DNA of 64,000 bases from Escherichia phage 348Ecol098PP. The translations under genes and the position numbers were made by a program. Within the stretch, counting starts at the first letter, position 1. Each line of letters starts with the position of its first letter. The DNA is taken from the sequence record OR062947.1. One strand, 5' to 3'. The notes beneath the pieces are model-generated. The model did no database searches and had not been told where the DNA came from. It worked only from the letters and a program-made list of their open reading frames with translations. Positions 1-64,000 of this stretch are shown here, piece by piece.

Positions 1-70
1 TAAAAAGGTTCCTGCGCCATGGTGGCACAAAGACTCTGAATACTATCAAAATCTTAAAAAGGAAAATGCA

Positions 71-382
71 TTGTTTGAAGGCAATATTACAGCAACACCA
101 GTCGGTAATGCAGAGGTTCTAGGCGCATATTCTCCAGCACAATCTGGTATGTTTAAAGGTTTGCCAAATGTGTGCAAACTGTCGGCAGTAAAACTAAATG
201 TTTCTAATGACCTTCTTCCGGCCGAAGATTATCATTACAACCAAATCAAGGCTACTGTAGACCAACTGTCCGTTGAACTTGACAAAGCACAAGCTAAGCT
301 TCGTGATGCTCAACAGGTGGTGACCAATCTCCAGTTGCAGTACTCTAAACTTTTTAACGCAATGAATGCATTAAAATCATAA
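71..382 (+). CDS. hypothetical protein; frame is open back to the window edge, so this may be the 3' part of a longer gene (TTG at 71 only a possible start)
   Basis: ORF track; no in-frame stop between nt 2 and 71; AAGGA 5 nt upstream of TTG; coiled-coil-like C-terminus. Confidence 0.4.
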   Translation: MFEGNITATPVGNAEVLGAYSPAQSGMFKGLPNVCKLSAVKLNVSNDLLPAEDYHYNQIKATVDQLSVELDKAQAKLRDAQQVVTNLQLQYSKLFNAMNALKS

Positions 383-386
383 AATA

Positions 387-416
387 GTTTACAACCAAGG
401 ATGGTTGGAGTATAAT
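387..416 (+). promoter_or_regulatory. early-type promoter, exact copy of 42228-42257
   Basis: GTTTAC-N18-TATAAT; 29 nt upstream of ORF 445. Confidence 0.55.
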
Positions 417-444
417 GAATCTATCTTAACGAGAGGAAAATATT

Positions 445-1392
445 ATGACACGTTCACATTACATTGAATACTTTGCAGGTCTTATCGCTAACGCTCACGC
501 TCAACGTGCTACTGGTGCTTGGACTGATGTTCCACATAAAGGTGTGGTTTATAGTATTCTTCGTGATTTTCTTACATACACAGGCCAAGAAAATCATATC
601 TGTAAAGATACTCAAAATGCATATTCTCATTCATTAGGGACACTGCTTCAATGGTTCAAACGTTCTCGTTTATTATCTTCTACTGTAGCTCGCGATAACA
701 TTAAAAACTTTATGAAGCCGAGCTTTATTAAATCTGTGACATCTAAAACCGATTTGGTTGAATTCACTATTGTTAATGATGTTAAAAAGACTCATTTGGC
801 TGATTGGTTATCTACCATTCCTGAAACTAAATTTGCTGATAAATTTGCTTGTGAATTCAATAACCAAGTGAATATGCTTTTTAAACATTCTCGTAAATTA
901 TTCACAGGCGGCGATGATCGTACAAATACAGTTCATGCTAAAGATTGGGTTACTGCAGTGTTCAAACCAACCGGTAATGGTACCGCATCATTATCAATTG
1001 ATATTCAGGTTCCTTATTATTACTCACGTAATCTCGGCACCATGAAAGCTGAAGAAATTAAGAAGCACAATAAAACCATTCGTTCGTTGTCTTATAAACT
1101 TCGCATGATGTTAAGAATCATGGACGTGGTAGAAATGTATGATGAAACCGAAGATAACGGTTCAATGTTATACAGTTCTCGCATTCAAATTAAGTTGAAG
1201 AACCCTAACGAGTATAAGCCTAAGCCTATTAAAGAGCCTAAAGCAGAAAAAGTTGATAACTTAAGAGAAGAACGCGAATATCTCAAATCTCGTCTGAAAG
1301 AAGTCGAAGCCCAGATTGCAGAACAAACTAAATCGTTAAAAGCTCTGAATGCGAAAGCGGATGGTTTACGAAATGCCATTGAGGTGTTATAA
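445..1392 (+). CDS. hypothetical protein, 315 aa, K/E-rich coiled-coil C-terminus
   Basis: ORF track; RBS GAGAGGAAAA upstream; early promoter 387-416 upstream. Confidence 0.7.
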   Translation: MTRSHYIEYFAGLIANAHAQRATGAWTDVPHKGVVYSILRDFLTYTGQENHICKDTQNAYSHSLGTLLQWFKRSRLLSSTVARDNIKNFMKPSFIKSVTSKTDLVEFTIVNDVKKTHLADWLSTIPETKFADKFACEFNNQVNMLFKHSRKLFTGGDDRTNTVHAKDWVTAVFKPTGNGTASLSIDIQVPYYYSRNLGTMKAEEIKKHNKTIRSLSYKLRMMLRIMDVVEMYDETEDNGSMLYSSRIQIKLKNPNEYKPKPIKEPKAEKVDNLREEREYLKSRLKEVEAQIAEQTKSLKALNAKADGLRNAIEVL

Positions 1393-1697
1393 TGAAACTA
1401 CGTCTTTTAGAGGATATTGATATGAACACTAATCACCGCTTGGTTAAGTTTATTGACGATAGTTCAAAGATTGAATTTGTTCAGCGAGATAAAATCCACG
1501 GTGAAGAAGAGTTCGTTCCTCCGGCATGGAACGAAATCATGAAAATGGTTGAACGACGTGAAAATGCTGCCAAATCGGCAGCAAAACATCCATGCCCGGA
1601 ATGTGGAACTATCCAAGTCCAACTGGTTAACTGGACCACTGATAACTTGAAATTGAAATGCCGTAAATGCTTCCACAAATTTGAGAGAACATTATAA
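1392..1697 (+). CDS. small zinc-ribbon protein (CPECG...CRKC)
   Basis: ORF track; ATGA overlap with upstream stop; four-Cys motif. Confidence 0.65.
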   Translation: MKLRLLEDIDMNTNHRLVKFIDDSSKIEFVQRDKIHGEEEFVPPAWNEIMKMVERRENAAKSAAKHPCPECGTIQVQLVNWTTDNLKLKCRKCFHKFERTL

Positions 1698-2110
1698 TGA
1701 GATATAGCCTTCGTTGTTTTATTGCAGCTTTAGTTTTTGCCATCATTCCATTCATTTGGAACAGCCAGAATACTTACATGGAAACTAAAGTAATTCCTGT
1801 GGAGGTAGTGGAATTAATCTCAGGCCAATCTACAGGAAAATATTCTAAATTAGAATTTATTGCAGTCTATAAAGATGAGCAAGGACGAGTTTTTGACAGG
1901 CGTGTATCACCGTCGTTTTATACGCTTCTGAATAAAGGTGATACGATAGCTATAGAAATTCGTGAGATGGATATCAAACAAACTACTAAAGATAACCTGA
2001 TTTGGTTCTTTGGTACGGTGTTGTTGGTTTCTATCTGTATCACAGGTTTTATTACATGTATTGTATTTGGCGTTGCATATTTAATCGATGAAAGGAAAAA
2101 TAATGTTTAA
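1697..2110 (+). CDS. membrane protein (two hydrophobic segments)
   Basis: ORF track; hydrophobic N- and C-terminal helices; translational coupling. Confidence 0.65.
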   Translation: MRYSLRCFIAALVFAIIPFIWNSQNTYMETKVIPVEVVELISGQSTGKYSKLEFIAVYKDEQGRVFDRRVSPSFYTLLNKGDTIAIEIREMDIKQTTKDNLIWFFGTVLLVSICITGFITCIVFGVAYLIDERKNNV

Positions 2111-2366
2111 AGTGTACGGGTATGACTCTACTATTCATAAATGCATTTATTGTGATAATGCGAAACGATTGCTGACTGTTAAGAAACAGCCATTCGAATT
2201 CATTAATGTTATGCCAGAAAAAGGTGTGTTCGACGATGAGAAAATTACTGAGCTTCTTGTTAAGCTTGGACGCGAATCACAAGTTGGATTGACTATGCCT
2301 CAAGTGTTTGCTCCTGACGGAAGTCACATTGGTGGATTTGATCAACTGCGAGAATATTTTAAATGA
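2103..2366 (+). CDS. nrdC: glutaredoxin/thioredoxin NrdC
   Basis: MFKVYGYDS...CIYC active site; near-identical in length and sequence pattern to T4 NrdC; ATG at 2103 chosen over ORF-track start 2088. Confidence 0.9.
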   Translation: MFKVYGYDSTIHKCIYCDNAKRLLTVKKQPFEFINVMPEKGVFDDEKITELLVKLGRESQVGLTMPQVFAPDGSHIGGFDQLREYFK

Positions 2367-2578
2367 TGCTTGAAGGAACTGATTATATCCATGACTACCG
2401 TGGAAACGCGGTATATGTAGGTGATGAAGTTGCAGTTTACTATGGGTATGGAACTTTGATGACAGCCAAGGTTATTCAAATTAAAAATAATCGTGCTAAA
2501 CTCGAAGTTTATTATTCTAATGGCGAAAAGTCTATTTCTAAATGGAAATACGGCGATTGCATTGTTAAACTGGGGTAA
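2363..2578 (+). CDS. hypothetical protein
   Basis: ORF track; ATGA overlap with nrdC stop. Confidence 0.55.
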   Translation: MMLEGTDYIHDYRGNAVYVGDEVAVYYGYGTLMTAKVIQIKNNRAKLEVYYSNGEKSISKWKYGDCIVKLG

Positions 2579-2580
2579 AT

Positions 2581-2751
2581 ATGATTTACGATATTAGTGC
2601 AGCAAGAGCTCCATCAATGGTTACTATTCCTGTTGAAGAATTAGATCGTCTTCAGAAAATTGAAGAGCTTCTTTGGGAAATTGAATCTGATTTGCCATCT
2701 GGGCTAGAATCCTGGGTTGATTATGAAGAGCTCAATAAGCTCCGCGGTTAA
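2581..2751 (+). CDS. hypothetical small acidic protein (56 aa)
   Basis: ATG at 2581 to TAA at 2749-2751, manually translated; below ORF-track size cutoff. Confidence 0.4.
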   Translation: MIYDISAARAPSMVTIPVEELDRLQKIEELLWEIESDLPSGLESWVDYEELNKLRG

Positions 2752-2879
2752 ACCATGGTATTCGGCTCGATGGGAGACGGTCGAGCCAGACGTCGAAACA
2801 GTTTACAACGACGAAGAAACGTGTTATGATGAACCTTCAATAAATGAATTAATTGATATGGAAATGGGAAGAGATTATT

Positions 2880-3050
2880 ATGCAAGTTAAATTATTATAC
2901 CGTTTATTAAAAAATGGCAAGCATGATTGGTATTTGCTTATTAAAACCGATCCGAATTTTTTCTCTGGACAACCATTTACAGTTCGTCCTACTAAACGTC
3001 AGCTTCGCAAAGCTAAACGTTCTCATCGAGACTTTTATAACGTTTACTAA
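2880..3050 (+). CDS. hypothetical small basic protein
   Basis: ATG 2880 with GGGAAGAG RBS; in frame with ORF-track ORF 2853..3050. Confidence 0.45.
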   Translation: MQVKLLYRLLKNGKHDWYLLIKTDPNFFSGQPFTVRPTKRQLRKAKRSHRDFYNVY

Positions 3051-3052
3051 AT

Positions 3053-3060
3053 TATAAATA
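3053..3060 (+). promoter_or_regulatory. late promoter core TATAAATA upstream of gene 49
   Basis: exact TATAAATA 30 nt upstream of the gene 49 ATG. Confidence 0.6.
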
Positions 3061-3083
3061 CCCTTATCTATTTAAGGTAAGGG
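3061..3083 (+). promoter_or_regulatory. RNA hairpin (CCCTTA / TAAGGG) overlapping the gene 49 Shine-Dalgarno
   Basis: 6-bp inverted repeat 3061-3066 / 3078-3083, right arm contains the AAGG RBS; late promoter would start transcription inside the left arm. Confidence 0.5.
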
Positions 3084-3089
3084 TTTATC

Positions 3090-3563
3090 ATGTTATTATC
3101 AGGCGCAAAATATAAAGAAGAAAAACAAAAATTTTATGATGCACAGAATGGTAAGTGTCCTATTTGCCACCGTGAATTAGACCCTGATGTTCAAGGTAAC
3201 CATCTTGACCACGACCATGAATTAAACGGGCCAAAAGCAGGTAGAGTTCGTGGGTTACTCTGTAATCTGTGCAATGCAGCAGAAGGTCAAATGAAGCATA
3301 AGTTCAACCGTTCCGGTCTTAAAAGACGTGATGTCGACTACCTCGAATGGCTTGAAGCTCTTCTTGCTTATTTGAAACAAGATTATTCTGATAATAATAT
3401 CCATCCTAATTTTGTTCCAGACAAAACTAAAGAGTTCTCAAGACTAGGTAAAGAGGAAATGATGTCCGAGATGCTTCAAAGAGGATTTGAATATAATGAA
3501 TCTGATACCAAAACACAATTAATAGCTTCATTCAAAAAGCAGCTTAGAAAGAGTTTAAAATGA
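3090..3563 (+). CDS. 49: endonuclease VII (Holliday junction resolvase)
   Basis: 157 aa; MLL.G..YKEEKQKFYDAQNGKC.IC.REL... HLDHDHELNGPKAG.VRGLLCNLCNAAEG matches T4 gp49 recalled from memory. Confidence 0.92.
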   Translation: MLLSGAKYKEEKQKFYDAQNGKCPICHRELDPDVQGNHLDHDHELNGPKAGRVRGLLCNLCNAAEGQMKHKFNRSGLKRRDVDYLEWLEALLAYLKQDYSDNNIHPNFVPDKTKEFSRLGKEEMMSEMLQRGFEYNESDTKTQLIASFKKQLRKSLK

Positions 3564-4381
3564 ATGTAGTATATAAACTATCATTTATTAATAGAATTAA
3601 TGCTAAAACCCCACCATATTATTACATTGGAAGTAAAACCAATTGCACTTTTGATGGAACGAATATTATTGATAAAAATGGTAAATTTTATTATTCGTCT
3701 TCGTCATCTTCCGAATTTCAAAAAGCCTTATTGAAAGAAACGCCGAAAGTTGAAATATTATATTTTCAATTAGTCGGAGATGAACAAATAACTAGCATTG
3801 AAGCTGAATTTCAAAAGAATATAGAAAAAGATGTATGGAATAAAGAGTATTTTAATTTAGCATATGCTGATGGCAAATTTACGACATATGGTATTTCTCC
3901 TTCTAAAGAAACTAGAGAAAAACAATCAATAACCATGATTAAAAGAAATCGTAATAAAGGCAAAAATCATGGATTTTATGGAAAGCATCATACTAATTTA
4001 GCCAGAAAGAAAATATCAGAAGCTTCTAAAAAATACTGGAAAGAAAATCCGCATCGTGGATTTTCGCATACAAAGGAAGCTAAAATTAAAATTGGAATTT
4101 CATCTTCTATCAGGCATAAAGGAAGTGGAAATCCGATGTATGGTGTAAAACCTTGGAAAACTCCGAACGCAATTAAATCTGGTACTTGTATATTATGGTT
4201 AAAATACGCAGAAATTTTATATGATTATTTAGGTCCAGATTTTAAAAGTAAATCATCTATTTTTGCGGATTTAAACTTACCGAAATTTAGAATTGATAAT
4301 TTCATCAAAAGGTTTAAAATGGGTTGGAACCCATATTTAGACGAAGAATTTCAAAAGGATAAATTAGAATTATGTCTTTAG
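3560..4381 (+). CDS. freestanding homing endonuclease-like protein (GIY-YIG-like N-terminus, NUMOD-like repeats)
   Basis: VYKLSF...YYIGSKTN near N-terminus; repeated GKNHGFYGKHHT / GSGNPMYGVKPW modules; sits between 49 and nrdD. Confidence 0.6.
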   Translation: MNVVYKLSFINRINAKTPPYYYIGSKTNCTFDGTNIIDKNGKFYYSSSSSSEFQKALLKETPKVEILYFQLVGDEQITSIEAEFQKNIEKDVWNKEYFNLAYADGKFTTYGISPSKETREKQSITMIKRNRNKGKNHGFYGKHHTNLARKKISEASKKYWKENPHRGFSHTKEAKIKIGISSSIRHKGSGNPMYGVKPWKTPNAIKSGTCILWLKYAEILYDYLGPDFKSKSSIFADLNLPKFRIDNFIKRFKMGWNPYLDEEFQKDKLELCL

Positions 4382-6189
4382 AGAAAGATGTTTTAAATTT
4401 TATTTCAAATAAAGATAAAGAATTAAATACCGAAAACGCCAACAAAGATTCTCGTGTCTTTCCAACAAAAAGAGATTTAATGGCCGGTATTGTTTCTAAA
4501 CATATCGCTTGTCGTATTCTTCCAAGTCATATTGTAAATGCCCATAATGTTGGATTAATTCATTTTCATGATTTAGATTACAGTATATCATTGCCTTTTA
4601 CTAATTGCTGTTTAGTAGATTTAAAAGGAATGCTTGAGAATGGATTTAAATTAGGCAATGCTCAAATTGAAACGCCTAAATCGATTGGTGTTGCTACTGC
4701 AATTATGGCACAAATTACTGCACAAGTTGCTTCTCACCAGTATGGCGGAACTACATTTGCGAATGTAGATAAAGTACTTTCTCCTTATGTTAAACGCACA
4801 TATGCAAAACATATTGAGGATGCAGAAAAATGGCAAATCGCTGATGCGTTGAATTATGCTCAATCTAAAACAGAAAAAGATGTCTATGACGCATTTCAAG
4901 CTTATGAGTATGAAGTAAATACTCTCTTTAGTTCAAACGGACAAACGCCTTTTGTAACAATTACATTTGGTACGGGAACTGACTGGACTGAACGAATGAT
5001 TCAGAAAGCAATTTTGAAAAATCGTATTAAAGGTCTTGGTCGTGATGGGATAACTCCTATTTTCCCTAAGCTTGTTATGTTCGTTGAAGAAGGTGTTAAT
5101 CTTTATAAAGATGATCCGAACTATGATATTAAACAGCTTGCTCTAGAGTGCGCAAGCAAAAGAATGTATCCTGACATTATTTCGGTTAAGAATAATAAAG
5201 CTATTATCGGTTCTTCAGTTCCTGTTTCTCCAATGGGCTGCCGTAGTTTCTTGAGTGTATGGAAAGATTCGACTGGCAATGAAATTCTTGATGGACGTAA
5301 TAATCTTGGTGTTGTAACACTGAATCTTCCTCGTATCGCATTAGATTCTTATATTGGAACCCAGTTCAATGAACAGAAATTTGTTGAATTATTCAATGAA
5401 CGAATGGATTTATGTTTTGAAGCATTGATGTGCAGAATTAGTTCCTTAAAAGGAGTTAAAGCGACTGTTGCTCCTATTCTTTACCAAGAAGGTGCATTCG
5501 GGGTTCGTCTTAAACCTGATGACGATATAATTGAGTTATTTAAAAACGGTAGAAGTTCAGTGTCTTTGGGATACATTGGTATTCACGAATTGAATATTCT
5601 TGTCGGTCGTGATATTGGACAAGAAATTTTAACTAAAATGAATGCTCATCTTAAACAGTGGACTGAAAGAACCGGATTTGCTTTTAGTTTATATTCTACT
5701 CCTGCTGAAAACCTTTGTTATCGCTTCTGTAAACTTGATACAGAAAAATATGGAAGCGTAAAAGATGTTACCGATAAAGGTTGGTACACTAACAGTTTCC
5801 ACGTTTCAGTAGAAGAAAATATTACTCCGTTTGAAAAGATTTCTCGTGAAGCGCCGTATCATTTCATTGCGACAGGCGGTCACATTTCTTATGTTGAACT
5901 TCCAGATATGAAAAACAATTTAAAGGGACTTGAGGCTGTCTGGGATTATGCTGCACAACATTTAGATTATTTTGGTGTTAATATGCCAGTAGATAAATGT
6001 TTTACATGCGGAAGTACCCATGAAATGACTCCTACTGAAAACGGATTTGTTTGTTCAGTTTGCGGAGAAACTGATCCTAAAAAGATGAACACCATAAGAA
6101 GAACATGCGGTTATTTGGGAAATCCGAACGAACGCGGATTTAATCTCGGTAAAAATAAAGAAATCATGCATAGGGTTAAACACCAATGA
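4372..6189 (+). CDS. nrdD: anaerobic ribonucleoside-triphosphate reductase NrdD (uninterrupted, no intron)
   Basis: 605 aa continuous ORF; very high similarity to T4 NrdD recalled from memory; C-terminal glycyl-radical region RRTCGYLG. Confidence 0.95.
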   Translation: MSLEKDVLNFISNKDKELNTENANKDSRVFPTKRDLMAGIVSKHIACRILPSHIVNAHNVGLIHFHDLDYSISLPFTNCCLVDLKGMLENGFKLGNAQIETPKSIGVATAIMAQITAQVASHQYGGTTFANVDKVLSPYVKRTYAKHIEDAEKWQIADALNYAQSKTEKDVYDAFQAYEYEVNTLFSSNGQTPFVTITFGTGTDWTERMIQKAILKNRIKGLGRDGITPIFPKLVMFVEEGVNLYKDDPNYDIKQLALECASKRMYPDIISVKNNKAIIGSSVPVSPMGCRSFLSVWKDSTGNEILDGRNNLGVVTLNLPRIALDSYIGTQFNEQKFVELFNERMDLCFEALMCRISSLKGVKATVAPILYQEGAFGVRLKPDDDIIELFKNGRSSVSLGYIGIHELNILVGRDIGQEILTKMNAHLKQWTERTGFAFSLYSTPAENLCYRFCKLDTEKYGSVKDVTDKGWYTNSFHVSVEENITPFEKISREAPYHFIATGGHISYVELPDMKNNLKGLEAVWDYAAQHLDYFGVNMPVDKCFTCGSTHEMTPTENGFVCSVCGETDPKKMNTIRRTCGYLGNPNERGFNLGKNKEIMHRVKHQ

Positions 6190-6656
6190 ATTATGATAGA
6201 TTTTATCCTTGCGATTTTGTGAATGGCCCTGGTTGCAGGGTCGTTCTTTTCGTTACAGGTTGTTTGCATAAATGCGAAGGGTGTTATAATAAATCAACAT
6301 GGAATGCTAGAAATGGTATTCCATTCACCGGAGAGACACTAGAACAATTAATTGAATGTTTGAATAATGATTATATAGAAGGATTGACTATAACCGGAGG
6401 TGACCCTCTCTATCCTGACAACCGAGATGTTGTTCATTGCATCGTTCAAACAGTAAAAAATCTTTATCCCAATAAAAGCATTTGGTTGTGGACAGGATAT
6501 AAGTTTGAAGATATTAAACAACTAGAAATGCTTAAATATGTTGATGTTATTATTGATGGGAAGTATGAGAAAAATCTTCCGACTAAAAAGCTGTGGCGAG
6601 GATCAGATAATCAGCGACTTTGGTCAAATACCGATGGGGTGTGGAAACATGATTAA
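6186..6656 (+). CDS. nrdG: anaerobic RNR activating protein NrdG (radical SAM)
   Basis: 156 aa; Cys cluster CLHKCEGC; ATGA coupling to nrdD. Confidence 0.9.
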   Translation: MNYDRFYPCDFVNGPGCRVVLFVTGCLHKCEGCYNKSTWNARNGIPFTGETLEQLIECLNNDYIEGLTITGGDPLYPDNRDVVHCIVQTVKNLYPNKSIWLWTGYKFEDIKQLEMLKYVDVIIDGKYEKNLPTKKLWRGSDNQRLWSNTDGVWKHD

Positions 6657-6770
6657 ATTGAATTACATTATGGATACTATAAATGATATGATTTTTCGTT
6701 TTGGCCCAGAATTTTATTCGCAGTATAGTTTGGTGTTTATCAATGTTTGGTTAATCAATTAAGGGTAAAT

Positions 6771-6986
6771 ATGTATAAATTTCGTAAAGGTTTAGCTGAT
6801 TTTCTTACAACTGTAACGTTCTTTTTGTTTATGGCAGTTGGAGCTATTTTTCTTATTCCTTTTACTGTTGTATTTTTCGTGATTAGTTTAATTTCTCCGG
6901 AAAAGGGATTATCCTCCAGCGAATTCAATGAACGTTTGGACAAAATTACTAATAAACTGAATTCTGTTCTTGATAAAAAGGCTTAA
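6771..6986 (+). CDS. small membrane protein
   Basis: ATG 6771 with AAGGG RBS; hydrophobic stretch FLTTVTFFLFMAVGAIFLIPFTVVFFVISLI. Confidence 0.55.
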   Translation: MYKFRKGLADFLTTVTFFLFMAVGAIFLIPFTVVFFVISLISPEKGLSSSEFNERLDKITNKLNSVLDKKA

Positions 6987-6988
6987 TT

Positions 6989-7306
6989 ATGATTAGTTTT
7001 GAGCGGTATGTGGTAGAGAGTTGGAAAGGTTTTGATATGTTCGGTAATGACTATTATTTCTATGAATGTAGTCTAAATCCTAGTTTTTGGGCTGGACGTG
7101 AACGAGATTTCGAAGAAATTAATGCTCGTGCCGAATTGTTAGGTGAACTGCCTACGGTTTATTTTACCTTTGATGAATCTGGATTTGTTATCCAGGTTTA
7201 TTTTCCTGAAGAAAACTCCGGTGAGGATTCTGTTAATCCTCCTTATTGGGCTTACCAAGGAATTATTTCTCGTGGAACAAAACTCGAACTTAAAGAACAA
7301 GATTGA
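6989..7306 (+). CDS. hypothetical protein
   Basis: ORF track; RBS AAAAGG upstream. Confidence 0.55.
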   Translation: MISFERYVVESWKGFDMFGNDYYFYECSLNPSFWAGRERDFEEINARAELLGELPTVYFTFDESGFVIQVYFPEENSGEDSVNPPYWAYQGIISRGTKLELKEQD

Positions 7307-7595
7307 AATTTATGGCATCCCTGAAGAAGTAGGACGTTGTCCGGGATGTTATACTGTTACAAAACTTTTAAAGGAGCTCAATGCTCCTTATACATTTTAT
7401 AAAGTCCTCACTAATAATGGTAAGATTGAATATGACCGTCCTTTAATCGTATCTCTTGCTAAACGTGCAGGATTCACTTCACTTAATATTCGTTATCCTG
7501 TCATATTTTTAAATGATAAGAAACAAAAGAATATTGCAGAGTTTAAAAAGTCCTTGATTTCATTAGGATATGACTCTGATATCATAGAAGATTGA
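7272..7595 (+). CDS. nrdH: glutaredoxin-like protein (CPGC active site); start codon uncertain, no in-frame ATG (GTG 7272 proposed)
   Basis: IEIYGIPEEVGRCPGCYTVTKLL redox motif; ORF-track N-terminal extension (7143-) overlaps the upstream ORF and looks non-coding. Confidence 0.5.
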   Translation: MEQNSNLKNKIEIYGIPEEVGRCPGCYTVTKLLKELNAPYTFYKVLTNNGKIEYDRPLIVSLAKRAGFTSLNIRYPVIFLNDKKQKNIAEFKKSLISLGYDSDIIED

Positions 7596-7615
7596 CCAGG
7601 CGGCGCCTGGTCAAT
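7591..7615 (+). terminator. strong perfect hairpin (11-bp stem) after glutaredoxin gene; no T-run
   Basis: ATTGACCAGGCG-G-CGCCTGGTCAAT palindrome. Confidence 0.4.
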
Positions 7616-7704
7616 CTTCATCTCATTTCTAATATAATCCATTGGAATCTTCACTTCACTATCTCCTTGTGCCCCTCTCAAATCGAAAATATTTTCATAA
7701 AACA

Positions 7705-7732
7705 GTTTACATCCTCAATAGATGTGTTAAGA
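7705..7732 (+). promoter_or_regulatory. T4 early-type promoter (GTTTAC -35, TAAGAT -10)
   Basis: GTTTAC at 7705-7710, 16-nt spacer, TAAGAT; 30 nt upstream of ORF 7762. Confidence 0.4.
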
Positions 7733-7761
7733 TTAAACCATCTACTATAGAGGAAAATAAA

Positions 7762-8010
7762 ATGATTAGTTTAGATTCAAAGAAAGTTGTTCTAACTCTT
7801 AATGTAAATAACGAACGTCTGATATTCATTACCATTTCCGATTTGAACGTTGAAATTGCTAATGGCGTCCGTACTTATCAAACGTCTAAAACACATTGGG
7901 ACTATATCCCAATGTTGACGCTTACTCAGCGTTTAGAATCAATCGGTCTTAAAGACCTTTCAGTAAGTGAAGTGAATTTTATCAAACGCATTGTATCAAT
8001 CAACCTCTGA
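7762..8010 (+). CDS. hypothetical protein
   Basis: ATG 7762 with AGAGGAAAA RBS; in frame with ORF-track 7642..8010. Confidence 0.55.
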   Translation: MISLDSKKVVLTLNVNNERLIFITISDLNVEIANGVRTYQTSKTHWDYIPMLTLTQRLESIGLKDLSVSEVNFIKRIVSINL

Positions 8011-8017
8011 GGTACTT

Positions 8018-8311
8018 ATGGGTAAAACGTATCGTCGTAAAGATTTGAAAGTTCGTGATTACGACTATTTTGGTAAACGTAAAGCTCCTGACGGTGTTAG
8101 CCACAGAGACATGGTTGAAAACATTTTCCGCTCAGATAAATGGAAACGTATGAAAGGCGTTGATTCCGAAGTCAAGAATGAAATGAATCGACAACTTCGA
8201 AAAGAAGTTCGTAAGTTGAAAAAAGATGTTTACAGTAAAGAAGATTATGATTATAATACTTCTCATACTGAAGCCAAACGTAAAGCTAACGAATGTTATC
8301 GTTACAGTTGA
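8018..8311 (+). CDS. highly basic K/R-rich protein
   Basis: ATG 8018 with GAGG RBS; composition. Confidence 0.55.
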   Translation: MGKTYRRKDLKVRDYDYFGKRKAPDGVSHRDMVENIFRSDKWKRMKGVDSEVKNEMNRQLRKEVRKLKKDVYSKEDYDYNTSHTEAKRKANECYRYS

Positions 8312-8318
8312 GGAAATT

Positions 8319-8453
8319 ATGAATATCAAACGAATGCTTTTTAAGCAGGGATTATATACTTTAAATGCTAATCTAAAGGGTGATACAACTAAATGGTCTG
8401 TAAATGACTGGATTAAGTTCATCGACGAAAACGCGGCGTGGAACACAAAATGA
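8319..8453 (+). CDS. hypothetical small protein
   Basis: ATG 8319 with GAGGAAA RBS. Confidence 0.4.
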   Translation: MNIKRMLFKQGLYTLNANLKGDTTKWSVNDWIKFIDENAAWNTK

Positions 8454-8650
8454 ATCCTGAAAATATTGTGTCATGGCAACTTCGTGAAGAACGTGCCGAA
8501 TTCTTTGCCAATATGAAACTCAACGGTGTTGATGATGAAGACTTTTTACGTTGGTTCTGGATTTACAAATACAAAGAATGCCAGCACGCTGTACTACTGA
8601 CTTGCGCAGTTATGTACGAAGGCTGGAAAGGCGCTAAAAAGTTCGGTTAA
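8450..8650 (+). CDS. hypothetical protein
   Basis: ATGA overlap with upstream stop; ORF track frame. Confidence 0.5.
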   Translation: MNPENIVSWQLREERAEFFANMKLNGVDDEDFLRWFWIYKYKECQHAVLLTCAVMYEGWKGAKKFG

Positions 8651-8659
8651 TAATGTACA

Positions 8660-8693
8660 ACGATAGGAAGACATGTTATTATCTTCCTATCGT
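8660..8693 (+). terminator. 12-bp stem hairpin after ORF 8450..8650
   Basis: ACGATAGGAAGA ... TCTTCCTATCGT inverted repeat. Confidence 0.4.
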
Positions 8694-8713
8694 CTTAAAA
8701 TGAGGAAAATATC

Positions 8714-8953
8714 ATGGAACAAGAATTAGACATTACTACATCGAAAAAACGTCTTGAAGTCGTAGTGAATGGTTCAACTATTAAGTTTGTATATGACACT
8801 TTAACTGATGCTATTACCGTTAGTTGTGGTGGAAAGGCTTTTAGTCTAGATTCTACTGAAAACAAATACCCGTTCTATAAAGGTATCTTTGATATGGGTG
8901 TTGATATCAGTGTTCGTCAAGCAAACTATTTACATTATCTTATCACGAAATAA
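8714..8953 (+). CDS. hypothetical protein
   Basis: ORF track; RBS GAGGAAAA. Confidence 0.6.
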   Translation: MEQELDITTSKKRLEVVVNGSTIKFVYDTLTDAITVSCGGKAFSLDSTENKYPFYKGIFDMGVDISVRQANYLHYLITK

Positions 8954-8982
8954 TGCACAAACTCTTGAGAGCAGAGTATAAT
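8954..8982 (+). promoter_or_regulatory. early-type promoter with hairpin-forming spacer (copy 1 of a 34-bp element)
   Basis: TGCACA-N18-TATAAT; spacer contains TGAGAGCA/TGCTCTCA inverted repeat; identical element at 53806-53839. Confidence 0.4.
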
Positions 8983-9019
8983 GCTCTCATTGGATAATAA
9001 AACAACCGAGGAAAATAAT

Positions 9020-9352
9020 ATGTCTACTAAAATCAAAAACGTAGTTAATTCTTTCGCTTTCGATAAAGTTGTTGCTCTTCTGGAATCCGGCAATATTGTT
9101 ACTCCTCAAGTTCTTGACGCGTGGGAATTCCGTCTTTATGAAATCATGCAAAAACACGACCAGAAAATTGGACGTAATTCTATTCGCGAAATTCTAGTAC
9201 AATATATTCTTTCTGAATTTGACGTTGCTGCATTTGGTGTTGAATCTAAAGCTTATCAGAAACATGAAATCTCTGAAAAAACTATCCGTCGTATGAAAAA
9301 TCAACGTAAGAAAAAATTCGTTGACCTGAAAATTGTTAAGGCGGTAAAATGA
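9020..9352 (+). CDS. hypothetical protein
   Basis: ATG 9020 with GAGGAAAATAAT RBS. Confidence 0.6.
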   Translation: MSTKIKNVVNSFAFDKVVALLESGNIVTPQVLDAWEFRLYEIMQKHDQKIGRNSIREILVQYILSEFDVAAFGVESKAYQKHEISEKTIRRMKNQRKKKFVDLKIVKAVK

Positions 9353-9576
9353 GCGTATTAACAGAAACTTTGATTAATGACCTGCGTCTAGCTGGTTACG
9401 AAGTTGGTACAAATAGCCTAGGTCTTCCTCAGATTGAAGGGCCTGGATTTATTCTAGAATACGAATTCAAACAATGGTGGTTATATGCTACGGTTGACGA
9501 TGCGTTGAATATTGATTTCGTTGACCAATTTGATTCGTTGGATGCTGCCTTATTTGCAGCAAAGGAAATAGAATGA
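9349..9576 (+). CDS. hypothetical acidic protein
   Basis: ORF track; ATGA coupling. Confidence 0.55.
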   Translation: MSVLTETLINDLRLAGYEVGTNSLGLPQIEGPGFILEYEFKQWWLYATVDDALNIDFVDQFDSLDAALFAAKEIE

Positions 9577-9731
9577 AACTATCTTGAATCGCTATAACCG
9601 AAGAAAAGTTTGGTGAATTTTAAGTCGACAACTTTATGAAAGTTACGTATCTTTGATAGTATCTCGTGCTTTAAGATAGGTCTCTAAATATTATGATATA
9701 ATAGACCTATGAATTGAGCCAAGAGGTACTT

Positions 9732-10289
9732 ATGACTGAACAAAAACCTAAAAATAACTATGTGAATAATAAAGAGCTTCTCGCCGCTATAATCGAGTGG
9801 AAAAAGGAGCTCTTAAATAATAAAGACCCAAACAAAATTATTCGTCAGAATGATACCATCGGTTTAGCAATTATGCTTATCGCCGAAGGCCTGTCCAAAC
9901 GTTTCAACTTTTCAGGATATACCCAGTCTTGGAAGCAGGAGATGATTGCAGATGGGATTGAAGCCTCTATTAAGGGACTTCATAATTTCGACGAAACTAA
10001 GTACAATAACCCACATGCATACATAACTCGAGCTTGTTTTAATGCCTTTGTCCAACGTATCAAAAAAGAACGTAAGGAAGTTGCAAAGAAATATAGTTAC
10101 TTCGTTCATAATGTCTACGACAGTCATGACGATGATATGGTAGCGTTGGTAGATGAAACGTTTATTCAAGACATCTACGATAAAATGACGCATTATGAAG
10201 AATCCGCTTATAAAGCTCCTGGGGCTGAAAAGAAGGAAGTTGTTAGCGATTCGCCTAGTTTGGATTTTTTATATGAGGATGACAATTGA
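9732..10289 (+). CDS. 55: late-transcription sigma factor gp55
   Basis: NYVNNKELL...[48 protein letters not shown] matches T4 gp55; ATG 9732 after AAGAGG RBS. Confidence 0.92.
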
Positions 10290-10488
10290 CATCTCTAACT
10301 ACTTAGAAGAACCTTTTGACGAAGCAATCCCTTATTTGGTAAAACTGTTGGGTCGTGAATTTAAAATTAATTTTGACATCGACCCTTTGAACCCACATGA
10401 CGTGTCATTTTCGATAAATGGGACTCCGGTTGAGTATGAGTTCTGTATTGAAGAGGATGGACGTTTTTATTTTAATTTAATGAGATAA
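10273..10488 (+). CDS. hypothetical protein
   Basis: ATG 10273/10279 overlapping gp55 stop; ORF-track frame. Confidence 0.45.
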
Positions 10489-10489
10489 T

Positions 10490-10813
10490 ATGACTACCGA
10501 GATTATTGAAAATAAAGAAGCAGAAGATGCAGTAGCTAAAATGCTACAAGAAATCCAAAAGAAAAATGAAGCTGAAGCACGTAAAAAATCCGAAAAGATT
10601 CTTAAAAAGAATCGTTTTGAACTAAACCGTCTTTATGCTCATGCTCAAGAAGCAGCAATTCAAAACAACTTCGAAGCTTACGAATATGCTATTAAGAAAT
10701 CTCGGGATATTCTACGACAACCATATAACGACAAGCTAATTAAAATCCAGTGGGTTACTACTCGTCAGGCTATTGAGGACATCATTAATGGCGCTAGTTC
10801 AAACAAAGTTTAA
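10490..10813 (+). CDS. hypothetical protein (helical, K/E-rich)
   Basis: ORF track. Confidence 0.6.
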   Translation: MTTEIIENKEAEDAVAKMLQEIQKKNEAEARKKSEKILKKNRFELNRLYAHAQEAAIQNNFEAYEYAIKKSRDILRQPYNDKLIKIQWVTTRQAIEDIINGASSNKV

Positions 10814-10994
10814 ACGTCTGAAGCTGAACGCAGGGTTCACCCTTAAATTGGGAGGTCCTCTTTGTGTTAAAATCTCTGAAAAGGAATATCACGACTGTTC
10901 TATTACAGAAATTTGTCCGCCTATTGTAAAGGCAGACCCAAAACAACTCGTGTGGGTTGATTCATTTCAAGTTAAGAAATGGTGGAAACGATGA
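10788..10994 (+). CDS. hypothetical protein
   Basis: ATG 10788 in ORF-track frame. Confidence 0.45.
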   Translation: MALVQTKFKRLKLNAGFTLKLGGPLCVKISEKEYHDCSITEICPPIVKADPKQLVWVDSFQVKKWWKR

Positions 10995-11033
10995 GAGAAA
11001 TCGATTTAGGTATTTTCTGAGAGGTGCTTATGC

Positions 11034-11207
11034 ATGACGAACATCCCGACTTCTGAAAATTTCGATAAAATCCGTAAAGGCAAAGCAGAAAGAATGAGAC
11101 GTTTTAAAGAGTCTTATGATAAAGCTAAAGCCGAAGGAACTATTACATACAAGCCCATTCGATTTAAAAGTTCAAATGAGCCTCTGTACGGTGTACTATG
11201 TGGATAG
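11034..11207 (+). CDS. hypothetical small protein (57 aa)
   Basis: manual translation; GAGAGG RBS 9 nt upstream; followed directly by terminator. Confidence 0.4.
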   Translation: MTNIPTSENFDKIRKGKAERMRRFKESYDKAKAEGTITYKPIRFKSSNEPLYGVLCG

Positions 11208-11230
11208 GAACTCTTCGGAGTTCCTTTTTT
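11207..11230 (+). terminator. rho-independent terminator (UUCG tetraloop hairpin + T6)
   Basis: GGAACTC-TTCG-GAGTTCC-TTTTTT. Confidence 0.65.
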
Positions 11231-11253
11231 GCTTTATAAACGGATGATAGAAT
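11230..11253 (+). promoter_or_regulatory. middle (MotA-dependent) promoter candidate upstream of gene 47
   Basis: MotA box TGCTTTA, 11-nt spacer, TAGAAT -10. Confidence 0.5.
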
Positions 11254-11276
11254 GAATTAACTAATGAGGAAATAAT

Positions 11277-12296
11277 ATGAAAATTTTGCACTTAGGCGAC
11301 TTCCATATCGGAGTCAAACAAGATGACCCATGGGTTCAAGATATTCAACGTGACGGTATTCGTCAAGCAATTGAATACTCTAAGAAACACGGGATTAAAA
11401 CTTGGATTCAGTACGGTGATTGGTTTGACGTCCGTAAAGCAATAACACATCGTACAATGGAATTCAATCGTGAAATCGTTGATATGATTTCTAAAGCAGG
11501 CATTCACGTTCATGTCACGATAGGAAACCATGACATGGCGTTTAAGAATACAATAACACCTAACACTGTTTCTGAATTGTTAACTCAATTTGAAAACTTT
11601 ACTATTTACGAGCATCCAACTACTGTAGATTTTGACGGATGTCTGATTGATATCGTTCCATGGATGTGTGAAGAAAATACAGGTGAAATCTTAGAGCACA
11701 TCAAGACTTCTTCTGCAGCGTATTGTGTTGGGCACTGGGAACTGAACGGCTTTTATTTCTATAAAGGAATGAAGTCTCATGGGCTTGAACCTGATTTCTT
11801 AAAGACCTATAAACAAGTCTGGTCCGGCCACTTCCACACAATCTCTGAAGCTGCTAACGTCAAATATATTGGGACACCATGGACCCTTACTGCAGGTGAT
11901 GAGAACGACCCGCGCGGATTCTGGGTATTTGACACTGATGTTGAACGTATGGAATTTATTCCTAATGAAACAACATGGCATCGACGAATCACTTATCCGT
12001 TTAAAGGCAAAATCAATTATTCTGATTATACTAATCTAGCAGTACGTGTTATAGTATCAGAAATTGATTCAGAGTTGACTAAGTTTGAATCTGAACTTGA
12101 AAAAGTAGTTCACTCTCTTCGTATGGTTTCTAAAGTTGATAACAGTGTTGAATCTGATGATGACCAGGAAATCGAGATTAAATCACTTCAAGATATCATT
12201 AAAGAATATATTGACGCGATTCCAGATATCTCAGACGAAGATAGAGAAGCGCTGGTCAAATATTCCAACGAACTTTATATTGAGGCAACACAATGA
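11277..12296 (+). CDS. 47: recombination endonuclease subunit gp47 (Mre11/SbcD-like)
   Basis: 339 aa; N-terminal HLGDFH phosphoesterase motif, GNHD; synteny with 46. Confidence 0.92.
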   Translation: MKILHLGDFHIGVKQDDPWVQDIQRDGIRQAIEYSKKHGIKTWIQYGDWFDVRKAITHRTMEFNREIVDMISKAGIHVHVTIGNHDMAFKNTITPNTVSELLTQFENFTIYEHPTTVDFDGCLIDIVPWMCEENTGEILEHIKTSSAAYCVGHWELNGFYFYKGMKSHGLEPDFLKTYKQVWSGHFHTISEAANVKYIGTPWTLTAGDENDPRGFWVFDTDVERMEFIPNETTWHRRITYPFKGKINYSDYTNLAVRVIVSEIDSELTKFESELEKVVHSLRMVSKVDNSVESDDDQEIEIKSLQDIIKEYIDAIPDISDEDREALVKYSNELYIEATQ

Positions 12297-12550
12297 CTTT
12301 AGATGAATTTAACAATGCTGGTCTCAGGCTTGAAGTCGAAATGGACGTTAAAGATGATGATGGATTCGAGAACACTATCAAGTATTGGATTGAGCCATTA
12401 CGCGTTGAAGGCAATGAAGTTAAAGCAGTTCATGTCTGCACCGACTGGGCTATTGAATTTAGCTTTAATATAATGGACAACGATACTCCTGGCTCTATTC
12501 TTAAAATGGCTGAAGCGTGTATTGAGGACGCGTATAATGACGAAGACTGA
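12293..12550 (+). CDS. hypothetical acidic protein
   Basis: ORF track; ATGA coupling to 47. Confidence 0.55.
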   Translation: MTLDEFNNAGLRLEVEMDVKDDDGFENTIKYWIEPLRVEGNEVKAVHVCTDWAIEFSFNIMDNDTPGSILKMAEACIEDAYNDED

Positions 12551-12776
12551 TTACGAAATCCATCGTCATGAATTTAGTATTGGTGACGGTTATATTGGTG
12601 TCGTTGAATGGGCTGAGAATTACGAGGAATCAACTCCTCGTTTCTTTGGAACAATGTATGTTACCTGTGAGTACGCGCCAGGTGTTGTTATATATGCAGA
12701 ACTAGATGAATATTTTGCTGATAGAGATGACATGTTAAAATATGTAGAGGACTTCATTCGAAGAGAATACATATGA
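12537..12776 (+). CDS. hypothetical protein
   Basis: ATG 12537 in ORF-track frame. Confidence 0.5.
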   Translation: MTKTDYEIHRHEFSIGDGYIGVVEWAENYEESTPRFFGTMYVTCEYAPGVVIYAELDEYFADRDDMLKYVEDFIRREYI

Positions 12777-14461
12777 AATCATTTAAATTAAATCGTGTTC
12801 GTTATCAAAACATCATGTCGGTAGGTGGGAATCCTATTGACATCCAATTAGATAAAGTCCAAAAGACATTAATCACTGGTAAAAATGGTGGTGGTAAATC
12901 TACGATGTTAGAAGCCATTACTTTCGGACTTTTCGGTAAACCATTTCGTGATGTTAAGAAAGGGCAAATCATTAATAGCACGAACAAGAAAGAGCTCTTA
13001 GTTGAGCTTTGGATGGAATTCGATGGTAAAAAATACTTCATTAAACGTGGCCAAAAGCCCAATATTTTCGAAATCTCCGTTGACGGTGTTCGTCTCGATG
13101 AATCTGCCAGCAGTCGTGACTTCCAAGAAGAATTTGAACGTAGCATCGGAATGTCATACGCGTCTTTTAAACAAATCGTTGTGCTTGGGACGGCAGGGTA
13201 TACCCCTTTCATGGCTCTTAGCACCCCTGCTCGTAGAAAACTTGTCGAAGACCTTTTAGAAGTCGGCACACTCGCTGAAATGGATAAAATCAATAAGTCT
13301 CAAGTTCGAGAACTTAATTCCCAGGGACAAGTTCTCGATGCCAAGAAAGATGGTGTTATCCAACAAATTAAGATTTATAACGAGAATATCGAACGTCAAA
13401 AGAAATTATCTGGTGATAATGTAGCGCGTCTACAGAATATGTATGATGACCTAGCCAAAGAAGCTCGTTCATTAAAAGCAGAAATCGAAGAAGCTAATGA
13501 GCGACTACTTAATATCGTTCTTGATGAAGACCCTACTGAGGCATTCAACAAGATCGGACAAGAAGCATTCTTGATTAAATCTAAAATCGACTCATATAAC
13601 AAAGTTATTAAGATGTATCATGACGGTGGCACATGTCCTACTTGTGCGTCACAGTTGCACCAGGGTGACCCTATTGTCTCTAAGATTACCGATAAGCTTC
13701 ATGAATGTAATCACTCATTCGAGCAACTTACATGTCACAGAGATAATCTGAGTGTCCTAGTGGACGAATATAGAGCTAATGTTAAGACTAAACAGGACCT
13801 TGCATCTGATATTCGTACCAAGAAACAAGCAATGATTGCCACTATTGATAAAGCTAAGAAAGTTAAAGCTGCAATAGAACAAGCCTCGGCGGAATTTATC
13901 GACCATGCCGATGAGATAGCTTTGCTTCAAAAAGAACTTGATAAAATCATTAAAACAAAATCAGATATCGTTCTTGAAAAATACCATCGTGGTATTATCA
14001 CAGATATGTTAAAAGATTCTGGTATTAAAGGTGCTATCATTAAAAAATACGTGCCTCTGTTCAACAAGCAGATTAACCATTATCTTAAAATCATGGAAGC
14101 TGATTACGTGTTTTCTATTGACGAAGAATTCAATGAATCTATAAAATCACGTGGCCGCGAAGAGTTCAGTTATGCTTCATTTAGTCAAGGTGAAAAAGCA
14201 CGTATCGATATCGCGTTATTGTTTACATGGCGAGATATTGCTGAAAAGGTCTCTGGTGTTAGAATCAATACATTAATTATGGACGAAGTCATGGATTCCG
14301 CGACTGATTCTGAAGGTATTAAAGCTATTTCAACAATTCTTAACTCTCTAACCGATGCAAACGTGTTTATAATTAGTCACAGAGACCATGACCCACAAGC
14401 TTATGGACAGCATTTGCAAATGAGCAAAGTTGGACGATTTACTGTAATGAAAGCCTCTTAA
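12773..14461 (+). CDS. 46: recombination endonuclease subunit gp46 (Rad50/SbcC-like ATPase)
   Basis: 562 aa; Walker A GKNGGGKST, zinc hook CPTC, signature/Walker B near C-terminus. Confidence 0.92.
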   Translation: MKSFKLNRVRYQNIMSVGGNPIDIQLDKVQKTLITGKNGGGKSTMLEAITFGLFGKPFRDVKKGQIINSTNKKELLVELWMEFDGKKYFIKRGQKPNIFEISVDGVRLDESASSRDFQEEFERSIGMSYASFKQIVVLGTAGYTPFMALSTPARRKLVEDLLEVGTLAEMDKINKSQVRELNSQGQVLDAKKDGVIQQIKIYNENIERQKKLSGDNVARLQNMYDDLAKEARSLKAEIEEANERLLNIVLDEDPTEAFNKIGQEAFLIKSKIDSYNKVIKMYHDGGTCPTCASQLHQGDPIVSKITDKLHECNHSFEQLTCHRDNLSVLVDEYRANVKTKQDLASDIRTKKQAMIATIDKAKKVKAAIEQASAEFIDHADEIALLQKELDKIIKTKSDIVLEKYHRGIITDMLKDSGIKGAIIKKYVPLFNKQINHYLKIMEADYVFSIDEEFNESIKSRGREEFSYASFSQGEKARIDIALLFTWRDIAEKVSGVRINTLIMDEVMDSATDSEGIKAISTILNSLTDANVFIISHRDHDPQAYGQHLQMSKVGRFTVMKAS

Positions 14462-15174
14462 TGAGGCTTATGTTTACAGTTATCAAAATGCCAACGACGC
14501 ATATTAGCAGGGATCCCTATTTTATCGCAATGAGGACATTTAATTTTCTTGTCCTCTTTTTTCTTTCTGTTAGGATTTGATTTACAGAATTTTATATGCG
14601 GCTTTAACGCCGATAACTTAGTAGTTAAGCCACAAAACGGACAAGAATCTTCTTTCCAAATTTTCGTGGCCATGGTTTTAATTATTTTATCTTTTGTTTC
14701 TTGATCAAGTTTTACTATTTTAGGCGTAGGGCCTTGTTTACAGTTATCAAAATGCCAACGTCTCATGTTTCCTTCAGTGCCGGTTAAACCGCAGTGTGGA
14801 CATGTAATCTTTGGTTTATTTTTTGCCGACTCAGACATTTTCTTACGAGTTTCAGCAGTGAATTCTTTGTTCTTTTGAACTTCTTGATTCTTACGTCGAA
14901 GCCATCCAAATAATTTGTTTTTGCTTCTATCTGCTTTAGGAGATGAGATAGTCATCATACGAGCAGCATATATTAAAGAGGCATTATCTGGATGGATTTT
15001 TACCAACAGTTGATGTGCCAAATAATGTTCTTCCGGTGTTAAGTCTACTAAGTTTAAAGCATCATCACTTCCACCTAAACATTGTGGTATAATGTGATGA
15101 CGTTCTGTATAACCATCTAAACTTCTTGATTTAGCATTGGTGATAAGCTTTTCGTATATTGAGTTATAATTCAT
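14458..15174 (-). CDS. HNH homing endonuclease-like protein with duplicated zinc-finger modules
   Basis: HHIIPQCLGGSDDALNLVDLTPEEHYLAH HNH motif; three CPxCG modules, two ending RRWHFDNCK; convergent with gene 46. Confidence 0.75.
   Translation of the reverse strand: MNYNSIYEKLITNAKSRSLDGYTERHHIIPQCLGGSDDALNLVDLTPEEHYLAHQLLVKIHPDNASLIYAARMMTISSPKADRSKNKLFGWLRRKNQEVQKNKEFTAETRKKMSESAKNKPKITCPHCGLTGTEGNMRRWHFDNCKQGPTPKIVKLDQETKDKIIKTMATKIWKEDSCPFCGLTTKLSALKPHIKFCKSNPNRKKKEDKKIKCPHCDKIGIPANMRRWHFDNCKHKPH
14471..14496. repeat. 26-bp perfect direct repeat, copy 1 (copy 2 at 14736-14761) inside HNH gene
   Basis: TGTTTACAGTTATCAAAATGCCAACG found twice 265 bp apart. Confidence 0.85.
14736..14761. 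repeat. 26-bp perfect direct repeat, copy 2
   Basis: identical to 14471-14496. Confidence 0.85.
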
Positions 15175-15228
15175 TTACTAAATCCTTATTTGATACAGCA
15201 ACAGATAAATTGATAAACCTATTTATAT

Positions 15229-15253
15229 TGCTTTAATCTCGGAGATTTATAAT
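15229..15253 (+). promoter_or_regulatory. middle promoter candidate (MotA box + TATAAT)
   Basis: TGCTTTA, 12-nt spacer, TATAAT; the -10 overlaps the ATG of ORF 15252. Confidence 0.4.
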
Positions 15254-15443
15254 GGCGGAGTATTCAACTGGCCAACATCTTCTCGTTGTCCCTGAAATTA
15301 AAAAATATGTTTTGACCAATACGTTTTCAGGTGAAGAACATATTGTTACTGAACAAATGCTCAAATCTGCTTTTAAAGATGAGTATAATAAAATAATGTC
15401 TAATCGCAATTCCGCATGGACAGTTACCGACTTCTACGAATAA
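15252..15443 (+). CDS. hypothetical protein
   Basis: ORF track; GGAGA RBS. Confidence 0.5.
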   Translation: MAEYSTGQHLLVVPEIKKYVLTNTFSGEEHIVTEQMLKSAFKDEYNKIMSNRNSAWTVTDFYE

Positions 15444-15455
15444 GAGAGAAATAAT

Positions 15456-15872
15456 ATGTTTACTACTGCTAAAGGTTTCACTGCTGCTGATCTGAAAGTT
15501 ACTTCTATCCGTACTGACGCTAACCCACATAACCATAATCGTGTTCGTAAAGCATGGGTCCTGCATTGTGATGACGCAAGTGCTAAAAAACTCCAATCTT
15601 TGCCACAAGAAACTCGTTTTATGATTTATGGTTTTATTGATAACGATGTATCTGATATGTGGATTCATCTGATGCGTAAGCACTATAAAGATTCTATTGA
15701 AGCCGGCGGAAAAATCGTTCTTGATAAAGATGGTTCTGAGCGTCTGGAAGATTTCTACTGTGTTGATGCCGACGAACAACTAATTGCAGCTGGCGAAATT
15801 GTTGCTTCTAAAATTCCAGAATATATTGAATCACTGCCTGAAGCTATTAAAAAGCAGATGGTTGCTGCATAA
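15456..15872 (+). CDS. rpbA: RNA polymerase-binding protein RpbA
   Basis: position immediately upstream of gene 45 and strong similarity to T4 RpbA as recalled. Confidence 0.75.
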   Translation: MFTTAKGFTAADLKVTSIRTDANPHNHNRVRKAWVLHCDDASAKKLQSLPQETRFMIYGFIDNDVSDMWIHLMRKHYKDSIEAGGKIVLDKDGSERLEDFYCVDADEQLIAAGEIVASKIPEYIESLPEAIKKQMVAA

Positions 15873-15914
15873 TAAATTTGTTATAAACTTTGAATTGTCT
15901 TGAAAGGAAATAAA

Positions 15915-16601
15915 ATGAAACTGTCTAAAGATACTATCGCTATTCTGAAAAACTTTGCCTCTATTAACTCTGGCATTCTGCTGAGTCAAGGTAAATTTAT
16001 TATGACTCGTGCAGTTAATGGCACCACTTATGCGGAAGCAAATATCTCTGATGAAATTGATTTTGACGTAGCACTTTATGATTTGAATAGCTTCTTAAGC
16101 ATTTTGAGTCTAGTGTCTGATGATGCCGAAATTTCAATGCACACCGATGGCAATATTAAAATTGCAGATACACGTTCCACAGTTTATTGGCCTGCCGCTG
16201 ACAAGAGCACCATTGTTTTTCCTAATAAGCCAATTCAATTCCCAGTGGCTTCTGTGATTACTGAAATTAAAGCCGAAGACCTTCAACAATTGCTTCGAGT
16301 TTCACGTGGTCTTCAGATTGATACAATTGCTATTACAAATAAAGATGGTAAAATTGTTATCAATGGCTATAATAAAGTTGAAGATTCTGGACTAACTCGT
16401 CCTAAGTATTCTTTGACTCTTACCGATTATGATGGTTCTAACAATTTTAACTTCGTAATCAATATGGCTAATATGAAAATCCAGCCAGGTAACTATAAAG
16501 TAATGTTGTGGGGAGCTGGTGATAAAGTTGCAGCCAAGTTTGAAAGCCCTCAAGTAAGTTATGTTATTGCGATGGAAGCCGATTCTACTCACGACTTCTA
16601 A
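15915..16601 (+). CDS. 45: sliding clamp gp45
   Basis: MKLSKDTIAILKNFASINSGI... closely matches T4 gp45 (228 aa); ATG 15915. Confidence 0.95.
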   Translation: MKLSKDTIAILKNFASINSGILLSQGKFIMTRAVNGTTYAEANISDEIDFDVALYDLNSFLSILSLVSDDAEISMHTDGNIKIADTRSTVYWPAADKSTIVFPNKPIQFPVASVITEIKAEDLQQLLRVSRGLQIDTIAITNKDGKIVINGYNKVEDSGLTRPKYSLTLTDYDGSNNFNFVINMANMKIQPGNYKVMLWGAGDKVAAKFESPQVSYVIAMEADSTHDF

Positions 16602-16634
16602 GTCAAAGCTTTACGTTTATTGTGATACGATTAT

Positions 16635-16650
16635 GGAGGAGAAATCCTCC
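16635..16650 (+). promoter_or_regulatory. GNRA-tetraloop hairpin in 45-44 intergenic region
   Basis: GGAGGA-GAAA-TCCTCC. Confidence 0.35.
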
Positions 16651-16676
16651 AGTTTAATGATAATGAGGAAAATTAC

Positions 16677-17639
16677 ATGATTACTATCAATTCCAAAGAA
16701 CACATTCTAGAACAGAAATATCGTCCTTCTTCCATTGACGAATGTATTCTGCCTGCGTATGACCATGAAACATTCAAGTCTTTAGTATCTAAAGGAAAAC
16801 TTCCTCATATTATTTTGCACTCTCCTTCTCCTGGTACAGGTAAAACAACCGTAGCAAAAGCATTATGTAACGATATCAACGCTGAAATGATGTTCGTCAA
16901 CGGTTCTGATTGTAAAATTGATTTTGTACGTGGACCGTTAACTGCATTTGCTCGTTCAGTCTCAATGGAAGGCAAGCCGAAAGTTATTGTTATCGATGAA
17001 TTTGACCGTAGTGGCCTCGCCGAATCACAACGTCACCTTCGTACATTCATGGAAGAATTCTCTAGTAACTGTTCTATTATTATTACTGCTAACAACATCG
17101 ATGGAATTATTGAACCATTACGTAGTCGTTGTCGAGTTATCGAATTCGGACGTCCAACCGAAGAAGATAAAATCTCGATGATGAAGAAAATGATTCATCG
17201 TATGGTTGAAATCTGTAAGAACGAAAATATCGAAATCGCTGATATGAAAGTTGTTGCAGCTCTGGTTAAAAAGAACTTCCCGGACTTTCGTCGTACAATT
17301 GGCCAATTAGACCAGTACTCGTCTAAAGGTGTTCTTGATGCGGGTATTTTGTCTATCGTAACTAATGACCGTGGCACAGTCTCTGATGTTATCGAAGCAA
17401 TGAAGAACAAAGATATCAAACAGCTTCGTGCATTAGCTCCAAAATATGCCGCAGATTATTCATGGTTCATCGATAAATTAGTTTCAGAATGTTATGACCA
17501 AGTTGCACCCGGTAAAAGTATTATTTCGCTTTATGAAATTGCAGGCGAAAATAATAAGTTTCATGGACTAGCTAGTAATATTGAATTACATGTTATGTAT
17601 ATGCTTCTTCAACTGACCTGCGAACTGACTTGGAAATAA
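16677..17639 (+). CDS. 44: clamp loader large subunit gp44 (AAA+)
   Basis: 320 aa; Walker [11 protein letters not shown]; near-identical organisation to T4 gp44. Confidence 0.95.
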
Positions 17640-17640
17640 T

Positions 17641-18204
17641 ATGAACTTATTCGATGATGACGTCCGGCTTAACGAGCACCAAATTGCATGGAAGTCTAAT
17701 GACGCTGATGCGATTCAAAAATGTGCTGATATGTTTAAAGAAAAACCTGAGAATGGATTCTTTAAAATCATTAATGCTATTAATGAAAAGAAATCTATGT
17801 CAATTGCTCAGGTCGACTATTCAAAATTTATGGTTGAGAACTCATTATCCCAGTTCCCAGAATGTATGCCAGCTGTTTACATGATGAACTTAGTCGGTTC
17901 TGAATTAAGTGATGAAGCGCACTTCAACTATATGATGGCGGCAATTCCGCGTGGTCGTCGATTCTCTAAATGGGCTAAACTAGTCGAAGACACTTCAGAG
18001 TTACTAGTTATCAAACTGTTGATGAAACATTACACAATCAACATGAATGATGCTACTGAGTATAAGCGGCTCCTTGAAAAAAATAACAAGTTGCCAATAG
18101 TCCTTAAAGAACTGAAGGCCATGGTCACTGATGAGTTTCTCAAAGAAGTTACAAAAAATGTGAAAGAACAAAAACAATTTAAAAAATTAGCATTGGAATG
18201 GTAA
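17641..18204 (+). CDS. 62: clamp loader small subunit gp62
   Basis: 187 aa; synteny 44-62-regA. Confidence 0.9.
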
Positions 18205-18206
18205 AA

Positions 18207-18575
18207 ATGATTGAAATTAAATTGAAGAACCCTGAAGATTTTCTGAAAGTCAAAGAGACTCTGACCCGTATGGGCATCGCTAATAACAAGGATAAAGTCC
18301 TTTACCAGTCTTGTCATATCCTCCAAAAGCAAGGTAAATACTATATCGTCCACTTTAAAGAAATGCTGCGTATGGACGGACGTCAGGTTGATATTGACGG
18401 TGAAGACTATCAGCGACGTGATTCGATTGCTCAGTTGCTTGAAGACTGGGGATTGATTGTTATTGAAGATTCTGCTCGTGAAGATCTATTTAGCCTGACT
18501 AATAACTTCCGAGTTATCTCTTTTAAACAGAAAGATGACTGGACTTTGAAAGCAAAATATACAATTGGTAATTAA
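18207..18575 (+). CDS. regA: translational repressor RegA
   Basis: MIEIKLKNPEDFLKVKETLTRMGIANNK...; 122 aa; ATG 18207. Confidence 0.92.
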   Translation: MIEIKLKNPEDFLKVKETLTRMGIANNKDKVLYQSCHILQKQGKYYIVHFKEMLRMDGRQVDIDGEDYQRRDSIAQLLEDWGLIVIEDSAREDLFSLTNNFRVISFKQKDDWTLKAKYTIGN

Positions 18576-18580
18576 AGCAA

Positions 18581-18599
18581 TGGGACTTCGGTCCCATTT
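18581..18599 (+). terminator. UUCG tetraloop hairpin after regA
   Basis: TGGGAC-TTCG-GTCCCA-TTT. Confidence 0.45.
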
Positions 18600-18656
18600 G
18601 GAGTATAATAAGTTCATCAACAAACAAAAGACAATAACTCGTCTAAAGGAAATTAA

Positions 18657-21368
18657 ATGAAAGAATTTTACTTAACGGTTGAACAGATTGGTGATTCAAT
18701 TTTTGAACGTTACATCGATTCTAACGGCCGTGAACGTACTCGTGAAGTAGAATATAAACCATCACTGTTTGCTCATTGTCCAGAAAGTCAGGCTACGAAA
18801 TATTTCGATATCTACGGTAAGCCGTGTACTCGTAAGTTGTTCGCTAATATGCGTGATGCCTCCCAATGGATTAAACGCATGGAAGATATCGGTCTTGAAG
18901 CACTTGGCATGGACGATTTCAAATTGGCGTATTTGTCTGACACTTATAACTATGAAATCAAATACGACCATACAAAAATTCGTGTGGCTAACTTCGACAT
19001 CGAAGTAACATCTCCCGATGGGTTCCCTGAGCCATCACAAGCAAAACATCCGATTGATGCTATCACCCATTATGACTCAATTGACGACAGGTTCTACGTA
19101 TTTGATCTATTGAATTCTCCATATGGTAATGTAGAAGAATGGTCTATTGAAATCGCTGCTAAGCTTCAAGAACAAGGCGGTGATGAAGTTCCATCCGAAA
19201 TTATCGATAAAATCATTTATATGCCGTTCGATAACGAAAAAGAATTGTTGATGGAATATCTCAACTTCTGGCAACAGAAAACTCCTGTCATTTTGACTGG
19301 ATGGAACGTTGAGTCATTTGATATTCCATATGTGTATAACCGAATCAAGAATATTTTTGGCGAATCTACTGCGAAACGTTTATCACCACATCGTAAAACT
19401 CGTGTTAAAGTTATCGAAAACATGTATGGTTCTCGTGAAATCATTACATTGTTCGGTATCTCTGTTCTTGATTACATTGACCTTTACAAAAAATTCTCTT
19501 TTACCAATCAACCATCGTATTCTCTGGATTACATTTCAGAATTTGAATTGAACGTTGGTAAACTGAAATATGACGGCCCTATTTCTAAGCTTCGTGAAAG
19601 CAATCACCAACGATATATTTCTTATAACATTATCGACGTGTATCGTGTATTGCAAATTGATGCTAAGCGTCAGTTCATCAACTTGAGTTTGGACATGGGT
19701 TATTATGCTAAAATTCAGATTCAATCTGTGTTTAGCCCAATTAAAACATGGGATGCTATTATTTTTAATAGCCTTAAAGAGCAGAACAAGGTGATTCCAC
19801 AAGGTCGTTCTCACCCGGTTCAACCTTATCCTGGCGCTTTTGTTAAGGAACCTATTCCAAATCGATACAAATATGTAATGAGTTTCGACCTTACATCTCT
19901 GTATCCAAGTATTATTCGCCAAGTGAATATTAGCCCGGAAACAATAGCAGGAACGTTTAAAGTAGCTCCATTGCATGATTATATTAACGCAATCGCTGAA
20001 CGTCCTTCAGATGTGTACAGTTGTTCTCCTAACGGCATGATGTATTATAAAGACCGTGATGGTGTAGTTCCAACTGAAATCACTAAAGTCTTTAATCAAC
20101 GTAAAGAACATAAAGGTTATATGCTTGCGGCTCAACGTAATGGCGAAATAATTAAAGAGGCATTGCATAATCCTAATCTTTCTGTTGATGAACCATTAGA
20201 TGTTGATTATCGTTTCGACTTCAGTGATGAGATTAAAGAAAAGATTAAAAAGTTGTCTGCTAAATCTCTTAATGAAATGTTGTTTAGAGCTCAACGTACT
20301 GAAGTTGCAGGTATGACTGCCCAAATTAACCGTAAATTGCTTATCAACTCACTTTATGGTGCACTTGGAAACGTTTGGTTCCGTTATTATGATTTGCGTA
20401 ATGCTACTGCAATCACAACATTTGGTCAAATGGCTTTACAGTGGATTGAACGTAAAGTTAATGAATATCTGAATGAAGTTTGTGGTACAGAAGGTGAAGC
20501 TTTCGTTCTTTATGGTGATACAGACTCTATTTACGTATCTGCTGATAAAATTATCGATAAGGTTGGTGAATCTAAATTCCGTGATACCAACCATTGGGTA
20601 GACTTCTTAGATAAGTTTGCACGTGAACGTATGGAACCAGCTATTGATAGAGGTTTCCGTGAAATGTGTGAATACATGAACAATAAACAACACTTAATGT
20701 TCATGGACCGAGAAGCTATCGCTGGTCCTCCACTTGGTTCTAAAGGTATTGGTGGATTCTGGACTGGTAAGAAACGTTATGCATTAAACGTGTGGGATAT
20801 GGAAGGTACTCGTTACGCTGAGCCTAAACTCAAAATCATGGGTCTAGAGACTCAGAAATCTTCGACTCCTAAAGCAGTACAGAAAGCTCTTAAAGAATGT
20901 ATTCGTCGTATGCTTCAAGAAGGTGAAGAATCATTACAAGAATATTTTAAAGAGTTTGAAAAAGAATTCCGTCAATTGAATTATATTAGCATCGCGTCTG
21001 TATCTTCTGCGAATAACATTGCTAAATATGATGTTGGTGGATTCCCTGGCCCCAAATGCCCATTCCATATTCGTGGAATTCTGACGTATAACCGGGCTAT
21101 CAAAGGTAATATCGATGCACCGCAAGTTGTAGAAGGTGAAAAAGTATATGTTCTGCCTTTACGTGAAGGAAACCCATTCGGTGATAAATGTATCGCATGG
21201 CCTTCTGGTACTGAAATCACAGATTTAATTAAAGACGACGTACTTCATTGGATGGACTACACTGTTCTCCTTGAGAAGACATTTATTAAACCACTTGAAG
21301 GATTCACATCAGCAGCGAAACTCGATTACGAGAAGAAAGCATCTCTGTTCGATATGTTCGATTTTTGA
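18657..21368 (+). CDS. 43: DNA polymerase gp43 (family B), RB69-type 903 aa
   Basis: MKEFYLTVEQIGDSIFERYIDSNGRERTREVEYKPSLFAHCPESQ... exo and pol motifs (FDIEV, YGDTDS). Confidence 0.97.
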   Translation: MKEFYLTVEQIGDSIFERYIDSNGRERTREVEYKPSLFAHCPESQATKYFDIYGKPCTRKLFANMRDASQWIKRMEDIGLEALGMDDFKLAYLSDTYNYEIKYDHTKIRVANFDIEVTSPDGFPEPSQAKHPIDAITHYDSIDDRFYVFDLLNSPYGNVEEWSIEIAAKLQEQGGDEVPSEIIDKIIYMPFDNEKELLMEYLNFWQQKTPVILTGWNVESFDIPYVYNRIKNIFGESTAKRLSPHRKTRVKVIENMYGSREIITLFGISVLDYIDLYKKFSFTNQPSYSLDYISEFELNVGKLKYDGPISKLRESNHQRYISYNIIDVYRVLQIDAKRQFINLSLDMGYYAKIQIQSVFSPIKTWDAIIFNSLKEQNKVIPQGRSHPVQPYPGAFVKEPIPNRYKYVMSFDLTSLYPSIIRQVNISPETIAGTFKVAPLHDYINAIAERPSDVYSCSPNGMMYYKDRDGVVPTEITKVFNQRKEHKGYMLAAQRNGEIIKEALHNPNLSVDEPLDVDYRFDFSDEIKEKIKKLSAKSLNEMLFRAQRTEVAGMTAQINRKLLINSLYGALGNVWFRYYDLRNATAITTFGQMALQWIERKVNEYLNEVCGTEGEAFVLYGDTDSIYVSADKIIDKVGESKFRDTNHWVDFLDKFARERMEPAIDRGFREMCEYMNNKQHLMFMDREAIAGPPLGSKGIGGFWTGKKRYALNVWDMEGTRYAEPKLKIMGLETQKSSTPKAVQKALKECIRRMLQEGEESLQEYFKEFEKEFRQLNYISIASVSSANNIAKYDVGGFPGPKCPFHIRGILTYNRAIKGNIDAPQVVEGEKVYVLPLREGNPFGDKCIAWPSGTEITDLIKDDVLHWMDYTVLLEKTFIKPLEGFTSAAKLDYEKKASLFDMFDF

Positions 21369-21408
21369 TATAATGACATGGACGGTAAACTAATTAAACG
21401 AGAGAAAT

Positions 21409-22044
21409 ATGAAAACTACTCCTATTACTATCGCTATTGACGCAATCATAAAACAATCTTCTTCTTTGGCCGCTATGGCCAAAGTAATTAGTCAAAACCC
21501 TGCTCGTTATAATGCTATTCTAGAAACTCTTCGACGTCCGGGACTTAGTAATTATGAAAGTCGTGTAATTATTACAGGTGTTGGTAAGAATGCTAATATT
21601 GCAACTAAAGCTTCTGAGACATTTGCTTCACTCGGTATCCCGAGTATGTACTTGAACACTGGGCATTATTCTCACGGCGATGCAGGATTCATTGCGCCTA
21701 ATGATGTGTTGATTCATATTAGTCGTTCTGGTAAAACTGAAGAAATGATAGGCGTGGCTAAGCATCTTAAAATGATTCGACCGAACGTCAAACAGATTCT
21801 GTTGCATTGTAACCCAGACATTCCACAAGAAAATGAAGCCCTTTTTGATTACTCTTTCTGTACAGGCATCGCAGTAGAGGTTGATGAGAATTCTCTGGCT
21901 CCGACTATGTCCACTACATTGTTGTTAGCGCTTATCGATACGTTTGCTATCAACCTTTCGTCTGAACGTGGATTTACCTCTAATGATTTCCTTAAGTTCC
22001 ATCCAGGCGGTGCACTAGGTGCCATGTTACGAGGCGAGCAATGA
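21409..22044 (+). CDS. SIS-domain sugar-phosphate isomerase, KdsD/KpsF/GutQ-type arabinose-5-phosphate isomerase-like (no CBS domains)
   Basis: GVGKNANIATKASETFASLGIPSMYLNTGHYSHGD, ISRSGKTEE, LAPTMSTTLLLAL, RGFTSNDFLKFHPGGALG match the API SIS-domain pattern from memory. Confidence 0.75.
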   Translation: MKTTPITIAIDAIIKQSSSLAAMAKVISQNPARYNAILETLRRPGLSNYESRVIITGVGKNANIATKASETFASLGIPSMYLNTGHYSHGDAGFIAPNDVLIHISRSGKTEEMIGVAKHLKMIRPNVKQILLHCNPDIPQENEALFDYSFCTGIAVEVDENSLAPTMSTTLLLALIDTFAINLSSERGFTSNDFLKFHPGGALGAMLRGEQ

Positions 22045-22184
22045 AAGCAATAACAATAGGACTTTTACTATTGATGCTTGTCATGACTATCTACTGGAGC
22101 TTAACGGCTCCAGTAATGATTCCAACACTTGTAATTGGATGGATTATGATTGGACTACAAGCAAAGTATGAATGCTTTAACTAG
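22041..22184 (+). CDS. small hydrophobic protein (47 aa, single/double TM)
   Basis: manual translation; ATGA overlap with isomerase stop. Confidence 0.4.
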   Translation: MKAITIGLLLLMLVMTIYWSLTAPVMIPTLVIGWIMIGLQAKYECFN

Positions 22185-22225
22185 AATAGTGTACAATACT
22201 CCTACTTACCAATGAGGACCACAAC

Positions 22226-23911
22226 ATGAAAAAAGCTGTTATTCTTGGTGCTGGACTAGCAACTCGTTTGTATCCAATAACGCATCATATTCCTAAGGTG
22301 CTTGTTAACTATAAACAAGACACTATTCTGAGCAATTTGTATACAATTTATTCTGACCTTGGCGCAGATGAAATTATTGTAGTAGTTCATTCAAAATTTG
22401 CTGGAACTGTTCGAGCTTATTGTGAGCAAGAAGGGTTCAATGTGACTATTCGTACAGTTGATGAAGCGTATGGTTCTGCTTATGCTCTTGCTAAATTGCA
22501 CAAAGATTTAGACGGCCATAATGTAATTGTTAACTGGTGTGATATTATTCCTGATTTTGGTTCATGGTCTTGGAATGTTAACGCAATCTATGTTAAGGGT
22601 GACGAATGTCGATATAATTTCGACGGTGAAAATATCACTAACGTAGGTTCAACAGGTGGTAATGTTGTAGGAATTTACCAGTTCAAAGACTGGGAATTCT
22701 ATATGGGTTCTACCGATGAGGAAATTCATGAATACTGCAAAGGACGTGATTTCGTAGAATTCCTTTACGGCAGTGCATTCAATAAATCAGAGCTTATGAA
22801 TCTAATTGATTTAGGTGATATGCCTAAACTTGAAAAGGCTCATGAAGTTCGTGAACTTAATCGTAGTTTTAATGCAGTTGAAATTGGTGAAGAAACTGTA
22901 ACTAAATTCGCATTAACCGAACAAGGCCGAGCTCTTCAGAAAGATGAGATTTCATGGTATCTTAAAGTGAAATCAGATTCAGTTCCTCAGTTAGTTTCTG
23001 TTAATGAAAATAACTTTGAAATGGAACGCATTAAAGGTAAGCCGGCATTTGAATATATTAAATCCAAATCGAGTCTCGCTCGTCCACAAATTGTTGATGC
23101 AATTTTAGATGCACTGAAATTCAGCACAGACACTTATTTTGTAAGTCCTGAAACTGTTCGTCGTGATTTCACTAAAGAATTCTATACGAAAGTTATTGAT
23201 CGTTGTGAAAGTATTCAACCATTGATTGATTCATTTGGTAAAATAACACATGTGAACTACACTAAGATTGGGCGTCTGAAGCCAATGTTGAAACAAGCTT
23301 TAGAACACCTTATTCGTTATCATAACCGTTCTCAGGGACAGTACTCTGTTATTCATGGTGACCCGAACTTCAGTAATACTATGATTACTGATAATGGCGA
23401 AGTCAAGTTTATCGACCCTCGTGGATATTTTGGTGAAACCAAGATTTACGGGCCAAAATTGTATGATGAAGCTAAAGTGCTTTACGCTGTTTCAGGATAT
23501 GATGAATTCAACGCTAATCCGACCTGGGGGCAGTTTACTATTGATGAAACAACTTGTAATGTGACTATTAACATCAATCCATTAGTTTACAAATATGGAA
23601 AGATGAGTTCGTTTAACGAGTATCATCATTTGGCGGTGGCAATTATCTGGATTGCATTAGGTGGTTATTTCAAGAATAATCCACTTAAAGCGGTAGCCGC
23701 ATATTATAAAGGTATGGAACTTCTGACTAAGCAATTACGTAACATGGGCCGTGTACTTCAGGACGGCACCATTAGTTATGACGTAGCAGAACCTGTAACG
23801 GCTACTCTGATTACAAAAAATCCTGGTAAATGGGTACTAACTGATAAAGAAACTGGTGTTTCCTATCGTCCAATCGGTGGCGATATCACTCATCAATGGG
23901 AACGAATCTAA
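22226..23911 (+). CDS. bifunctional sugar-1-phosphate nucleotidyltransferase / sugar anomeric kinase (APH/choline-kinase fold) fusion
   Basis: N-terminal AVILGAGLATRLYPIT..PK nucleotidyltransferase signature; C-terminal IHGDPNFSN and FIDPRG kinase motifs. Confidence 0.75.
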   Translation: MKKAVILGAGLATRLYPITHHIPKVLVNYKQDTILSNLYTIYSDLGADEIIVVVHSKFAGTVRAYCEQEGFNVTIRTVDEAYGSAYALAKLHKDLDGHNVIVNWCDIIPDFGSWSWNVNAIYVKGDECRYNFDGENITNVGSTGGNVVGIYQFKDWEFYMGSTDEEIHEYCKGRDFVEFLYGSAFNKSELMNLIDLGDMPKLEKAHEVRELNRSFNAVEIGEETVTKFALTEQGRALQKDEISWYLKVKSDSVPQLVSVNENNFEMERIKGKPAFEYIKSKSSLARPQIVDAILDALKFSTDTYFVSPETVRRDFTKEFYTKVIDRCESIQPLIDSFGKITHVNYTKIGRLKPMLKQALEHLIRYHNRSQGQYSVIHGDPNFSNTMITDNGEVKFIDPRGYFGETKIYGPKLYDEAKVLYAVSGYDEFNANPTWGQFTIDETTCNVTININPLVYKYGKMSSFNEYHHLAVAIIWIALGGYFKNNPLKAVAAYYKGMELLTKQLRNMGRVLQDGTISYDVAEPVTATLITKNPGKWVLTDKETGVSYRPIGGDITHQWERI

Positions 23912-24297
23912 TGCACCGTGTAGAAAACATGCTTAATCTTTGTTTTGATGTCGATGATTGTATAACAGAGTGGAATAACAATCGTGATTACGTGAACTTC
24001 AAACCAGACGTCGAAATGGTGTCTGCCATTAATGCCCTATATGATGCAGGGCATACCATAACGCTTTACACTGCTCGCGGTATGAAGTCAGTAGGTCCTG
24101 GTCGTATAGCAATTGACATTCTCCCAAGTCTGATTCAGAACTTGGCAAACATTGGCTTGAAGTACCATAATTTGCTAACACATAAACCAGTATATGATTG
24201 GATTATCGACGACAAAGCTATGCGTCCTGACGAATTCAAAGCTCTTATGAATAAAGGCGAATTCGAAACATTTAAATCATATAAACCGAATCTATAA
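23911..24297 (+). CDS. HAD-superfamily phosphatase
   Basis: motif I FDVDDCIT near N-terminus; TAATG overlap with upstream stop; ORF-track frame. Confidence 0.65.
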   Translation: MHRVENMLNLCFDVDDCITEWNNNRDYVNFKPDVEMVSAINALYDAGHTITLYTARGMKSVGPGRIAIDILPSLIQNLANIGLKYHNLLTHKPVYDWIIDDKAMRPDEFKALMNKGEFETFKSYKPNL

Positions 24298-24351
24298 TAA
24301 TTTAAGTAAGACCTGCAAAAACCATCGCAACAATTAACGCGAGATGCAAAA

Positions 24352-25512
24352 ATGAATACCTTTAAAATCGGAACGAATTTTGATTTAGCTCTTCTTGATA
24401 AAATCGTAGAGCTCAATAAAACTTATCCTAATAGCTTGATAAACGAAGTATACGGCTCTACAAGAGAAATGGCTTTTGTAGCAGCCAGACCTGATTTTAG
24501 GCTTCCTGACGTTGACAAAAAGATGTTAGAAGATTACGTTAAACGTTGTAACGAATTAGGTATTTGCTTTAACTATACACTCAACACGATAAATCCTGGT
24601 TCAAAAAGAGAACTAGTTGAGTGGAAGAAGAAAGCTATTCAGGATTATGTTCAGTATCTTTGGTCAATAGGCGTATGGCGTATTACTATCGCTAACCCTG
24701 TTGTTATGGAAATTGTTCGTGAAGTCAATAAAGACATTGAGATTGAAGTTTCAACAATTCTACATGTCGATGCTGTAACTCAAATCAAATACTTGCATGA
24801 CCAATATAATATCAAAAAGGTCTGCTGTGGAATTCATAAGAACCGTTCAGTTTCTTTCCTGAAGCGTGCAGCAGAGTTTTGCAATAAGAACAATATAATA
24901 TTTGAAGTTCTCGTAAATGAATTCTGCTCTAATGCTGGTAAAGGGTATACAACACATTGTAGTTATCGTGACTCTTGCTATATTTTCCATAGCACCGATG
25001 TTACAGTAGATGATGCCAAATCCTTAAATGGATATCCTATGCAGCACTGTATTAAAGCTCGTGATACAGACCCATTTAACTGGTTGAGAACTCGTTTTGT
25101 TCGTCCTCAAGATTTGAAACTTTATAATGATATTGGTATCACTCAATTCAAAGTTTCAGGACGTACAGGTAGCACCGACTACATTTTGAAAGTTCTTGAA
25201 GCTTATGCTTCTGAAAAGTTTGAAGGTAATTTGTTGGAATTGTGGAAGCCTTTAGAGACTATTTTCACTCTTGAAAATGAGACCGAGTTTTCACATACGG
25301 TAAATATTGAAACCTCTTTGTTAGATGGCTTTTTAGAAAAAAGGTGGTTCAAACATCCAGATTTCGATTGTGCTAATGAAATCTGCGGGACGACGTGTAC
25401 ATATTGTGAAAGATATTATAAACGTCAGTTATCTAAAAATGGGTTAGCAGAAAACTCTATATCTATTATTGATATAACTAACTCTGATGACGCTTTGAGG
25501 TACCCGGAATGA
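24352..25512 (+). CDS. peptidase-U32-family (TIM barrel, Cys-rich) protein
   Basis: NEVYGSTREMAFVAARPDF, ICFNYTLNTINPG, EFCSNAGKGYTTHCSYRDSC resemble U32 proteins as recalled from memory. Confidence 0.5.
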   Translation: MNTFKIGTNFDLALLDKIVELNKTYPNSLINEVYGSTREMAFVAARPDFRLPDVDKKMLEDYVKRCNELGICFNYTLNTINPGSKRELVEWKKKAIQDYVQYLWSIGVWRITIANPVVMEIVREVNKDIEIEVSTILHVDAVTQIKYLHDQYNIKKVCCGIHKNRSVSFLKRAAEFCNKNNIIFEVLVNEFCSNAGKGYTTHCSYRDSCYIFHSTDVTVDDAKSLNGYPMQHCIKARDTDPFNWLRTRFVRPQDLKLYNDIGITQFKVSGRTGSTDYILKVLEAYASEKFEGNLLELWKPLETIFTLENETEFSHTVNIETSLLDGFLEKRWFKHPDFDCANEICGTTCTYCERYYKRQLSKNGLAENSISIIDITNSDDALRYPE

Positions 25513-25790
25513 TTTCTAGAAAAACTTTTAACCACCAACTTAATGAAGAGATTTTGACTATGAAAATTAACAGCAACGAACAAATTCTTAAAAAGGCCCT
25601 TATGGGCCTGTTTGAAACTAAAGCGGCTAAAGTGATTAAAGAAACCTGTTCAACTAGAATACTACGCTGATGCATTTCTTCATAGTGTTCTTGGAAGTAT
25701 CGATGCTGAAGCTTTACGTTATATCAACATCGCTAAGAAATTCAAATAAGCTTTATGAATTGAGTATATAATAACTGTATTGAGGTAAAC

Positions 25791-26507
25791 ATGGGAAAAC
25801 ATAACACAATGAAATATATTAAAGCCGCAGATTTTCAATCCGCATTTAAAGCTGTCAATCGTGAAATTTTAGAAAATCCACAGTTCGTTACTGACTCTCG
25901 TATTGGACGTTGTAATGAAATTGGGTCTATGACAGTAGTTGTTGATACCCCTTCATCATTCAAAATGACCGACCCACGTATTAATCGCATCTCTTATGAA
26001 TATGCTGAAGATTTCTGGAAATTTATGATTTCTGGTGGTACTGATGCAGAAGAAGCATTTAAGGCATATCCTAACGTTGCTAAATTTATTTCTAAACCTA
26101 AATCAGATGCTTTGCCTGCAAACTTCAACACTTTCTACGGTCCACGAATTGCGGCCCAGTTACCAGCTCTTCTCAAAGAACTTAAAGAGAAACCTAATTC
26201 ACGAAGAGTTGTGTTTCAAATTCTTGAAAGTTCAGATCAGGCTTTGCTTGATTCGGATGAAACACTTGAATATCCATGTACTGACTCAGTGACTTATTAT
26301 ATTCGTGATGGTAAGCTTTATACCCACTGTCATATGCGTTCTCAGAACTGTGCTGTTGTTATGCAGTTGGATTTTTATCTCCAAGGAAAATTACTTCATT
26401 ATATCGCTAACGAATGTGGTGTAGAAGTTGGTGATTATACTCATACCATGGTAAGTGCCCATGTGTTTGAACGTGATTTTGATTATGTTAAAGGATTCCT
26501 TGACTAA
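25791..26507 (+). CDS. 42: dCMP hydroxymethylase (thymidylate-synthase fold)
   Basis: PNSRRVVFQI and YPCTDSVTYYIRDGKLYTHCHMRSQN align with the SRR and catalytic Cys regions of T4 gp42. Confidence 0.8.
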   Translation: MGKHNTMKYIKAADFQSAFKAVNREILENPQFVTDSRIGRCNEIGSMTVVVDTPSSFKMTDPRINRISYEYAEDFWKFMISGGTDAEEAFKAYPNVAKFISKPKSDALPANFNTFYGPRIAAQLPALLKELKEKPNSRRVVFQILESSDQALLDSDETLEYPCTDSVTYYIRDGKLYTHCHMRSQNCAVVMQLDFYLQGKLLHYIANECGVEVGDYTHTMVSAHVFERDFDYVKGFLD

Positions 26508-27406
26508 TGGCTATTTTCCGCGTACCTATCTTGAGTATGCGGTCTTATGAAACTGGACAGTATGCTATCCTTAAGGATGGCAACTTCCAACTTCATTTGC
26601 ACCGTGCTAATCCGGGTGATGTGATTACATATCCACGTAATGCATCTGATATTAAAGAATGTGAACGTCTTTTCCCAGAATTTAAGTTTGTTCCATTATG
26701 GTATAAAGATAACGCATATAACACTCGTAAATATTTCTGGTCTGAAAATGAATTTGTGGTTGATTCATTAATTGATTATTATGATTGTGATTTTCTAATC
26801 ACAGATATCACTGGATATGACGGTACTTTTGACGTAGAATTCAATTTCAATATCACTGCAGACCCTAATAAACCACGTTTTTATATTGACGAATTCTTAA
26901 AAACCGATATGTTGTCGGTTAATCGTTCACTTCAAACTACTGTGTTGAATAAACGTCAAAAGGAAGTGCTGGTTAACGCTGGTGCCGATGGTAATAAGAT
27001 TATCGTAACCCAGAAAGTTATACGTCCTTCCATCATGCAGCGTCTTGTAGGTGATTTGGCTCCTATTCATCTAGATGGTATTTTTCATCCATTTCGAATT
27101 AGTGATCCGTGCTATCGTTTTGAACAAGTGGTTGAATGCGCGATTCAATTAGGTCAACCGCTTTATATAACCGATCCAAATAATAGCTTCGACAGAAATA
27201 AGTATCCTGAAGAAGCGTTGATTCGAATTTTTAAACCAACTAAAACTGAGTACTATCAAATTCTTAAAGGACGACCGAAGATTCAATATTTCGAAAATCC
27301 TGAAGAAGTATTTCATCCAGGTCTTGGTGAGTTCATCTACTTTAACGCTTTAATTTCTTCGCCGTATAATATACCTAAATATGAAGATGTCGTAATCGAG
27401 GAATAA
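26507..27406 (+). CDS. hypothetical protein (299 aa) in the syntenic slot of T4 beta-glucosyltransferase; function unknown
   Basis: ORF track; TAATG coupling to gene 42; no recognisable beta-gt similarity. Confidence 0.8.
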   Translation: MAIFRVPILSMRSYETGQYAILKDGNFQLHLHRANPGDVITYPRNASDIKECERLFPEFKFVPLWYKDNAYNTRKYFWSENEFVVDSLIDYYDCDFLITDITGYDGTFDVEFNFNITADPNKPRFYIDEFLKTDMLSVNRSLQTTVLNKRQKEVLVNAGADGNKIIVTQKVIRPSIMQRLVGDLAPIHLDGIFHPFRISDPCYRFEQVVECAIQLGQPLYITDPNNSFDRNKYPEEALIRIFKPTKTEYYQILKGRPKIQYFENPEEVFHPGLGEFIYFNALISSPYNIPKYEDVVIEE

Positions 27407-27407
27407 A

Positions 27408-27956
27408 ATGGCTAAAATTATTTTAGTAGATGGCCCAGATAATGCTGGTAAAACAACTTTCATTAATGACATAATGGAAATTAGTGAAAGATATGTAAAG
27501 ATTGATTTCCCTAAACGAACAGTTGATGGACGTTTCGATGTTAAGTCTCGAAATGAAGTTGGCTGTTTCGAAACGATGTTGAATTATTTAGACCCTACTA
27601 AGATTTATCTGTTAGACCGTGGATATATTAGTAACTGGGTTTATGGACGTATTCGACAAGACGCGGACTCGGTTCTTGACGTTTATGAACAGGATTATGT
27701 TCGTCTTTGCCAAAACCATGATGTGTTCACAATTATTTTAACACGTAACGAAATGACTGAAAGTTTTGAAGACGACCTTATTACTTTGTCTTCATTCGGT
27801 TTTAATACAGTCATTTCACATTTTGAAGAGTTTGCAATTCATAACAAAATCCAAACGTATCAATTACTTAATCATGATGGTGCTAACAAAGTTATAGGAT
27901 TTAATGCAAGCGAACGTAATGATTTGATTACAGAAATCATCAAATGGGCTCGTTAA
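27408..27956 (+). CDS. P-loop kinase (thymidylate/nucleoside-monophosphate kinase-like)
   Basis: Walker A ILVDGPDNAGKTTF; size 182 aa; GAGGAA RBS. Confidence 0.7.
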   Translation: MAKIILVDGPDNAGKTTFINDIMEISERYVKIDFPKRTVDGRFDVKSRNEVGCFETMLNYLDPTKIYLLDRGYISNWVYGRIRQDADSVLDVYEQDYVRLCQNHDVFTIILTRNEMTESFEDDLITLSSFGFNTVISHFEEFAIHNKIQTYQLLNHDGANKVIGFNASERNDLITEIIKWAR

Positions 27957-28054
27957 GAGCCATTTAAAGTTTTAAATGCTGTATAACCCTTAGTATATAA
28001 TCATCTTATCTTTTAAACATGAGTAAAATATAATGATGCCTATGGAAAAATACA

Positions 28055-29227
28055 ATGTCTGATTTAAAATCTCGTCTGATTAAAGCTTCTACTTCTAAAA
28101 TGACTGCAGACTTGACTAAGTCTAAGCTGTTTAATAATCGTGATGAAGTCCCTACTCGTATTCCGATGTTGAATATTGCACTAGGTGGTGCTCTGAATGC
28201 AGGATTGCAATCAGGCTTGACTATTTTTGCTGCACCTTCTAAACATTTTAAAACATTGTTTGGACTGACCATGGTTGCAGCATATATGAAGAAATATAAA
28301 GATGCAATTTGTTTGTTCTATGATTCAGAATTTGGTGCTTCAGAATCTTATTTTCGTTCAATGGGTGTTGATTTAGACCGTGTAGTTCATACTCCGATTC
28401 AATCTGTCGAACAACTTAAAGTTGATATGACTAATCAGCTTGACGCGATTGAACGTGGTGATAAAGTTATTATCTTTATCGATTCAATCGGTAATACTGC
28501 ATCTAAGAAAGAAACCGAAGATGCGTTGAACGAGAAAGTTGTAGGTGATATGTCTCGTGCTAAGGCACTTAAATCTCTGTTCCGCATTGTGACTCCTTAT
28601 CTGACTATTAAAGATATTCCATGTGTTGCAATCAACCATACAGCAATGGAAATCGGCGGACTATATCCTAAAGAGATTATGGGCGGCGGTACAGGTATTC
28701 TTTACTCTGCTAACACTGTATTCTTTATCTCTAAACGTCAGGTTAAAGAAGGTACAGAATTGACCGGTTATGACTTCACGTTGAAAGCAGAAAAATCTCG
28801 CACAGTTAAAGAGAAATCTACTTTCCCGATCACGGTTAATTTTGATGGCGGTATTGACCCATTCAGTGGCTTGTTAGAAATGGCAACTGAAATTGGTTTT
28901 GTAGTTAAGCCTAAAGCCGGGTGGTATGCTCGTGAATTCCTTGACGAAGAAACAGGCGAAATGATTCGTGAAGAAAAATCATGGCGTGCTAAAGCTACTG
29001 ATTGTGTAGAATTTTGGGGGCCGTTGTTTAAACATAAGCCTTTCCGAGATGCAATTGAAACTAAATATAAACTAGGTGCTATCTCTTCTATTAAAGAAGT
29101 TGATGACGCTGTTAACGACCTTATTAATTGCAAAGCAACAACTAAAGTTCCGGTTAAAACTTCTGATGCTCCGTCTGCAGCAGATATAGAAAACGACCTT
29201 GACGAAATGGAAGATTTCGATGAATAA
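28055..29227 (+). CDS. uvsX: recombinase UvsX (RecA-like)
   Basis: 390 aa; N-terminal MSDLKSRLIKASTSK...; RecA fold motifs. Confidence 0.95.
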   Translation: MSDLKSRLIKASTSKMTADLTKSKLFNNRDEVPTRIPMLNIALGGALNAGLQSGLTIFAAPSKHFKTLFGLTMVAAYMKKYKDAICLFYDSEFGASESYFRSMGVDLDRVVHTPIQSVEQLKVDMTNQLDAIERGDKVIIFIDSIGNTASKKETEDALNEKVVGDMSRAKALKSLFRIVTPYLTIKDIPCVAINHTAMEIGGLYPKEIMGGGTGILYSANTVFFISKRQVKEGTELTGYDFTLKAEKSRTVKEKSTFPITVNFDGGIDPFSGLLEMATEIGFVVKPKAGWYAREFLDEETGEMIREEKSWRAKATDCVEFWGPLFKHKPFRDAIETKYKLGAISSIKEVDDAVNDLINCKATTKVPVKTSDAPSAADIENDLDEMEDFDE

Positions 29228-29561
29228 TCTCGATGATTTAAATCTAGAAATCGTTGATGAATCCCCTTCTTCGGAAGGGGAAGACATTCGCAAAGAACGA
29301 GTGTTTAATGAATCTCTTAAAATTGTCCGTTCAGCAATGGAAAATGTCATTCAAGAGATTCTGATTACACTTGAAGACGGTTCCCATCATATAGTCTATA
29401 TTACAAAACTAGACTGGGTTGATGGTAAAATCGTAATGGACTTTGCAGTTCTTGACCAGGACAGAAAAGCAGAACTTGCACCACATGTTGAAAAATGTGT
29501 TACAATGCAAGTACAACAAGCTTTTAATGAACGAACCAAGAAAAAATTTAAATTCTTTTAA
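29220..29561 (+). CDS. 40: gp40-like head assembly protein
   Basis: synteny uvsX-40-41; ATG 29220 in ORF-track frame. Confidence 0.7.
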   Translation: MNNLDDLNLEIVDESPSSEGEDIRKERVFNESLKIVRSAMENVIQEILITLEDGSHHIVYITKLDWVDGKIVMDFAVLDQDRKAELAPHVEKCVTMQVQQAFNERTKKKFKFF

Positions 29562-29570
29562 GGAGTTATC

Positions 29571-31013
29571 GTGGTAGAAATTATTTTGTCTCATCTAGTA
29601 TACGACCAGGCTTATTTTTCTAAGGTCTGGCCTTATATGGATTCTGAGTATTTTGAGCGTGGACCGGCAAAAAATGTCTTTAAAATTATAAAGAGCCACG
29701 TTAACGAATATAATGCAATGCCATCTATCAATGCGTTAAAGGTGGCTTTAGATAACAGTTCTTTAACTGAAGCCGAATATAAAGGAACTTCAGACCTAAT
29801 TGAAAAATTGGCTGATACTCCTGAAGACCACGAATGGTTGGTTAAAGAAACTGAGAAATATGTCCAGCAAAAAGCGATGTATAACGCTACATCCAAAATC
29901 ATTGAGATTCAGTCTAATGCTGAACTACCTCCAGAACAACGTAACAAGAAAATGCCTGACGTAGGAGCTATTCCTGATATTATGCGTCAAGCACTTTCAA
30001 TTTCGTTTGATAGTTATGTTGGGCATGACTGGATGGAAGACTACGAAGCACGCTGGCTTTCTTATCTGAACAAAGCACGTAAGGTCCCGTTCAAATTAAA
30101 CATTTTGAATAAAATCACTAAAGGTGGTGCTGAAACCGGTACACTAAACGTTTTAATGGCTGGTGTTAACGTCGGTAAATCTTTAGGCCTTTGTTCACTT
30201 GCTGCAGATTATCTTCAAACAGGTCATAATGTTCTTTATATTTCCATGGAAATGGCTGAAGAAGTTTGTGCTAAGCGTATAGATGCAAACATGCTTGACG
30301 TATCACTTGATGATATTGATGATGGTAACGTATCTTATGCTGAATATAAAGCCAAGATGGAAAAATGGCGTTCAAAAACAACATTAGGACGTTTAGTAGT
30401 TAAACAGTATCCTACTGGTGGAGCTAATGCTAATACATTCCGTGCATTGCTTAATGAATTGAAACTCAAGAAGAACTTTGTGCCATCTGTAATCATGGTT
30501 GATTACTTAGGTATTTGTGGGTCTTGTCGTATCAGAGTTTACACTGAAAATAGCTACACATTAGTTAAAGCTATCGCAGAAGAACTTCGTGCATTAGCAG
30601 TAGAATCTGAAACAGTTCTATGGACTGCAGCTCAAGTAGGACGTGCAGCATGGGATGCTTCAGACATGAACATGAGTGATATTGCAGAATCAGCAGGTTT
30701 ACCAGCAACGGCAGATTTCATGTTGGCCGTAATTGAAACCGAAGAACTTGCACAAGCTGAACAACAACTTATCAAACAAATCAAATCACGATACGGTGAT
30801 AAGAATAAGTGGAATAAATTCCTGATGGGTGTACGTAAAGGCAACCAGAAATGGATTGAGATTGAGCAAGAAGGCATGAACACACCTAACACAGTAAATG
30901 AAAACGCAGGTGCTCAGATGCGTCAGGCAGAGATGAATCGTACGGAACGCGTAGGTAAAGCCAAAGCAACACGTGCTGACCTAGATAGCTTAGCCAATGA
31001 GTTAAAATTTTAA
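29571..31013 (+). CDS. 41: replicative DNA helicase gp41 (DnaB-like), GTG start
   Basis: MVEIILSHLVYDQAYFSKVWPYMDSEYFE...; Walker A GVNVGKS; AAGGAG 5 nt upstream of GTG. Confidence 0.93.
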   Translation: MVEIILSHLVYDQAYFSKVWPYMDSEYFERGPAKNVFKIIKSHVNEYNAMPSINALKVALDNSSLTEAEYKGTSDLIEKLADTPEDHEWLVKETEKYVQQKAMYNATSKIIEIQSNAELPPEQRNKKMPDVGAIPDIMRQALSISFDSYVGHDWMEDYEARWLSYLNKARKVPFKLNILNKITKGGAETGTLNVLMAGVNVGKSLGLCSLAADYLQTGHNVLYISMEMAEEVCAKRIDANMLDVSLDDIDDGNVSYAEYKAKMEKWRSKTTLGRLVVKQYPTGGANANTFRALLNELKLKKNFVPSVIMVDYLGICGSCRIRVYTENSYTLVKAIAEELRALAVESETVLWTAAQVGRAAWDASDMNMSDIAESAGLPATADFMLAVIETEELAQAEQQLIKQIKSRYGDKNKWNKFLMGVRKGNQKWIEIEQEGMNTPNTVNENAGAQMRQAEMNRTERVGKAKATRADLDSLANELKF

Positions 31014-31019
31014 TAAAAA

Positions 31020-31038
31020 GGAGACTTCGGTCTCCTTT
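31020..31038 (+). terminator. UUCG tetraloop hairpin after gene 41
   Basis: GGAGAC-TTCG-GTCTCC-TTT. Confidence 0.45.
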
Positions 31039-31042
31039 CGGG

Positions 31043-31072
31043 GTTTACATCTTCCTCTAGGCATGATATGAT
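31043..31072 (+). promoter_or_regulatory. early-type promoter
   Basis: GTTTAC-N17-(A)TATGAT. Confidence 0.45.
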
Positions 31073-31101
31073 GTACTTACACCAACCAAGAGGAGAACAA
31101 A

Positions 31102-31419
31102 ATGAAAACCATCGATTGTAAAGCAGAATTTAAGATTTTTTATCACGGTTCAAGTAGTTCAGCTAACATCGAAAACATGCTTTGTCCTCCTGAGGAAACA
31201 GGAGTTCTGTCTGAAACCGGACGTAAGAAAAACTTGGATCGTGTATTCTTTACTGAAGATATCGGTTTAGCAAAGATTTATGCAGGACGAGCAGCACGCT
31301 CTTATGGAGGTGAACCACGTCTCTATCGAGTAATTTCTCCGGTAGACGTAGTTCAAATGAATAATACTAAAGGTGCTACAGTTTATCACGCTGAATGGGC
31401 ATTTTGTGAGGAAATATGA
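31102..31419 (+). CDS. hypothetical protein
   Basis: ORF track; GAGGAGAA RBS. Confidence 0.65.
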   Translation: MKTIDCKAEFKIFYHGSSSSANIENMLCPPEETGVLSETGRKKNLDRVFFTEDIGLAKIYAGRAARSYGGEPRLYRVISPVDVVQMNNTKGATVYHAEWAFCEEI

Positions 31420-31604
31420 ACAAATTAACTAAAGTTACTTTTATCGGTTGGTTTAAAAGCGGTGAGATGTTCACTAAAGATATCATGTTATCAGGTGATC
31501 GCGAAGAAATCGAGTGGGTTACGGTACAACTTGCTGAAGTGAACAACGCATTAGTTAAAGCATTTGTTAATGACGAGAAAGTTTTCGAAGCAGATTTTCA
31601 ATAA
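31416..31604 (+). CDS. hypothetical small acidic protein
   Basis: ORF track; ATGA coupling. Confidence 0.6.
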   Translation: MNKLTKVTFIGWFKSGEMFTKDIMLSGDREEIEWVTVQLAEVNNALVKAFVNDEKVFEADFQ

Positions 31605-31616
31605 TTTTAAATAACT

Positions 31617-31647
31617 GTTTACAAGCACCACATACTGTGTTACTATC
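31617..31647 (+). promoter_or_regulatory. early-type promoter
   Basis: GTTTAC-N17/18-TACTAT. Confidence 0.4.
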
Positions 31648-31674
31648 TTTCTATCAACTACAGAGGAAATTGAA

Positions 31675-32043
31675 ATGAAAAAATTAATCGCTTTAGCAAT
31701 GGTATTTGGATTAACCGGATGTGGTGCCCACGGCTTTATCCCTAATAACGTTGGCCAACTGATTTACAATCCGAATGTTAAACAGTATGACCAACCTAAA
31801 GTTGAAGTGGAAGACCCGGTTACTGTAGGTAATCGAATGATTCAAGCTGATACCCATGCTCAACGTTATCGTGACTCTGATACTGTAGCATTGTCAAAAG
31901 AACAACGCGTTAAAGAACATTGTCTACAGGCTACTGAAATCGCATTCATTCGCTATGTTGAAACAACTGGTAAAGAGCCTACCCAGAAACAAATCGTGAA
32001 TAACTACGTCCAGTGTATTGAACGTTTAAACAAATTTAATTAA
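31675..32043 (+). CDS. lipoprotein (lipobox LTGC)
   Basis: signal peptide MKKLIALAMVFGLTGC. Confidence 0.7.
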   Translation: MKKLIALAMVFGLTGCGAHGFIPNNVGQLIYNPNVKQYDQPKVEVEDPVTVGNRMIQADTHAQRYRDSDTVALSKEQRVKEHCLQATEIAFIRYVETTGKEPTQKQIVNNYVQCIERLNKFN

Positions 32044-32046
32044 TTG

Positions 32047-32077
32047 GTTTACACCAAAGTTAAAACAAGATACTATA
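32047..32077 (+). promoter_or_regulatory. early-type promoter
   Basis: GTTTAC-N17-ATACTAT. Confidence 0.4.
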
Positions 32078-32104
32078 AACATAACAAATCAAGAGGAAAT
32101 TAAC

Positions 32105-32353
32105 ATGGAATTATTCGTAGCTAGTTCAGTAGCAGTTTTAATCGCAGGTATTGGTTCAATCATCATTTACATGTTGCCTTGGGTAATCGCACTTATTCGT
32201 GGCACAAAAAGCACAACAGCAATCTTCTTTGTATCTTTACTCTTTAACTGGACGATGGTTGGTTGGATTGGAACTTTAATTTGGTCTATCGTTGCCGAAA
32301 AGAAATCTGCTCAGCAGCCTCAACAAGTAATTATTATTCGCGAAAAAGAATAA
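32105..32353 (+). CDS. inner-membrane protein (two TM helices)
   Basis: hydrophobic segments; GAGGAAA RBS. Confidence 0.7.
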   Translation: MELFVASSVAVLIAGIGSIIIYMLPWVIALIRGTKSTTAIFFVSLLFNWTMVGWIGTLIWSIVAEKKSAQQPQQVIIIREKE

Positions 32354-32357
32354 ACTT

Positions 32358-32387
32358 GTTTACATTATAGATGGACTATAGTATAGT
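32358..32387 (+). promoter_or_regulatory. early-type promoter
   Basis: GTTTAC-N17/18-TATAGT. Confidence 0.45.
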
Positions 32388-32416
32388 AGTCCTATCAAAT
32401 CAACTAAGGAGTTAAA

Positions 32417-32710
32417 ATGAAAAAGTTATCATTGGCAGCAATCTTACTTGCAGTATCATGTGCACCGGCTCCAGTTACGGCAGGTTATGATAAAGACCTC
32501 TGTGAGTGGTCAATGACTGCAAATCAAGAAGATGTTGAACAACAAATCTTCTCTGATATCATGAACATCACTAAACGAGACCGTCCTAATATGGTTAATA
32601 AAGTTGTTGAACAACTTAAGTCTGGCGGTATCATGCAGTACAACTATGTTTTGTATTGTGACCCTAATTTCGATAACAAAGATATCGTAACCGAAATCAC
32701 AGGTGAATAA
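32417..32710 (+). CDS. secreted/periplasmic protein with signal peptide; Sp (spackle)-like by size and neighbourhood
   Basis: MKKLSLAAILLAVSCAPAPVTAG signal peptide; 97 aa. Confidence 0.6.
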   Translation: MKKLSLAAILLAVSCAPAPVTAGYDKDLCEWSMTANQEDVEQQIFSDIMNITKRDRPNMVNKVVEQLKSGGIMQYNYVLYCDPNFDNKDIVTEITGE

Positions 32711-32711
32711 T

Positions 32712-33362
32712 ATGATTTATTATATGCACAAAAATGCGCCATTTAAATATGGTAAATTTCCTAATGCACAATGTTATAATATAACGCCGAATGAAAATAA
32801 TAACGGATACCATCTCGGTGTAATTTTTGTAATTGTTAAAGATAACGAAATCGTTGCCTGGGCAGATTTTAAAGGTACAACATACGATGTTAATCCTGTG
32901 CCTTTCACATATTACAATATAATGGATTTGGCATATGATTATAATTGGTTTAATCATGACACGTTGGCTCATATTGAAGGTGTAGGATTTGACATCTCTT
33001 ATTCTAGCTATTCATTATGTCCTATGAGCCGAGCTCACGGTAAAGATGTATCATATCTTTCAATTCGGAAACGTGTAAACTTCAAACGTAGTACAGAGTA
33101 TGTTGGTGGACTCTTTGTTAAAGATAATAAAATAACCCGTATTAGTTATCCTTTAAGTGTGGGCCAAAAAGATGTTGATGTTGATTTGGACTTAACTGAA
33201 AATAACATTAATCGTATTGCTTCTGTATATTTTGATATCGATGAAAAAATTGTAGTGTGTGGATACGAATTACCACCTGAAGAAAAGGCTGAAGCAATTG
33301 AAGTCGAATTAGAAATTTCTGTTGATGACCAAATATTTAATGCATTTATGAATCGAGGTTAA
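32712..33362 (+). CDS. hypothetical protein
   Basis: ATG 32712 in ORF-track frame. Confidence 0.65.
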   Translation: MIYYMHKNAPFKYGKFPNAQCYNITPNENNNGYHLGVIFVIVKDNEIVAWADFKGTTYDVNPVPFTYYNIMDLAYDYNWFNHDTLAHIEGVGFDISYSSYSLCPMSRAHGKDVSYLSIRKRVNFKRSTEYVGGLFVKDNKITRISYPLSVGQKDVDVDLDLTENNINRIASVYFDIDEKIVVCGYELPPEEKAEAIEVELEISVDDQIFNAFMNRG

Positions 33363-33363
33363 A

Positions 33364-33561
33364 ATGACTACTGCAATTTGCACTGGTTCTAAAATTAGTG
33401 TTTTTACAAGTTTTGAAGATTATGAAGTTGTTTCAAAACACCAATGTCATATTAGCGTAAAAGCTAATGATGGTGTAATTTGGAATATTCCACAGTATGA
33501 AGGCACCACATATGAAGTCACAAATATAAATGGTGACAAAGCAATCTTTGTAATTGATTAA
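33364..33561 (+). CDS. hypothetical protein
   Basis: ORF track. Confidence 0.55.
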   Translation: MTTAICTGSKISVFTSFEDYEVVSKHQCHISVKANDGVIWNIPQYEGTTYEVTNINGDKAIFVID

Positions 33562-33580
33562 ATATACTCAGGAGGTACCT

Positions 33581-34048
33581 ATGGGTATTATTAACACTGC
33601 AATAGATTCTGTTTACGCATATAAGTTTATTCGACTAATGCAAAAACCTTTTACCGAATGGAAAGCATACGAAGCCAAAATCATCGATGAACGTGGAAGT
33701 GTTCTTAAACGTCCTTCTACTCCCGAAGAAAAAGCGGCGTATACACCTTTTCATGCTTCAGTTCGTTCAATGAAGCGAATGATGAGCACTGTTCCAGGTC
33801 TTAATGGAATGGCCTCAATGATGTCTGCCTGGAGTGCTGTAGCTTCACGCTATAACATTACTGAAGAACAACAGAAAGAAATATTTAAAGAACTCCCTTT
33901 ATTTGAGGATATGGTTGCTGGTGATTCAGGCGGCAGTCCTCAAGCTATTGCATCAGGAACAACTACAGGTGCAGTCGTAAATAAAGGTCCAGAACAAATT
34001 CCTTCCAAGAAAAGAAAGCGAATTAAAGTAAATATTAATAAGTTGTGA
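33581..34048 (+). CDS. hypothetical protein with basic C-terminal tail
   Basis: ATG 33581 after AGGAGG RBS. Confidence 0.65.
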   Translation: MGIINTAIDSVYAYKFIRLMQKPFTEWKAYEAKIIDERGSVLKRPSTPEEKAAYTPFHASVRSMKRMMSTVPGLNGMASMMSAWSAVASRYNITEEQQKEIFKELPLFEDMVAGDSGGSPQAIASGTTTGAVVNKGPEQIPSKKRKRIKVNINKL

Positions 34049-34087
34049 TATGATGGCCTTAAATTAATAAGGCCTCTGGAGAATACT

Positions 34088-35110
34088 ATGGCTGAATGGA
34101 TAGATAATGAATTTGCTTATCGTGCGTTTTCTCACCTCCCTCGTTTTAGACAAATCAATAATTCAAGCACATTTAAATTAACATTTCGATGTCCAGTTTG
34201 TGGCGACTCTCAGACAGATGCAATGAAAGCTCGCGGATGGTATTACGGTGGTACTCCTGGTAATGTACATTGCTATAACTGTCAATACCACAATACAATT
34301 TCCGGATACTTAAAAGAGTATGATGAAGAGCTTTATCGCGAATATCTAATGGAAGTTCGTAAAGAAAAAGCTAGAATGGAACCAAAGATTGAAAAGGTTC
34401 CTGAAGCTAAGCCTGAGCCAGAGAAAAAGACTATAAATTCTTTGCCGTCTTGTTCTCGTCTGGACAAGTTGCCTGAAGAGCATCCTATTGTGAAATATGT
34501 TAAGTCTCGGTGTATTCCTAAAGAATCATGGAACAGATTATGGTTCACATTAGAATGGCCCAAATTGGTCAACAAGATTCAACCTGGTACGTATAAGAAA
34601 GAGATTCCCGAACCACGGTTAGTGATTCCTATTTTTAATAAAGATGGGAAGGCCGAGTCATTCCAAGGACGTGCACTTCGTAAAGATGCTCCTCAGAAAT
34701 ATATCACTATTAAAGCGTTTGAGTCTGCAACAAAAATTTATGGTGTTGAACGTGTTAAGGAAGGAGACGTCTGGGTAATGGAAGGCCCTATTGATAGTTT
34801 ATTCATACCCAATGCAATCGCTATTACAGGCGGCTCAATAGATTTAGACGTGGTACCATTTAAAGAACGTCGGGTATGGGTAATGGATAATGAACCTAGG
34901 CATCCGGATACTATAGCTCGCATGAAGCGATTAGTTGATGCAGGCGAACGTGTCATGTTCTGGGACCGAGCTCCATGGAGATCAAAGGATGTGAATGATA
35001 TGGTAATGAAAGAAAATGCAACACCACAAGAAATTTTAGAATATATGAAACAGAATATTTCAAGTGGGTTGCATGCTAAAATGAGATTATCTCGTTATTC
35101 GAAGATTTAA
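34088..35110 (+). CDS. 61: DNA primase gp61
   Basis: IDNEFAYRAF.HLP.F.Q.NNSSTFKL.FRCPVCGDS zinc ribbon and TOPRIM region match T4 gp61. Confidence 0.93.
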   Translation: MAEWIDNEFAYRAFSHLPRFRQINNSSTFKLTFRCPVCGDSQTDAMKARGWYYGGTPGNVHCYNCQYHNTISGYLKEYDEELYREYLMEVRKEKARMEPKIEKVPEAKPEPEKKTINSLPSCSRLDKLPEEHPIVKYVKSRCIPKESWNRLWFTLEWPKLVNKIQPGTYKKEIPEPRLVIPIFNKDGKAESFQGRALRKDAPQKYITIKAFESATKIYGVERVKEGDVWVMEGPIDSLFIPNAIAITGGSIDLDVVPFKERRVWVMDNEPRHPDTIARMKRLVDAGERVMFWDRAPWRSKDVNDMVMKENATPQEILEYMKQNISSGLHAKMRLSRYSKI

Positions 35111-35304
35111 ACAAGCCCTATAATAGCAAAGGCCAAATCAACTACAGTATCCAATGGAACAGAAGGAACCATAACACCATGGGCAACTAACAATGGTGCA
35201 ATCCCGAAGTTCCATGAAATAATGCCACCTACAACTATTGCAGCGATAGCAGTTTTCTTTTTATTGCCTTTAATAGCGTTGATTAACGATGGAAGTTTAA
35301 ACAT
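35107..35304 (-). CDS. small membrane protein (65 aa) encoded antisense to the early gene block
   Basis: strong AAGGAG RBS 7 nt upstream on minus strand; two hydrophobic helices; fills the 61-56 intergenic region. Confidence 0.5.
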   Translation of the reverse strand: MFKLPSLINAIKGNKKKTAIAAIVVGGIISWNFGIAPLLVAHGVMVPSVPLDTVVDLAFAIIGLV

Positions 35305-35393
35305 AATATCTCCTTAGTTACCTATTATTTATTACGCTTTATAAAATTAATGTTAGAATTAACTTCTCTTATACTGAATTGAAAGGAAAAATA

Positions 35394-35915
35394 ATGGCAC
35401 ACTTTAACGAATGTTCACAACTTATTTCTGGTGTTGATAAAGCAGAAGAAGCTTATTTTAATGCTCTGATTCACGAAGATAAAGACCCACTGCAGGTAAT
35501 GCTTGATATGCAGAAATCTTTACAGGTTCGTCTGGCAAATGACAAGCCTGAACATAACAAACATCCTGATGAATTGGCCACTGCTGGCGATGTTGTTGAT
35601 TGGCTGCGTAATCAGAAAGATTATATTGATGATGAATTCCGTGAACTGCTGACTTCACTTGGTGGTATGAGCAATGGTGAAAAAGCCGCCAGCAGTGTAT
35701 GGAAGCCGTGGAAGGCACAACATGCTGAATATCGAAATCGTCGTATCGATGAACTGTCTCCTGAAGACCAGCTTGAAATTAAATTCGAGATGATTGATAT
35801 CCTCCACTTTGTTCTGAATATGTTCCAAGGTCTGGGTCTTTCCGCTGAAGAAATCTTTAAACTTTACTACTTGAAAAACCAACACAACTTTGAACGTCAG
35901 GATAATGGTTACTGA
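35394..35915 (+). CDS. 56: dCTP pyrophosphatase gp56
   Basis: MAHFNEC...DKDPLQVMLDMQ...LEIKFE..DI.HFVLNMF.GLG..AEEIFKLYYLKN matches T4 gp56. Confidence 0.92.
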   Translation: MAHFNECSQLISGVDKAEEAYFNALIHEDKDPLQVMLDMQKSLQVRLANDKPEHNKHPDELATAGDVVDWLRNQKDYIDDEFRELLTSLGGMSNGEKAASSVWKPWKAQHAEYRNRRIDELSPEDQLEIKFEMIDILHFVLNMFQGLGLSAEEIFKLYYLKNQHNFERQDNGY

Positions 35916-35921
35916 TTAAGT

Positions 35922-35929
35922 TATAAATA
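35922..35929 (+). promoter_or_regulatory. late promoter TATAAATA upstream of soc
   Basis: exact TATAAATA 32 nt upstream of soc ATG. Confidence 0.6.
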
Positions 35930-35960
35930 CACCTGTAATTAAACAACAAAGGAGTTAATT

Positions 35961-36197
35961 ATGGGTGGTTACGTTAATATCAAAACCTTTACACGTCCGG
36001 CTGGTGAAGGTAAAGAAGTTAAAGGTATGGAAGTTTCTGTGCCGTTTGAGATTTATTCAAACGAACATCGGATTGCAGATTCTCATTACCAAATCTTTCC
36101 ATCAGAAAAGGCAGCTTATTCTACTGTAGTTTCTGATGCAGCTGACTGGAAAACTAAGAACGCTGCAATGTTTACCCCTACACCAGTAAGTGGTTAA
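35961..36197 (+). CDS. soc: small outer capsid protein Soc
   Basis: GYVNIKTF...YQ.FPSEKAAYSTV pattern as in T4 Soc; late promoter upstream; terminator downstream. Confidence 0.8.
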   Translation: MGGYVNIKTFTRPAGEGKEVKGMEVSVPFEIYSNEHRIADSHYQIFPSEKAAYSTVVSDAADWKTKNAAMFTPTPVSG

Positions 36198-36206
36198 ATA
36201 ATTTAA

Positions 36207-36230
36207 GGAATCCTTCGGGATTCCTTTTTT
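36207..36230 (+). terminator. rho-independent terminator (UUCG hairpin + T6)
   Basis: GGAATCC-TTCG-GGATTCC-TTTTTT. Confidence 0.65.
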
Positions 36231-36239
36231 GTTTCTACA

Positions 36240-36270
36240 GTTTACAACCGCTAAAAACTGTGTTAAGATA
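36240..36270 (+). promoter_or_regulatory. early-type promoter
   Basis: GTTTAC-N17-TTAAGAT. Confidence 0.4.
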
Positions 36271-36297
36271 TTTTTACTTACTCAAGAGGAGAACAAT

Positions 36298-36525
36298 ATG
36301 TTAAATCGTTGGATTAAACCTAATAACACATTAGGTGCTTTGATTGCTCAAGAAGTTTCGTTGAAATACGGTCTTGGATATTACGATGATGTAGTCGTAC
36401 ACTCATTCATGATGGATGGTGAAGACGTCAAATTTAATGCCGAAATCCGTTGGGATGATGGTGGTGTTCGTTTTGTTCGAGGAACAATTAATGCTTACGA
36501 TGCTGAAGAAGTTGTTTGCTGTTAA
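36298..36525 (+). CDS. hypothetical protein
   Basis: ATG 36298 with AGAGGAGAA RBS. Confidence 0.6.
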   Translation: MLNRWIKPNNTLGALIAQEVSLKYGLGYYDDVVVHSFMMDGEDVKFNAEIRWDDGGVRFVRGTINAYDAEEVVCC

Positions 36526-36538
36526 ACCAGGCGAAGGT

Positions 36539-36727
36539 ATGATGCCTATTCCTGATACACACGAAAAAAGTTGGGAATACATTGGTGACGGCATGATGGA
36601 AGAAGTTATTCGTCCTAAGTCTGCTTCAAGCTCTTCCGATTATAATCATTCATACGTATCGTCTTGGCCTGGTGATTCTGGGTCAAGTTATTCTGATTGT
36701 GGTTCAAGCTCAGGGAGCTGCGAATGA
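36539..36727 (+). CDS. hypothetical protein with Ser/Gly/Asp-rich low-complexity C-terminus; start uncertain
   Basis: ORF-track frame 36416..36727; first plausible ATG 36539. Confidence 0.35.
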   Translation: MMPIPDTHEKSWEYIGDGMMEEVIRPKSASSSSDYNHSYVSSWPGDSGSSYSDCGSSSGSCE

Positions 36728-36903
36728 ACAGATTGGTAAGATGGTTTAAAAGCTGGGACGATGGTGTCGGTCCAGAAGATTGGCTGGATGTTCTTGAAGA
36801 GAATATGGCTAAAGAATTCCAGAAACATGAAGAAAAGCTCGTCGAAGATGAAGGCGAACGTATTGTAAAACTTTATATGGGTGAACCATCGAGGAAATTA
36901 TAA
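36724..36903 (+). CDS. hypothetical protein
   Basis: ATGA overlap; ORF-track frame. Confidence 0.45.
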   Translation: MNRLVRWFKSWDDGVGPEDWLDVLEENMAKEFQKHEEKLVEDEGERIVKLYMGEPSRKL

Positions 36904-37367
36904 TGGATGCTATGTTATTTAAAATGTATTTGCTTGAAGCCAAGTCGTTTAAACATATACCAGTAGAAGATAAGACTCCACTAGAAATAGCTATTCTCAT
37001 TAACAAAAGTCTAAATAATCCGCAATATATCGTAGAAGAATTCTGCAAATTGCAGATTCCTAAAGGTTACAAAATTCGTGTAGAGCGAGTTGGAGCTATT
37101 ACTCGTTCTAAAAATTCTCCGTTTAGTCTTGAAGAAGGCATAAAGGACTTAGGTTATGAATCTACGGAAAATGCAGTTTATGTGAATCCTGAAAAGCGTT
37201 TAGACTTGTTTGAAAAGCGAGACCATAAGTATTTTGCCAAAAAATACTTTATTACGTCATTAGCAGATTTAATCCATTTGCAACGAGCTATTTGGAAATT
37301 TTTTAAGACAAAAGGTGTAGCGCTAGAAACATTCTCCGAGCAGCCTAGTTTTTATTTAGGTGAATAA
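36903..37367 (+). CDS. hypothetical protein
   Basis: ORF track; GAGGAAA RBS. Confidence 0.65.
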   Translation: MDAMLFKMYLLEAKSFKHIPVEDKTPLEIAILINKSLNNPQYIVEEFCKLQIPKGYKIRVERVGAITRSKNSPFSLEEGIKDLGYESTENAVYVNPEKRLDLFEKRDHKYFAKKYFITSLADLIHLQRAIWKFFKTKGVALETFSEQPSFYLGE

Positions 37368-37368
37368 T

Positions 37369-37548
37369 ATGGACATTATGAGTATGTTTGACGAGCCTGA
37401 AGTTGAGGCTCCTAAAGTGCATCGTAGTGAACTTGTTGATGAACTAGATAGTATTATACAACGGCATGGCTTTAGTTTACCTGTTGAAGCCCTGAAAGAC
37501 CTTGCCTCTTATTATGACGACCCTCCACCATGGAGTCCTTGGAAATGA
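37369..37548 (+). CDS. hypothetical acidic protein
   Basis: ATG 37369 in ORF-track frame. Confidence 0.5.
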   Translation: MDIMSMFDEPEVEAPKVHRSELVDELDSIIQRHGFSLPVEALKDLASYYDDPPPWSPWK

Positions 37549-37709
37549 AAGAGAAATTTAAAGAGAAATTCTTACTAGAAATCAAGGAAAAAGACTTTGA
37601 GACATGGTATCGAATGGTGAAAGGGTTGACATTGCTTTTTAAAGCATCGTTATTCATGTTAGAACAACCTGGCCCTGATGGACCTTTAGTAGGAAAGCTT
37701 AAAAAGTAG
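37545..37709 (+). CDS. hypothetical small protein (54 aa)
   Basis: manual translation; ATGA coupling. Confidence 0.4.
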   Translation: MKEKFKEKFLLEIKEKDFETWYRMVKGLTLLFKASLFMLEQPGPDGPLVGKLKK

Positions 37710-37737
37710 TTTACATTCCCTCCTCTCGTGTTATGAT
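37709..37737 (+). promoter_or_regulatory. early-type promoter
   Basis: GTTTAC-N17-TATGAT. Confidence 0.45.
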
Positions 37738-37764
37738 AGGCTTATCTTTAAATGGAGGTCTATC

Positions 37765-38346
37765 ATGACATGTCAATCTGAACTTCAAGAACGTGAATAC
37801 CTAACAAATCTGATTGATAGCAAATTCACCCGCCAAGAACAAAACATTCTCTGGGCTTGCACCGATTCTAAGGAAGACCCGGATTTCCACTATGAATTAG
37901 ACCATCTTGTTCGTAAGCATATGACTTCTACAGTACCAGTAGAACTCTACCGTGGTGTAACTCCAGAAGAAGTAGAACGTCTTTCCCTTCTTTCTGTTGG
38001 ATGTCATTGGTCTCCTGGACGAGTAACATCGTTCACAACTGATTTCAGTACAGCTCGTCAATTCTCTGGGAGATGGGAATATCAGACGTACACTATTCTT
38101 AGTCTCAGGAATGCTCCATTCATTTTTGATTACTACCAAAACATGGTTAACATTGTACTTGCCGGGAAGAACCCTAAGCATGTTATGGAAGAAAAGCGTG
38201 TTGACGTCCTAGATATGATTGAATCTGAACAAGAGTACATGGTCTCAGGTATCTCTAGATTTGAGATTGTGGAAATTGAAGACTTAGAATATGACCCTTT
38301 ATCTCGATTATACAAAATCATTCATTTGAAAATGTTGAATTTTTAG
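37765..38346 (+). CDS. ADP-ribosyltransferase, ModA/ModB family (paralog 1)
   Basis: R-S-E type motifs (ELYRG, TSFTTDF) and paralogy with adjacent ORF; synteny with T4 modA/modB next to dda. Confidence 0.6.
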   Translation: MTCQSELQEREYLTNLIDSKFTRQEQNILWACTDSKEDPDFHYELDHLVRKHMTSTVPVELYRGVTPEEVERLSLLSVGCHWSPGRVTSFTTDFSTARQFSGRWEYQTYTILSLRNAPFIFDYYQNMVNIVLAGKNPKHVMEEKRVDVLDMIESEQEYMVSGISRFEIVEIEDLEYDPLSRLYKIIHLKMLNF

Positions 38347-38374
38347 TGTACAAACTCTTCCGATGATGATACTA
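38345..38374 (+). promoter_or_regulatory. early-type promoter
   Basis: GTGTAC-N18-TACTAT. Confidence 0.4.
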
Positions 38375-38403
38375 TACCTTTATCAACCACAGGAGAAACC
38401 TAA

Positions 38404-39012
38404 ATGTTTATGCCGTATAACGAGTGTGAAATTGAAGAAATGGTTCGTCGTGCCCAAAACCCTGAATATCAAGATGTATTGCAGTACGAAATTGATAGTC
38501 AATTCAGCGACATTGAACAAAGCATCCTTTGGCAGTGTATGGAAAACAAGCCAGACTGTATTCAACAGGAGTTAAGTTCAATCGTTCGTAGAAATTGGAC
38601 GTCTTCTGTTCCTGAGACAATGTATCGTGGAATCTCTAAGAAAACTATGGCCACACTCGATGATAAAGGTATTGGTAGTATTATTAAATTTGACAGAGTA
38701 ATGAGCTTCAGCCCAGTGTTCGGTGTAGCACGTAACTTTGCTTCGTATAATTTTTACGGAACATTTAATATGTTCTGCATCAAAGATGCACCATTTGCTT
38801 TCAACTTCCGTGAACATATGCTTAATATGATTCTGGCTGCACCATCTTGTGAGTTCAATGGAGCTTTCCCTGAAGCGACAAGACGGTCTAATGCTAGACT
38901 TATATCTGACGAATGTGAATTTATGCTCCCTATAGGGACTACACTGCGTGTAGATTCTATTATTCAAGATGGACGTTATACAATCTGGAATCTGTCTATT
39001 GTCAGTTACTGA
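38404..39012 (+). CDS. ADP-ribosyltransferase, ModA/ModB family (paralog 2)
   Basis: ETMYRG, MSFSPVF motifs; paralog of 37765..38346. Confidence 0.6.
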   Translation: MFMPYNECEIEEMVRRAQNPEYQDVLQYEIDSQFSDIEQSILWQCMENKPDCIQQELSSIVRRNWTSSVPETMYRGISKKTMATLDDKGIGSIIKFDRVMSFSPVFGVARNFASYNFYGTFNMFCIKDAPFAFNFREHMLNMILAAPSCEFNGAFPEATRRSNARLISDECEFMLPIGTTLRVDSIIQDGRYTIWNLSIVSY

Positions 39013-39086
39013 CTGAATTGGAATAACCGGATGGAACTCAGAACCATTATAACACATAAAAAATTAAAGCATTTTATGAAAAAAGA

Positions 39087-39115
39087 GTGTACACTACCTG
39101 AGGGCATGATATTAT
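39087..39115 (+). promoter_or_regulatory. early-type promoter
   Basis: GTGTAC-N17-TATTAT. Confidence 0.4.
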
Positions 39116-39164
39116 AAGCTTATCAGCTAAATGACCTAACGTCCGTAAGACAGAGGAAAATATT

Positions 39165-39911
39165 ATGTTGTCAAATAATAAAATTAACAAAATCAATCGT
39201 CGTCTTGACCACACCAGAGCTTCTGCGAAGAGACGCTCTAAGGATTTTAACTTAGACTTTAATTACCTTAAAAACATTCTTGATCAAAAGGTCTGCGCTT
39301 ACTCAGGTGAATCTTTTAATAACTCTGTTGAAGGTGAGAAATTATCCTTAGAACGTTTTAATAATGATATCGGCTACATTAAAGGTAATGTTATCCCAGT
39401 TAAGAAAAAATATAACACGGCTCGTTCTGATTTAACATTAGAAGAACTTATTGAAAAACGTGATGCCATTGCAAGACGTATCGCTAATCCTTCTGCCCGT
39501 AAAGTAGAGAAACTTAATCTCGACGAGAAGAAATGGGCCCAAATTAAAAAGGTTTATGGTACTATTTTAAAAATCCGAGCAAAACGTGAAAATCGTGTTA
39601 AGCATATGGCGAACATGATGAAAAATCAACCTTTATCTAACGAATCTAAACTTAGAATTGTTGCTTTGAAAGCACGCATTAATGGCTCACATCAAGCAGA
39701 AGGCCATGAACTTACTAAACTCAACGTTCTTCTTAAAGGCTCTGACTGGAAAACTAAAACTAAATTAACTGACGCTGAATCGCTTTTCGATACATATGAT
39801 AAAGTTATCCAAGGTCTGCAACGTTTTGAAAAGATTGGTTTCATTGGTAAATTAAAATTGAAACGTGGCTTACCACTTAGCGCATCATTATTCCAACTGA
39901 TTAAAGGTTAA
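39165..39911 (+). CDS. hypothetical protein with HNH_3-like motif (LSLERFNNDIGYIKGNV); occupies T4 srd position
   Basis: ORF track; motif; synteny. Confidence 0.45.
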   Translation: MLSNNKINKINRRLDHTRASAKRRSKDFNLDFNYLKNILDQKVCAYSGESFNNSVEGEKLSLERFNNDIGYIKGNVIPVKKKYNTARSDLTLEELIEKRDAIARRIANPSARKVEKLNLDEKKWAQIKKVYGTILKIRAKRENRVKHMANMMKNQPLSNESKLRIVALKARINGSHQAEGHELTKLNVLLKGSDWKTKTKLTDAESLFDTYDKVIQGLQRFEKIGFIGKLKLKRGLPLSASLFQLIKG

Positions 39912-39913
39912 TT

Positions 39914-40225
39914 ATGGTTTATGTATATGCAATAGTTTATCGAGATATGGAAGGATTTACTGTCCCGGTTCCACTTGATGAGCATCGTCCTGCAGTATTT
40001 TTTAGAAAGGATATTGCAGATAAAGTTTTCGATACTTTGAAAACACAGTATAAAACAGATTTAAAAATGGGAGTTCTAAGAATGGTCGAAACTCCGCGTA
40101 AGTTCTGGTTTAATAAGCTTGAAATGAAACACGTTAAACTAGATGCGGAGACGCAAAGATTGTATCAACGAATCCTGGACACAGGCCGTATTGTTAGTAT
40201 TCCAATTGCAGGGACTTTACGATGA
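39914..40225 (+). CDS. hypothetical protein (dda.1 position)
   Basis: ORF track; ATGA coupling to dda. Confidence 0.6.
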   Translation: MVYVYAIVYRDMEGFTVPVPLDEHRPAVFFRKDIADKVFDTLKTQYKTDLKMGVLRMVETPRKFWFNKLEMKHVKLDAETQRLYQRILDTGRIVSIPIAGTLR

Positions 40226-41535
40226 CATTTGATGATTTGACTGAAGGCCAGAAAAACGCCTTCAACGTTGTTATGAACGCTATTAAAGAAAAGAAACATC
40301 ACGTAACTATTAATGGGCCTGCTGGTACAGGTAAAACAACCCTTACTAGATTCATCGTTGAAGCCCTTATTTCTTCTGGAGAATCAGGTATTATTTTAGC
40401 AGCCCCTACACACGCCGCTAAAAAGGTTCTAAGCAAACTTGCGGGTCAAGAAGCATCGACTATTCATAGCATTCTTAAAATCAACCCAACTACATACGAA
40501 GAAAACGTATTGTTTGAACAGAAAAAGGTTCCCGACTTAGCCTTGTGCCGTGTACTGTTATTTGACGAAGCGTCAATGTGCGACCGTTCTCTGTTTAAAA
40601 TAATGTTAGCTAGTATCCCTAAATGGTGTACAGTAATTGGAATCGGCGACCGATGCCAGATTCGTCCGGTAGACCCAGGCGAATCAACTGCGTATCTAAG
40701 TCCTTTCTTCACTCACAAAGACTTCGTGCAATGCAATCTTACAGAAGTTAAACGTAGCAATGCACCAATTATTGATGTTGCGACTGATATTCGTAATGGC
40801 AAATGGATTTACGATAAAGTAGTTGATGGACACGGTGTTCACGGATATACAGACCTTAAATCGTATATGATGAACTATTTTAACGTCGTTAAAACTCCTG
40901 AAGACCTTTTCGAAAATCGAATGATGGCATTCACAAATAAGTCGGTGGACAAGTTAAATTCAATTATTCGCCGAAAACTTCTTGAAACAGAAAAACCATT
41001 TATTAAAGACGAAGTCATTGTTCTACAAGAGCCGTTTACTAAGACATATAAGCTAGATGGTAAAAATATGACCGAAATGCTTTTCAATAACGGCCAATTC
41101 GTTCGTATTCGAGATGCTGTAGAAACGTCTACATTCGTTAAAGCACGTGGTGTTTCAGGCGAATATATGATACGATACTGGAATCTTACAGTAGAAACAT
41201 ATGGGGATGATGAAGAATACATCCGCGAAGATATAAAGGTTATTTCTTCTGAAGAAGAGCTTTATAAATTCAATTTGTTTTTGGCTAAGACCGCAGAAAC
41301 ATACAAATTTTGGAATAAAGGTGGTAAAGCTCCATGGAGCGAATTCTGGGATGCTAAACGTATGTTCACTAAGGTGAAGGCGCTACCAGTATCAACCTTC
41401 CATAAGGCCCAGGGTATGTCTGTTGACACTGCCTTTGTTTATACACCGTGTATCCATTATGCCGATTCAGAATTAGCTAAACAGTTATTGTATGTCGGCA
41501 CAACTCGCGGTCGGTTTGACGTCCATTTTATTTGA
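40222..41535 (+). CDS. dda: DNA helicase Dda (SF1)
   Basis: 437 aa; Walker A GPAGTGKTT; synteny dda-dexA. Confidence 0.92.
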   Translation: MTFDDLTEGQKNAFNVVMNAIKEKKHHVTINGPAGTGKTTLTRFIVEALISSGESGIILAAPTHAAKKVLSKLAGQEASTIHSILKINPTTYEENVLFEQKKVPDLALCRVLLFDEASMCDRSLFKIMLASIPKWCTVIGIGDRCQIRPVDPGESTAYLSPFFTHKDFVQCNLTEVKRSNAPIIDVATDIRNGKWIYDKVVDGHGVHGYTDLKSYMMNYFNVVKTPEDLFENRMMAFTNKSVDKLNSIIRRKLLETEKPFIKDEVIVLQEPFTKTYKLDGKNMTEMLFNNGQFVRIRDAVETSTFVKARGVSGEYMIRYWNLTVETYGDDEEYIREDIKVISSEEELYKFNLFLAKTAETYKFWNKGGKAPWSEFWDAKRMFTKVKALPVSTFHKAQGMSVDTAFVYTPCIHYADSELAKQLLYVGTTRGRFDVHFI

Positions 41536-41544
41536 GAGAAAATT

Positions 41545-42222
41545 ATGAGCACTGATGTTATTATAGATTTTGAAACATTCGGCAATACATCAAAAGCGGC
41601 TGTTATTGACCTTGCGGTTATTGCATATAATTCCGACCCTGAAGTTGTTGAATCATTTGAAGAACTTGTTCAACGAGGTAAGCGAATTAAATTTAATTTA
41701 GCTTCTCAGAAAGGGAAGCGAGTTTTCGCTAAATCCACTATGAAATGGTGGAAAGAACAATCGGCTGACGCACGTAAAAACTTGACTCCGTCTGAAGACG
41801 ATGTCACTACGCTTGAAGGCATTAAAATCTTTTTAGACTATTGCCGAGCTAATAAAGTTGACCAATGGAAATCACAGATGTGGTGCCGTGGTATGAGCTT
41901 TGACTTCCCGATCTTAGTCGATTTGATTCGTGACCTTTATCGTGATGAAGGTGTTCTTGAACCAGATATTGATACTGATAAATTAGAACCGGTTAAATTC
42001 TGGGCTCAACGAGATATTCGTACTGCAATCGAAGCTTACTCGTTGACACGAGGATTAAGTATGTGTCCATTACCGATGGGTACGCTAAAAGGATTCGTTG
42101 CCCATGATAGTATTCATGATTGTGCTAAAGATATTTTGATGTTAAAATATGCTCAGCGTTATGCGCTTGGCCTTGAAGATGTCCCTGAGAATCCTGACCC
42201 GTTAAGTGTAAAACAGCGATAA
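41545..42222 (+). CDS. dexA: exonuclease A DexA (DEDD 3'-5' exonuclease)
   Basis: 225 aa; N-terminal IIDFETFG exo motif. Confidence 0.85.
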   Translation: MSTDVIIDFETFGNTSKAAVIDLAVIAYNSDPEVVESFEELVQRGKRIKFNLASQKGKRVFAKSTMKWWKEQSADARKNLTPSEDDVTTLEGIKIFLDYCRANKVDQWKSQMWCRGMSFDFPILVDLIRDLYRDEGVLEPDIDTDKLEPVKFWAQRDIRTAIEAYSLTRGLSMCPLPMGTLKGFVAHDSIHDCAKDILMLKYAQRYALGLEDVPENPDPLSVKQR

Positions 42223-42227
42223 AACCA

Positions 42228-42257
42228 GTTTACAACCAAGGATGGTTGGAGTATAAT
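42228..42257 (+). promoter_or_regulatory. early promoter, exact copy of the element at 387-416
   Basis: GTTTACAACCAAGGATGGTTGGAGTATAAT identical at both sites. Confidence 0.55.
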
Positions 42258-42288
42258 CTTTCTATCTTAACCAAACAGGAAAAACATT

Positions 42289-42783
42289 ATGAATATCAAT
42301 ACTATGGCTACTTACATCCTGAAAGACGAAAAACAAATCAACTGGTACGGTGCTTCAGTGCGAGCTTATGAAAAGTTTTGTGAAATTTTAGGTGCCACTC
42401 AAGGTAATAGTTTCACTATTGTTAACTTCATCAAACAAGTTGAAGGCCCTTGGTTATTCTTAGAAATTAAAAATTCATACGGTACAATTTCTACTACTGC
42501 CATTCCAAGCACCGACTTTGAACTGTTGATTGAAGAAGCACCTGTTAAAGATGGTCTCCACTTTGATATGGATATCGTTTGTATGTACGGTACTCTGATT
42601 AAGCCTATTGAGCCTACTGATTTGTTGTGTAAATATGTTTCAATTCGACGCCCATTCGATGGTCCGGTAAATGGATGGGTAACTGACCAGTGGATTGAAG
42701 ATGGGGTTGAACTTCTGAACGTTGTTCATGCCGGTGATTTTAGTGTGGTTCCACGTAGTGCAGTAGTTAATATTCTAAATTAA
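42289..42783 (+). CDS. hypothetical protein, member 1 of a three-gene tandem paralog family
   Basis: shared C-terminal motif GW/F-x-x-DQW-I/V-EDG-x-x-L-x-N-V/I-V. Confidence 0.7.
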   Translation: MNINTMATYILKDEKQINWYGASVRAYEKFCEILGATQGNSFTIVNFIKQVEGPWLFLEIKNSYGTISTTAIPSTDFELLIEEAPVKDGLHFDMDIVCMYGTLIKPIEPTDLLCKYVSIRRPFDGPVNGWVTDQWIEDGVELLNVVHAGDFSVVPRSAVVNILN

Positions 42784-42784
42784 T

Positions 42785-42815
42785 GTTGTACATCCAAGGA
42801 TGGATGGAGTATAAT
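42785..42815 (+). promoter_or_regulatory. early-type promoter, diverged copy of 42228-42257
   Basis: GTTGTACATCCAAGGATGGATGGAGTATAAT. Confidence 0.45.
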
Positions 42816-42845
42816 GAATTCAACTTAAACAAAGAGAGAAAAAAT

Positions 42846-43376
42846 ATGATTACTATTGGTGAAATCCTTCGTGTATCTCCTGCTTCTCGTTCTAAAGCTG
42901 CAGGTCGTCTGGTTGAAGTAGCAGGGCTTCGTACTAACGGCATGGGACGTGTTAAAGAAGTTAAAGTTCGAATCATCCCCAGTTTTGGCGGACAAGATGC
43001 CCAGTATGCTTACGTAAGTCCTAAATTCCTGGAAAAACATATACGAGTCCAATTTGCTTCAAGCGAAGAAGTTGCACCTGCACACTTTGCTTCTGTTGAA
43101 GAAGTTGAATCACGTGATGGATACGTATGTGAATCCACTGAGCCTAATGTACAGTTCAAATGGGCCCTTTGCAAAGGCGTTGAATTTATAACCGATAAAG
43201 AATTTGATTACATCGACGAATACGGTTATCCAAGCAAAACTGATACTATGTGCGGCTTCATCAGCGACCAATGGGTTGAAGATGGTAAAAAGCTATACAA
43301 TATTGTATTCTTAGGTGACTTCCGAGTTGTTGAAGAATCTGAAATCACTCGCTATGTGTCTCCACGTAAAGCTTAA
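42846..43376 (+). CDS. hypothetical protein, paralog family member 2
   Basis: ATG 42846 with AGAGAGAAAAAA RBS; C-terminal GFISDQWVEDGKKLYNIVF motif. Confidence 0.7.
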   Translation: MITIGEILRVSPASRSKAAGRLVEVAGLRTNGMGRVKEVKVRIIPSFGGQDAQYAYVSPKFLEKHIRVQFASSEEVAPAHFASVEEVESRDGYVCESTEPNVQFKWALCKGVEFITDKEFDYIDEYGYPSKTDTMCGFISDQWVEDGKKLYNIVFLGDFRVVEESEITRYVSPRKA

Positions 43377-43385
43377 GGAATTATT

Positions 43386-43805
43386 ATGAATATTGCAAAT
43401 CTCTCTATTGGTGATTATGTACACGTATCGGATGCTTCTCGCTCTAAAGTTGCTGGTAAGTTGGTCGAAGTTCTTTCTGTGAGTGATCCGGTTTTTGGAC
43501 GTAACGAAGTTAAAGTTAGTGACGCCGATGGTAACATTGGTTACGTTAAAAGCCAGTTCATCGAGCCAGAAGAACGCGCGTTCAAATGGAAACTGGGCAG
43601 ATCAGTTTTAGTTGTAAAAGACTACGAGTTCACCATTGCCGCTGCGACAGATGGAACACCGTGGACAACGAATCAAGTTGCTGGTTTTATTTCGGACCAA
43701 TGGGTAGAAGATGGTGTTAAGCTTTATAACATCGTTTTCGCTGGACAGTTCATGGTAGTTCCTGAGTTCCAAATCAAAAAATATTGTCCAGCATCTTTTG
43801 CATAA
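43386..43805 (+). CDS. hypothetical protein, paralog family member 3
   Basis: N-terminal SDASRSKVAGKLVEV and C-terminal GFISDQWVEDGVKLYNIVF shared with member 2. Confidence 0.7.
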   Translation: MNIANLSIGDYVHVSDASRSKVAGKLVEVLSVSDPVFGRNEVKVSDADGNIGYVKSQFIEPEERAFKWKLGRSVLVVKDYEFTIAAATDGTPWTTNQVAGFISDQWVEDGVKLYNIVFAGQFMVVPEFQIKKYCPASFA

Positions 43806-43809
43806 AGTT

Positions 43810-43838
43810 GTTTACTTCTCCTCTGGATTTGGTATTAT
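43810..43838 (+). promoter_or_regulatory. early-type promoter
   Basis: GTTTAC-N17-TATTAT. Confidence 0.45.
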
Positions 43839-43864
43839 ATCCATATCAACCAGAGGAGAATAAT

Positions 43865-44389
43865 ATGTTAGTTTACCGCGTAGAACGTAGTTTTTGTACT
43901 CAACGTGAATCATTACCAGGAATTGCTATCAAAGACGGTAAAGCCGTCAGAATTTGGGAAACCTCTTGGAATAAAGAACCTCGTTCGCCATACGGTTGGT
44001 CGGGCACCGACAACTCTGAAGAAACATGGGAGTTCCTTGATAAGCATGGAATACTCTCAGGTAACTTCTACCATCATGGCGACAACTATAATGTCCCTAA
44101 TCGTCCTACAGTAAATGAAGACAAACTCCTTGAACAAAATATCTTAAGATACTATAGAATTGATCACTCATTTGAATTGAGTGAAGATTGGGCCCAAGGG
44201 TTCTATTTTGGATTTGAAAGTGTTGACGCGGTTTATGCATGGTTTGATGACCAGGTGGATGTTGAACTCTTGAAAGCTAAAGGATACTACATCGCGGTCT
44301 ATGAAGCGCCTGATTTCATCCTCGGAAGTTGTCAATTAATGTTCAGACGTTCATTGGCAGAACAAGTTGATTTTATTTTGCTAAAATGA
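43865..44389 (+). CDS. hypothetical protein
   Basis: ATG 43865 with AGAGGAGAA RBS. Confidence 0.65.
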   Translation: MLVYRVERSFCTQRESLPGIAIKDGKAVRIWETSWNKEPRSPYGWSGTDNSEETWEFLDKHGILSGNFYHHGDNYNVPNRPTVNEDKLLEQNILRYYRIDHSFELSEDWAQGFYFGFESVDAVYAWFDDQVDVELLKAKGYYIAVYEAPDFILGSCQLMFRRSLAEQVDFILLK

Positions 44390-44446
44390 TGTACAACAAC
44401 TATGGTCTATGATACTATAGACCTATCAAAACAAGAGGAGAATATT

Positions 44447-44674
44447 ATGAAACGTCAAATCATTAAAAACGTAACTACTGATTCAAACATCGATGAGTTT
44501 GAAGATGTTCTGTTTAATCCTGATTTAGTTGTTGTACAGAAAAACTGGACTGAATTTTTATGCTACACTGAAGTGGTTTACGTTTACGAAAAACTAGGCG
44601 ATGAAATGCCTATCTATGGTATCTTCCGTGAAATCACTGAAAATGGTACAACTTATTGGAAGGAAACTTACTAA
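44447..44674 (+). CDS. hypothetical protein
   Basis: ATG 44447 with AGAGGAGAA RBS. Confidence 0.6.
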
Positions 44675-45087
44675 TGGCTAATAAATTCCGCGTTAACTCA
44701 TGGTACCAATTTATAGATAAACGTGCCCAAGAAGAGTTTATTAAAGACCACACTGATAATGGGATTTATGCACGACGTCTTGGCATGGAACCATTTAAAG
44801 TATTAGATGTTGACCATCTCGGACGTCCTACTAAAATTTTAACATCTACTGGCACGGTTGGATACGCAACAGGCGGTGATATCCTTGATGAAAACTTTAT
44901 CTGGCTCTCCACGAATGAAGCAGAGTTCTTTGACGAAGTTGAAAATCCATATCAAGCGTCCGAAGAGCAAGATTCTAGTGAACTTGACGAATTGTCTGAA
45001 TTTCCGGTGATGACGATTACTATCGAAAATAACGACCAGGCATGGTCTTTGTATCAAATGTTGAAAGCCCACTTTAAGGAACAATAA
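44674..45087 (+). CDS. hypothetical acidic protein
   Basis: TAATG coupling; ORF-track frame. Confidence 0.6.
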
Positions 45088-45266
45088 TGCCGTTATACGA
45101 CTATAAATGTCAATCTGAAGATTGTGGTCATGAATATGAAAAAATTAAAAGGATTTCTGAACGAGAAAACGATGTTTGCCCTGAATGTCATCGTCTGTCT
45201 ACTCGTCGGGTTTCTGCTCCTAAACATGTGAACGGTGGTTTTTACGACTTACTTAAGAAGGGTTAA
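45087..45266 (+). CDS. zinc-ribbon protein, FmdB-like (59 aa)
   Basis: [18 protein letters not shown]...CPECH pattern; manual translation. Confidence 0.55.
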   Translation: MPLYDYKCQSEDCGHEYEKIKRISERENDVCPECHRLSTRRVSAPKHVNGGFYDLLKKG

Positions 45267-45268
45267 TT

Positions 45269-45694
45269 ATGGCTTTTAAAGGTTTTGAAGTTGGTAAGAA
45301 ATATCGTATTATCAAAGGACAGGAAGATAATTTCTTGAGAATTCTTAATACGACTGGTAAGCGTCTTAATACTAATCTGCATACTACTTTATTGTCCAAA
45401 GATTTTATTGTGGAAGAGATGATTGGTTACGGCGTTTCGGTTATTGCTGTAGAAGCCGTAGGCGATTATGGCCGAACTATTCATAGTATGCAAGGTGATA
45501 TTCTGCTTTATGGTGCAGAATTTAAATTCTTTGAAGAAGTTCCGGAACCAGATACAGCTGTCGATTTCAAAAAAGGCTCTATAGAATTTGTTGATGGTTC
45601 GGTGATCGTATCAGGCGATGTGGTCATTACAGTTAAAAGTGAACAAGGGCGTTTAGCTGCAATTGATGCACTTCAGAAAATTAAATTTAAATAA
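45269..45694 (+). CDS. hypothetical protein
   Basis: ORF track; terminator immediately downstream. Confidence 0.65.
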   Translation: MAFKGFEVGKKYRIIKGQEDNFLRILNTTGKRLNTNLHTTLLSKDFIVEEMIGYGVSVIAVEAVGDYGRTIHSMQGDILLYGAEFKFFEEVPEPDTAVDFKKGSIEFVDGSVIVSGDVVITVKSEQGRLAAIDALQKIKFK

Positions 45695-45711
45695 GGGCTT
45701 CGGCCCTTTTT
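45695..45711 (+). terminator. rho-independent terminator (UUCG hairpin + T5)
   Basis: GGGC-TTCG-GCCC-TTTTT. Confidence 0.6.
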
Positions 45712-45735
45712 GCTTTAGATTTCGGATGATAGAAT
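45711..45735 (+). promoter_or_regulatory. middle (MotA-dependent) promoter candidate upstream of gene 39
   Basis: TGCTTTA, 12-nt spacer, TAGAAT; same architecture as 11230-11253. Confidence 0.5.
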
Positions 45736-45757
45736 ACCTTCATAACGAGGAGACAAC

Positions 45758-47575
45758 ATGATTAAAAATGAAATTAAGGTATTGTCAGATGTAGAACATA
45801 TTAAGAAACGTAGTGGTATGTATATTGGTTCTTCTGCTAAAGAAGCACATGAGCGTTTTTTGTTTGGTAAATATCAACAAGTTGAATATGTTCCTGGTCT
45901 GGTTAAATTAATCGATGAGATTATTGACAACTCGGTTGATGAAGCTATTCGTACATCATTTAAGTTTGCAAATAAAATTGATGTGCAAATTAAAAATAAT
46001 CAAGTTTCGGTGGAAGATAACGGACGTGGTATTCCTCAAGGTTTAGTTACCGACCAAACAGGTGAACAAATTCCTGGGCCTGTAGCAGCCTGGACTATTC
46101 CAAAGGCCGGTGGTAACTTTGGTGATGACTCTGAACGCAAGACTGGTGGTATGAACGGCGTCGGGAGTAGTTTAACTAATATCTTCTCTACGTTGTTTAC
46201 AGGCATCACGTCAGATGGCGAAAATGAAATCACTGTTAACTGTTCAAACGGAATGGAAAACAAATCATGGTCTTCTAAGAAATCTAAAGGTAAAGGCACT
46301 AAAGTAATCTTCACTCCTGATTTCACTTCATTTGAAGAGCATAATTTATCTCAAATTTATTTAGATATTACTTTAGACCGACTTCAAACATTGGCAGTCG
46401 TTTATCCTGATATCAAGTTCACATTTAATGGTAAAAAGGTTGATGGTAATTTTAAACGATTTGCTAAACAATTTGGTGAAGATAACATCATTCAAGAAAA
46501 TGATAAAGTCTCTATAGCATTCACAACATCACCAGATGGCTTCCGTCATTTAACTTATGTGAATAACATCCATACTAAAAATGGTGGCCATCATGTTGAA
46601 TGTGTAATGGATGATATCTGCGAACATCTTTTGCCCGGTATTAAAAAGAAATATAAGGGTATTGAAGTCACTAAAGCTCGTGTTAAAGAATGCCTCACAA
46701 TGTTGATGTTTATTAGAGACATGAGCAACATGCGTTTTGATTCTCAGACTAAAGAACGTTTAACGTCAACGTATGGTGATATTCGTAATCATATCCAATT
46801 AGATGCTAAGAAAATTGCTCAGGCACTTCTTAAAAACGAAGCCTTGATTATGCCTATTGTTGAAGCCGCATTAGCTCGTAAATTGGCGGCAGAAAAGGCT
46901 GCAGAAACTAAAGCAGCTAAAAAGGCAACTAAAGCTAAGGTTCATAAACATATTAAAGCTAACCAATGTGGTAAAGATGCAGATACGACATTGTTCTTAA
47001 CAGAAGGTGATTCTGCAATTGGTTATCTCATTGATGTTCGTGACCGTGAACTACACGGCGGATTCCCATTACGTGGTAAGGTGATGAATAGCTGGGGTAT
47101 GTCATATGCTGATATGATGAAGAACAAAGAGCTCTTTGATATCTGTGCTATCACGGGTCTTATTCTTGGTGAAAAGGCAGAGAATACGAACTATCGTAAT
47201 ATTGCAATTATGACCGATGCCGATCATGACGGTCTTGGAAGTATCTATCCGGCTTTGCTTGCTTTCTTTAGTAATTGGCCTGAATTGTTTGAACAAGGAC
47301 GTATTCGCTTTGTTAAAACACCTGTAATTATTGCACAAATTGGCAAAGCTCAAAAATGGTTTTATACTGTAGCTGAGTATGAAGAAGTTAAAGATACACT
47401 GCCTAAGCATAGTATTCGATACATCAAGGGATTAGGCTCCCTTGAAAAGTCAGAATATCGTGAAATGATTCAGAACCCTGTGTACGACGTAGTTAAACTT
47501 CCTGAAAATTGGAAAGAACTCTTTGAAATGTTGATGGGTGATGATTCAGAACTTCGTAAAGAATGGATGTCCTAA
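45758..47575 (+). CDS. 39: DNA topoisomerase II large subunit (GyrB-like), single 605-aa ORF corresponding to fused T4 39+60
   Basis: GHKL ATPase N-terminus; TOPRIM region in the same ORF; no interruption. Confidence 0.92.
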   Translation: MIKNEIKVLSDVEHIKKRSGMYIGSSAKEAHERFLFGKYQQVEYVPGLVKLIDEIIDNSVDEAIRTSFKFANKIDVQIKNNQVSVEDNGRGIPQGLVTDQTGEQIPGPVAAWTIPKAGGNFGDDSERKTGGMNGVGSSLTNIFSTLFTGITSDGENEITVNCSNGMENKSWSSKKSKGKGTKVIFTPDFTSFEEHNLSQIYLDITLDRLQTLAVVYPDIKFTFNGKKVDGNFKRFAKQFGEDNIIQENDKVSIAFTTSPDGFRHLTYVNNIHTKNGGHHVECVMDDICEHLLPGIKKKYKGIEVTKARVKECLTMLMFIRDMSNMRFDSQTKERLTSTYGDIRNHIQLDAKKIAQALLKNEALIMPIVEAALARKLAAEKAAETKAAKKATKAKVHKHIKANQCGKDADTTLFLTEGDSAIGYLIDVRDRELHGGFPLRGKVMNSWGMSYADMMKNKELFDICAITGLILGEKAENTNYRNIAIMTDADHDGLGSIYPALLAFFSNWPELFEQGRIRFVKTPVIIAQIGKAQKWFYTVAEYEEVKDTLPKHSIRYIKGLGSLEKSEYREMIQNPVYDVVKLPENWKELFEMLMGDDSELRKEWMS

Positions 47576-47590
47576 GCTCCTTCGGGAGCT
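47575..47590 (+). terminator. UUCG tetraloop hairpin after gene 39
   Basis: AGCTCC-TTCG-GGAGCT. Confidence 0.4.
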
Positions 47591-47617
47591 TCATTTTAAT
47601 TTTAATAAGGCTTAATT

Positions 47618-48718
47618 ATGAAAGTTATGTTTATCCCATCTCGTGCAGTCCCATTTAACCCAGAACGTGTACAAGGTGGTCTTGAAGCAGTACATTTAAA
47701 TGTGTTGAAATATCTTGTGTCCATCGGTGCTGATATTGATTATATCGGCTTTGATAATGACACATTTGGTGATTGGAAGGTTAATCATCATCCTGTTGGT
47801 CATCTGACTAAATTCAGTCTAGGTATGAGTTATACTATGGCTCGTAAGATTGTTGAACTGGCCGGCATCCATGAATACGATTTTGTTGTTACTATGGAAC
47901 CGACTAAACTAACCGTTCAGGCAATTAAAGACGCAGGTCTCTCTAAAGTTCATAAGAATTTTATGGCAACACCATTTGAACCTGTATCTCGTGGCATTGT
48001 TCAAATTTGGGACCAGACTATTCAAATTCATAAGAATGGCGGTAAGAGTTATGCTCCTACTAAAGCCTTCCGTGAATTTGAACGCAAATATTGTTATATG
48101 ACTTCAGGTCTGACTGACAAAATCGATTATGATTATTGGCGAGCAAATCCGTTGTTTGAAGCCGAAGATTATCCGGTTATTTGTTTGAATGAGAAACCTG
48201 AAGTTCTTCCGGCGACGGATCTGATTATTAGTGCACAACGTTATGACACTAAAATGCGTCGTACTGATGTTGCTCTTGAAGCGATTAAAGCACTAGGCGA
48301 AAATGGTGCAGGATACTGTCCAAGCAAATGGGCGCCACCAGCTAAATATCCTGTTATTATCGATGCTCCACACAGTGAAATCATGGAACGTCTTAAAACA
48401 GCTAAAGCACTTATTAATACGTGTCCTGACACAGGTACGGTAGAGAATAGTTCTATTGAAGCCATCTCTAAAGGTGTCCCTGTAATCCAGTTAGTTTTTA
48501 AGGATTATCCTCATGCGACATTCGAATACGACCCAGATACTGTGCGTGTAGAAATTGATTCCTCTACTCCTAAGAAAGAAGTAGTTGCGCTTTACACAAA
48601 AGCTGTATTAGAATTCACTGACACATACGAAGCTCGAGTTAAACGTGCTGAAGCAGTATGGAAGAAGTATAACCGAGATGCAGTTGTTGCGATGTGGGAT
48701 AAAATCTTCACAGCGTAA
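47618..48718 (+). CDS. GT-B-fold glycosyltransferase (GT4-like); candidate DNA hmC sugar transferase
   Basis: N-terminal MKVMFIPSRAVPFNPERVQGGLEAVHLNVLKYL and C-terminal TGTVENSSIEAISKGVPVI resemble GT4 signatures. Confidence 0.6.
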   Translation: MKVMFIPSRAVPFNPERVQGGLEAVHLNVLKYLVSIGADIDYIGFDNDTFGDWKVNHHPVGHLTKFSLGMSYTMARKIVELAGIHEYDFVVTMEPTKLTVQAIKDAGLSKVHKNFMATPFEPVSRGIVQIWDQTIQIHKNGGKSYAPTKAFREFERKYCYMTSGLTDKIDYDYWRANPLFEAEDYPVICLNEKPEVLPATDLIISAQRYDTKMRRTDVALEAIKALGENGAGYCPSKWAPPAKYPVIIDAPHSEIMERLKTAKALINTCPDTGTVENSSIEAISKGVPVIQLVFKDYPHATFEYDPDTVRVEIDSSTPKKEVVALYTKAVLEFTDTYEARVKRAEAVWKKYNRDAVVAMWDKIFTA

Positions 48719-48810
48719 ATCCTGAATAGCCTGAGGCACTATTACACATAAGATGATAGATTATATGGTCTTTAGTAATAGTGCCCTAGGAATCTACTGA
48801 AGAGAATATT

Positions 48811-49011
48811 ATGAGAACATATAACGTGGACTTGGAACTTTTTGATAAAGCGGTGCTCCGGGAATTCCGGCTTATCCAAAGATTTTTTGATATCGAATCA
48901 GCAGAGTCCTTTAAAGAACGCTTTAAAGAAATTCGATATAAAATACAAACCGATACAGCTACTAAAGAAGAACTTCTCGAAGTAGCAGAAATTTTTAAAC
49001 GTAACTTGTGA
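48811..49011 (+). CDS. hypothetical protein (rIIA.1 position)
   Basis: ORF track; GAAGAGAATATT RBS. Confidence 0.55.
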   Translation: MRTYNVDLELFDKAVLREFRLIQRFFDIESAESFKERFKEIRYKIQTDTATKEELLEVAEIFKRNL

Positions 49012-49023
49012 TGAGAGAAAAAT

Positions 49024-51237
49024 ATGATTATTGAAACGGCTAAAGAAACGATTATTGGTTCAGGCGGTAAGAGCACAGCATTCACTATTCAAGGCAATAG
49101 CAAAGTTTATAAGATTTTGTCTAATGACCTTTATACAAACAAAGAATTGGCTTGTGTACGTGAATTAATCACAAACTGTATCGATGGACAAATTCTTAAC
49201 GGTTGCACTGATAAGTTTATTGTTCAGGCTCCAGGTCGTTTAGACCCACGTTTTGTAGTTCGAGACTTTGGTCCTGGTATGAGTGATTTCACCATTCGAG
49301 GTAATGACGAAGAGCCAGGAATCTATAACTCATATTTTGCTTCAACTAAAACATCGAGTAATGATTTCATTGGTGGATTCGGACTCGGCTCTAAAGCTCC
49401 ACTAGCATATACCGATACGTTTAACCTTACGTCTTATCACAACGGTGAAGTTCGTGGTTACGTAATCTACCAAGATGACACAGGTCCACAAATTAAGCCA
49501 ACCTTTGTAGATAAGATGGGTCCTGATGACCGTACGGGTGTAGAAGTAGTTGTACCGGTTAACCCAGAAGATTTTGAAAAGTTCGCATCTGAAATTGCAT
49601 ATGTTATGCGTCCTCTAGGTGATATTGCAGAAGTTCGCGGTGTTAAAGATATTAAATACTTTCCTGAATTTGACGATGTATATTTGGCCAAGGAAGCTCC
49701 ATGGGGTGAACGTGGTAATATCATGGCCGTTTATGGTGGTATTGTATATCCAATCGGAAGTGTTATTAAAGAACAAACATGGATGATGACACGATGCACT
49801 ACAGCTTATATTAAATTCCCAATGGGTGAACTAGATGTTGCTCCGTCTCGCGAAGCATTGTCATTTGATAAACGTACAGTAGCAAATATCCATAAACGCG
49901 TTGCAGAAATCGATGCTAAATTGTTCGCTGAAGATTCTAAGAAATGGATTGATTGTAAATACCCACGACATGTGTTCCGCGAAATTGATTCTCTTGGCTA
50001 TACCGCTCGTAAATACATGGAAAAGGCCGGGTCTAATATTGAATCACTGAAATACTCTAAAGAACAACTAACTTATTCTGAGTTGTACAAACGTTTTAAA
50101 ATGGGACCTGAGTGGTGTAATCTTGGTGTCGTATACGATATCGTTGAATCCCCTCGTCTTCGTCGTATTCGTGAAAGTGGTAGCTCATCATCAACCATTT
50201 CAATTAACAGCCTGATTGGCATTAACATTAAAAACGTTGAAATTGTTATTGACGATGTTAAGGGACGCGTTCCATTAATGCGAGCTCTTAATTCAATTGA
50301 AATGTCTAAAGACGAGGTTAAATTATCCGGTAAAGTTCCACGCGGTTTTGGTAAAAGCGTACTATTCGTTGACCCTACAGACGAAGATGCAATGAAACTT
50401 CTGGAACGCCTTAAAGTTATCTTTGATGGCGACAACATTAACATATACAAGACTTCAGAGCTTTTACAAATCGTTAAGCCATGGATTGAAGTCAGGAAAC
50501 GGACTAATGAGCCTCGTCCTAAATCCCCGAGTGCTCATCGATTCTTTAAGAATGAAAACGATGTTTGGGTATCAGAAGACCTCTTTATTCCGGCAAGTGA
50601 AGCAGATGAAATCCAAGGTTATGCTATAGTTCGTAATCGTTCTAATGCTGAATGTCTTGACGCAGATAAAGGTTGGTTGAACTATGACTCCAATTTCTTG
50701 ACCCGTATTGCTGATTTGTCAGGTATTAAAGAGTTCACTGTAGTTCGTCCACAGATTGCTAAGAAAGTTCGTAAACTTGGTGAAGTAGAATGCTTGTTCG
50801 AAAAATCAATTAATGACTATATTACGCTAATTGATAAAGTGGATTATGATGAGTATGTATCACCAAGTCGTAGAGCACAGCCTTATTTGAATCATATTAC
50901 TCGTAACGAAGAGCTTAACTTCCTTAGTAAGTATTTTAGCTCTAAGAACAAAGAAATCAGTAAAGACTTTGCAAAACTCTCAACAGTAAATAATCGTTGG
51001 GGATGGAATCGATTCGCAGGTGCTACTAATACAGACCTGAATAAGAAGTTAGAATTGTGTGCTAAAATTTTCGATAAGCTTAAAGATAATGCTTACGATA
51101 ATGATGATAAAATGGTTATTGAATTCGAAACCAATTATCATATTGTGTCAGAATACATGGGACGACGTGGTACTCTTTCCAAAGAACAGGTCGCTCAAAT
51201 CGTTAAATTCGTGAAGGCCGTGGAAGCGGCCAAATAA
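49024..51237 (+). CDS. rIIA: rIIA (membrane-associated GHKL ATPase-like protector from prophage-induced early lysis)
   Basis: 737 aa; N-terminal GHKL motifs (ELITNCIDG, GGFGLGSKAP); synteny with rIIB. Confidence 0.92.
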   Translation: MIIETAKETIIGSGGKSTAFTIQGNSKVYKILSNDLYTNKELACVRELITNCIDGQILNGCTDKFIVQAPGRLDPRFVVRDFGPGMSDFTIRGNDEEPGIYNSYFASTKTSSNDFIGGFGLGSKAPLAYTDTFNLTSYHNGEVRGYVIYQDDTGPQIKPTFVDKMGPDDRTGVEVVVPVNPEDFEKFASEIAYVMRPLGDIAEVRGVKDIKYFPEFDDVYLAKEAPWGERGNIMAVYGGIVYPIGSVIKEQTWMMTRCTTAYIKFPMGELDVAPSREALSFDKRTVANIHKRVAEIDAKLFAEDSKKWIDCKYPRHVFREIDSLGYTARKYMEKAGSNIESLKYSKEQLTYSELYKRFKMGPEWCNLGVVYDIVESPRLRRIRESGSSSSTISINSLIGINIKNVEIVIDDVKGRVPLMRALNSIEMSKDEVKLSGKVPRGFGKSVLFVDPTDEDAMKLLERLKVIFDGDNINIYKTSELLQIVKPWIEVRKRTNEPRPKSPSAHRFFKNENDVWVSEDLFIPASEADEIQGYAIVRNRSNAECLDADKGWLNYDSNFLTRIADLSGIKEFTVVRPQIAKKVRKLGEVECLFEKSINDYITLIDKVDYDEYVSPSRRAQPYLNHITRNEELNFLSKYFSSKNKEISKDFAKLSTVNNRWGWNRFAGATNTDLNKKLELCAKIFDKLKDNAYDNDDKMVIEFETNYHIVSEYMGRRGTLSKEQVAQIVKFVKAVEAAK

Positions 51238-51246
51238 GGAAACATT

Positions 51247-52194
51247 ATGTACAATATTAAATGCTTGTCCCAAGAAGAACAGTTAGAAGCTTATGGCCTG
51301 GTTGAATCAGGCAAATGGACTCGTAAAGAAATTGCCGATTACTTCGACATTTCAACAGATACTCTTCGTAAGATTGTTAAGAATTTTAAAGCAGAAGGCG
51401 TTGTCCCTGAAGCAAACGATGCCTCTTATGTAATCGAAGAAGTTCCAGAAAATGATGAACCTATTATCGGCGGACATCGTCCTGAAATCGTATGGAACGC
51501 GTCATCTAAATTTATTTCAATTATTGAAGGACGCGTAGCATACAATGCGACTCCATCAAGTCATGCAAATTTTGAAGAAATTAAAGCTAATCTGGTCGCA
51601 GGAAACCTTAATAAAGCTGTCGAACTTATTAACATCAAGAAAGCTATTAGTAAGTTTGTTGACGGTAATGTTGTTATTGAAGGTGGTAGTTTATTTTATC
51701 AAGGTATAGAGATTCGTTCTGGTCTGGTTAATCGTATTATTGATTCTATGGAAAAAGGCGAAGACTTTAAATTCTATCTACCGTTCCTTGAAAACCTGTT
51801 AGAAAACCCAAGCGAAAAAGCTGTACAACGTTTATTCGACTTCTTGGTTGCAAATGATATTGAAATCACTGAAGATGGGCATTTCTACGCGTGGAAAGTA
51901 GTTCGTAAAGATTATTTAGATTGCTATAGCGGTACATTTGATAACTCACCAGGTAAAGTTGTTTCAATGCCTCGTACTCGTGTTAACGATGATGATACAC
52001 AAACCTGCTCCCGTGGTCTACATGTTTGCGCTAAATCTTATATTCGCCACTTTGGTTCAAGCTCAGATAAAGTTGTGAAAGTTAAAGTTCATCCACGTGA
52101 TGTTGTATCCATCCCGGTTGACTATGGTGATGCTAAGATGCGCACATGTCGTTATGAAGTAATTTCAGACGTTACTGAATTGTTTGCAGAATAA
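51247..52194 (+). CDS. rIIB: rIIB
   Basis: 315 aa; immediately downstream of rIIA; followed by terminator. Confidence 0.9.
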   Translation: MYNIKCLSQEEQLEAYGLVESGKWTRKEIADYFDISTDTLRKIVKNFKAEGVVPEANDASYVIEEVPENDEPIIGGHRPEIVWNASSKFISIIEGRVAYNATPSSHANFEEIKANLVAGNLNKAVELINIKKAISKFVDGNVVIEGGSLFYQGIEIRSGLVNRIIDSMEKGEDFKFYLPFLENLLENPSEKAVQRLFDFLVANDIEITEDGHFYAWKVVRKDYLDCYSGTFDNSPGKVVSMPRTRVNDDDTQTCSRGLHVCAKSYIRHFGSSSDKVVKVKVHPRDVVSIPVDYGDAKMRTCRYEVISDVTELFAE

Positions 52195-52199
52195 TAATT

Positions 52200-52221
52200 G
52201 GGGACTTCGGTCCCCTTTTTT
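52200..52221 (+). terminator. rho-independent terminator (UUCG hairpin + T6)
   Basis: GGGGAC-TTCG-GTCCCC-TTTTTT. Confidence 0.65.
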
Positions 52222-52235
52222 CTTTAGGGGTAATT

Positions 52236-52523
52236 ATGATTCATCCATTTGACGTATCAGAATCCAAAATTGCTAATCTTCGTGGTCATCATAAGTGTAA
52301 ATCAGTTTATTGTGCTAAATTGGTAAAACATCCTGGCGATGCACACTACGGCTGGTTAGAATGCGACGAAGTTGTTATTGAAATTCCGCCTGTAGATGCA
52401 GAATATCTTGAAGAAGGTGACCGCATTTATTTTGGCGAACTACACATCAGAGGTATCTATGGTAAAGACGAACTTGGGGCTGTTGAGGCTGAAGAATCTT
52501 CCGACATTTATCCTGTCGAATGA
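52236..52523 (+). CDS. hypothetical protein
   Basis: ORF track; AGGGGT RBS. Confidence 0.6.
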   Translation: MIHPFDVSESKIANLRGHHKCKSVYCAKLVKHPGDAHYGWLECDEVVIEIPPVDAEYLEEGDRIYFGELHIRGIYGKDELGAVEAEESSDIYPVE

Positions 52524-52539
52524 GTTTTTGACTAGTGAA

Positions 52540-53016
52540 ATGAAGGTGAAGATTGCTGACACTGCTCGGTATTCCCTGAGCCAAAATCCTGGCCAAAACA
52601 AAGAAGATGTAGTTCGACGTTGTAAGGTTGCGGTCTTTGCAGAGTATGTAGTAGCAAATTGGCTAGACGGATATGTTAATAAAGGTATTGAAGATGTAGA
52701 AGACCCGTACACGTATGCATGGGACGTGTTAGCTCATCCTAAATACTGCGGGTTGCGTGTAGAAGTCAAGACACACCAGATAGATTCTAAATGGATTTCG
52801 GTTACCACAGGATACAGCGGTGATTATCCAGGTGGTAATGGAATCAATATAGGGCCCTTCTTGAACCATCGAGTCGCAGATTGCATTATTATATTAGATG
52901 TCAAAGAAACCTCACCTGACGTCTTCTCTTATTCTATAAAGTTCGTGGGAGACCATGAAGACCTAAAGAAAATCGTCCGCAAGAGCAACTACAACGGGTG
53001 GTATCTTCAACTTTAA
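52540..53016 (+). CDS. hypothetical protein (start uncertain; T4 denB region by synteny, not verified)
   Basis: first ATG after upstream stop, in ORF-track frame 52396..53016. Confidence 0.5.
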   Translation: MKVKIADTARYSLSQNPGQNKEDVVRRCKVAVFAEYVVANWLDGYVNKGIEDVEDPYTYAWDVLAHPKYCGLRVEVKTHQIDSKWISVTTGYSGDYPGGNGINIGPFLNHRVADCIIILDVKETSPDVFSYSIKFVGDHEDLKKIVRKSNYNGWYLQL

Positions 53017-53028
53017 TTTCATAAAAGT

Positions 53029-53059
53029 GTTTACAACTAAGTAGGACTATGATATAGTA
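53029..53059 (+). promoter_or_regulatory. early-type promoter
   Basis: GTTTAC-N17-ATATAGT. Confidence 0.45.
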
Positions 53060-53084
53060 GTCCTATCTAAAAGAGGATAACATC

Positions 53085-53348
53085 ATGAAATTTAAATTTT
53101 TCTACGCAAAACATAAAGTAACAGGCGAATTTGTTTCAATGTACAACACTGCAGATGACGAAGGGATGATTTATACCCATTTGGGTCTATCTCATTGGGA
53201 CTCAGACGTGCCTTATATGTCATCTGAAGCCGAAATAACTCGTCTGGTTAATGGACATATGAACGACCATTTTAGTGTTATTCTTTCTAAAGACCTTAAA
53301 GAGGTTATCAACAAAGGATATATGGAACTCGCGGAAGTTGAGATATGA
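53085..53348 (+). CDS. hypothetical protein
   Basis: ORF track; AAGAGGATAA RBS. Confidence 0.65.
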   Translation: MKFKFFYAKHKVTGEFVSMYNTADDEGMIYTHLGLSHWDSDVPYMSSEAEITRLVNGHMNDHFSVILSKDLKEVINKGYMELAEVEI

Positions 53349-53431
53349 GCTCTAAAATGTGGATCGGAATATGGTTGCTTAGTATCCCTATGATTTGTAT
53401 AGTATTTTCAATTGTATTGAGGTACTTATGA
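53345..53431 (+). CDS. small hydrophobic peptide (28 aa)
   Basis: manual translation MSSKMWIGIWLLSIPMICIVFSIVLRYL; ATGA coupling. Confidence 0.4.
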   Translation: MSSKMWIGIWLLSIPMICIVFSIVLRYL

Positions 53432-53538
53432 AAAATGCACTTATTATTGTACTAAGAACAATTTGTGATACGGGTTTTTACATCGCATGTTCGTTCACTG
53501 GATCATGGTTGGCTTTAACATATTTTAATGTAATTTAA
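53428..53538 (+). CDS. small hydrophobic peptide (36 aa)
   Basis: manual translation MKNALIIVLRTICDTGFYIACSFTGSWLALTYFNVI; ATGA coupling. Confidence 0.4.
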   Translation: MKNALIIVLRTICDTGFYIACSFTGSWLALTYFNVI

Positions 53539-53540
53539 TT

Positions 53541-53570
53541 GTTTACAACAAGGTAGGATTATGGTATAGT
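53541..53570 (+). promoter_or_regulatory. early-type promoter
   Basis: GTTTAC-N18-TATAGT. Confidence 0.45.
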
Positions 53571-53598
53571 AGTCCTACTGAAACATGAGGAACACAAA

Positions 53599-53799
53599 AT
53601 GGCTAAGCTTTTTAAAGATGTTGAAATTGGTGAAAAATTTGTCCTGAATAATGGTCAGCAGCTTATTCGTGTAGCTTCTATCGCCGGACAAACTCATAAC
53701 TGTATCGCCCCAACGTGTTGGACTCGATTCTTTATTGAAGATGACACTGAATGTTTAACTGTTGAAGAGCTTTTTGAACGTTCTGATATAGCCGAATAA
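53599..53799 (+). CDS. hypothetical protein
   Basis: ORF track; GAGGAACA RBS. Confidence 0.6.
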   Translation: MAKLFKDVEIGEKFVLNNGQQLIRVASIAGQTHNCIAPTCWTRFFIEDDTECLTVEELFERSDIAE

Positions 53800-53801
53800 A
53801 A

Positions 53802-53831
53802 TTGTACAAACTCTTGAGAGCAGAGTATAAT
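53802..53831 (+). promoter_or_regulatory. early-type promoter with hairpin-forming spacer (copy 2 of 34-bp element at 8957-8990)
   Basis: TTGTAC-N18-TATAAT; identical ACAAACTCTTGAGAGCAGAGTATAATGCTCTCAT. Confidence 0.45.
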
Positions 53832-53875
53832 GCTCTCATGGATTACAAAAACATTAATCAATTGAGGAAATTAGC

Positions 53876-54322
53876 ATGTCCAAATATTTAACTCGTAAAG
53901 ACCTTCTGGCAGTTGGCGGTGAAGTTGTTGCAGTAGTTCGTAATGGCGAATACGGTTCTGAAGTTTCTAAAGAGTTTCGTTCTCGTGAAGGTTTTTACTT
54001 CTTTGTTAAAGGTTCATCTGACTGGCGTCAAGTTGCAGCACGATTCTTTGTAGGACGTCAACGTTCTAAACAAGGGTTGGATGCAATTCTTTCTCACATT
54101 CGTCAAGGCCGTTCGCAACTAGCCCGTACTATGGGCACTAACAATATTGAATATGATGTAATCTTTGTTGCAGCTAAGAACATGAAACCCCTGACTACTG
54201 GTTATGGTAAAGGACAATTGGCTCTGGCATTCACTCGCAATCATACATCAGAATATCAAACACTCACTGAAATGAACCGTCTTCTGGCAGATAATTTCAA
54301 ATTCGTTCTGCAGAGTTACTAA
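53876..54322 (+). CDS. ndd: nucleoid disruption protein Ndd
   Basis: FYVGNQRSKQG..A.LSHIRQ.RSQLART...[41 protein letters not shown] matches T4 Ndd. Confidence 0.88.
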
Positions 54323-54329
54323 TTTATAC

Positions 54330-54352
54330 GGGCCTATTAAGTTAGGCCTTTA
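54330..54352 (+). terminator. hairpin + T-rich tract after ndd
   Basis: GGGCCTA-TTAAGT-TAGGCC-TTTAATTTATTTTT. Confidence 0.45.
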
Positions 54353-54374
54353 ATTTATTTTTGAGGTAATTAAA

Positions 54375-54524
54375 ATGGTAGCATGGATTATTGCATTGCT
54401 GTGTTGGTCGTTTTTATTCGTTAACACTTTAGTTACAGGCGAAACAACAGTATTTCAACAGGCTGTGTCACAAGGTACCTTAGCGGTCTTAGCTCTTCTT
54501 AACGTATTAAAAGGCGAGCAATGA
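54375..54524 (+). CDS. small membrane protein (49 aa)
   Basis: manual translation MVAWIIALLCWSFLFVNTLV...; GAGG RBS. Confidence 0.45.
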   Translation: MVAWIIALLCWSFLFVNTLVTGETTVFQQAVSQGTLAVLALLNVLKGEQ

Positions 54525-54661
54525 TTAAGAAAATCTTAGCAGGAGCCTTCGGGCTCTTGTTTTTGCTTACGGTTCTGTACTACGGTGTGATGTTTGGGCT
54601 AATCCAAGTAGTGCTTTTCATTTCAGATGTTATAATGGTTATTCGTTCATTAATATGGTGA
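54521..54661 (+). CDS. small membrane protein (46 aa)
   Basis: manual translation MIKKILAGAFGLLFLLTVLYYGVMFGLIQVVLF...; ATGA coupling. Confidence 0.45.
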   Translation: MIKKILAGAFGLLFLLTVLYYGVMFGLIQVVLFISDVIMVIRSLIW

Positions 54662-54665
54662 AAAT

Positions 54666-55991
54666 ATGCAATTGAATTCTCGTAATCTAAAAAGTATTAT
54701 TGATAACGAAGCCTTAGCATATGCGATGTACACCGTTGAAAACCGTGCAATCCCAAACATGATTGATGGATTTAAGCCGGTTCAACGTTTTGTGGTTCAT
54801 CGTGCGTTAGATTTGGCTCGTGGTAATAAAGAAAAATTTCATAAACTTGCGTCAATTGCAGGAGGTGTTGCAGATTTAGGTTATCATCATGGCGAATCTT
54901 CTGCACAAGATGCAGGTGCATTGATGGCTAACACATGGAACAACAACTATCCGTTGTTAGATGGCCAAGGCAACTTTGGTTCTAGAACAGTCCAAAAAGC
55001 TGCAGCATCTCGTTATATTTTTGCTCGTGTAAGTAAAAATTTCTATAACGTATATAAAGATACTGAATATGCTCCAGCTCATGAAGATAAAGAACACATT
55101 CCACCAAAATTCTATCTTCCTATTATTCCGACAGTTCTTTTGAATGGTGTCTCTGGTATTGCAACCGGTTACGCAACAAATATTCTGCCTCATAGTTTTA
55201 AATCAGTCAAAAAGGCTGTATTACAAGCTCTTCAAGGTAAAAATGTCACTAAGCCAAAAGTTGAATTCCCGGAATTCCGTGGTGAAGTACATGAAGTTGA
55301 TGGGCGTTATGAGATTCACGGAACATATAAGTTCACATCTCGCACTCAAATGCAGATAACTGAAATCCCATATAAATTCGACCGTGAAACGTATGTGAGT
55401 AAGGTTCTTGACCCGTTGGAAGACAAAGGTCTAATCTCATGGGAAGATGATTGTGGTGAACACGGCTTTGGGTTTAAGGTGAAGTTCCGTAAAGAGTACT
55501 CGCTTCCTGATGATGAAGAGCTACGTCATGAAAAAATCATGAAAGATTTTAGTCTCATCGAACGTCGTTCACAAAACATCACAGTGATTAATGAAAAGGG
55601 TAAATTAGCAGTCTATGATAACGTAGTGGACTTAATCAAAGATTTTGTTGAAGTCCGTAAGACTTACGTTCAGAAACGTATTGACAACAAAATCCTTGAA
55701 TCTGAAAAAGCATTTAAACTGGCTTTTGCTAAGGCACACTTCATCAAAAAAGTTATTACAGGTGAAATTGTGATTCAGGGCAAGACCCGTAAAGCTTTGA
55801 CTGAAGAGCTAACACAAATCGAAATGTATAAAGAACATGTCGATAAACTGGTAGGTCTTAACATCTTCCATATCACTTCCGACGAAGCACGTAAACTAGC
55901 AGAAGAAGCTAAAGCTAAGAAAGAAGAAAATGAGTATTGGAAGTCTACTGATGTGGTAACTGAGTATGTTAAAGATTTGGAGGCTCTATGA
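54666..55991 (+). CDS. 52: DNA topoisomerase II medium subunit gp52 (GyrA-like)
   Basis: 441 aa; N-terminal NEALAYAMYTVENRAIPNMIDGFKPVQR. Confidence 0.92.
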   Translation: MQLNSRNLKSIIDNEALAYAMYTVENRAIPNMIDGFKPVQRFVVHRALDLARGNKEKFHKLASIAGGVADLGYHHGESSAQDAGALMANTWNNNYPLLDGQGNFGSRTVQKAAASRYIFARVSKNFYNVYKDTEYAPAHEDKEHIPPKFYLPIIPTVLLNGVSGIATGYATNILPHSFKSVKKAVLQALQGKNVTKPKVEFPEFRGEVHEVDGRYEIHGTYKFTSRTQMQITEIPYKFDRETYVSKVLDPLEDKGLISWEDDCGEHGFGFKVKFRKEYSLPDDEELRHEKIMKDFSLIERRSQNITVINEKGKLAVYDNVVDLIKDFVEVRKTYVQKRIDNKILESEKAFKLAFAKAHFIKKVITGEIVIQGKTRKALTEELTQIEMYKEHVDKLVGLNIFHITSDEARKLAEEAKAKKEENEYWKSTDVVTEYVKDLEAL

Positions 55992-56092
55992 GCCTTGGAG
56001 TCGAGTTCTTGTTACTATGTATCTTTGCTGTTATTCTAGGCCTGGCGACAGGCTTAGCTATAGGTTTAATAGCAGCCCACTTTAAAAAGTAA
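55988..56092 (+). CDS. small membrane peptide (34 aa)
   Basis: manual translation MSLGVEFLLLCIFAVILGLATGLAIGLIAAHFKK; ATGA coupling to 52. Confidence 0.4.
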   Translation: MSLGVEFLLLCIFAVILGLATGLAIGLIAAHFKK

Positions 56093-56113
56093 GGAACCTT
56101 CGGGTTCCTTTTT
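56093..56113 (+). terminator. rho-independent terminator (UUCG hairpin + T5)
   Basis: GGAACC-TTCG-GGTTCC-TTTTT. Confidence 0.65.
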
Positions 56114-56134
56114 GTGCATTTTTCTCACAAAACA

Positions 56135-56164
56135 GTTTACATGTGCTTCAAACATGATATTATA
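56135..56164 (+). promoter_or_regulatory. early-type promoter upstream of motA
   Basis: GTTTAC-N17-TATTAT. Confidence 0.5.
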
Positions 56165-56202
56165 GACCTATCAAAACAAAACAACCGAATTGGAGAAATA
56201 AA

Positions 56203-56835
56203 ATGTCTAAAGTTGCTTACATCATCAAAGCTTCCGAAAACGCTCTTAATGAAAAAACTGCTGCAATAATGGTTTACATCATTAAGAACAACTTCACCAC
56301 TGCTGCCAATGTCCGTGAAGCTCTGGAAGCGGAATACAATGCATCGGTTGTTAACTCTAACATTGGTGTATTGATTAAGAAAGGTTTAGTCGAAAAATCT
56401 GGTGATGGACTTATAGCAACAGGCGAAGCAATGGATATTATCCAAAAAGCTGCAGACCTCTTTGCCCAAGAAAATGCTCCAGAACTTCTTCAGAAACGTA
56501 ACACTAGAAAAGCACGTGGAGTTACTCCTGAAATGCATGAATTAGCAAACTTTGTTTTTGAAAATATTAAAGATAAAGTTGAAGTTAAAGAAATCGGTGA
56601 AAACCGTAGTAACTTGGAAGTTCGATTTGCAAAACGAGTTCTAGGTATTCGTCAGATCGAAATTCGTCGAGATGGTTCTCTTAGAATCTTTGCATACAAC
56701 ATGTCAGAAACTGAATCAAAGCTGTTTACTTCTCTTGAAAATGATGTTAAGATTAAGATCGGTGGTAAATATACTTACATTGACTTCCCTAATGTGTCCA
56801 AAGAAATCATTACCCTTGTAACTAACGTACTGTGA
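56203..56835 (+). CDS. motA: middle transcription activator MotA
   Basis: MSKV.YIIKAS...VNSNIGVLIKKGLVEKSGDGLI.TGEA.DII..AA.L.AQENAPELL.KR.TRKAR matches T4 MotA. Confidence 0.9.
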   Translation: MSKVAYIIKASENALNEKTAAIMVYIIKNNFTTAANVREALEAEYNASVVNSNIGVLIKKGLVEKSGDGLIATGEAMDIIQKAADLFAQENAPELLQKRNTRKARGVTPEMHELANFVFENIKDKVEVKEIGENRSNLEVRFAKRVLGIRQIEIRRDGSLRIFAYNMSETESKLFTSLENDVKIKIGGKYTYIDFPNVSKEIITLVTNVL

Positions 56836-56845
56836 GGAATACATA

Positions 56846-57175
56846 ATGAATAAGCTGAATATTATTAACGAACTTCGTAAATGTGCAGAACCTACTCAGG
56901 AAGGATGGGATATTTGGTACCACGGGGCTTATTTAGGGACAATTGTAAAGATTAAAGCAGGCCAATATATGGTTATTCGTGAAAATAATGACGCACCATT
57001 TGGCCTTCGTAAAAACTACATGGCAGCGATCAGTTCATTTGTTGATGCCGCTTACGAAATCTATAAAGAAGATTATAAAGAATATCAGCAGTCACAACCG
57101 GTTATTCGTTCGATCGGTGTAAATAAACAAGCACAAAAATCTATTTGGCAACGTATTAAGGAATGGTTTAAATGA
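56846..57175 (+). CDS. hypothetical protein
   Basis: ORF track; GAGGAATA RBS. Confidence 0.65.
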
Positions 57176-57633
57176 AATCATTTAAAGAACGTTTAGAGCT
57201 ATTAGATTTGGCCTTGTCTCGTGAGACTCCTGAAAGTCTAGCAGAAAAATTCCAGTCCTACGGTTATAATTATTCTGCTGATGATGTAATGAATGAAGTT
57301 CCTGAAATCTGTTGGCAAACGTGCTATTGGAATAATGACCAAAAAGTTCAACGTGTTATAGTATGTGCAGCTAATAGGTTTAAATTGAAGAGTGGTGGAA
57401 CTCTGGTTATTCCTGGAGTTCGTCATTACTCTAAAGATATGGCTGAAGTACTTGATATAGTTGGTCCTCAATTAGTCTCGCAACAAGTTTGTGGCGACGA
57501 CCAAGGCTTTATTGACCAATACTCTAATTACTGGACTCGTGAAGAAGCAATGATTATTGCAACGTATGCTGGACAGGTACGTATTGAACGTGGCGGAAGC
57601 GAGAAAGAACTTTATTCAGAGGACCTTTATTAA
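57172..57633 (+). CDS. hypothetical protein
   Basis: ORF track; ATGA coupling. Confidence 0.65.
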
Positions 57634-57914
57634 TGAATATTAAACAACTCCAGAAAGATGCTATTGAATCACGTATCCAAGATATCAAACGTCTTAATCA
57701 TATGATGGAAGAAAACTATGGTATGTATGCTAATCAGCCTGGTTGGGACGCTTTAGACCATCCTTATTTGGTTAATTTATGTAAAGGTGATACGTTAGCA
57801 ATTATTCGTGATGGGTTAAAACCTTTCTTGCGTGACATGTATATTAAAATGAACGAAGAAATTATTAGCTCGTTGCAATATCAATTAAGGAAATTAGATG
57901 ATGAGAATAATTGA
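57633..57914 (+). CDS. hypothetical protein
   Basis: ORF track; TAATG coupling. Confidence 0.6.
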   Translation: MNIKQLQKDAIESRIQDIKRLNHMMEENYGMYANQPGWDALDHPYLVNLCKGDTLAIIRDGLKPFLRDMYIKMNEEIISSLQYQLRKLDDENN

Positions 57915-58116
57915 TTCTAAAGTAGATTATTTTAATTCTGTTAATGATAAGAATAAAGCTTTAATTCGCCACTTTATTACTGAGATGGGATATACAGACT
58001 CTAAAGATTTGAAAGAGCACATTATCGAATGTTCTGTGGCTAAAAAGTTTTCTTTTACCGATAAATGTTTAAATGAGGTTATAAATCATTATGAACAATC
58101 TTGTAGCAAAACATGA
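57898..58116 (+). CDS. hypothetical protein
   Basis: ORF track. Confidence 0.5.
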   Translation: MMRIIDSKVDYFNSVNDKNKALIRHFITEMGYTDSKDLKEHIIECSVAKKFSFTDKCLNEVINHYEQSCSKT

Positions 58117-58199
58117 TTTCAATAAGGCTTCTGTTCATAAGGACAAGAAGAAATCAGAACTTCAATCTAAACGTAAACAAAAACATAAGGGTAAAGACT

Positions 58200-58499
58200 A
58201 TGCTTACTAAAATCAAAGAAAATCCTGCAACTGAACTTGTTATTCGATGCGAAGAACTTGCAGAGCTTTATCAGGTTAACCGAGAAGTATATCGTAGTGT
58301 TGTTGCAGATATGGCAGACGAAGTATGTTCTCGTATTCCTTTTAGTGTTGATTTCAATCAAATGAAGCCTGGTGAAATCACTATCGTCTTTGGTTCTGAC
58401 TATACTGAAGAACGGGCTCTTAATGTCCTAGAATATGAAATGTCATTCTTTGACATACAGGATTACATTGATAGTTATAAGGAACGATATGAGTCATAA
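58200..58499 (+). CDS. hypothetical acidic protein (100 aa)
   Basis: ATG 58200 with AAGGG RBS; in ORF-track frame 58113..58499. Confidence 0.55.
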   Translation: MLTKIKENPATELVIRCEELAELYQVNREVYRSVVADMADEVCSRIPFSVDFNQMKPGEITIVFGSDYTEERALNVLEYEMSFFDIQDYIDSYKERYES

Positions 58500-58650
58500 T
58501 CTTCAGAACGTAGTAGAGGCCGAACGTGAGCGTGAGGCTTTAGTCTATAATGAACTATTAGTTCCGTTCTTGGCCTTACACTCGTACGAACAGGAAGACT
58601 ATACCAATTACGTTAAAAGCGTAGAAAAAGCCGTTTACAATCAACACTGA
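58489..58650 (+). CDS. hypothetical small protein
   Basis: ATG 58489 with AAGGA RBS; ORF-track frame. Confidence 0.45.
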   Translation: MSHNLQNVVEAEREREALVYNELLVPFLALHSYEQEDYTNYVKSVEKAVYNQH

Positions 58651-58696
58651 TAATGGTACTATACTCATATCAATTAAGTGGAATGAATAAAACGTT

Positions 58697-58969
58697 ATGA
58701 ATAAAGACATTGAAATCGTACGTGAAATTATTACTATTGCTTCTATTTTGATTAAATTCTCTAGGGAAGATATTGTTGAAGACCGAGCAAGTTTCATCGG
58801 ATTCTTGAATGAGATTGGAATTAAAAAAGATGGTCGGCAGCTAAATCAGAATTCTTTTAGAAAACTAATTACAAATTTAACTGCCGAAGAAAAGAAAACA
58901 CTGATTAGTGAATTCAATGAAGGTTTTGAAAATATTTATCGTCATTTAGCGATGTATTCTAACAACTAA
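58697..58969 (+). CDS. asiA: anti-sigma-70 factor AsiA
   Basis: MNK.I..VREIIT.ASILIKFSREDIVE.RA.FI.FLNEIG...GR.LNQNSFRK...L...K.TLI.EFNEGFE..YR.L.MY matches T4 AsiA (90 aa). Confidence 0.9.
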   Translation: MNKDIEIVREIITIASILIKFSREDIVEDRASFIGFLNEIGIKKDGRQLNQNSFRKLITNLTAEEKKTLISEFNEGFENIYRHLAMYSNN

Positions 58970-59629
58970 TTATTTAGCCCTTCCTAGTATTCGGACCGCT
59001 TGGTTGCATATAGCCGCTAAGCGATCTTCCTCAAGTATATTATTCCCCTTATACCAATACATCGTCACAGTTCCAGCATAGATGTTATCCAAATTAAAGT
59101 ATGGACAACTATACATATAAGAAAGTTCGGCAGTTTTAGATTTTGTAGGCAAAAATGCAAATTCTGATTTAGACGAGAAATGACGGCCACTTAAATGAAT
59201 TATATATTCATTGGCCGTTTTATCCACCGGGAACCCCCCAAGGGACTTTTCAGAAATTGTGCTAGGCAGTTTGCCTTCATAAGCTATAAGGTCGACGAAA
59301 TAATTTAAGTTTTTAGGTCTGAAAGAATACACAGCACTAAAATCTGCACCAGATGAGATATGAACTATTTGCAGTTGTTCTAGAGCCGCAGATTCAAAAC
59401 GTAAAGCTCGTTCTTTTTGGATTATTTCAGTATAAGTATCATACTTAGATCTTACATAATAATCCAGCAAAATACTTCCTTTGTACCATATTAGTGCCAT
59501 TAGGAACAAAAGAATAATTACCGCTACTCGGGACATTAAAACCTTTCCAGTAGCGTTATCTTTGAAAATACGATCTAGCAACCCAAATAGAATATCACTA
59601 GGCGAAAATGACACTTTTGGTGTTGCCAT
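58970..59629 (-). CDS. t: holin T
   Basis: 219 aa; SFSPSDILFG.LDR.FKDNATGKVL.SRVAV..LLF.MA..WY... matches T4 holin. Confidence 0.92.
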   Translation of the reverse strand: MATPKVSFSPSDILFGLLDRIFKDNATGKVLMSRVAVIILLFLMALIWYKGSILLDYYVRSKYDTYTEIIQKERALRFESAALEQLQIVHISSGADFSAVYSFRPKNLNYFVDLIAYEGKLPSTISEKSLGGFPVDKTANEYIIHLSGRHFSSKSEFAFLPTKSKTAELSYMYSCPYFNLDNIYAGTVTMYWYKGNNILEEDRLAAICNQAVRILGRAK

Positions 59630-59638
59630 AATACCTCC

Positions 59639-60190
59639 TTACTTAAAGATATTTATAATTCGTTTAACAAGTGATTTGCTTTCAAGGTCAGGGAATTTAG
59701 GGAATTCGCCGCCAAGATGTTCATGTTTTTCTAAAAGGGCAAAGAATTTTTTGAGCTCTTTAAATTTTCGTTTTTCTTCTCTATTAGCAACCTCTGCATC
59801 AATAAGAGAACTTAAAACGCTGAATAATTTATAGAGTTCATGAATTTTCTTATCACGTTGAACTACGCGTTTATATGCTTCATCTTCCTTCCACCCGTCG
59901 TCGGTCCAAATGTCAAATTCGCCAGGTTCTTCTGTAGTAACATTTTGAAGAGCACCTGGAGTGTCAATAACAATTTTTTGCTTATCATAAGTCCATACTG
60001 TTTTTCCACGATGGTCTTCAACGTATACCCATTCTTGTTCGCGTTCATCAAATACAACAGCATAGCCTTCTTTAGGGTCTAAAGGTTTTTTTGGTGTCGA
60101 ATGAGCCGGAAATCCTACGCCTTTTAATGGTTTATAATTTTCTTCTTTGTAAAATTCTTTTGTATCGAAATAAAAGTGATAAATTTTCAT
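59639..60190 (-). CDS. 38: tail-fibre assembly/adhesin protein gp38 (T4 type, 183 aa)
   Basis: MKIYH.YFDTKEFYKEENYKP.KG.G.PAHST.KKPL.PKEGYAVVFDER...FALLEKHEHLGGEFP matches T4 gp38. Confidence 0.85.
   Translation of the reverse strand: MKIYHFYFDTKEFYKEENYKPLKGVGFPAHSTPKKPLDPKEGYAVVFDEREQEWVYVEDHRGKTVWTYDKQKIVIDTPGALQNVTTEEPGEFDIWTDDGWKEDEAYKRVVQRDKKIHELYKLFSVLSSLIDAEVANREEKRKFKELKKFFALLEKHEHLGGEFPKFPDLESKSLVKRIINIFK
59650..59657 (-). promoter_or_regulatory. late promoter TATAAATA (minus strand) upstream of holin t
   Basis: TATTTATA on + strand = TATAAATA on minus, 21 nt upstream of t start. Confidence 0.55.
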
Positions 60191-60198
60191 ATTCAGAA

Positions 60199-60212
60199 GG
60201 GGCCGAAGCCCC
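60199..60212 (-). terminator. UUCG tetraloop hairpin between genes 37 and 38 (minus-strand transcript)
   Basis: GGGGC-TTCG-GCCCC read on minus strand. Confidence 0.4.
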
Positions 60213-60217
60213 TCTCC

Positions 60218-63200
60218 TTATGCTAAACGAACGATATAGTTAAAAGCAATGTTTTTAACTGTGTTTTCTGTATTACCTGTACTATTTACAGTGATAGTAT
60301 GACCGTGCGAACCAATTGCTACCGAGTGGGTATGAGCACCAATACCTACAGTATGTGTATGGGCACCAATACCTACAGTATGCGCGTGGTTACCTGTGGT
60401 ATTTGTAGTTCCAGACCAAGAGTGCGTATGGTTACCTTCTGTCGATGACTTTGCAATATATTGGCCTATACCAGGCACGATTTTGTCGCTCGTGGCAAAA
60501 GAAAGAACCTGGGTTCCGCTAATTGCAGTAGCTCCATTAGGATATATTCCTGTTGGTTGATTATTAGGACCCCTTGGACCGGTCTGTGAGTGTTGGTGGT
60601 TCCCTGCTGCGCCAGTAGTACCACTAACGCTATGGTTATGGTTACCTGTTGTGTTGCTGGTTTTAGTACCATAATCGAATGATGAGGTGGTTTTAGTACC
60701 ATAATCGAATGATGAGGTGGTTTTAGTACCCAAATCTGTGCTTGATGCACTTGCACTATGGCTATGAGACTTAATACCATCAGCTTCTGTACTTAATACA
60801 GCACGCCCGGATGGTTTACCCTTGATAGTTTGACCACGCATATCAGGCAGAGCGCCGGAAGGATACACCGCAGCTAACTTAGGATACAAGTCAGTATCAA
60901 ACGTCTGGCCTTCCATGATGGCATAACCTTCAGGAGGTGTATCAGTAGGCCAAGGAATCGGAGCACCAATTGGGTAACTCGAGACAATATCCGTCTTAAG
61001 GTTATTTATTGTGGTATTCAAGTTAGCAAAATTACCAGTGCCGCCAGTGATGTTACCATCAGTACCGAATTGAGCATTACCAACTTTTAATGGTTTTGAA
61101 AAAAGAACATCGTCGGTTCTAAATGCAACCCCATGACCTAATGCATTATTATATAAGTTAAGTTCATCTGAACTACCACTCCCATTACCAACGTACCATT
61201 TAACCGTATTAGCTTTTTTACCCTGAATATAAACAGCGTTGGTCAATGAAGCCGAGTTAATAATAAGCGCGGCGTTATTAGCGTTAATTGTGATAGCTTG
61301 CCCTGATGTTGTTCCACTAGTTTCTACTTTAAATCTTCCACCACCGATATCAACATCATGATCCATGGAAACTTTACCAGTACTTAATGTAATATAGAAC
61401 GGACGTAAATTAGAAATACCACCTGATTCACCAGCATTCTGCGGGGTTGGAATAATATAAAGCTTATCTTCAGAACGACGGAAAATAGCACCGTATTCGG
61501 CATTCCAAATTCTTAATGCATCAGCAGTTCCGCCAATTTTAACTTGTCCAGTAATAGAAGAACCACCTTGGACAAACAAACCATTAGACATGGTAACATT
61601 ACCACCAAAAGAACCTGTACCAGAGGCACTTATATTTCCGAGCCCGACAATATGTCCAGTTTCTACAGTACCATTAAATTTAAAGTTAACCGGACCTACT
61701 GTTTGACCTGATGCAGGAGCAGTGCGTTGTGCATAAAAATAATATCCATGCCCGTCAGCTAATTCAAAAACTGTTTCACGAGTACGAGCGCCAGATGCGT
61801 TAAATGAATTACCCCACGCTTTAATAGATACATAACTTTTATTCTGACCTGCACGAGTACCACCAGCCCACAGTATAGTTTTAGTACCATCTACTGCTGT
61901 AGGAGCGTCAAGTTGAATACCATCGGGTCTAGCGCCAGTAAGAACTAATCCGTTATCAAATTTAATTCTTTGTATTGAAGATACTGTTCCGTCCGCTCTA
62001 ATAGCAACGCTATTGGAACCGGTTTTAATATCTAAAATTCCTGGGTCAACAATAAGCCCTTCGGCCATACTAACGGACATACGACCTGTACCACGGAAAT
62101 AGTGATACATTTTAGAATTACTGTTATAACCGATATGAGTTTGTCCATCACCGTTATTATTTCCATCAACATCAGTACGCGCAGTAAACATTGCTTGGTT
62201 GTTATTTGGGTAATCCCAAGTAGTACCAGAATTGCGGCTATAACCGACCATCAATTTCTTAGTGCTGTTAATACCGTTATTCAAAATGGTAGCGGATGAA
62301 ATACCGTTAGCCATGAAATCAATAACACCGTCGCGGACCCATTTAATACCTGTATCGTTATCACCAATGGCAATACCAATAGAAATAGCTGAATCCAAAG
62401 GATAACGTCCATTTGTACCATTATCAGGAAGACCTACTGAAATAGATTTACCTGCAGTAATACGCCCACTAGTATCAAACGCCCATTGGAAAGATTCCGG
62501 ACCTATACCAGTCCACCAAGAAATTTCTTGTGGCTTTCCTGAACGACAATCAGCTATTTCATGGAAAATACTAGAAGTATTCGAAGCCCGCATCTTACGG
62601 AGGTAGTTAAGACCATTTGTATTACGGTCAGAGCCATCTGCCGGTGGATTATAAATCCACATAGGTAAAGAAACCCAATCGTATCCAATGTTAGCATTAG
62701 CTACAAATGTTTTTGTACTAAAATTAATATTTTTAGTAACAATTTCAGGACCGGTGATAATACCATTAGCAGAGTTTATATTGCCTGAAGCAGAAATATT
62801 ACCGGTACGAACTTCAATACTACCAGAATCTACGATGAAATTACCATTTCGATTAAAAGTCCAATATTTCGAATCACCAGCTTCATTAATATAGTGAAAT
62901 TTAAAACTACCTTCGTTTACTAATGTACCAGCAGAAAAAGTACCGTCTTTATAACGCTGCTTAATCAGAGGATGGTATTCTGATACTGAGGTAGCAGAGC
63001 TCAAATCCGTAAAGATAGGAGCTTTATTTAGGTGTTGATTTGCCCACGCGCCATTTCCAGCAGTTTTTGGCAAGAATTCAATATACTTTCCTGCATAAAC
63101 AAACTGGTTTCCATTAAGATTATATGTACCGTTTTGTAAATAATCACCATTTTGAGTTACATTACCGTTAATATCCCCGCCCTTAGCAAAGCCTAGGCTA

Positions 63201-63343
63201 ATAATATTACCGAGGTCATCTTTAGTAAAAAGAGTTCGATCTTTTAAGTTTATCGCTAATTCGCCTTCGGCTAATTGTGCTGCAGTAGGATTAACTCCTG
63301 CCACTTTGCTTCTTTTAAATTGTATCTGTTTTAATGTAGCCAT
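60218..63343 (-). CDS. 37: long tail fibre distal subunit gp37 (receptor-binding), 1041 aa
   Basis: N-terminal [39 protein letters not shown]; C-terminal His-x-His repeats; synteny 36-37-38-t. Confidence 0.9.
60336..60389. repeat. 27-bp tandem repeat x2 inside gene 37, encoding HTHTVGIGA His-box repeats
   Basis: GCACCAATACCTACAGTATG repeated at 60336 and 60363. Confidence 0.8.
60661..60730. repeat. 30-bp tandem repeat x2.3 inside gene 37, encoding [10 protein letters not shown] repeats
   Basis: TTTTAGTACCATAATCGAATGATGAGGTGG at 60661 and 60691, partial third copy. Confidence 0.85.
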
Positions 63344-63351
63344 AAGTCCTC

Positions 63352-64000
63352 TTAATAATAGCCGAAATCTTGAACAGAATCCTTAATTACGATTTGGTCG
63401 AAACGAGGAACATGATTAGCCTCAGACGCCGGATTCTGTGAGAAAAAGTTTGGTGCTGTTAAAGTACCAGTCATGGTATCGCCAGAACGCAATACACGGG
63501 AATTTGCGTTATCCGTAACAATATTTATTCGTCCATCAACATAATCTTTTCTTGTGAGATCATTTGCTGCAACTGGAGCAGTCATATCGCTTCTTACTTG
63601 TCCTGAAGCAGATACAACGCCTTTTGTATTAATATCACCATTACGTGTATTGATTACTACAGTTCTACCCGCTGTTCCTTGTGATGATTTAAAACCAATA
63701 CCATACCATGAAACAATATCAATATTTGCTGTAACAAAAGTAGCTGCATCACCGTTACCAGGAAAAATACCGCTTTGGTTTGTATTGTTTATAGCATATG
63801 GTATTTGCACGCCACTGTTAAATGTTACCTTTGAAGCGTAAGTACCACCATTAGCTTTAGAAACGAAATCATTATCAGCAGCTTGCGGTTTATTATATTC
63901 TGAATAGAGTTTAAACGTTTTATACAGGACGTCATCACCTGCTGGCATTAAAGGGAAATTACCTTGATGCCATATAACAGCACCGCCAGTTGTACTACCA
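63352..64000 (-). CDS. 36: tail fibre hinge protein gp36 (5' end beyond window)
   Basis: [40 protein letters not shown] ... [17 protein letters not shown] matches T4 gp36; true N-terminus lies upstream of first in-window Met. Confidence 0.85.

Follow-up and report, generated by a model that had tools for sequence, protein, structure and literature searches.

Arabinose was reported in the DNA of phage RB69 by Thomas 2018 (PMC6024577), in which ORF055c and ORF53_52c were named as candidates for UDP-arabinose synthesis. The DNA of RB69 and of phage DLP3 was found to contain mono- to tri-arabinofuranosyl-5-hydroxycytosine, and not hmC; both alpha- and beta-arabinofuranose are attached to 5-hydroxy-dC in RB69 DNA, and DLP3 material served to establish that the absolute configuration is D (Lee 2026, PMC13326640). 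Arabinosylated 5-hydroxycytosine in virion DNA has been published for RB69, DLP3 and phage NP. For the base, gp48 was shown experimentally to be an O2-using, flavin-containing 5-hydroxy-dCMP synthase (Lee 2026, PMC13326640). For the sugar, Lee 2026 (PMC13326640), citing He 2026, describes AfhE of phage HY126 as phosphorylating arabinose-5-phosphate (A5P) to arabinose-1,5-P2 and as making UDP-arabinofuranose from arabinose-1-P, and HY126 AfhF as taking off the 5-phosphate, which converts arabinose-1,5-P2 to arabinose-1-P. The conversion of ribulose-5-phosphate (Ru5P) to Araf5P has been proposed for RB69 gp55, which is entered in Table 1 of Lee 2026 (PMC13326640) without the flag for experimental confirmation, and the isomerase activity is a prediction in the published accounts examined, this one included. 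A second arabinosyltransferase role for RB69p003 (ORF003c) was proposed in both Thomas 2018 (PMC6024577) and Lee 2026 (PMC13326640).

Here, we analyzed a window of 64,000 nt from Escherichia phage 348Ecol098PP (sequence record OR062947.1). A megablast search with positions 21000-28000 found 151 phage genomes with at least 80% query coverage and 95-99% identity, all belonging to RB69-like Mosigvirus phages that infect Escherichia or Shigella; Shigella phage SSE1 matched best (98.2%), and RB69 showed 97.6% identity. By these nucleotide matches, the phage of the window is an RB69-like Mosigvirus and, from the nucleotide identity of ~98%, we infer that its virion DNA carries arabinosylated 5-hydroxycytosine. 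The original prediction for this DNA had taken arabinose to be the likely sugar of the encoded pathway, in agreement with the arabinofuranose shown chemically in the DNA of the near-identical RB69 and with the D configuration obtained from DLP3. The finding is already known from Thomas 2018 (PMC6024577), Lee 2026 (PMC13326640), GenBank and PHROG 5670; GenBank records, the BASEL annotation of phage Bas46 and PHROG 5670 all name the gene arabinose-5-phosphate isomerase. While arabinose on the DNA and, as summarized in Lee 2026 (PMC13326640), the activities of the downstream enzymes come from the literature, the present analysis contributes the gene, its family, its active-site positions, its fold, its synteny and its near-identity to published homologs.

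The isomerase gene, its neighbors and its expression

The gene under study is an ATG-to-TGA open reading frame (ORF) of 211 aa with a sugar isomerase (SIS) domain. Its position directly after the DNA polymerase gene, which had been part of the original prediction, was confirmed, as only 40 nt separate the stop codon of gene 43 from the SIS ORF. The local gene order is that of the T-even replication block, with the module inserted between genes 43 and uvsX (i.e., 45, 44, 62, regA, 43, inserted module, uvsX, 40, 41). The features relevant to this analysis are as follows:

18657-21368, + strand: gene 43, DNA polymerase (903 aa), the upstream neighbor, named from the RB69 annotation
21366-21374, + strand: candidate extended -10 promoter-like element, TGATATAAT, found by a regex scan and overlapping the gene 43 stop codon
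21400-21404: GAGAG ribosome-binding site, 4 nt before the SIS start codon
21409-22044, + strand: predicted SIS-domain D-arabinose-5-phosphate isomerase without CBS domains (211 aa), homolog of RB69 gp55 (ORF055c)
22226-23911, + strand: bifunctional nucleotidyltransferase and kinase (561 aa), homolog of RB69 gp52:53 and HY126 AfhE; Pfam NTP_transferase and weak kinase matches, 96.6% identity to HY126
23896-24297, + strand: HAD-type phosphatase, homolog of RB69 gp51 and AfhF; NCBIfam TIGR01689 (E 4e-13), 96.2% identity to HY126
24352-25512: U32-family ('peptidase U32') protein, homolog of RB69 gp50
25791-26507, + strand: thymidylate-synthase homolog, 5-hydroxy-dCMP synthase (Pfam Thymidylat_synt), 99.2% identity to RB69 gp48
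26507-27406, + strand: putative first DNA arabinosyltransferase, one intact 299-aa ORF (RB69 gp46:47)
27408-27956: thymidylate-kinase-like protein
47618-48721, + strand: putative second DNA arabinosyltransferase, homolog of RB69p003 (ORF003c); tblastn identity of 99.5% over 367 aa

The nucleotidyltransferase-kinase, HAD phosphatase, ThyA-like synthase, glycosyltransferase and kinase of the arabinosyl-5-hydroxycytosine module (RB69 gp45-55, HY126 Afh) are syntenic with the SIS gene, and the downstream module proteins are 95.5-99.6% identical to those of RB69 and HY126. The SIS protein itself is identical to RB69 gp55 (ORF055c) at 210 of 211 residues (99.5%), shares 98.6% identity with its HY126 homolog and 95.7% with that of Bas46, and is matched over its full length by PHROG 5670 (E 8e-116). 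RB69 gp55, the HY126 and Bas46 homologs, DLP3 gp83 and PHROG 5670 therefore represent the same gene as the SIS ORF of the window. RB69 gp55 occupies the same slot after gene 43 and is followed by the same module; the two proteins differ at one residue and show no functional difference. By comparison, the old RB69 record splits the nucleotidyltransferase-kinase and glycosyltransferase genes, each of which is one intact ORF in the window. The SIS stop codon is overlapped by a membrane ORF of 47 aa, which was rejected as a functional partner; it represents a backbone gene, since the 579 phage records in which it occurs include T4-type phages that have no SIS gene.

[quoted passage not shown] The kinase half of the 561-aa protein would then phosphorylate A5P at C1, the HAD phosphatase would remove the 5-phosphate from the resulting arabinose-1,5-P2, and the nucleotidyltransferase half would uridylylate the product to UDP-D-arabinofuranose, from which the phage glycosyltransferases would transfer arabinose onto the 5-hydroxycytosine of phage DNA, shielding it from restriction. 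Because AfhE starts from A5P in the account given by Lee 2026 (PMC13326640), the SIS ORF is predicted to yield the compound that the next enzyme, encoded 180 nt further on, is reported to use. As host KdsD and GutQ already make A5P for Kdo, the phage copy would be an auxiliary gene that raises the supply of A5P. Taken together, the ORF very probably encodes a single-SIS D-arabinose-5-phosphate isomerase that feeds DNA arabinosylation as such a supply-raising gene, with its catalysis, timing and booster role deduced from sequence and context.

With respect to expression, the 3' end of the TGATATAAT element lies ~34-35 nt before the SIS start codon. The element is kept in RB69, HY126 and Bas46, and the identical 9-mer is found upstream of the SIS gene in Acinetobacter phage DLP2, despite a different upstream neighbor gene. 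A sigma-70 consensus scan of 18-28.5 kb showed no enrichment (34 sites versus 41 expected) and no site directly upstream of the SIS ORF, and neither a MotA box nor a late promoter was found there. The next pathway gene has a good middle promoter of the MotA type upstream of it (TGCTTTAAC, 10 nt, TACAAT; 22173-22197). As no terminator-like site was found between gene 43 and the SIS ORF, read-through from gene 43 is plausible. Early or middle expression of the SIS gene is a reasonable but unproven reading of its position.

Assignment to the arabinose-5-phosphate isomerase family

The four motifs on which the original prediction was based are all present in the translation of 21409-22044, together with the SIS pattern: ITGVGKNANI (aa 55-64), HISRSGKTEEM (aa 103-113), LAPTMSTT (aa 163-170) and FHPGGALG (aa 197-204). 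In this protein, Pfam identified a single SIS domain spanning aa 51-181 (PF01380, 41.9 bits versus a cut-off of 25) and no CBS domain, which bears out the predicted lack of the CBS tandem: the phage protein stops at aa 211, 7 residues past HPGGALG, whereas E. coli KdsD runs on for ~125 residues that form the CBS pair. Among NCBIfam models, the KpsF/GutQ model TIGR00393 (E 2e-32), KdsD (7e-31) and GutQ (9e-23) matched the SIS protein, while other SIS families (i.e., HexR, AlsR, AgaS, MurR and HxlB) scored 1e-6 or worse. The similarity to the KpsF/KdsD models is well beyond what chance would produce. The protein missed the curated full-length NCBIfam cut-off (112.8 bits versus 203.7 for TIGR00393), because the CBS half is absent and the match is confined to the SIS half (profile positions 2-153 of 268).

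In a BLASTP comparison, the phage protein shared 36% identity with E. coli K-12 KdsD over residues 16-207. The residues K59, H88, E111, E152 and H193, which we take to be the active-site residues of KdsD, align with phage K60, H89, E112, E157 and H198. None of these five residues varies in an alignment of 24 sequences, KdsD among them, or in an alignment of 56 phage and metagenomic sequences reaching down to 41% identity. Moreover, the Ser/Thr-rich phosphate-binding loops (SxSGxT and PTxSTT) are present as S105-R-S107-G108-K-T110 and P165-T-M-S168-T169-T170 and are invariant or nearly so. Members of the KpsF/GutQ/KdsD family are tetramers in which an active-site histidine comes from the neighboring subunit.

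The best solved sequence relatives of the SIS protein are 3etn (E 3e-25), 5uqi (4e-23), 2xhz (4e-19) and 3fxa (2e-13), of which the first three represent the Bacteroides fragilis enzyme, c3406 of E. coli CFT073 and the SIS domain of KdsD, respectively (PDB). The 56-sequence alignment yielded a confident AlphaFold2 model (pLDDT 95.6, pTM 0.91), and a Foldseek search with this model returned 2xhz first (target TM 0.91, rmsd 1.8 A), followed by 5uqi and 3etn, with E values of ~1e-13. The deposited title of 5uqi is 'c3406 in complex with A5P'. Sequence, profile, conserved residues and fold thus agree in supporting an assignment to the arabinose-5-phosphate isomerase (API) family, and not to GmhA or other SIS enzymes; the catalytic interconversion of Ru5P and A5P by the phage protein is predicted from this assignment.

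Compared to its bacterial relatives, the phage protein shares the SIS catalytic domain of E. coli KdsD (YrbH) and GutQ, as well as, with KdsD, the 36% identity and five active-site positions described above, but it lacks their C-terminal tandem CBS pair of ~125 aa. A5P also has a different use, since it serves Kdo and LPS synthesis in the host (KdsD/GutQ) and would serve nucleotide-sugar synthesis for DNA in the phage. A phage isomerase without CBS domains has precedent, as both c3406 (5uqi, with bound A5P) and the B. fragilis API (3etn) are likewise CBS-less proteins of ~190-220 aa; these are, however, bacterial enzymes with only ~30% identity to the phage protein. Both are associated with capsule or genomic-island functions.

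Distribution of the gene, arabinose demand and alternative explanations

A tblastn search recovered the SIS gene from 275 phage records, among them 136 for Escherichia phages, 57 for Acinetobacter, 14 for Shigella and 9 each for Serratia and Enterobacter. Intact copies occur in over 260 genomes of phages that infect Escherichia, Shigella, Serratia, Enterobacter, Yersinia, Erwinia and Acinetobacter. By comparison, the kinase/nucleotidyltransferase gene was found in 368 phage records, which include 176 for Escherichia phages, 57 for Acinetobacter and 25 for Klebsiella. The SIS gene is absent from the Klebsiella phages and from ~40 Escherichia phages that retain the kinase/nucleotidyltransferase, and about one quarter of the module-carrying phages therefore have no isomerase of their own. 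In Klebsiella phage kv_tblp2, for example, the kinase/nucleotidyltransferase gene directly follows the DNA polymerase gene and the slot holds no SIS gene. Provided that arabinose is their sugar as well, such phages presumably rely on the KdsD and GutQ of the host. As these phages keep the rest of the module, the SIS gene is not indispensable to it and looks like a dispensable, CBS-less supply booster that may have been lost in the Klebsiella-type and Dhaka-type lineages.

The demand for arabinose was estimated roughly from the ~62,000 cytosines of the phage genome, at 1-2 arabinoses per cytosine and a burst size of 100-200 progeny, which yields ~0.6-2.5 x 10^7 units per infected cell in less than half an hour. 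The host needs ~2-4 x 10^6 Kdo per cell generation. On this estimate, the demand of the phage would exceed the Kdo demand of the host, and a booster role fits the arithmetic.

Among the alternative explanations, the one that survives best, though it is improbable, is that the SIS protein is an isomerase of another specificity (e.g., for glucose-6-P/fructose-6-P or 3-hexulose-6-P) and that A5P comes from host KdsD and GutQ only. The single-SIS protein 3fxa, which is related to the phage protein and matched by both sequence and fold, is presumably a glucose-6-phosphate isomerase and, therefore, the fold alone leaves the specificity unfixed; the weak HxlB match (E 0.006) and the fact that the module runs without the SIS gene in some phages point the same way. 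The A5P isomerases are, however, 6 to 12 orders of magnitude ahead of 3fxa, and the KpsF/KdsD models are ~25 orders ahead of any family outside the APIs. The invariance of the five KdsD active-site positions in the phage homologs further argues for an A5P isomerase, as does the fact that the gene travels with the arabinose pathway, in which the next enzyme is reported to use A5P in the summary of Lee 2026 (PMC13326640).

It is still less probable that the protein is an active A5P isomerase that mainly perturbs the Kdo/LPS or pentose-phosphate metabolism of the host and does not feed DNA arabinosylation. The formal redundancy of the gene in a host that has KdsD and GutQ would be consistent with this role, and PHROGs places the gene in the category 'moron, auxiliary metabolic gene and host takeover'. 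A main function in host perturbation is difficult to reconcile, however, with the position of the SIS gene, which leads the arabinose module in nearly every one of the 275 phage records, and with its absence from T4-type phages, which glucosylate instead, and the estimated arabinose demand also exceeds that of host Kdo synthesis.

A non-catalytic sugar-phosphate sensor or regulator resembling the SIS domains of RpiR, MurR and NanR appears more doubtful again. RpiR/MurR/NanR/MurQ-type SIS domains do appear lower in the Foldseek list (E ~1e-8 to 1e-7) and the models of HexR, AlsR and MurR give E values of 2e-6 to 3e-3, but the SIS protein has no DNA-binding domain, its active-site positions do not vary among phage lineages, even at 41% identity, and the A5P isomerases are much nearer in both sequence and fold. 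Finally, a GmhA-type sedoheptulose-7-P isomerase, the identity that would have contradicted the original prediction, has almost no likelihood in silico: GmhA shares the SIS fold, but its NCBIfam model did not match the SIS protein at E<=0.01, GmhA structure 5lu7 ranked only 49th in the Foldseek list (16% identity, TM 0.62), and the label 'phosphoheptose isomerase' given to a neighboring gene in RefSeq and PHROGs belongs to the HAD phosphatase, where it looks like a misnomer, and not to the SIS ORF. GmhA, HxlB and RpiR-type identities were accordingly rejected on profile and fold scores.

The U32-family protein and the meaning of the arabinose module

The module also encodes a U32-family protein, whose RB69 homolog, gp50, is labeled only 'sugar or heterocycle reductase' in the table of Lee 2026 (PMC13326640). 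The U32 protein RlhA forms 5-hydroxycytidine in 23S rRNA and requires prephenate and Fe-S clusters (PMC5727448); the family also includes TrhP as well as UbiU/V, to which prephenate donates the oxygen under anoxic conditions (PMC6747719, PMC10990095). The oxygen of the known phage 5-hydroxy-dCMP synthase comes from O2 (Lee 2026, PMC13326640). By analogy with RlhA, TrhP and UbiU/V, we tentatively suggest that the phage U32 protein may be an O2-independent, prephenate-dependent pyrimidine C5 hydroxylase.

The phage U32 gene was found in 221 phage records, for which the listed hosts are all enterobacteria or Shewanella; the 57 Acinetobacter phages, which have the other module genes, all lack it. 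Enterobacteria and Shewanella are facultative anaerobes and Acinetobacter is a strict aerobe. Moreover, in 51 phages the ORF between the U32 gene and the ThyA homolog encodes a type II chorismate mutase (Pfam CM_2, 39-45 bits versus a cut-off of 27), which is a prephenate-making enzyme; the hosts of these phages are Klebsiella, Serratia, Yersinia, Enterobacter, Edwardsiella, Erwinia, Pectobacterium, Providencia and Shewanella. The Mosigvirus ORF that follows the U32 gene, RB69ORF049c, showed no Pfam match and a BLASTP E value of 7.9 as a chorismate mutase, and its homologs were found in Mosigvirus only. The small ORF after the U32 gene in the window has 53 codons versus 79 in RB69 and Bas46, due to a one-base insertion in an A-run.

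Further analysis of distant U32 homologs (48-58% identity) placed them among deoxynucleotide and DNA-glycosylation genes on large metagenomic phage-like contigs. Their neighbors include dCMP deaminase, thymidylate kinase, UDG, dNK, NT5C and dUTPase/DCD, as well as a TET-associated glycosyltransferase and UDP-galactopyranose mutase, and no thymidylate-synthase homolog was found within 6-8 kb of these metagenomic homologs. When the phage U32 protein was aligned with UbiU, UbiV, TrhP and RlhA, the first and third cluster cysteines were found to be kept (C192 and C209); other Cys and His residues occur nearby (C203, H213 and C233), and the phage protein has an extra C-terminal CX4CX3CX2C. Our literature search found no paper connecting U32 proteins, prephenate and phages in such a role. 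The distribution, the chorismate mutase and the U32 analogs support, but do not prove, an O2-independent route to the acceptor base. If this suggestion is correct, 5-hydroxycytosine would come from the U32 protein under conditions that disable the ThyA-like synthase, which depends on O2 and flavin, for example in the anoxic gut, and the arabinose supplied by the isomerase would keep its acceptor base without O2.

The reading of the gene as a phage arabinose-5-phosphate isomerase is supported by this analysis, and the confirmation itself adds little because its value as an arabinosylation marker has already been published. The gene marks phages that arabinosylate rather than glucosylate their cytosines, and arabinosylation decides which restriction, type IV and glycosylase defenses a phage escapes or triggers; the marker can be used in annotation and in the choice of therapy phages.

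Transcription and distribution of the isomerase gene

The start of a small hydrophobic ORF overlaps the stop codon of the SIS gene, which encodes the predicted D-arabinose-5-phosphate isomerase, in a shared ATGA, and a promoter-like element lies farther downstream of that stop codon.

22041-22184, plus strand: 47-aa hydrophobic ORF (MKAITIGLLLLMLVMTIYWSLTAPVMIPTLVIGWIMIGLQAKYECFN), PHROG 3610
22173-22197, plus strand: MotA-box-like middle promoter (TGCTTTAAC, 10 nt, TACAAT)

PHROG 3610 is represented in 579 phage records, among them T4-type phages, where it is found near imm. The 47-aa ORF is therefore a backbone gene, and it was rejected as a partner of the isomerase. The MotA-box-like element precedes the kinase/nucleotidyltransferase gene by 29 nt, which suggests that the isomerase and the remaining sugar-pathway genes may belong to separate transcription units. 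An extended -10 9-mer (TGATATAAT) identical to that of the window was found at about 5930-5945 in the locus of Acinetobacter phage DLP2, where it precedes the SIS gene by about 30 nt. As DLP2 is a distant phage in which the SIS gene has an upstream neighbour other than DNA polymerase, the shared 9-mer hints at a candidate promoter belonging to the isomerase gene itself.

Tblastn counts for the SIS gene versus the kinase/nucleotidyltransferase gene showed that the former is lacking in phages of Klebsiella and in about 40 phages of Escherichia (IME08/VR5/dhaeg type). These phages have retained the kinase/nucleotidyltransferase, the HAD phosphatase, the U32 protein, the ThyA homolog and the glycosyltransferase, as represented by the following locus.

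1528-9991 of Klebsiella phage kv_tblp2 (L003): module locus without the SIS gene

Annotation of two further ORFs

23896-24297, plus strand: HAD-type phosphatase, 133 aa
14458-15174, minus strand: 238-aa ORF flanked by the gp46-like gene and gene 45

The 133-aa protein is named "phosphoheptose isomerase" by both RefSeq and PHROG 1238; its family match is TIGR01689, a HAD-type capsule-biosynthesis phosphatase (E 4e-13). The protein is an AfhF-type arabinose-1,5-bisphosphate 5-phosphatase, and the isomerase name looks like a misannotation that has been passed along. The 238-aa ORF, judged from its translation only, resembles an inserted homing endonuclease gene, with repeated CxxC...RRWHFDNC modules as well as a motif of HNH type (HHIIPQCLGG...EEHYLAH).

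The U32 protein and the ORF that follows it

24352-25512, plus strand: "peptidase U32" gene
25509-25790, plus strand: small ORF 3' of the U32 gene, homolog of RB69ORF049c
9450-10960 of L006 (a further phage locus) and 7001-8403 of L003: U32 relatives, with distant homologs in L012-L017

RB69ORF049c encodes 79 aa in RB69 and likewise in Bas46, while the window copy is shortened to 53 codons by one additional A within an A-run (AAAGAAACC versus AAAG-AACC). The ORF is also broken in HY126, and variants of 47-58 aa are numerous in the database. The position of the ORF is the one taken by chorismate mutase in other genera; a search for similarity to chorismate mutase detected none.

In the RB69/DLP3 DNA-modification study (Lee 2026, PMC13326640), the U32 protein is present as a table label only. 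The gene was found in 221 phages, whose hosts are enterobacteria and Shewanella, and in none of the 57 module-carrying Acinetobacter phages. Genes for dCMP deaminase, dNK, dUTPase, a TAGT glycosyltransferase and GLF neighbour the distant homologs in L012-L017, near which no ThyA homolog was found. In 51 phages, the U32 gene is followed by a gene for a type II chorismate mutase, an enzyme that forms prephenate. By comparison with RlhA, TrhP and UbiU/V, the module's U32 protein may hydroxylate pyrimidines at C5 in a reaction that depends on prephenate and not on O2.

What the first reader, a model, noticed from the sequence alone, without database searches (positions are those of the whole stretch)
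22226..23911. Single-polypeptide fusion of sugar-1-P nucleotidyltransferase and APH/choline-kinase-like anomeric kinase
The N-terminus carries the G-x-G-x-R-L-x-P-x-T...PK signature of sugar-1-phosphate nucleotidyltransferases (GAGLATRLYPITHHIPK). The C-terminal about 250 aa carry kinase motifs HGDPNFSN and FIDPRG, typical of aminoglycoside/choline/sugar anomeric kinases. This salvage-type architecture (free sugar to sugar-1-P to NDP-sugar in one protein) resembles fucokinase/GDP-fucose pyrophosphorylase or AmgK-MurU logic and is unusual in a phage. The nucleotide used (UDP, CDP, etc.) cannot be read from sequence.
Basis: partly seen in the sequence, partly recalled or inferred. Interest (0 to 1): 0.75.

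Follow-up and report, generated by a model that had tools for sequence, protein, structure and literature searches.

The report
Known phage UDP-arabinose bifunctional enzyme (AfhE)
This gene really does encode a fused sugar kinase and sugar-nucleotide synthase, but it is the already-described enzyme that RB69-like phages use to make UDP-arabinose for decorating the cytosines of their DNA, so it is a correct reading of a known thing.

Summary

It is not new. The window is a Mosigvirus. The protein differs at 4 residues from RB69 ORF53_52c (gp52:53), proposed in 2018 for UDP-arabinose synthesis. It is 97% identical to the syntenic protein of phage HY126. A 2026 NAR paper reports that HY126 protein, AfhE, as a biochemically shown bifunctional D-arabinose-5-phosphate kinase / UDP-D-arabinose pyrophosphorylase.

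The "free-sugar salvage" reading is probably wrong. The reported route is Ru5P to Ara5P (SIS isomerase, 21409-22044), then Araf-1,5-P2 (kinase half), then Araf-1-P (HAD phosphatase, 23911-24297), then UDP-Araf (NTase half). This is ADP-heptose (GmhA/HldE/GmhB) logic built from different folds.

Homologs occur in 373 phage records, so the architecture is not rare in phages. Side observation: 890-955-aa HAD-SIS-NTase-kinase fusions occur on giant-virus-like contigs.

The parts
22226..23911 (+). Complete gene for the bifunctional NTase-kinase (561 aa plus stop). It is the ortholog of RB69 ORF53_52c / gp52:53 and of HY126 AfhE.
   Evidence: ORF found. 97.5% nt identity to RB69 ORF053c+ORF052c and 4 aa differences once the documented extra C in the RB69 record is removed. 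543/562 aa identical to the syntenic HY126 protein XAN60479.1.
22226..22846 (+). N-terminal sugar-1-phosphate nucleotidyltransferase domain (aa 1 to about 207). Signature G8-x-G10-x-x-x-R14-L...P23-K24; acidic residues D106 and D195/D198.
22847..23746 (+). Protein-kinase-like (APH/choline-kinase type) domain (aa about 208-507). K227 (beta3 Lys), E241 (alphaC Glu), Brenner motif H377-G-D379-x4-N384, metal-binding D397 within the family hallmark I-D-P-R-G-Y-F-G.
23747..23908 (+). C-terminal 54-aa extension (aa 508-561), a small beta-rich appendage of unknown role. It is present only in the T4-like phage members of the family.
   Evidence: Modelled with lower confidence (pLDDT 77-87). Occupied in the 23 closest A1 members, all at least 36% identical and of T4-like (Straboviridae) type, and absent from the 20 more distant ones.
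22173..22197 (+). T4-type middle-promoter-like site (MotA box TGCTTTA, 12-nt spacer, TACAAT) 29 nt upstream of the ATG. A GAGG Shine-Dalgarno sequence lies at 22214-22217.
   Evidence: The pattern TGCTTYA-N11-13-TANNNT occurs 13 times in the window against 1.55 expected, and no shuffle out of 100 reached 13. Sequence read. Function is inferred from the T4 MotA consensus (own knowledge).
21409..22044 (+). Upstream partner: SIS-domain D-arabinose-5-phosphate isomerase (RB69 gp55), which supplies Ara5P from ribulose-5-P.
   Evidence: Pfam SIS E 1e-10. NCBIfam KpsF/GutQ E 2e-32 and KdsD E 7e-31. Role as given in PMC13326640.
23911..24297 (+). Downstream partner: small HAD-type phosphatase (RB69 gp51, HY126 AfhF). 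Its ATG overlaps the target's stop codon (TAATG).
   Evidence: 100% identical to HY126 XAN60478.1 and to PDB 9iqw over aa 5-133 of the longer ORF. NCBIfam TIGR01689 capsule biosynthesis phosphatase E 3.8e-13. Role as given in PMC13326640.
25791..27406 (+). Consumers of the pathway in the same cluster: ThyA-like 5-hydroxy-dCMP synthase (25791-26507) and the putative first arabinosyltransferase (26507-27406, RB69 gp46:47).
   Evidence: Pfam Thymidylat_synt E 2.4e-15. 237/238 identical to PDB 9iqc/9ir2. Synteny with RB69 and HY126. The glycosyltransferase role comes from PMC13326640 only; Pfam finds nothing for it.

Best explanation
The gene encodes the Mosigvirus ortholog of AfhE (RB69 ORF53_52c / gp52:53). 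This is a bifunctional enzyme of the phage pathway that makes UDP-D-arabinofuranose, the donor used to arabinosylate 5-hydroxycytosine in phage DNA. The proposed sequence of steps is as follows. (1) The SIS isomerase encoded just upstream converts host ribulose-5-P to D-arabinose-5-P. (2) The C-terminal APH/choline-kinase-like domain uses ATP to phosphorylate the anomeric C1-OH of Ara5P, giving arabinofuranose-1,5-bisphosphate. (3) The small HAD phosphatase encoded immediately downstream, which is translationally coupled, removes the 5-phosphate. (4) The N-terminal RmlA/MurU-type nucleotidyltransferase domain condenses Araf-1-P with UTP to give UDP-Araf plus PPi. (5) The cluster's glycosyltransferases then transfer arabinose to 5-hydroxycytosine. 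Shown here: the ORF, both folds, invariance of the catalytic residues, near-identity to the RB69 and HY126 proteins, and conserved linkage (and in distant homologs fusion) with the SIS and HAD genes. Taken from the literature at second hand: the Ara5P-kinase and UDP-Ara pyrophosphorylase activities of AfhE and the phosphatase activity of AfhF. Inferred: starting from Ara5P locks the sugar in the furanose form found in the DNA, which explains why no mutase is needed.
Against: I could not read the primary biochemical paper (He et al., Nat Chem Biol 2026), so the Ara5P-kinase order rests on a second-hand summary. The same NAR paper's Table 1 still lists the alternative order, phosphatase first and then kinase on free arabinose. 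No activity was measured for this exact protein. The window protein and AfhE differ at 19 positions, clustered in the kinase N-lobe (aa 228-265). Purified TH1_060 showed no NTP:xylose-1-P activity. That result is uninformative for Araf-1-P, but it is not positive evidence either. Nucleotide specificity cannot be derived from the sequence.
Confidence: 0.88

Rival explanations
1. The HAD phosphatase first converts Ara5P to free D-arabinose (or host arabinose is scavenged). The kinase domain then phosphorylates free arabinose at C1, and the NTase domain activates the product directly. The two fused domains would then act consecutively, as in FKP or AmgK-MurU.
For: Table 1 of PMC13326640 still annotates RB69 gp51 as 'dephosphorylates Araf5p to Ara' and the CTD as 'phosphorylates Ara to Araf1p'. 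The closest kinase folds (APH, choline kinase, fructosamine kinase, glucosamine kinase) mostly act on non-phosphorylated substrates. Fusing consecutive steps is the more common pattern.
Against: The text of PMC13326640, citing experiments on HY126 AfhE/AfhF, states that the kinase acts on Araf5P and the phosphatase on Araf-1,5-P2. Free D-arabinose is mainly pyranose, whereas the DNA carries D-Araf and the cluster has no mutase (inference from established sugar chemistry; NMR result). An invariant Arg (R399) directly after the metal-binding Asp, and several other invariant basic residues (R213, R326, K417, K488), fit an anionic substrate. That last point is inference only.
Confidence: 0.08
2. 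A LicC-LicA-like enzyme (cytidylyltransferase plus choline/ethanolamine kinase, as fused in some bacteria) that activates a small alcohol such as choline rather than a sugar.
Confidence: 0.02
3. A DNA glycosyltransferase. The 'GT-A-like' N-terminal domain would transfer the pentose to cytosine itself, as considered for Thanatos TH1_060 and in early CDD annotations of RB69 ORF053c.
For: CDD labelled the N-terminus 'glycosyltransferase family A superfamily'. The Thanatos paper keeps TH1_060 as a glycosyltransferase candidate.
Against: All strong matches are nucleotidyltransferases with the G-x-G-x-R...P-K pyrophosphorylase signature, not glycosyltransferases. TH1_060 transferred nothing to DNA in vitro. 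Dedicated GT-B transferases exist in the cluster, and the homologous DLP3 GTs gp76 and gp77 were shown to use UDP-Araf on RB69 DNA.
Confidence: 0.02

Closest known systems
AfhE of Escherichia phage HY126 (He et al., Nat Chem Biol 2026), which is the same as RB69 ORF53_52c / gp52:53 (Thomas et al. 2018; Lee et al. NAR 2026)
   Same: Same gene. 97% (HY126) and 99.3% (RB69) amino-acid identity, the same length, the same position between the arabinose-5-P isomerase and the HAD phosphatase, and the same two domains.
   Different: 19 substitutions or indels relative to HY126, mostly in aa 228-265 of the kinase N-lobe. Nothing suggests a change of function.
HldE (RfaE) with GmhA and GmhB: the ADP-L-glycero-beta-D-manno-heptose pathway of Gram-negative bacteria. 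Also the GDP-heptose variant GmhA/HddA/GmhB/HddC.
   Same: Same pathway logic (own knowledge of Kneidinger et al. 2001/2002): a SIS isomerase makes an aldose phosphate, an anomeric kinase makes a 1,n-bisphosphate, a HAD phosphatase removes the distal phosphate, and a nucleotidyltransferase activates the sugar-1-P. In HldE the kinase and NTase (steps 2 and 4) are likewise fused while the phosphatase is separate. The best solved-structure hit of the NTase profile is HddC.
   Different: The parts are non-homologous. The HldE kinase is ribokinase/PfkB-type and HddA is GHMP-type, whereas here it is protein-kinase-like. The HldE transferase is cytidylyltransferase-type, whereas here it is RmlA/GlmU-type. 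The domain order is reversed, the sugar is a pentose and the nucleotide is UDP.
AmgK-MurU (MurNAc salvage) and NahK plus GlmU-type enzymes
   Different: They are separate proteins, act on free sugars (true salvage), and their steps are consecutive with no phosphatase in between.
FKP (L-fucokinase/GDP-fucose pyrophosphorylase, Bacteroides and plants) and the trypanosomatid arabinokinase/pyrophosphorylase
   Same: A single polypeptide with an N-terminal NTase and a C-terminal anomeric kinase. The trypanosomatid enzyme even makes an NDP-D-arabinose (own knowledge).
LicC/LicA (and fused LicCA) of the phosphocholine decoration pathway
   Different: The substrate is choline and the nucleotide is CTP. 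There is no SIS or HAD partner and the biological role is unrelated.

Membership tests
Sugar-1-phosphate nucleotidyltransferases (Pfam PF00483, RmlA/GalU/MurU/HddC type) | N-terminal G-x-G-x-R-L-(x)n-P-K pyrophosphorylase signature | tested here: met
   G8AGLATRLYPITHHIPK24. G10, R14 and K24 are invariant in 43 homologs, and the signature aligns to the same motif of HddC.
Sugar-1-phosphate nucleotidyltransferases (Pfam PF00483, RmlA/GalU/MurU/HddC type) | Score above the curated family threshold | tested here: met
   PF00483 scores 37.0 bits against a cut-off of 21.2, E 3.6e-9. Only the first ~100 of 245 profile positions are matched.
Sugar-1-phosphate nucleotidyltransferases (Pfam PF00483, RmlA/GalU/MurU/HddC type) | Rossmann-like alpha/beta/alpha NTase fold with acidic metal ligands | tested here: met
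Sugar-1-phosphate nucleotidyltransferases (Pfam PF00483, RmlA/GalU/MurU/HddC type) | NTP plus sugar-1-P gives NDP-sugar plus PPi | not testable with these tools
   Reported for the HY126 ortholog, with UDP-D-arabinose as product, at second hand.
APH / choline-kinase / fructosamine-kinase (protein-kinase-like) phosphotransferases | Brenner motif H-x-D-x4-N and a downstream metal-binding Asp | tested here: met
   H377-G-D379-P-N-F-S-N384 and D397 in IDPRG. D379, N384 and D397 are invariant, and H377 is conserved in at least 90% of homologs.
APH / choline-kinase / fructosamine-kinase (protein-kinase-like) phosphotransferases | N-lobe ATP-binding Lys and alphaC Glu | tested here: met
   K227 and E241 are invariant and lie in a beta-strand (224-229) and a helix (232-247) of the model. 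The assignment is by position, not by superposition.
APH / choline-kinase / fructosamine-kinase (protein-kinase-like) phosphotransferases | Bilobal kinase fold | tested here: met
APH / choline-kinase / fructosamine-kinase (protein-kinase-like) phosphotransferases | Score above a curated Pfam family threshold | tested here: not met
   APH 14.3 against 23.2, Fructosamin_kin 17.1 against 22.4, EcKL 16.1 against 22. phmmer of the kinase half finds no PDB sequence. 17/43 homologs do hit APH at E up to 0.01, best 6e-10. It is therefore a divergent branch of the superfamily, not a member of a named Pfam family.
AfhE orthologous group (phage Ara5P kinase / UDP-Ara pyrophosphorylase) | Near-identity and collinearity with the characterised HY126 protein | tested here: met
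   543/562 identical over the full length. That XAN60479.1 is AfhE is inferred from its position, size and two-domain description in PMC13326640.
AfhE orthologous group (phage Ara5P kinase / UDP-Ara pyrophosphorylase) | Genomic association with the arabinose-5-P isomerase, the AfhF-type HAD phosphatase and the 5hodCMP synthase | tested here: met
   All are present in the same order. The HAD is 100% identical and the ThyA-like enzyme 99.6% identical to solved structures 9iqw and 9iqc.
AfhE orthologous group (phage Ara5P kinase / UDP-Ara pyrophosphorylase) | ATP-dependent 1-phosphorylation of D-arabinose-5-P | not testable with these tools
   Known only through the summary in PMC13326640. The primary paper is not held.
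FKP-type fucokinase/GDP-fucose pyrophosphorylase | C-terminal GHMP-family kinase domain | tested here: not met
HldE-type bifunctional heptose kinase/adenylyltransferase | Ribokinase-like kinase domain plus cytidylyltransferase-like (HIGH-motif) transferase domain | tested here: not met
   Neither fold was found. The resemblance is in pathway logic only.

The most novel reading that the evidence does not exclude
The NTase-kinase module is not confined to phage DNA modification. Distant homologs (30-35% identity, all catalytic motifs kept) are single 890-955-aa polypeptides with the order HAD - SIS - NTase - kinase, which amounts to the whole ribulose-5-P to NDP-D-arabinofuranose pathway in one protein. 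Two of them lie on contigs with giant-virus-like genes (MutS with HNH, Rpb2, Rpb10, XRN; no ThyA-like gene within 8 kb), and one is in a slime-mould (Ceratiomyxa) transcriptome. If real, giant viruses or their protist hosts make an activated D-arabinofuranose for glycans. I found no paper in the held library that links these proteins to giant viruses. For the window gene itself, the only open items are the role of the T4-like-specific 54-aa C-terminal extension and the absence of a solved structure.
Probability: 0.3. Interest if true: 0.45.

Novelty: already known. Interest (0 to 1): 0.18.

Why it matters
The enzyme supplies the sugar donor for arabinosyl-5-hydroxycytosine. This DNA hypermodification shields RB69-like and many other T4-like phages from restriction enzymes and some CRISPR nucleases, and it creates new targets for type IV systems. 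The window adds no new biology, because the gene, its fusion architecture and, in a 97%-identical ortholog, its two activities are already published. The practical value is in annotation. Most of the 373 phage records still call it 'hypothetical protein', 'GlmU' or 'mannose-1-phosphate guanyltransferase'. The adjacent phosphatase is often called 'phosphoheptose isomerase', and the RB69 reference record still splits the gene because of a sequencing error.

Tried and rejected
(1) phmmer of the kinase half alone against PDB sequences gave zero hits even at E<=10. Only fold comparison and family-wide Pfam scanning show the kinase relationship.

(2) No solved structure of the bifunctional protein exists in the PDB copy, by single sequence or by profile, although its neighbours are solved (9iqw, 9iqc).

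(3) The sigma-70 promoter and terminator scan of 21300-28100 was not above shuffled expectation (22 against 26.4 promoter-like sites, 5 against 3.8 terminator-like sites), so I drew nothing from it. The T4 MotA-box pattern was informative instead.

(4) The primary papers, He et al. 2026 and Mahler et al. 2025, are not held. Searching for 'AfhE' found only the NAR paper.

(6) I tried to read nucleotide specificity from the base-recognition position of RmlA and GlmU. The alignment around D79-A87 is too divergent to trust, so I dropped it.

(7) The FKP-like, HldE-like (as homologs), LicCA-like and DNA-glycosyltransferase readings were rejected for the reasons given under rivals and membership tests.

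Full report
OBSERVATION. An ATG-started ORF of 561 codons plus stop occupies exactly 22226-23911 on the + strand. GAGLATRLYPITHHIPK is aa 8-24, HGDPNFSN is aa 377-384 and FIDPRG is aa 395-400. A GAGG Shine-Dalgarno sequence lies 8 nt before the ATG.

WHAT THE TWO HALVES ARE.
- By sequence, the N-terminus passes the Pfam NTP_transferase threshold (37 bits against 21.2) and hits many NCBIfam sugar-1-P nucleotidyltransferase models below their equivalog cut-offs.
- The kinase half reaches no Pfam threshold (APH 14.3 against 23.2, Fructosamin_kin 17.1 against 22.4) and has no PDB relative detectable by phmmer.
- I aligned 43 homologs reaching 28% identity (A1). Invariant residues are G10, R14, K24, D106, D195, D198 and K201 in the first half, and K227, E241, G378, D379, N384, D397 and R399 in the second. 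'IHGDPNFSN...FIDPRGYFG' is almost unchanged throughout. Seventeen of the 43 members hit Pfam APH on their own, best 6e-10.
- An AlphaFold2 model built on A1 is confident (pLDDT 94.1, pTM 0.90).
- The last 54 residues form a small, less confident appendage (pLDDT 77-87). It is present only in the T4-like phage members.

WHERE IT SITS. The window is a Mosigvirus (RB69-like T-even phage): 98.8% nt identity to phage HX01, and 148 records at 95-99%. The gene lies downstream of DNA polymerase gp43. The local order, established, is:
- SIS arabinose-5-phosphate isomerase (21409-22044; KpsF/GutQ E 2e-32);
- a 47-aa hydrophobic ORF;
- this gene;
- a small HAD phosphatase, whose ATG at 23911 overlaps this gene's stop as TAATG;
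- a U32-peptidase-like protein;
- a ThyA-like protein;
- a putative glycosyltransferase;
- a nucleotide kinase;
- uvsX.

A T4-type middle-promoter-like site (TGCTTTA-N12-TACAAT) lies at 22173-22197. That pattern occurs 13 times in the window against 1.55 expected.

IT IS ALREADY DESCRIBED.
- Thomas et al. 2018 (PMC6024577) showed that RB69 ORF053c and ORF052c are one 561-residue gene, split in GenBank by a spurious C. They expressed it as a band consistent with the predicted 63.9 kDa and proposed it, together with the SIS protein ORF055c, for UDP-arabinose synthesis.
- My alignment reproduces this. The window ORF is 97.5% identical in DNA to that RB69 segment, and the only gap is the extra C. 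The corrected proteins differ at 4 residues.
- Lee et al. 2026 (PMC13326640) showed that the RB69 modification is D-arabinofuranosyl-5-hydroxycytosine (mono- and di-arabinosylated). They modelled gp52:53 as a MurU-like N-terminal domain plus an APH/choline-kinase-like C-terminal domain, which are the same matches I obtained.
- The same paper summarises He et al. 2026 on phage HY126. [quoted passage not shown] AfhF is a Mg-dependent HAD phosphatase that converts Araf-1,5-P2 to Araf-1-P.
- HY126 is in the phage collection (PP658200.1). Its syntenic 562-aa protein is 543/562 identical to the window protein, and its HAD protein is 100% identical.
- The window's HAD and ThyA-like proteins are 100% and 99.6% identical to the solved structures 9iqw and 9iqc/9ir2. 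The bifunctional protein itself has no solved structure.
- The 54%-identical Thanatos homolog TH1_060 is essential for phage growth (PMC12838424).

The fusion and the sugar were read correctly. The 'salvage, free sugar to sugar-1-P' logic is probably wrong. The reported order is Ru5P to Ara5P (SIS), then Araf-1,5-P2 (kinase half), then Araf-1-P (HAD), then UDP-Araf (NTase half). The fused domains therefore perform steps 2 and 4, with a separate enzyme acting in between.

From established knowledge, this is the logic of ADP-heptose synthesis: GmhA, HldE kinase, GmhB, HldE transferase. Here it is built from non-homologous kinase and transferase folds. The NTase profile's best solved relative is HddC, the transferase of the GDP-heptose variant.

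An inference of mine fits this order. Phosphorylating Ara5P at C1 fixes the furanose ring that is found in the DNA, so no pyranose-furanose mutase is required.

I keep about 8% for the salvage order, for two reasons. Table 1 of the NAR paper still lists it, and I could not read the primary data.

INDEPENDENT SUPPORT FOR THE PATHWAY. Gene linkage is conserved well beyond Mosigvirus.
- A 350-kb phage contig with a 35%-identical homolog carries SIS - GT2 - NTase/kinase - HAD - ThyA-like in a row.
- In 890-955-aa homologs the HAD, SIS, NTase and kinase modules are fused into one chain. All motifs are retained in the one examined, P0085.

This Rosetta-stone evidence ties the three phage genes into one pathway. 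It does not settle the order of steps.

HOW COMMON. tblastn finds the protein in 373 of 50,697 phage records. Of these, 363 are near full length, across Escherichia, Acinetobacter, Klebsiella, Vibrio, Serratia, Proteus, Yersinia and other hosts. 'Unusual in a phage' does not hold.

VERDICT. The feature is already known, so interest is low (0.18). The main residual items are annotation clean-up, the unexplained C-terminal extension, the lack of a structure, and the four-domain fusions on giant-virus-like contigs noted in passing.

Noticed in passing
Loci L003 8001-10781 (P0085) and L006 8001-10760 (P0088); also P0089, P0093, P0096, P0108 and P0091: Distant homologs (30-35% identity) are 890-955-aa four-domain fusions, HAD-SIS-NTase-kinase, which is the whole Ru5P to NDP-Ara route in one chain. 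P0085 sits on a 103-kb contig between MutS+HNH, Rpb2, Rpb10, an Atg3-like gene and a protein kinase. P0088 sits near an XRN exonuclease and a GT25. This context is giant-virus-like and has no ThyA-like gene nearby. P0091 comes from a Ceratiomyxa fruticulosa transcriptome. Other variants are NTase-kinase-cupin (P0105, P0111).
   Followed up: partly
window 24352-25512 (+): A U32-peptidase-like protein (Pfam E 6e-11; weak UbiU hit E 5e-4) lies between the HAD phosphatase and the flavin/O2-dependent 5-hydroxy-dCMP synthase. The U32 family includes O2-independent hydroxylases (UbiU/V, RlhA for ho5C in rRNA, TrhP for ho5U in tRNA; own knowledge). It could therefore be an anaerobic route to 5-hydroxycytosine. 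It has a C340-x4-C345-x3-C349-x2-C352 cluster. The NAR 2026 paper calls it only 'sugar or heterocycle reductase' and does not mention U32, RlhA or TrhP.
   Followed up: partly
window 22173-22197 and 12 other sites (for example 3472, 11230, 13923, 15229, 36622, 45711); one lies inside the gene at 23478-23503: The T4 MotA-box middle-promoter pattern TGCTTYA-N11-13-TANNNT occurs 13 times against 1.55 expected, mostly on the + strand just upstream of genes. One copy lies inside the NTase-kinase ORF, about 400 nt before the HAD gene.
   Followed up: partly
window 22041-22184 (+): A 47-aa very hydrophobic ORF (MKAITIGLLLLMLVMTIYWSLTAPVMIPTLVIGWIMIGLQAKYECFN) lies between the isomerase and the NTase-kinase gene. 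Its ATG overlaps the isomerase stop (ATGA). It is also annotated in HX01 and HY126, and RB69 annotates a shorter ORF (RB69ORF054c) at this position. Its function is unknown.
   Followed up: no
window 22907-23020 (aa 228-265 of the protein): Most of the 19 differences between the window protein and HY126 AfhE are packed into aa 228-265 of the kinase N-lobe, including a 1-aa indel, while the rest is nearly identical. This looks like a small recombination patch.
   Followed up: no
window 23896-24297 versus 23911-24297: The mechanical ORF for the HAD phosphatase starts at 23896. The RB69 and HY126 annotations start at the ATG at 23911, and the PDB 9iqw chain aligns from one residue before that Met. 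That ATG overlaps the upstream stop (TAATG), which suggests translational coupling.
   Followed up: yes
L002 (RB69 NC_004928.1) 6095-7781, and many GenBank phage records: The RB69 reference still splits this gene into ORF052c and ORF053c because of an extra C. Orthologs are variously labelled hypothetical, GlmU, mannose-1-phosphate guanyltransferase or bifunctional protein. The HAD phosphatase is labelled 'phosphoheptose isomerase' and the glycosyltransferase 'RNA polymerase binding protein'.
   Followed up: yes
window 23747-23908 (aa 508-561): A 54-aa C-terminal extension with the conserved pattern T..P.KW.L.D.E....Y......W is present only in the T4-like phage members of the family and absent from jumbo-phage, giant-virus-like and other homologs. 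Its role is unknown.
   Followed up: partly

Follow-up and report, generated by a model that had tools for sequence, protein, structure and literature searches.

A cap-less HAD phosphatase gene of Escherichia phage 348Ecol098PP with a product identical to AfhF of phage HY126

The gene at positions 23911-24297 of the window (the 64,000-nucleotide stretch of OR062947.1, from Escherichia phage 348Ecol098PP, that was analyzed as a whole) is afhF, which is already known: an identical protein has been published with its crystal structure. The product, AfhF, is very probably a Mg2+-dependent HAD phosphatase that hydrolyzes the 5-phosphate of D-arabinofuranose-1,5-bisphosphate. A PDB sequence search matches 128/128 residues to 9iqw_A (released 2025-07-16), the title of which names D-arabinose 1,5-diphosphate phosphatase, and 128/128 residues are likewise identical to protein XAN60478.1 of phage HY126 (genome PP658200.1). 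For substrate, order of steps and Mg2+ dependence we rely on the 9iqw title and on the secondary summary given in PMC13326640. The gene and its upstream partners are arranged as follows.

21409-22044, + strand: SIS-domain D-arabinose-5-phosphate isomerase (Ru5P to Ara5P), KdsD/GutQ-like, without CBS domains
22226-23911, + strand: afhE-type bifunctional gene, 561 aa, with an N-terminal sugar-1-phosphate nucleotidyltransferase and a C-terminal APH/choline-kinase-like sugar kinase
23909-23913, + strand: TAATG junction, in which the afhE-type TAA (23909-23911) overlaps the afhF-type ATG (23911-23913)
23911-24297, + strand: afhF-type HAD phosphatase gene, 128 codons, its product assigned as AfhF, D-arabinofuranose-1,5-bisphosphate 5-phosphatase, by identity to 9iqw

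AfhF of Escherichia phage HY126 (He et al. 2026, Nat Chem Biol) is the same protein, encoded in the same gene order and joined to afhE by the same TAATG. The two genes differ at three synonymous nucleotides, all in third codon positions and with no amino acid change, so purifying selection is visible. Across the module the DNA is 97.4% identical to that of HY126, and the neighboring proteins differ at 1-3 residues, so the window is not HY126 itself. The source phage is a Mosigvirus (RB69-like). RB69 gp51 is a homolog of AfhF (Lee et al. 2026, PMC13326640); together with gp81 of Acinetobacter phage DLP3, RB69 gp51 (NP_861741) is predicted in that paper, on computational grounds only, to be a HAD-like Araf-1,5-P2 5-phosphatase, and both occupy the same place in the module, in Mosigvirus/Straboviridae genomes, as the window gene. 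The Thanatos paper (PMC12838424) makes no mention of the HAD gene.

Translation of 23911-24297 on the + strand yields 128 residues followed by TAA and opens with MHRVENMLNLCFDVDDCITEW. Three in-frame ATG codons could serve as the start (23896, 23911, and 23929), of which we favor 23911 for three reasons. Pectobacterium phage PM2 (L011) retains the MHRVENLL segment, and the sole ATG available to it is the counterpart of 23911; the overlap with the upstream gene is kept across genera; and both the GenBank relatives and the query-matching residues of the PDB chain begin at the Met encoded at 23911. The starts at 23896 and 23929 are judged less likely. The 7-residue N-terminal extension is missing from most orthologs outside Mosigvirus.

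The stop codon of the 561-aa ORF and the phosphatase ATG share a single base, as the first-pass annotation had pointed out in proposing a coupled operon. Both the overlap and the proposed coupling hold up on wider comparison: the kinase stop and the phosphatase start overlap in 10 of 13 sequences, the window included, spanning several genera. TAATG itself recurs in six of the compared loci (L010, L013, L014, L018, L019, and HY126, L124), and the other forms are (A/G)TGA (L016, L017) and a 17-nt overlap (L012). The one-base overlap implies that synthesis of the kinase/pyrophosphorylase and of the phosphatase would be coupled. A scan of 21300-28100 gave no excess of promoter-like sites (22, where 26.4 were expected) and detected no terminator on the + strand between the genes of this interval.

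The protein had been read as a HAD-superfamily phosphatase from the N-terminal sequence FDVDDCIT (residues 12-19, 23944-23967), and this reading is confirmed by four invariant motifs and by the fold match.

23947-23961, + strand: motif I, D13-V-D15-D-C17, with D13 (23947-23949) and D15 (23953-23955) invariant in 18 aligned homologs
24070-24072, + strand: motif II, T54 (LYTARG), invariant in 18 homologs and aligned with 1xpj
24184-24186, + strand: motif III, K92 (THKP), invariant in 18 homologs and aligned with 1xpj
24208-24213, + strand: motif IV, D100-D101 (IIDDK), invariant in 18 homologs and aligned with 1xpj

By itself the D.D.[TC] motif is not beyond chance; 12 instances are found when the window is translated in all six frames. 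The HAD assignment is solid because it draws on homology, namely PHROG 1238, TIGR01689, 1xpj, 9iqw, and the invariance of all four motifs. In the alignment of 18 homologs, with identity down to 35%, residues D13, D15, T54, R56, K92, D100, and D101 do not vary. Position +4 of motif I is Cys in the window protein and Thr in most homologs, including most of the non-Mosigvirus orthologs.

Family assignment used PHROGs, NCBIfam, a PDB sequence search and a fold search. The 128-aa protein matches PHROG 1238 with E = 1e-42 and TIGR01689 with E = 3.8e-13, and a Pfam search gave no match even at E <= 0.1. The AF2 model (pLDDT 80.6) superimposes on 9iqw with a TM of 0.87 and on 1xpj with 0.72, and places motif I directly after the strand formed by residues 9-13; near motif IV it is only moderately confident (pLDDT 64-74 over residues 91-110). 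Beyond 9iqw the fold search returned only cap-less HAD phosphatases: next in rank came those of sugar phosphates, comprising 1xpj, GmhB (3l8h/4pnh), HisB-N, and KdsC, and T4 Pnkp was matched as well. The first-pass annotation had left the cap type to structure prediction, and the model returns a Rossmannoid alpha/beta HAD core of the cap-less C0 type. Since 128 residues leave no room for a cap domain, the protein is a minimal cap-less (C0) HAD phosphatase.

Homology is clear, in sequence and in structure, to APC26283 of Vibrio cholerae (1xpj), which aligns at all four motifs with 30% identity (E = 4.9e-10, TM 0.71-0.72). Like the EcbF/BcbF proteins of TIGR01689 ("capsule biosynthesis phosphatase"), 1xpj is homologous to the window protein, bacterial and functionally uncharacterized. 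The TIGR01689 score of 49.5 bits lies far below the cutoff of 162, which places the window protein outside the curated subfamily, homologous though it is. KdsC (YrbI), the Kdo-8-phosphate phosphatase, likewise applies a cap-less HAD fold to a terminal sugar phosphate; its similarity to the window protein is only remote (E about 0.06-0.2) and its substrate is different.

GmhB, a protein of about 180 residues, carries a Zn-binding Cys/His insert with a four-ligand Zn site. The window protein has 128 residues and only two Cys (C11 and C17), and thus no four-ligand Zn site of this kind. The two proteins share the cap-less HAD core, and the pathway logic of GmhB (D-glycero-D-manno-heptose-1,7-bisphosphate 7-phosphatase; 3l8h, 4pnh) is the same: isomerase, anomeric kinase acting on a sugar omega-phosphate, removal of the omega-phosphate from a 1,omega-bisphosphate, and nucleotidyl transfer. 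Their structural likeness is weak (E = 0.02, TM 0.48, 17% identity). At 14.7 bits the protein falls short of the TIGR01662 cutoff of 44.6, which puts it outside HAD-SF-IIIA, and GmhB family membership was rejected on this score, the Cys count and the TM of 0.48. These observations also bear on the GenBank and PHROG labels, by which the protein would be a "phosphoheptose isomerase" or an enzyme of a heptose or capsule pathway (GmhA/GmhB or EcbF/BcbF). Such a role would agree with the description of PHROG 1238, with many RefSeq annotations and with the E-value of the EcbF-BcbF match, but given both sub-cutoff scores, the missing Zn ligands and a neighborhood in which no heptose genes were found, we regard it as extremely unlikely. 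Neither Pfam nor NCBIfam detects an SIS/isomerase domain in the 128-aa protein, which carries HAD motifs instead, and the isomerase label is a mis-annotation.

The annotation "putative polynucleotide kinase" is attached to some relatives, and Foldseek returns weak matches to the phosphatase domain of T4 Pnkp (E about 0.08-0.25, TM about 0.47). Taken at face value, these would suggest that the enzyme dephosphorylates nucleotides or DNA ends instead of a sugar, as a 5'(3')-deoxyribonucleotidase or as a 3'-phosphatase like that of Pnkp. The Pnkp matches, however, are no better than those to GmhB, KdsC, and HisB-N and reflect only the common cap-less HAD core. The 128-aa protein has no kinase domain, its gene is strictly syntenic and translationally coupled with a sugar kinase/pyrophosphorylase, and a sugar-bisphosphate activity is assigned to the identical protein (9iqw). 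Activity on nucleotides or DNA ends is therefore very unlikely, and the kinase annotation was rejected on domain content and synteny. For this gene, "phosphoheptose isomerase", "capsule biosynthesis protein", "polynucleotide kinase", and "haloacid dehydrogenase" are all misleading labels, which the assignment as AfhF corrects.

To our knowledge, UDP-arabinofuranose is not made by E. coli, and AfhF represents one step towards it in RB69-like (Mosigvirus) and many other T4-like phages. In the proposed pathway the phage SIS isomerase would convert host ribulose-5-P to arabinose-5-P, and the C-terminal kinase domain of the 561-aa protein would phosphorylate C1 to give the 1,5-bisphosphate. AfhF would then take off the C5 phosphate, the N-terminal nucleotidyltransferase domain would combine Araf-1-P with UTP to form UDP-arabinofuranose, and phage glycosyltransferases would move the arabinose onto 5-hydroxycytosine in DNA. 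If AfhF follows the HAD paradigm, Asp13 would attack the phosphorus to form an aspartyl-phosphate and Asp15 would act as general acid/base, with Thr54 and Lys92 holding the phosphate and Asp100/Asp101 helping to bind Mg2+. By coating 5-hydroxycytosine with arabinose the phages block restriction enzymes, and CRISPR and type IV defenses are affected as well; the biology of arabinosylation has been published (9iqw 2025; He et al. 2026; Lee et al. 2026, PMC13326640; Mahler et al. 2025).

The order of these steps follows the biochemistry of He et al. 2026 as it is summarized in PMC13326640. According to that summary, AfhE of HY126 phosphorylates Araf-5-P to Araf-1,5-P2 by its kinase domain, AfhF removes the 5-phosphate in a Mg2+-dependent reaction to leave Araf-1-P, and the N-terminal domain of AfhE makes UDP-arabinofuranose for arabinosylating 5-hydroxycytosine in DNA. 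AfhE is described there as an A5P kinase and UDP-arabinose pyrophosphorylase. The first-pass annotation had foreseen a pathway that turns the arabinose-5-P made by the SIS enzyme into C1-activated arabinose, and this is what the module appears to encode. It had also set the phosphatase between isomerase and kinase, moving the phosphate from C5 to C1 by way of the free sugar. The net transfer stands; the route does not, going by the 9iqw title and the text of PMC13326640. The gene lies downstream of the kinase gene, and by the same text the enzyme acts after the kinase, on the bisphosphate, which replaces free arabinose as the intermediate.

A free-sugar route, in which the phosphatase would convert arabinose-5-P to free D-arabinose before an anomeric kinase phosphorylates C1, follows the logic of AmgK/MurU salvage. 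The upstream enzyme does resemble a MurU-type uridylyltransferase fused to an APH-fold sugar kinase, and AmgK and NahK, characterized kinases of similar kind, act on free sugars. Table 1 of PMC13326640 also assigns this route to RB69 gp51, which it says "dephosphorylates Araf5p to Ara", and to the kinase domain, contradicting the paper's own text, which has AfhE acting directly on Araf-5-P and AfhF on the bisphosphate. The 9iqw title likewise gives a 1,5-diphosphate as substrate, and GmhB, the nearest characterized structural analog, also acts on a 1,omega-bisphosphate. The free-sugar route was a reasonable guess that is superseded by the biochemistry as summarized in that text, and we consider it unlikely.

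The phosphatase gene forms part of a larger module. The 561-aa protein matches Pfam NTP_transferase over residues 3-99 (3.6e-9), with weak kinase-family matches over residues 308-409, as well as the NCBIfam AglF, MurU, and GlmU N-terminal domains and PHROG 4098 (E = 1.3e-294). Its C-terminal part is assigned as a putative Ara-5-P 1-kinase by analogy with AfhE of He et al., as reported in PMC13326640. The product of 21409-22044 matches Pfam SIS (1.1e-10) and PHROG 5670 (E = 7.9e-116), and its NCBIfam KpsF/KdsD matches (E = 2e-32 and 7e-31) score below cutoff. Four further genes follow the phosphatase.

24352-25512, + strand: Peptidase-U32-family protein, 386 aa (Pfam Peptidase_U32 6.3e-11; NCBIfam UbiU 4.8e-4)
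25791-26507, + strand: thymidylate-synthase homolog, a flavin-dependent 5-hydroxy-dCMP synthase providing the acceptor base (function from PMC13326640)
26507-27406, + strand: 299-aa protein (PHROG 3891) located where RB69 has gp46:47, its first DNA arabinosyltransferase
27408-27956, + strand: P-loop thymidylate-kinase-like nucleotide kinase, counterpart of RB69 p045 (PHROG 761, E = 1.6e-45)

The thymidylate-synthase homolog matches PDB 9iqc/9ir2 over residues 1-238 (E = 6e-163) and differs from its HY126 ortholog at one residue. Its stop overlaps the start of the 299-aa gene, again as TAATG. PMC13326640 lists RB69 p045-p055 in the same gene order as is found in the window. Where the HAD protein is at least 50% identical, the NTP-transferase/kinase gene lies directly upstream in 11/11 loci, the thymidylate-synthase homolog and the glycosyltransferase downstream in 11/11, and the SIS gene is found in 9/11; the 299-aa gene accompanies the HAD gene in all 11 close loci.

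Two neighbors of this finding may merit attention: the U32-family gene, and the bacterial homologs found in a Kdo context. The U32-family protein is found in 221 phage records, all at least 80% identical, and a PDB search at E <= 0.01 returned no sequence related to it; it is possibly an O2-independent cytosine hydroxylase.

More speculatively, AfhF could be one member of a broader and mostly uncharacterized clade of cap-less HAD proteins (about 105-130 aa) that remove terminal sugar phosphates. The clade may take in 1xpj, the PHROG 1238 members of cyanophage-like and other environmental viral contigs, and homologs from Chitinophagales. The latter may be KdsC analogs; under this tentative proposal they would be non-canonical Kdo-8-P phosphatases, and the phage isomerase and phosphatase would come as a pair from a Kdo-pathway operon. 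If so, the pair would have been retargeted to arabinose-1,5-bisphosphate after a kinase was added.

The distant Chitinophagales homologs adjoin KdsD-like and KdsA-like genes. The order is kept, with the HAD gene followed by the A5P-isomerase-like SIS gene and then by the KdsA-like gene.

The window represents a T4-like phage genome, and DNA polymerase, UvsX and a gp41-type helicase are encoded on the flanks of the HAD region. The 6.2-kb stretch around the HAD gene is 97.5-98.2% identical to its best 25 phage records, which come from Escherichia or Shigella phages throughout; the two records checked for taxonomy are assigned to Mosigvirus. The features needed here are as follows.

21409..22044, plus strand: SIS isomerase gene
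22226..23911, plus strand: afhE, the upstream 561-aa ORF, with its TAA stop at 23909-23911
23911..24297, plus strand: HAD gene (afhF), a 128-codon ORF ending in TAA
23944-23967, plus strand: FDVDDCIT motif, residues 12-19 of the HAD protein

The first-pass annotation gave the exact coordinates of the HAD gene, and correctly placed the FDVDDCIT motif near the N-terminus and the start codon over the upstream stop. At this TAATG junction, the HAD-gene ATG (23911-23913) has one base in common with the afhE TAA. The longest version of the ORF formally opens at ATG 23896 and a further ATG lies at 23929. Judging from sequence comparisons, the 23911 start is favored, because Pectobacterium phage PM2 retains the MHRVENLL N-terminus with that ATG as its sole option, because other genera also have the start codon overlapping the stop of the preceding kinase gene, and because GenBank relatives and the query-matching residues of PDB 9iqw begin at the same Met.

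A six-frame translation of the window contains D.D.[TC] 12 times, so the short motif alone is not beyond chance, and homology is what decides the HAD assignment. The protein matches PHROG 1238 (E = 1e-42) and PDB 1xpj (E = 4.9e-10), and is identical to 9iqw over all 128 residues; Pfam returns no match. It also matches NCBIfam TIGR01689 ("capsule biosynthesis phosphatase", EcbF/BcbF; E = 3.8e-13), to which it is homologous, yet it lies outside the family as curated (49.5 bits vs a cutoff of 162). Across 18 aligned homologues with identities down to 35%, all four HAD motifs are invariant: Asp13 and Asp15 (motif I), Thr54 (motif II), Lys92 (motif III), and Asp100/Asp101 (motif IV). The same is true of Arg56, His48, Lys84, His86, Tyr27, and Tyr95. 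From the general HAD mechanism, Asp13 would be the nucleophile and Asp15 the acid/base, with Thr54 and Lys92 predicted to bind phosphate and Asp100/101 to bind Mg2+. The AlphaFold2 model (pLDDT 80.6) superimposes on 9iqw with TM 0.87 and on 1xpj with TM 0.72, and past these two entries the fold search retrieves only cap-less HAD phosphatases (GmhB, HisB-N, KdsC, and the T4 Pnkp phosphatase domain). Because 128 residues leave no space for a cap domain, the cap type, for which structure prediction had been proposed as a check, is C0. The call of a HAD phosphatase is thus borne out by motifs, homology, and fold alike. We note that position +4 of motif I is Cys (Cys17, 23959..23961) in the Mosigvirus/PM2 lineage (DVDDC) and Thr (DIDNT/DIDDT) in nearly all homologues outside it; this lineage also carries a 7-residue N-terminal extension (MHRVENx).

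By sequence identity, the HAD protein is AfhF. The 9iqw entry, released on 2025-07-16, is titled in Foldseek output as the D-arabinose 1,5-diphosphate phosphatase of phage HY126 (PP658200.1), which encodes an identical HAD protein and has its genes arranged in the same way. The window and HY126 are distinct: the DNA is 97.4% identical over the 9.4-kb module, neighboring proteins differ at 1-3 residues, and the HAD genes show 3 nucleotide differences in all, each at a third codon position. The thymidylate synthase (TS) homologue at 25791..26507 likewise matches PDB 9iqc, 9ir2, and 9iqu, whose codes share the 9iq/9ir range. The finding is therefore already known, with the structure out in 2025 and the biochemistry published in 2026.

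That biochemistry (He et al. 2026, Nat Chem Biol, as relayed by Lee et al. 2026, PMC13326640) covers AfhE, the RB69 gp52:53 counterpart and the 561-aa protein of the window, described as both an Ara-5-P kinase and a UDP-arabinose pyrophosphorylase, and AfhF, the RB69 gp51 counterpart, described as a Mg2+-dependent phosphatase converting Araf-1,5-P2 to Araf-1-P. Starting with the SIS isomerase, the pathway would run Ru5P → Ara5P → Ara-1,5-P2 → Ara-1-P → UDP-Araf, from which arabinose would be moved onto 5-hydroxycytosine. These papers show the modified base to be 5-hydroxycytosine, not the hydroxymethylcytosine first reported for RB69, and the flavin-dependent TS homologue is its source. The net shift of the phosphate from C5 to C1 en route to activated arabinose, as first proposed, agrees with these reported activities. 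The proposed path via the free sugar, in which Ara-5-P is dephosphorylated to arabinose before C1 phosphorylation, does not. It is still printed in Table 1 of PMC13326640, where RB69 gp51 "dephosphorylates Araf5p to Ara" and the kinase domain phosphorylates free arabinose, but the body of that paper follows He et al. in taking the bisphosphate route, at odds with its own table, which seems to retain an earlier hypothesis. The free-sugar path is contradicted by the name under which the identical protein is deposited and by the biochemistry as relayed, in which the kinase acts first and the phosphatase works on the bisphosphate; it is very improbable. Nor does the phosphatase sit between isomerase and kinase in gene order; the HAD gene follows the kinase gene.

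The bisphosphate route mirrors the way GmhB works in making ADP/GDP-heptose, where the phosphatase also acts on a bisphosphate after the kinase. Membership in GmhB/HAD-IIIA was rejected (TIGR01662 score 14.7 vs a cutoff of 44.6; Foldseek TM 0.48). GmhB typically has a Zn-binding insert, which is impossible here since the HAD protein has two Cys only. Four widely used labels are either mis-annotations or uninformative: "phosphoheptose isomerase", "capsule biosynthesis protein", "polynucleotide kinase", and "haloacid dehydrogenase".

Of the 114 loci compared, viral and bacterial, 11 encode a HAD at least 50% identical. All 11 have an NTP-transferase/kinase gene immediately upstream and a TS homologue and glycosyltransferase downstream, and nine have the SIS gene. 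Where HAD identity is only 30-45%, the arabinosylation partners are missing from the loci, showing that the AfhF clade is nested in a broader family. The kinase/HAD junction is TAATG in the window, L010, L013, L014, L018, L019, and HY126 and (A/G)TGA in L016 and L017, and the genes overlap by 17 nt in L012; spacers (52-120 nt) occur only in L011 (PM2), L015, and L090. With overlap conserved in nine sequences besides the window, the suggestion of a coupled operon is well supported. A second TAATG (26505..26509, plus strand) joins the TS homologue (5-hydroxy-dCMP synthase) to a 299-aa putative arabinosyltransferase, so translational coupling recurs within the module. Two T4-like phage contigs, L014 and L015, carry a HAD gene (62-66% identical) together with afhE-like, TS-homologue, and glycosyltransferase genes, and in both the P-loop kinase gene comes right behind the HAD gene. 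Neither locus yielded a SIS isomerase within 8 kb, and these phages may take arabinose-5-P from host KdsD/GutQ.

Small HAD homologues are found in at least 586 tblastn-confirmed stretches. Those of environmental viral contigs (L020-L089) and Synechococcus phage S-SM2 (H125) are 35-45% identical and have no arabinosylation partners nearby; this makes PHROG 1238 a broad family, and its members beyond AfhF probably serve different sugar pathways. In 13 Chitinophagales loci (L093, L094, L097-L099, L101-L106, L115, and L117; for example, L094 7980..9704), a HAD gene (30-42% identical) is followed by an A5P-isomerase-like SIS gene (33-37% identical to the window isomerase) and then a 258-aa, KdsA-like DAHP_synth_1 protein. 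This order suggests that these HADs are non-canonical Kdo-8-P phosphatase analogues, and a Kdo-pathway origin of the phage isomerase and phosphatase pair is possible. L001-L004 have the HAD-SIS pair without the KdsA-like gene.

Two neighboring genes deserve comment.

24352..25512, plus strand: peptidase-U32-family gene, directly downstream of the HAD gene
22041..22184, plus strand: 47-aa strongly hydrophobic ORF (MKAITIGLLLLMLVMTIYWSLTAPVMIPTLVIGWIMIGLQAKYECFN), between the isomerase gene and afhE

The U32 gene is unusually conserved, with 221 phage records each at least 80% identical; the copy in Shewanella phage Thanatos-2 still shows 82% identity. Its top ten genera (each with at least 3 records) include no Acinetobacter phage, whereas the HAD gene is found in 57 Acinetobacter phage records. 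For 5 of the 11 loci with a HAD at least 50% identical, no U32 gene was detected within 8 kb on either side. The family includes RlhA (needed for ho5C2501 in rRNA), TrhP (which makes ho5U), and UbiU/V, and its hydroxylases are O2-independent and prephenate-dependent (PMC5727448, PMC6599085, PMC10990095). In PMC13326640 the RB69 orthologue is called a "sugar or heterocycle reductase" and nothing more, and a link to U32 hydroxylases is drawn neither there nor in the other literature consulted. Since the family has O2-independent hydroxylases, the gene could provide a candidate anaerobic route to 5-hydroxy-dCMP beside the O2/flavin-dependent TS homologue; if true, this would mean O2-independent 5-hydroxy-dCMP synthesis in phages of facultative anaerobes. 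The 47-aa ORF, which overlaps the isomerase-gene stop just upstream of afhE and carries a CDS annotation in HY126, mobillu, and 308Ecol101PP, may encode a small membrane protein.
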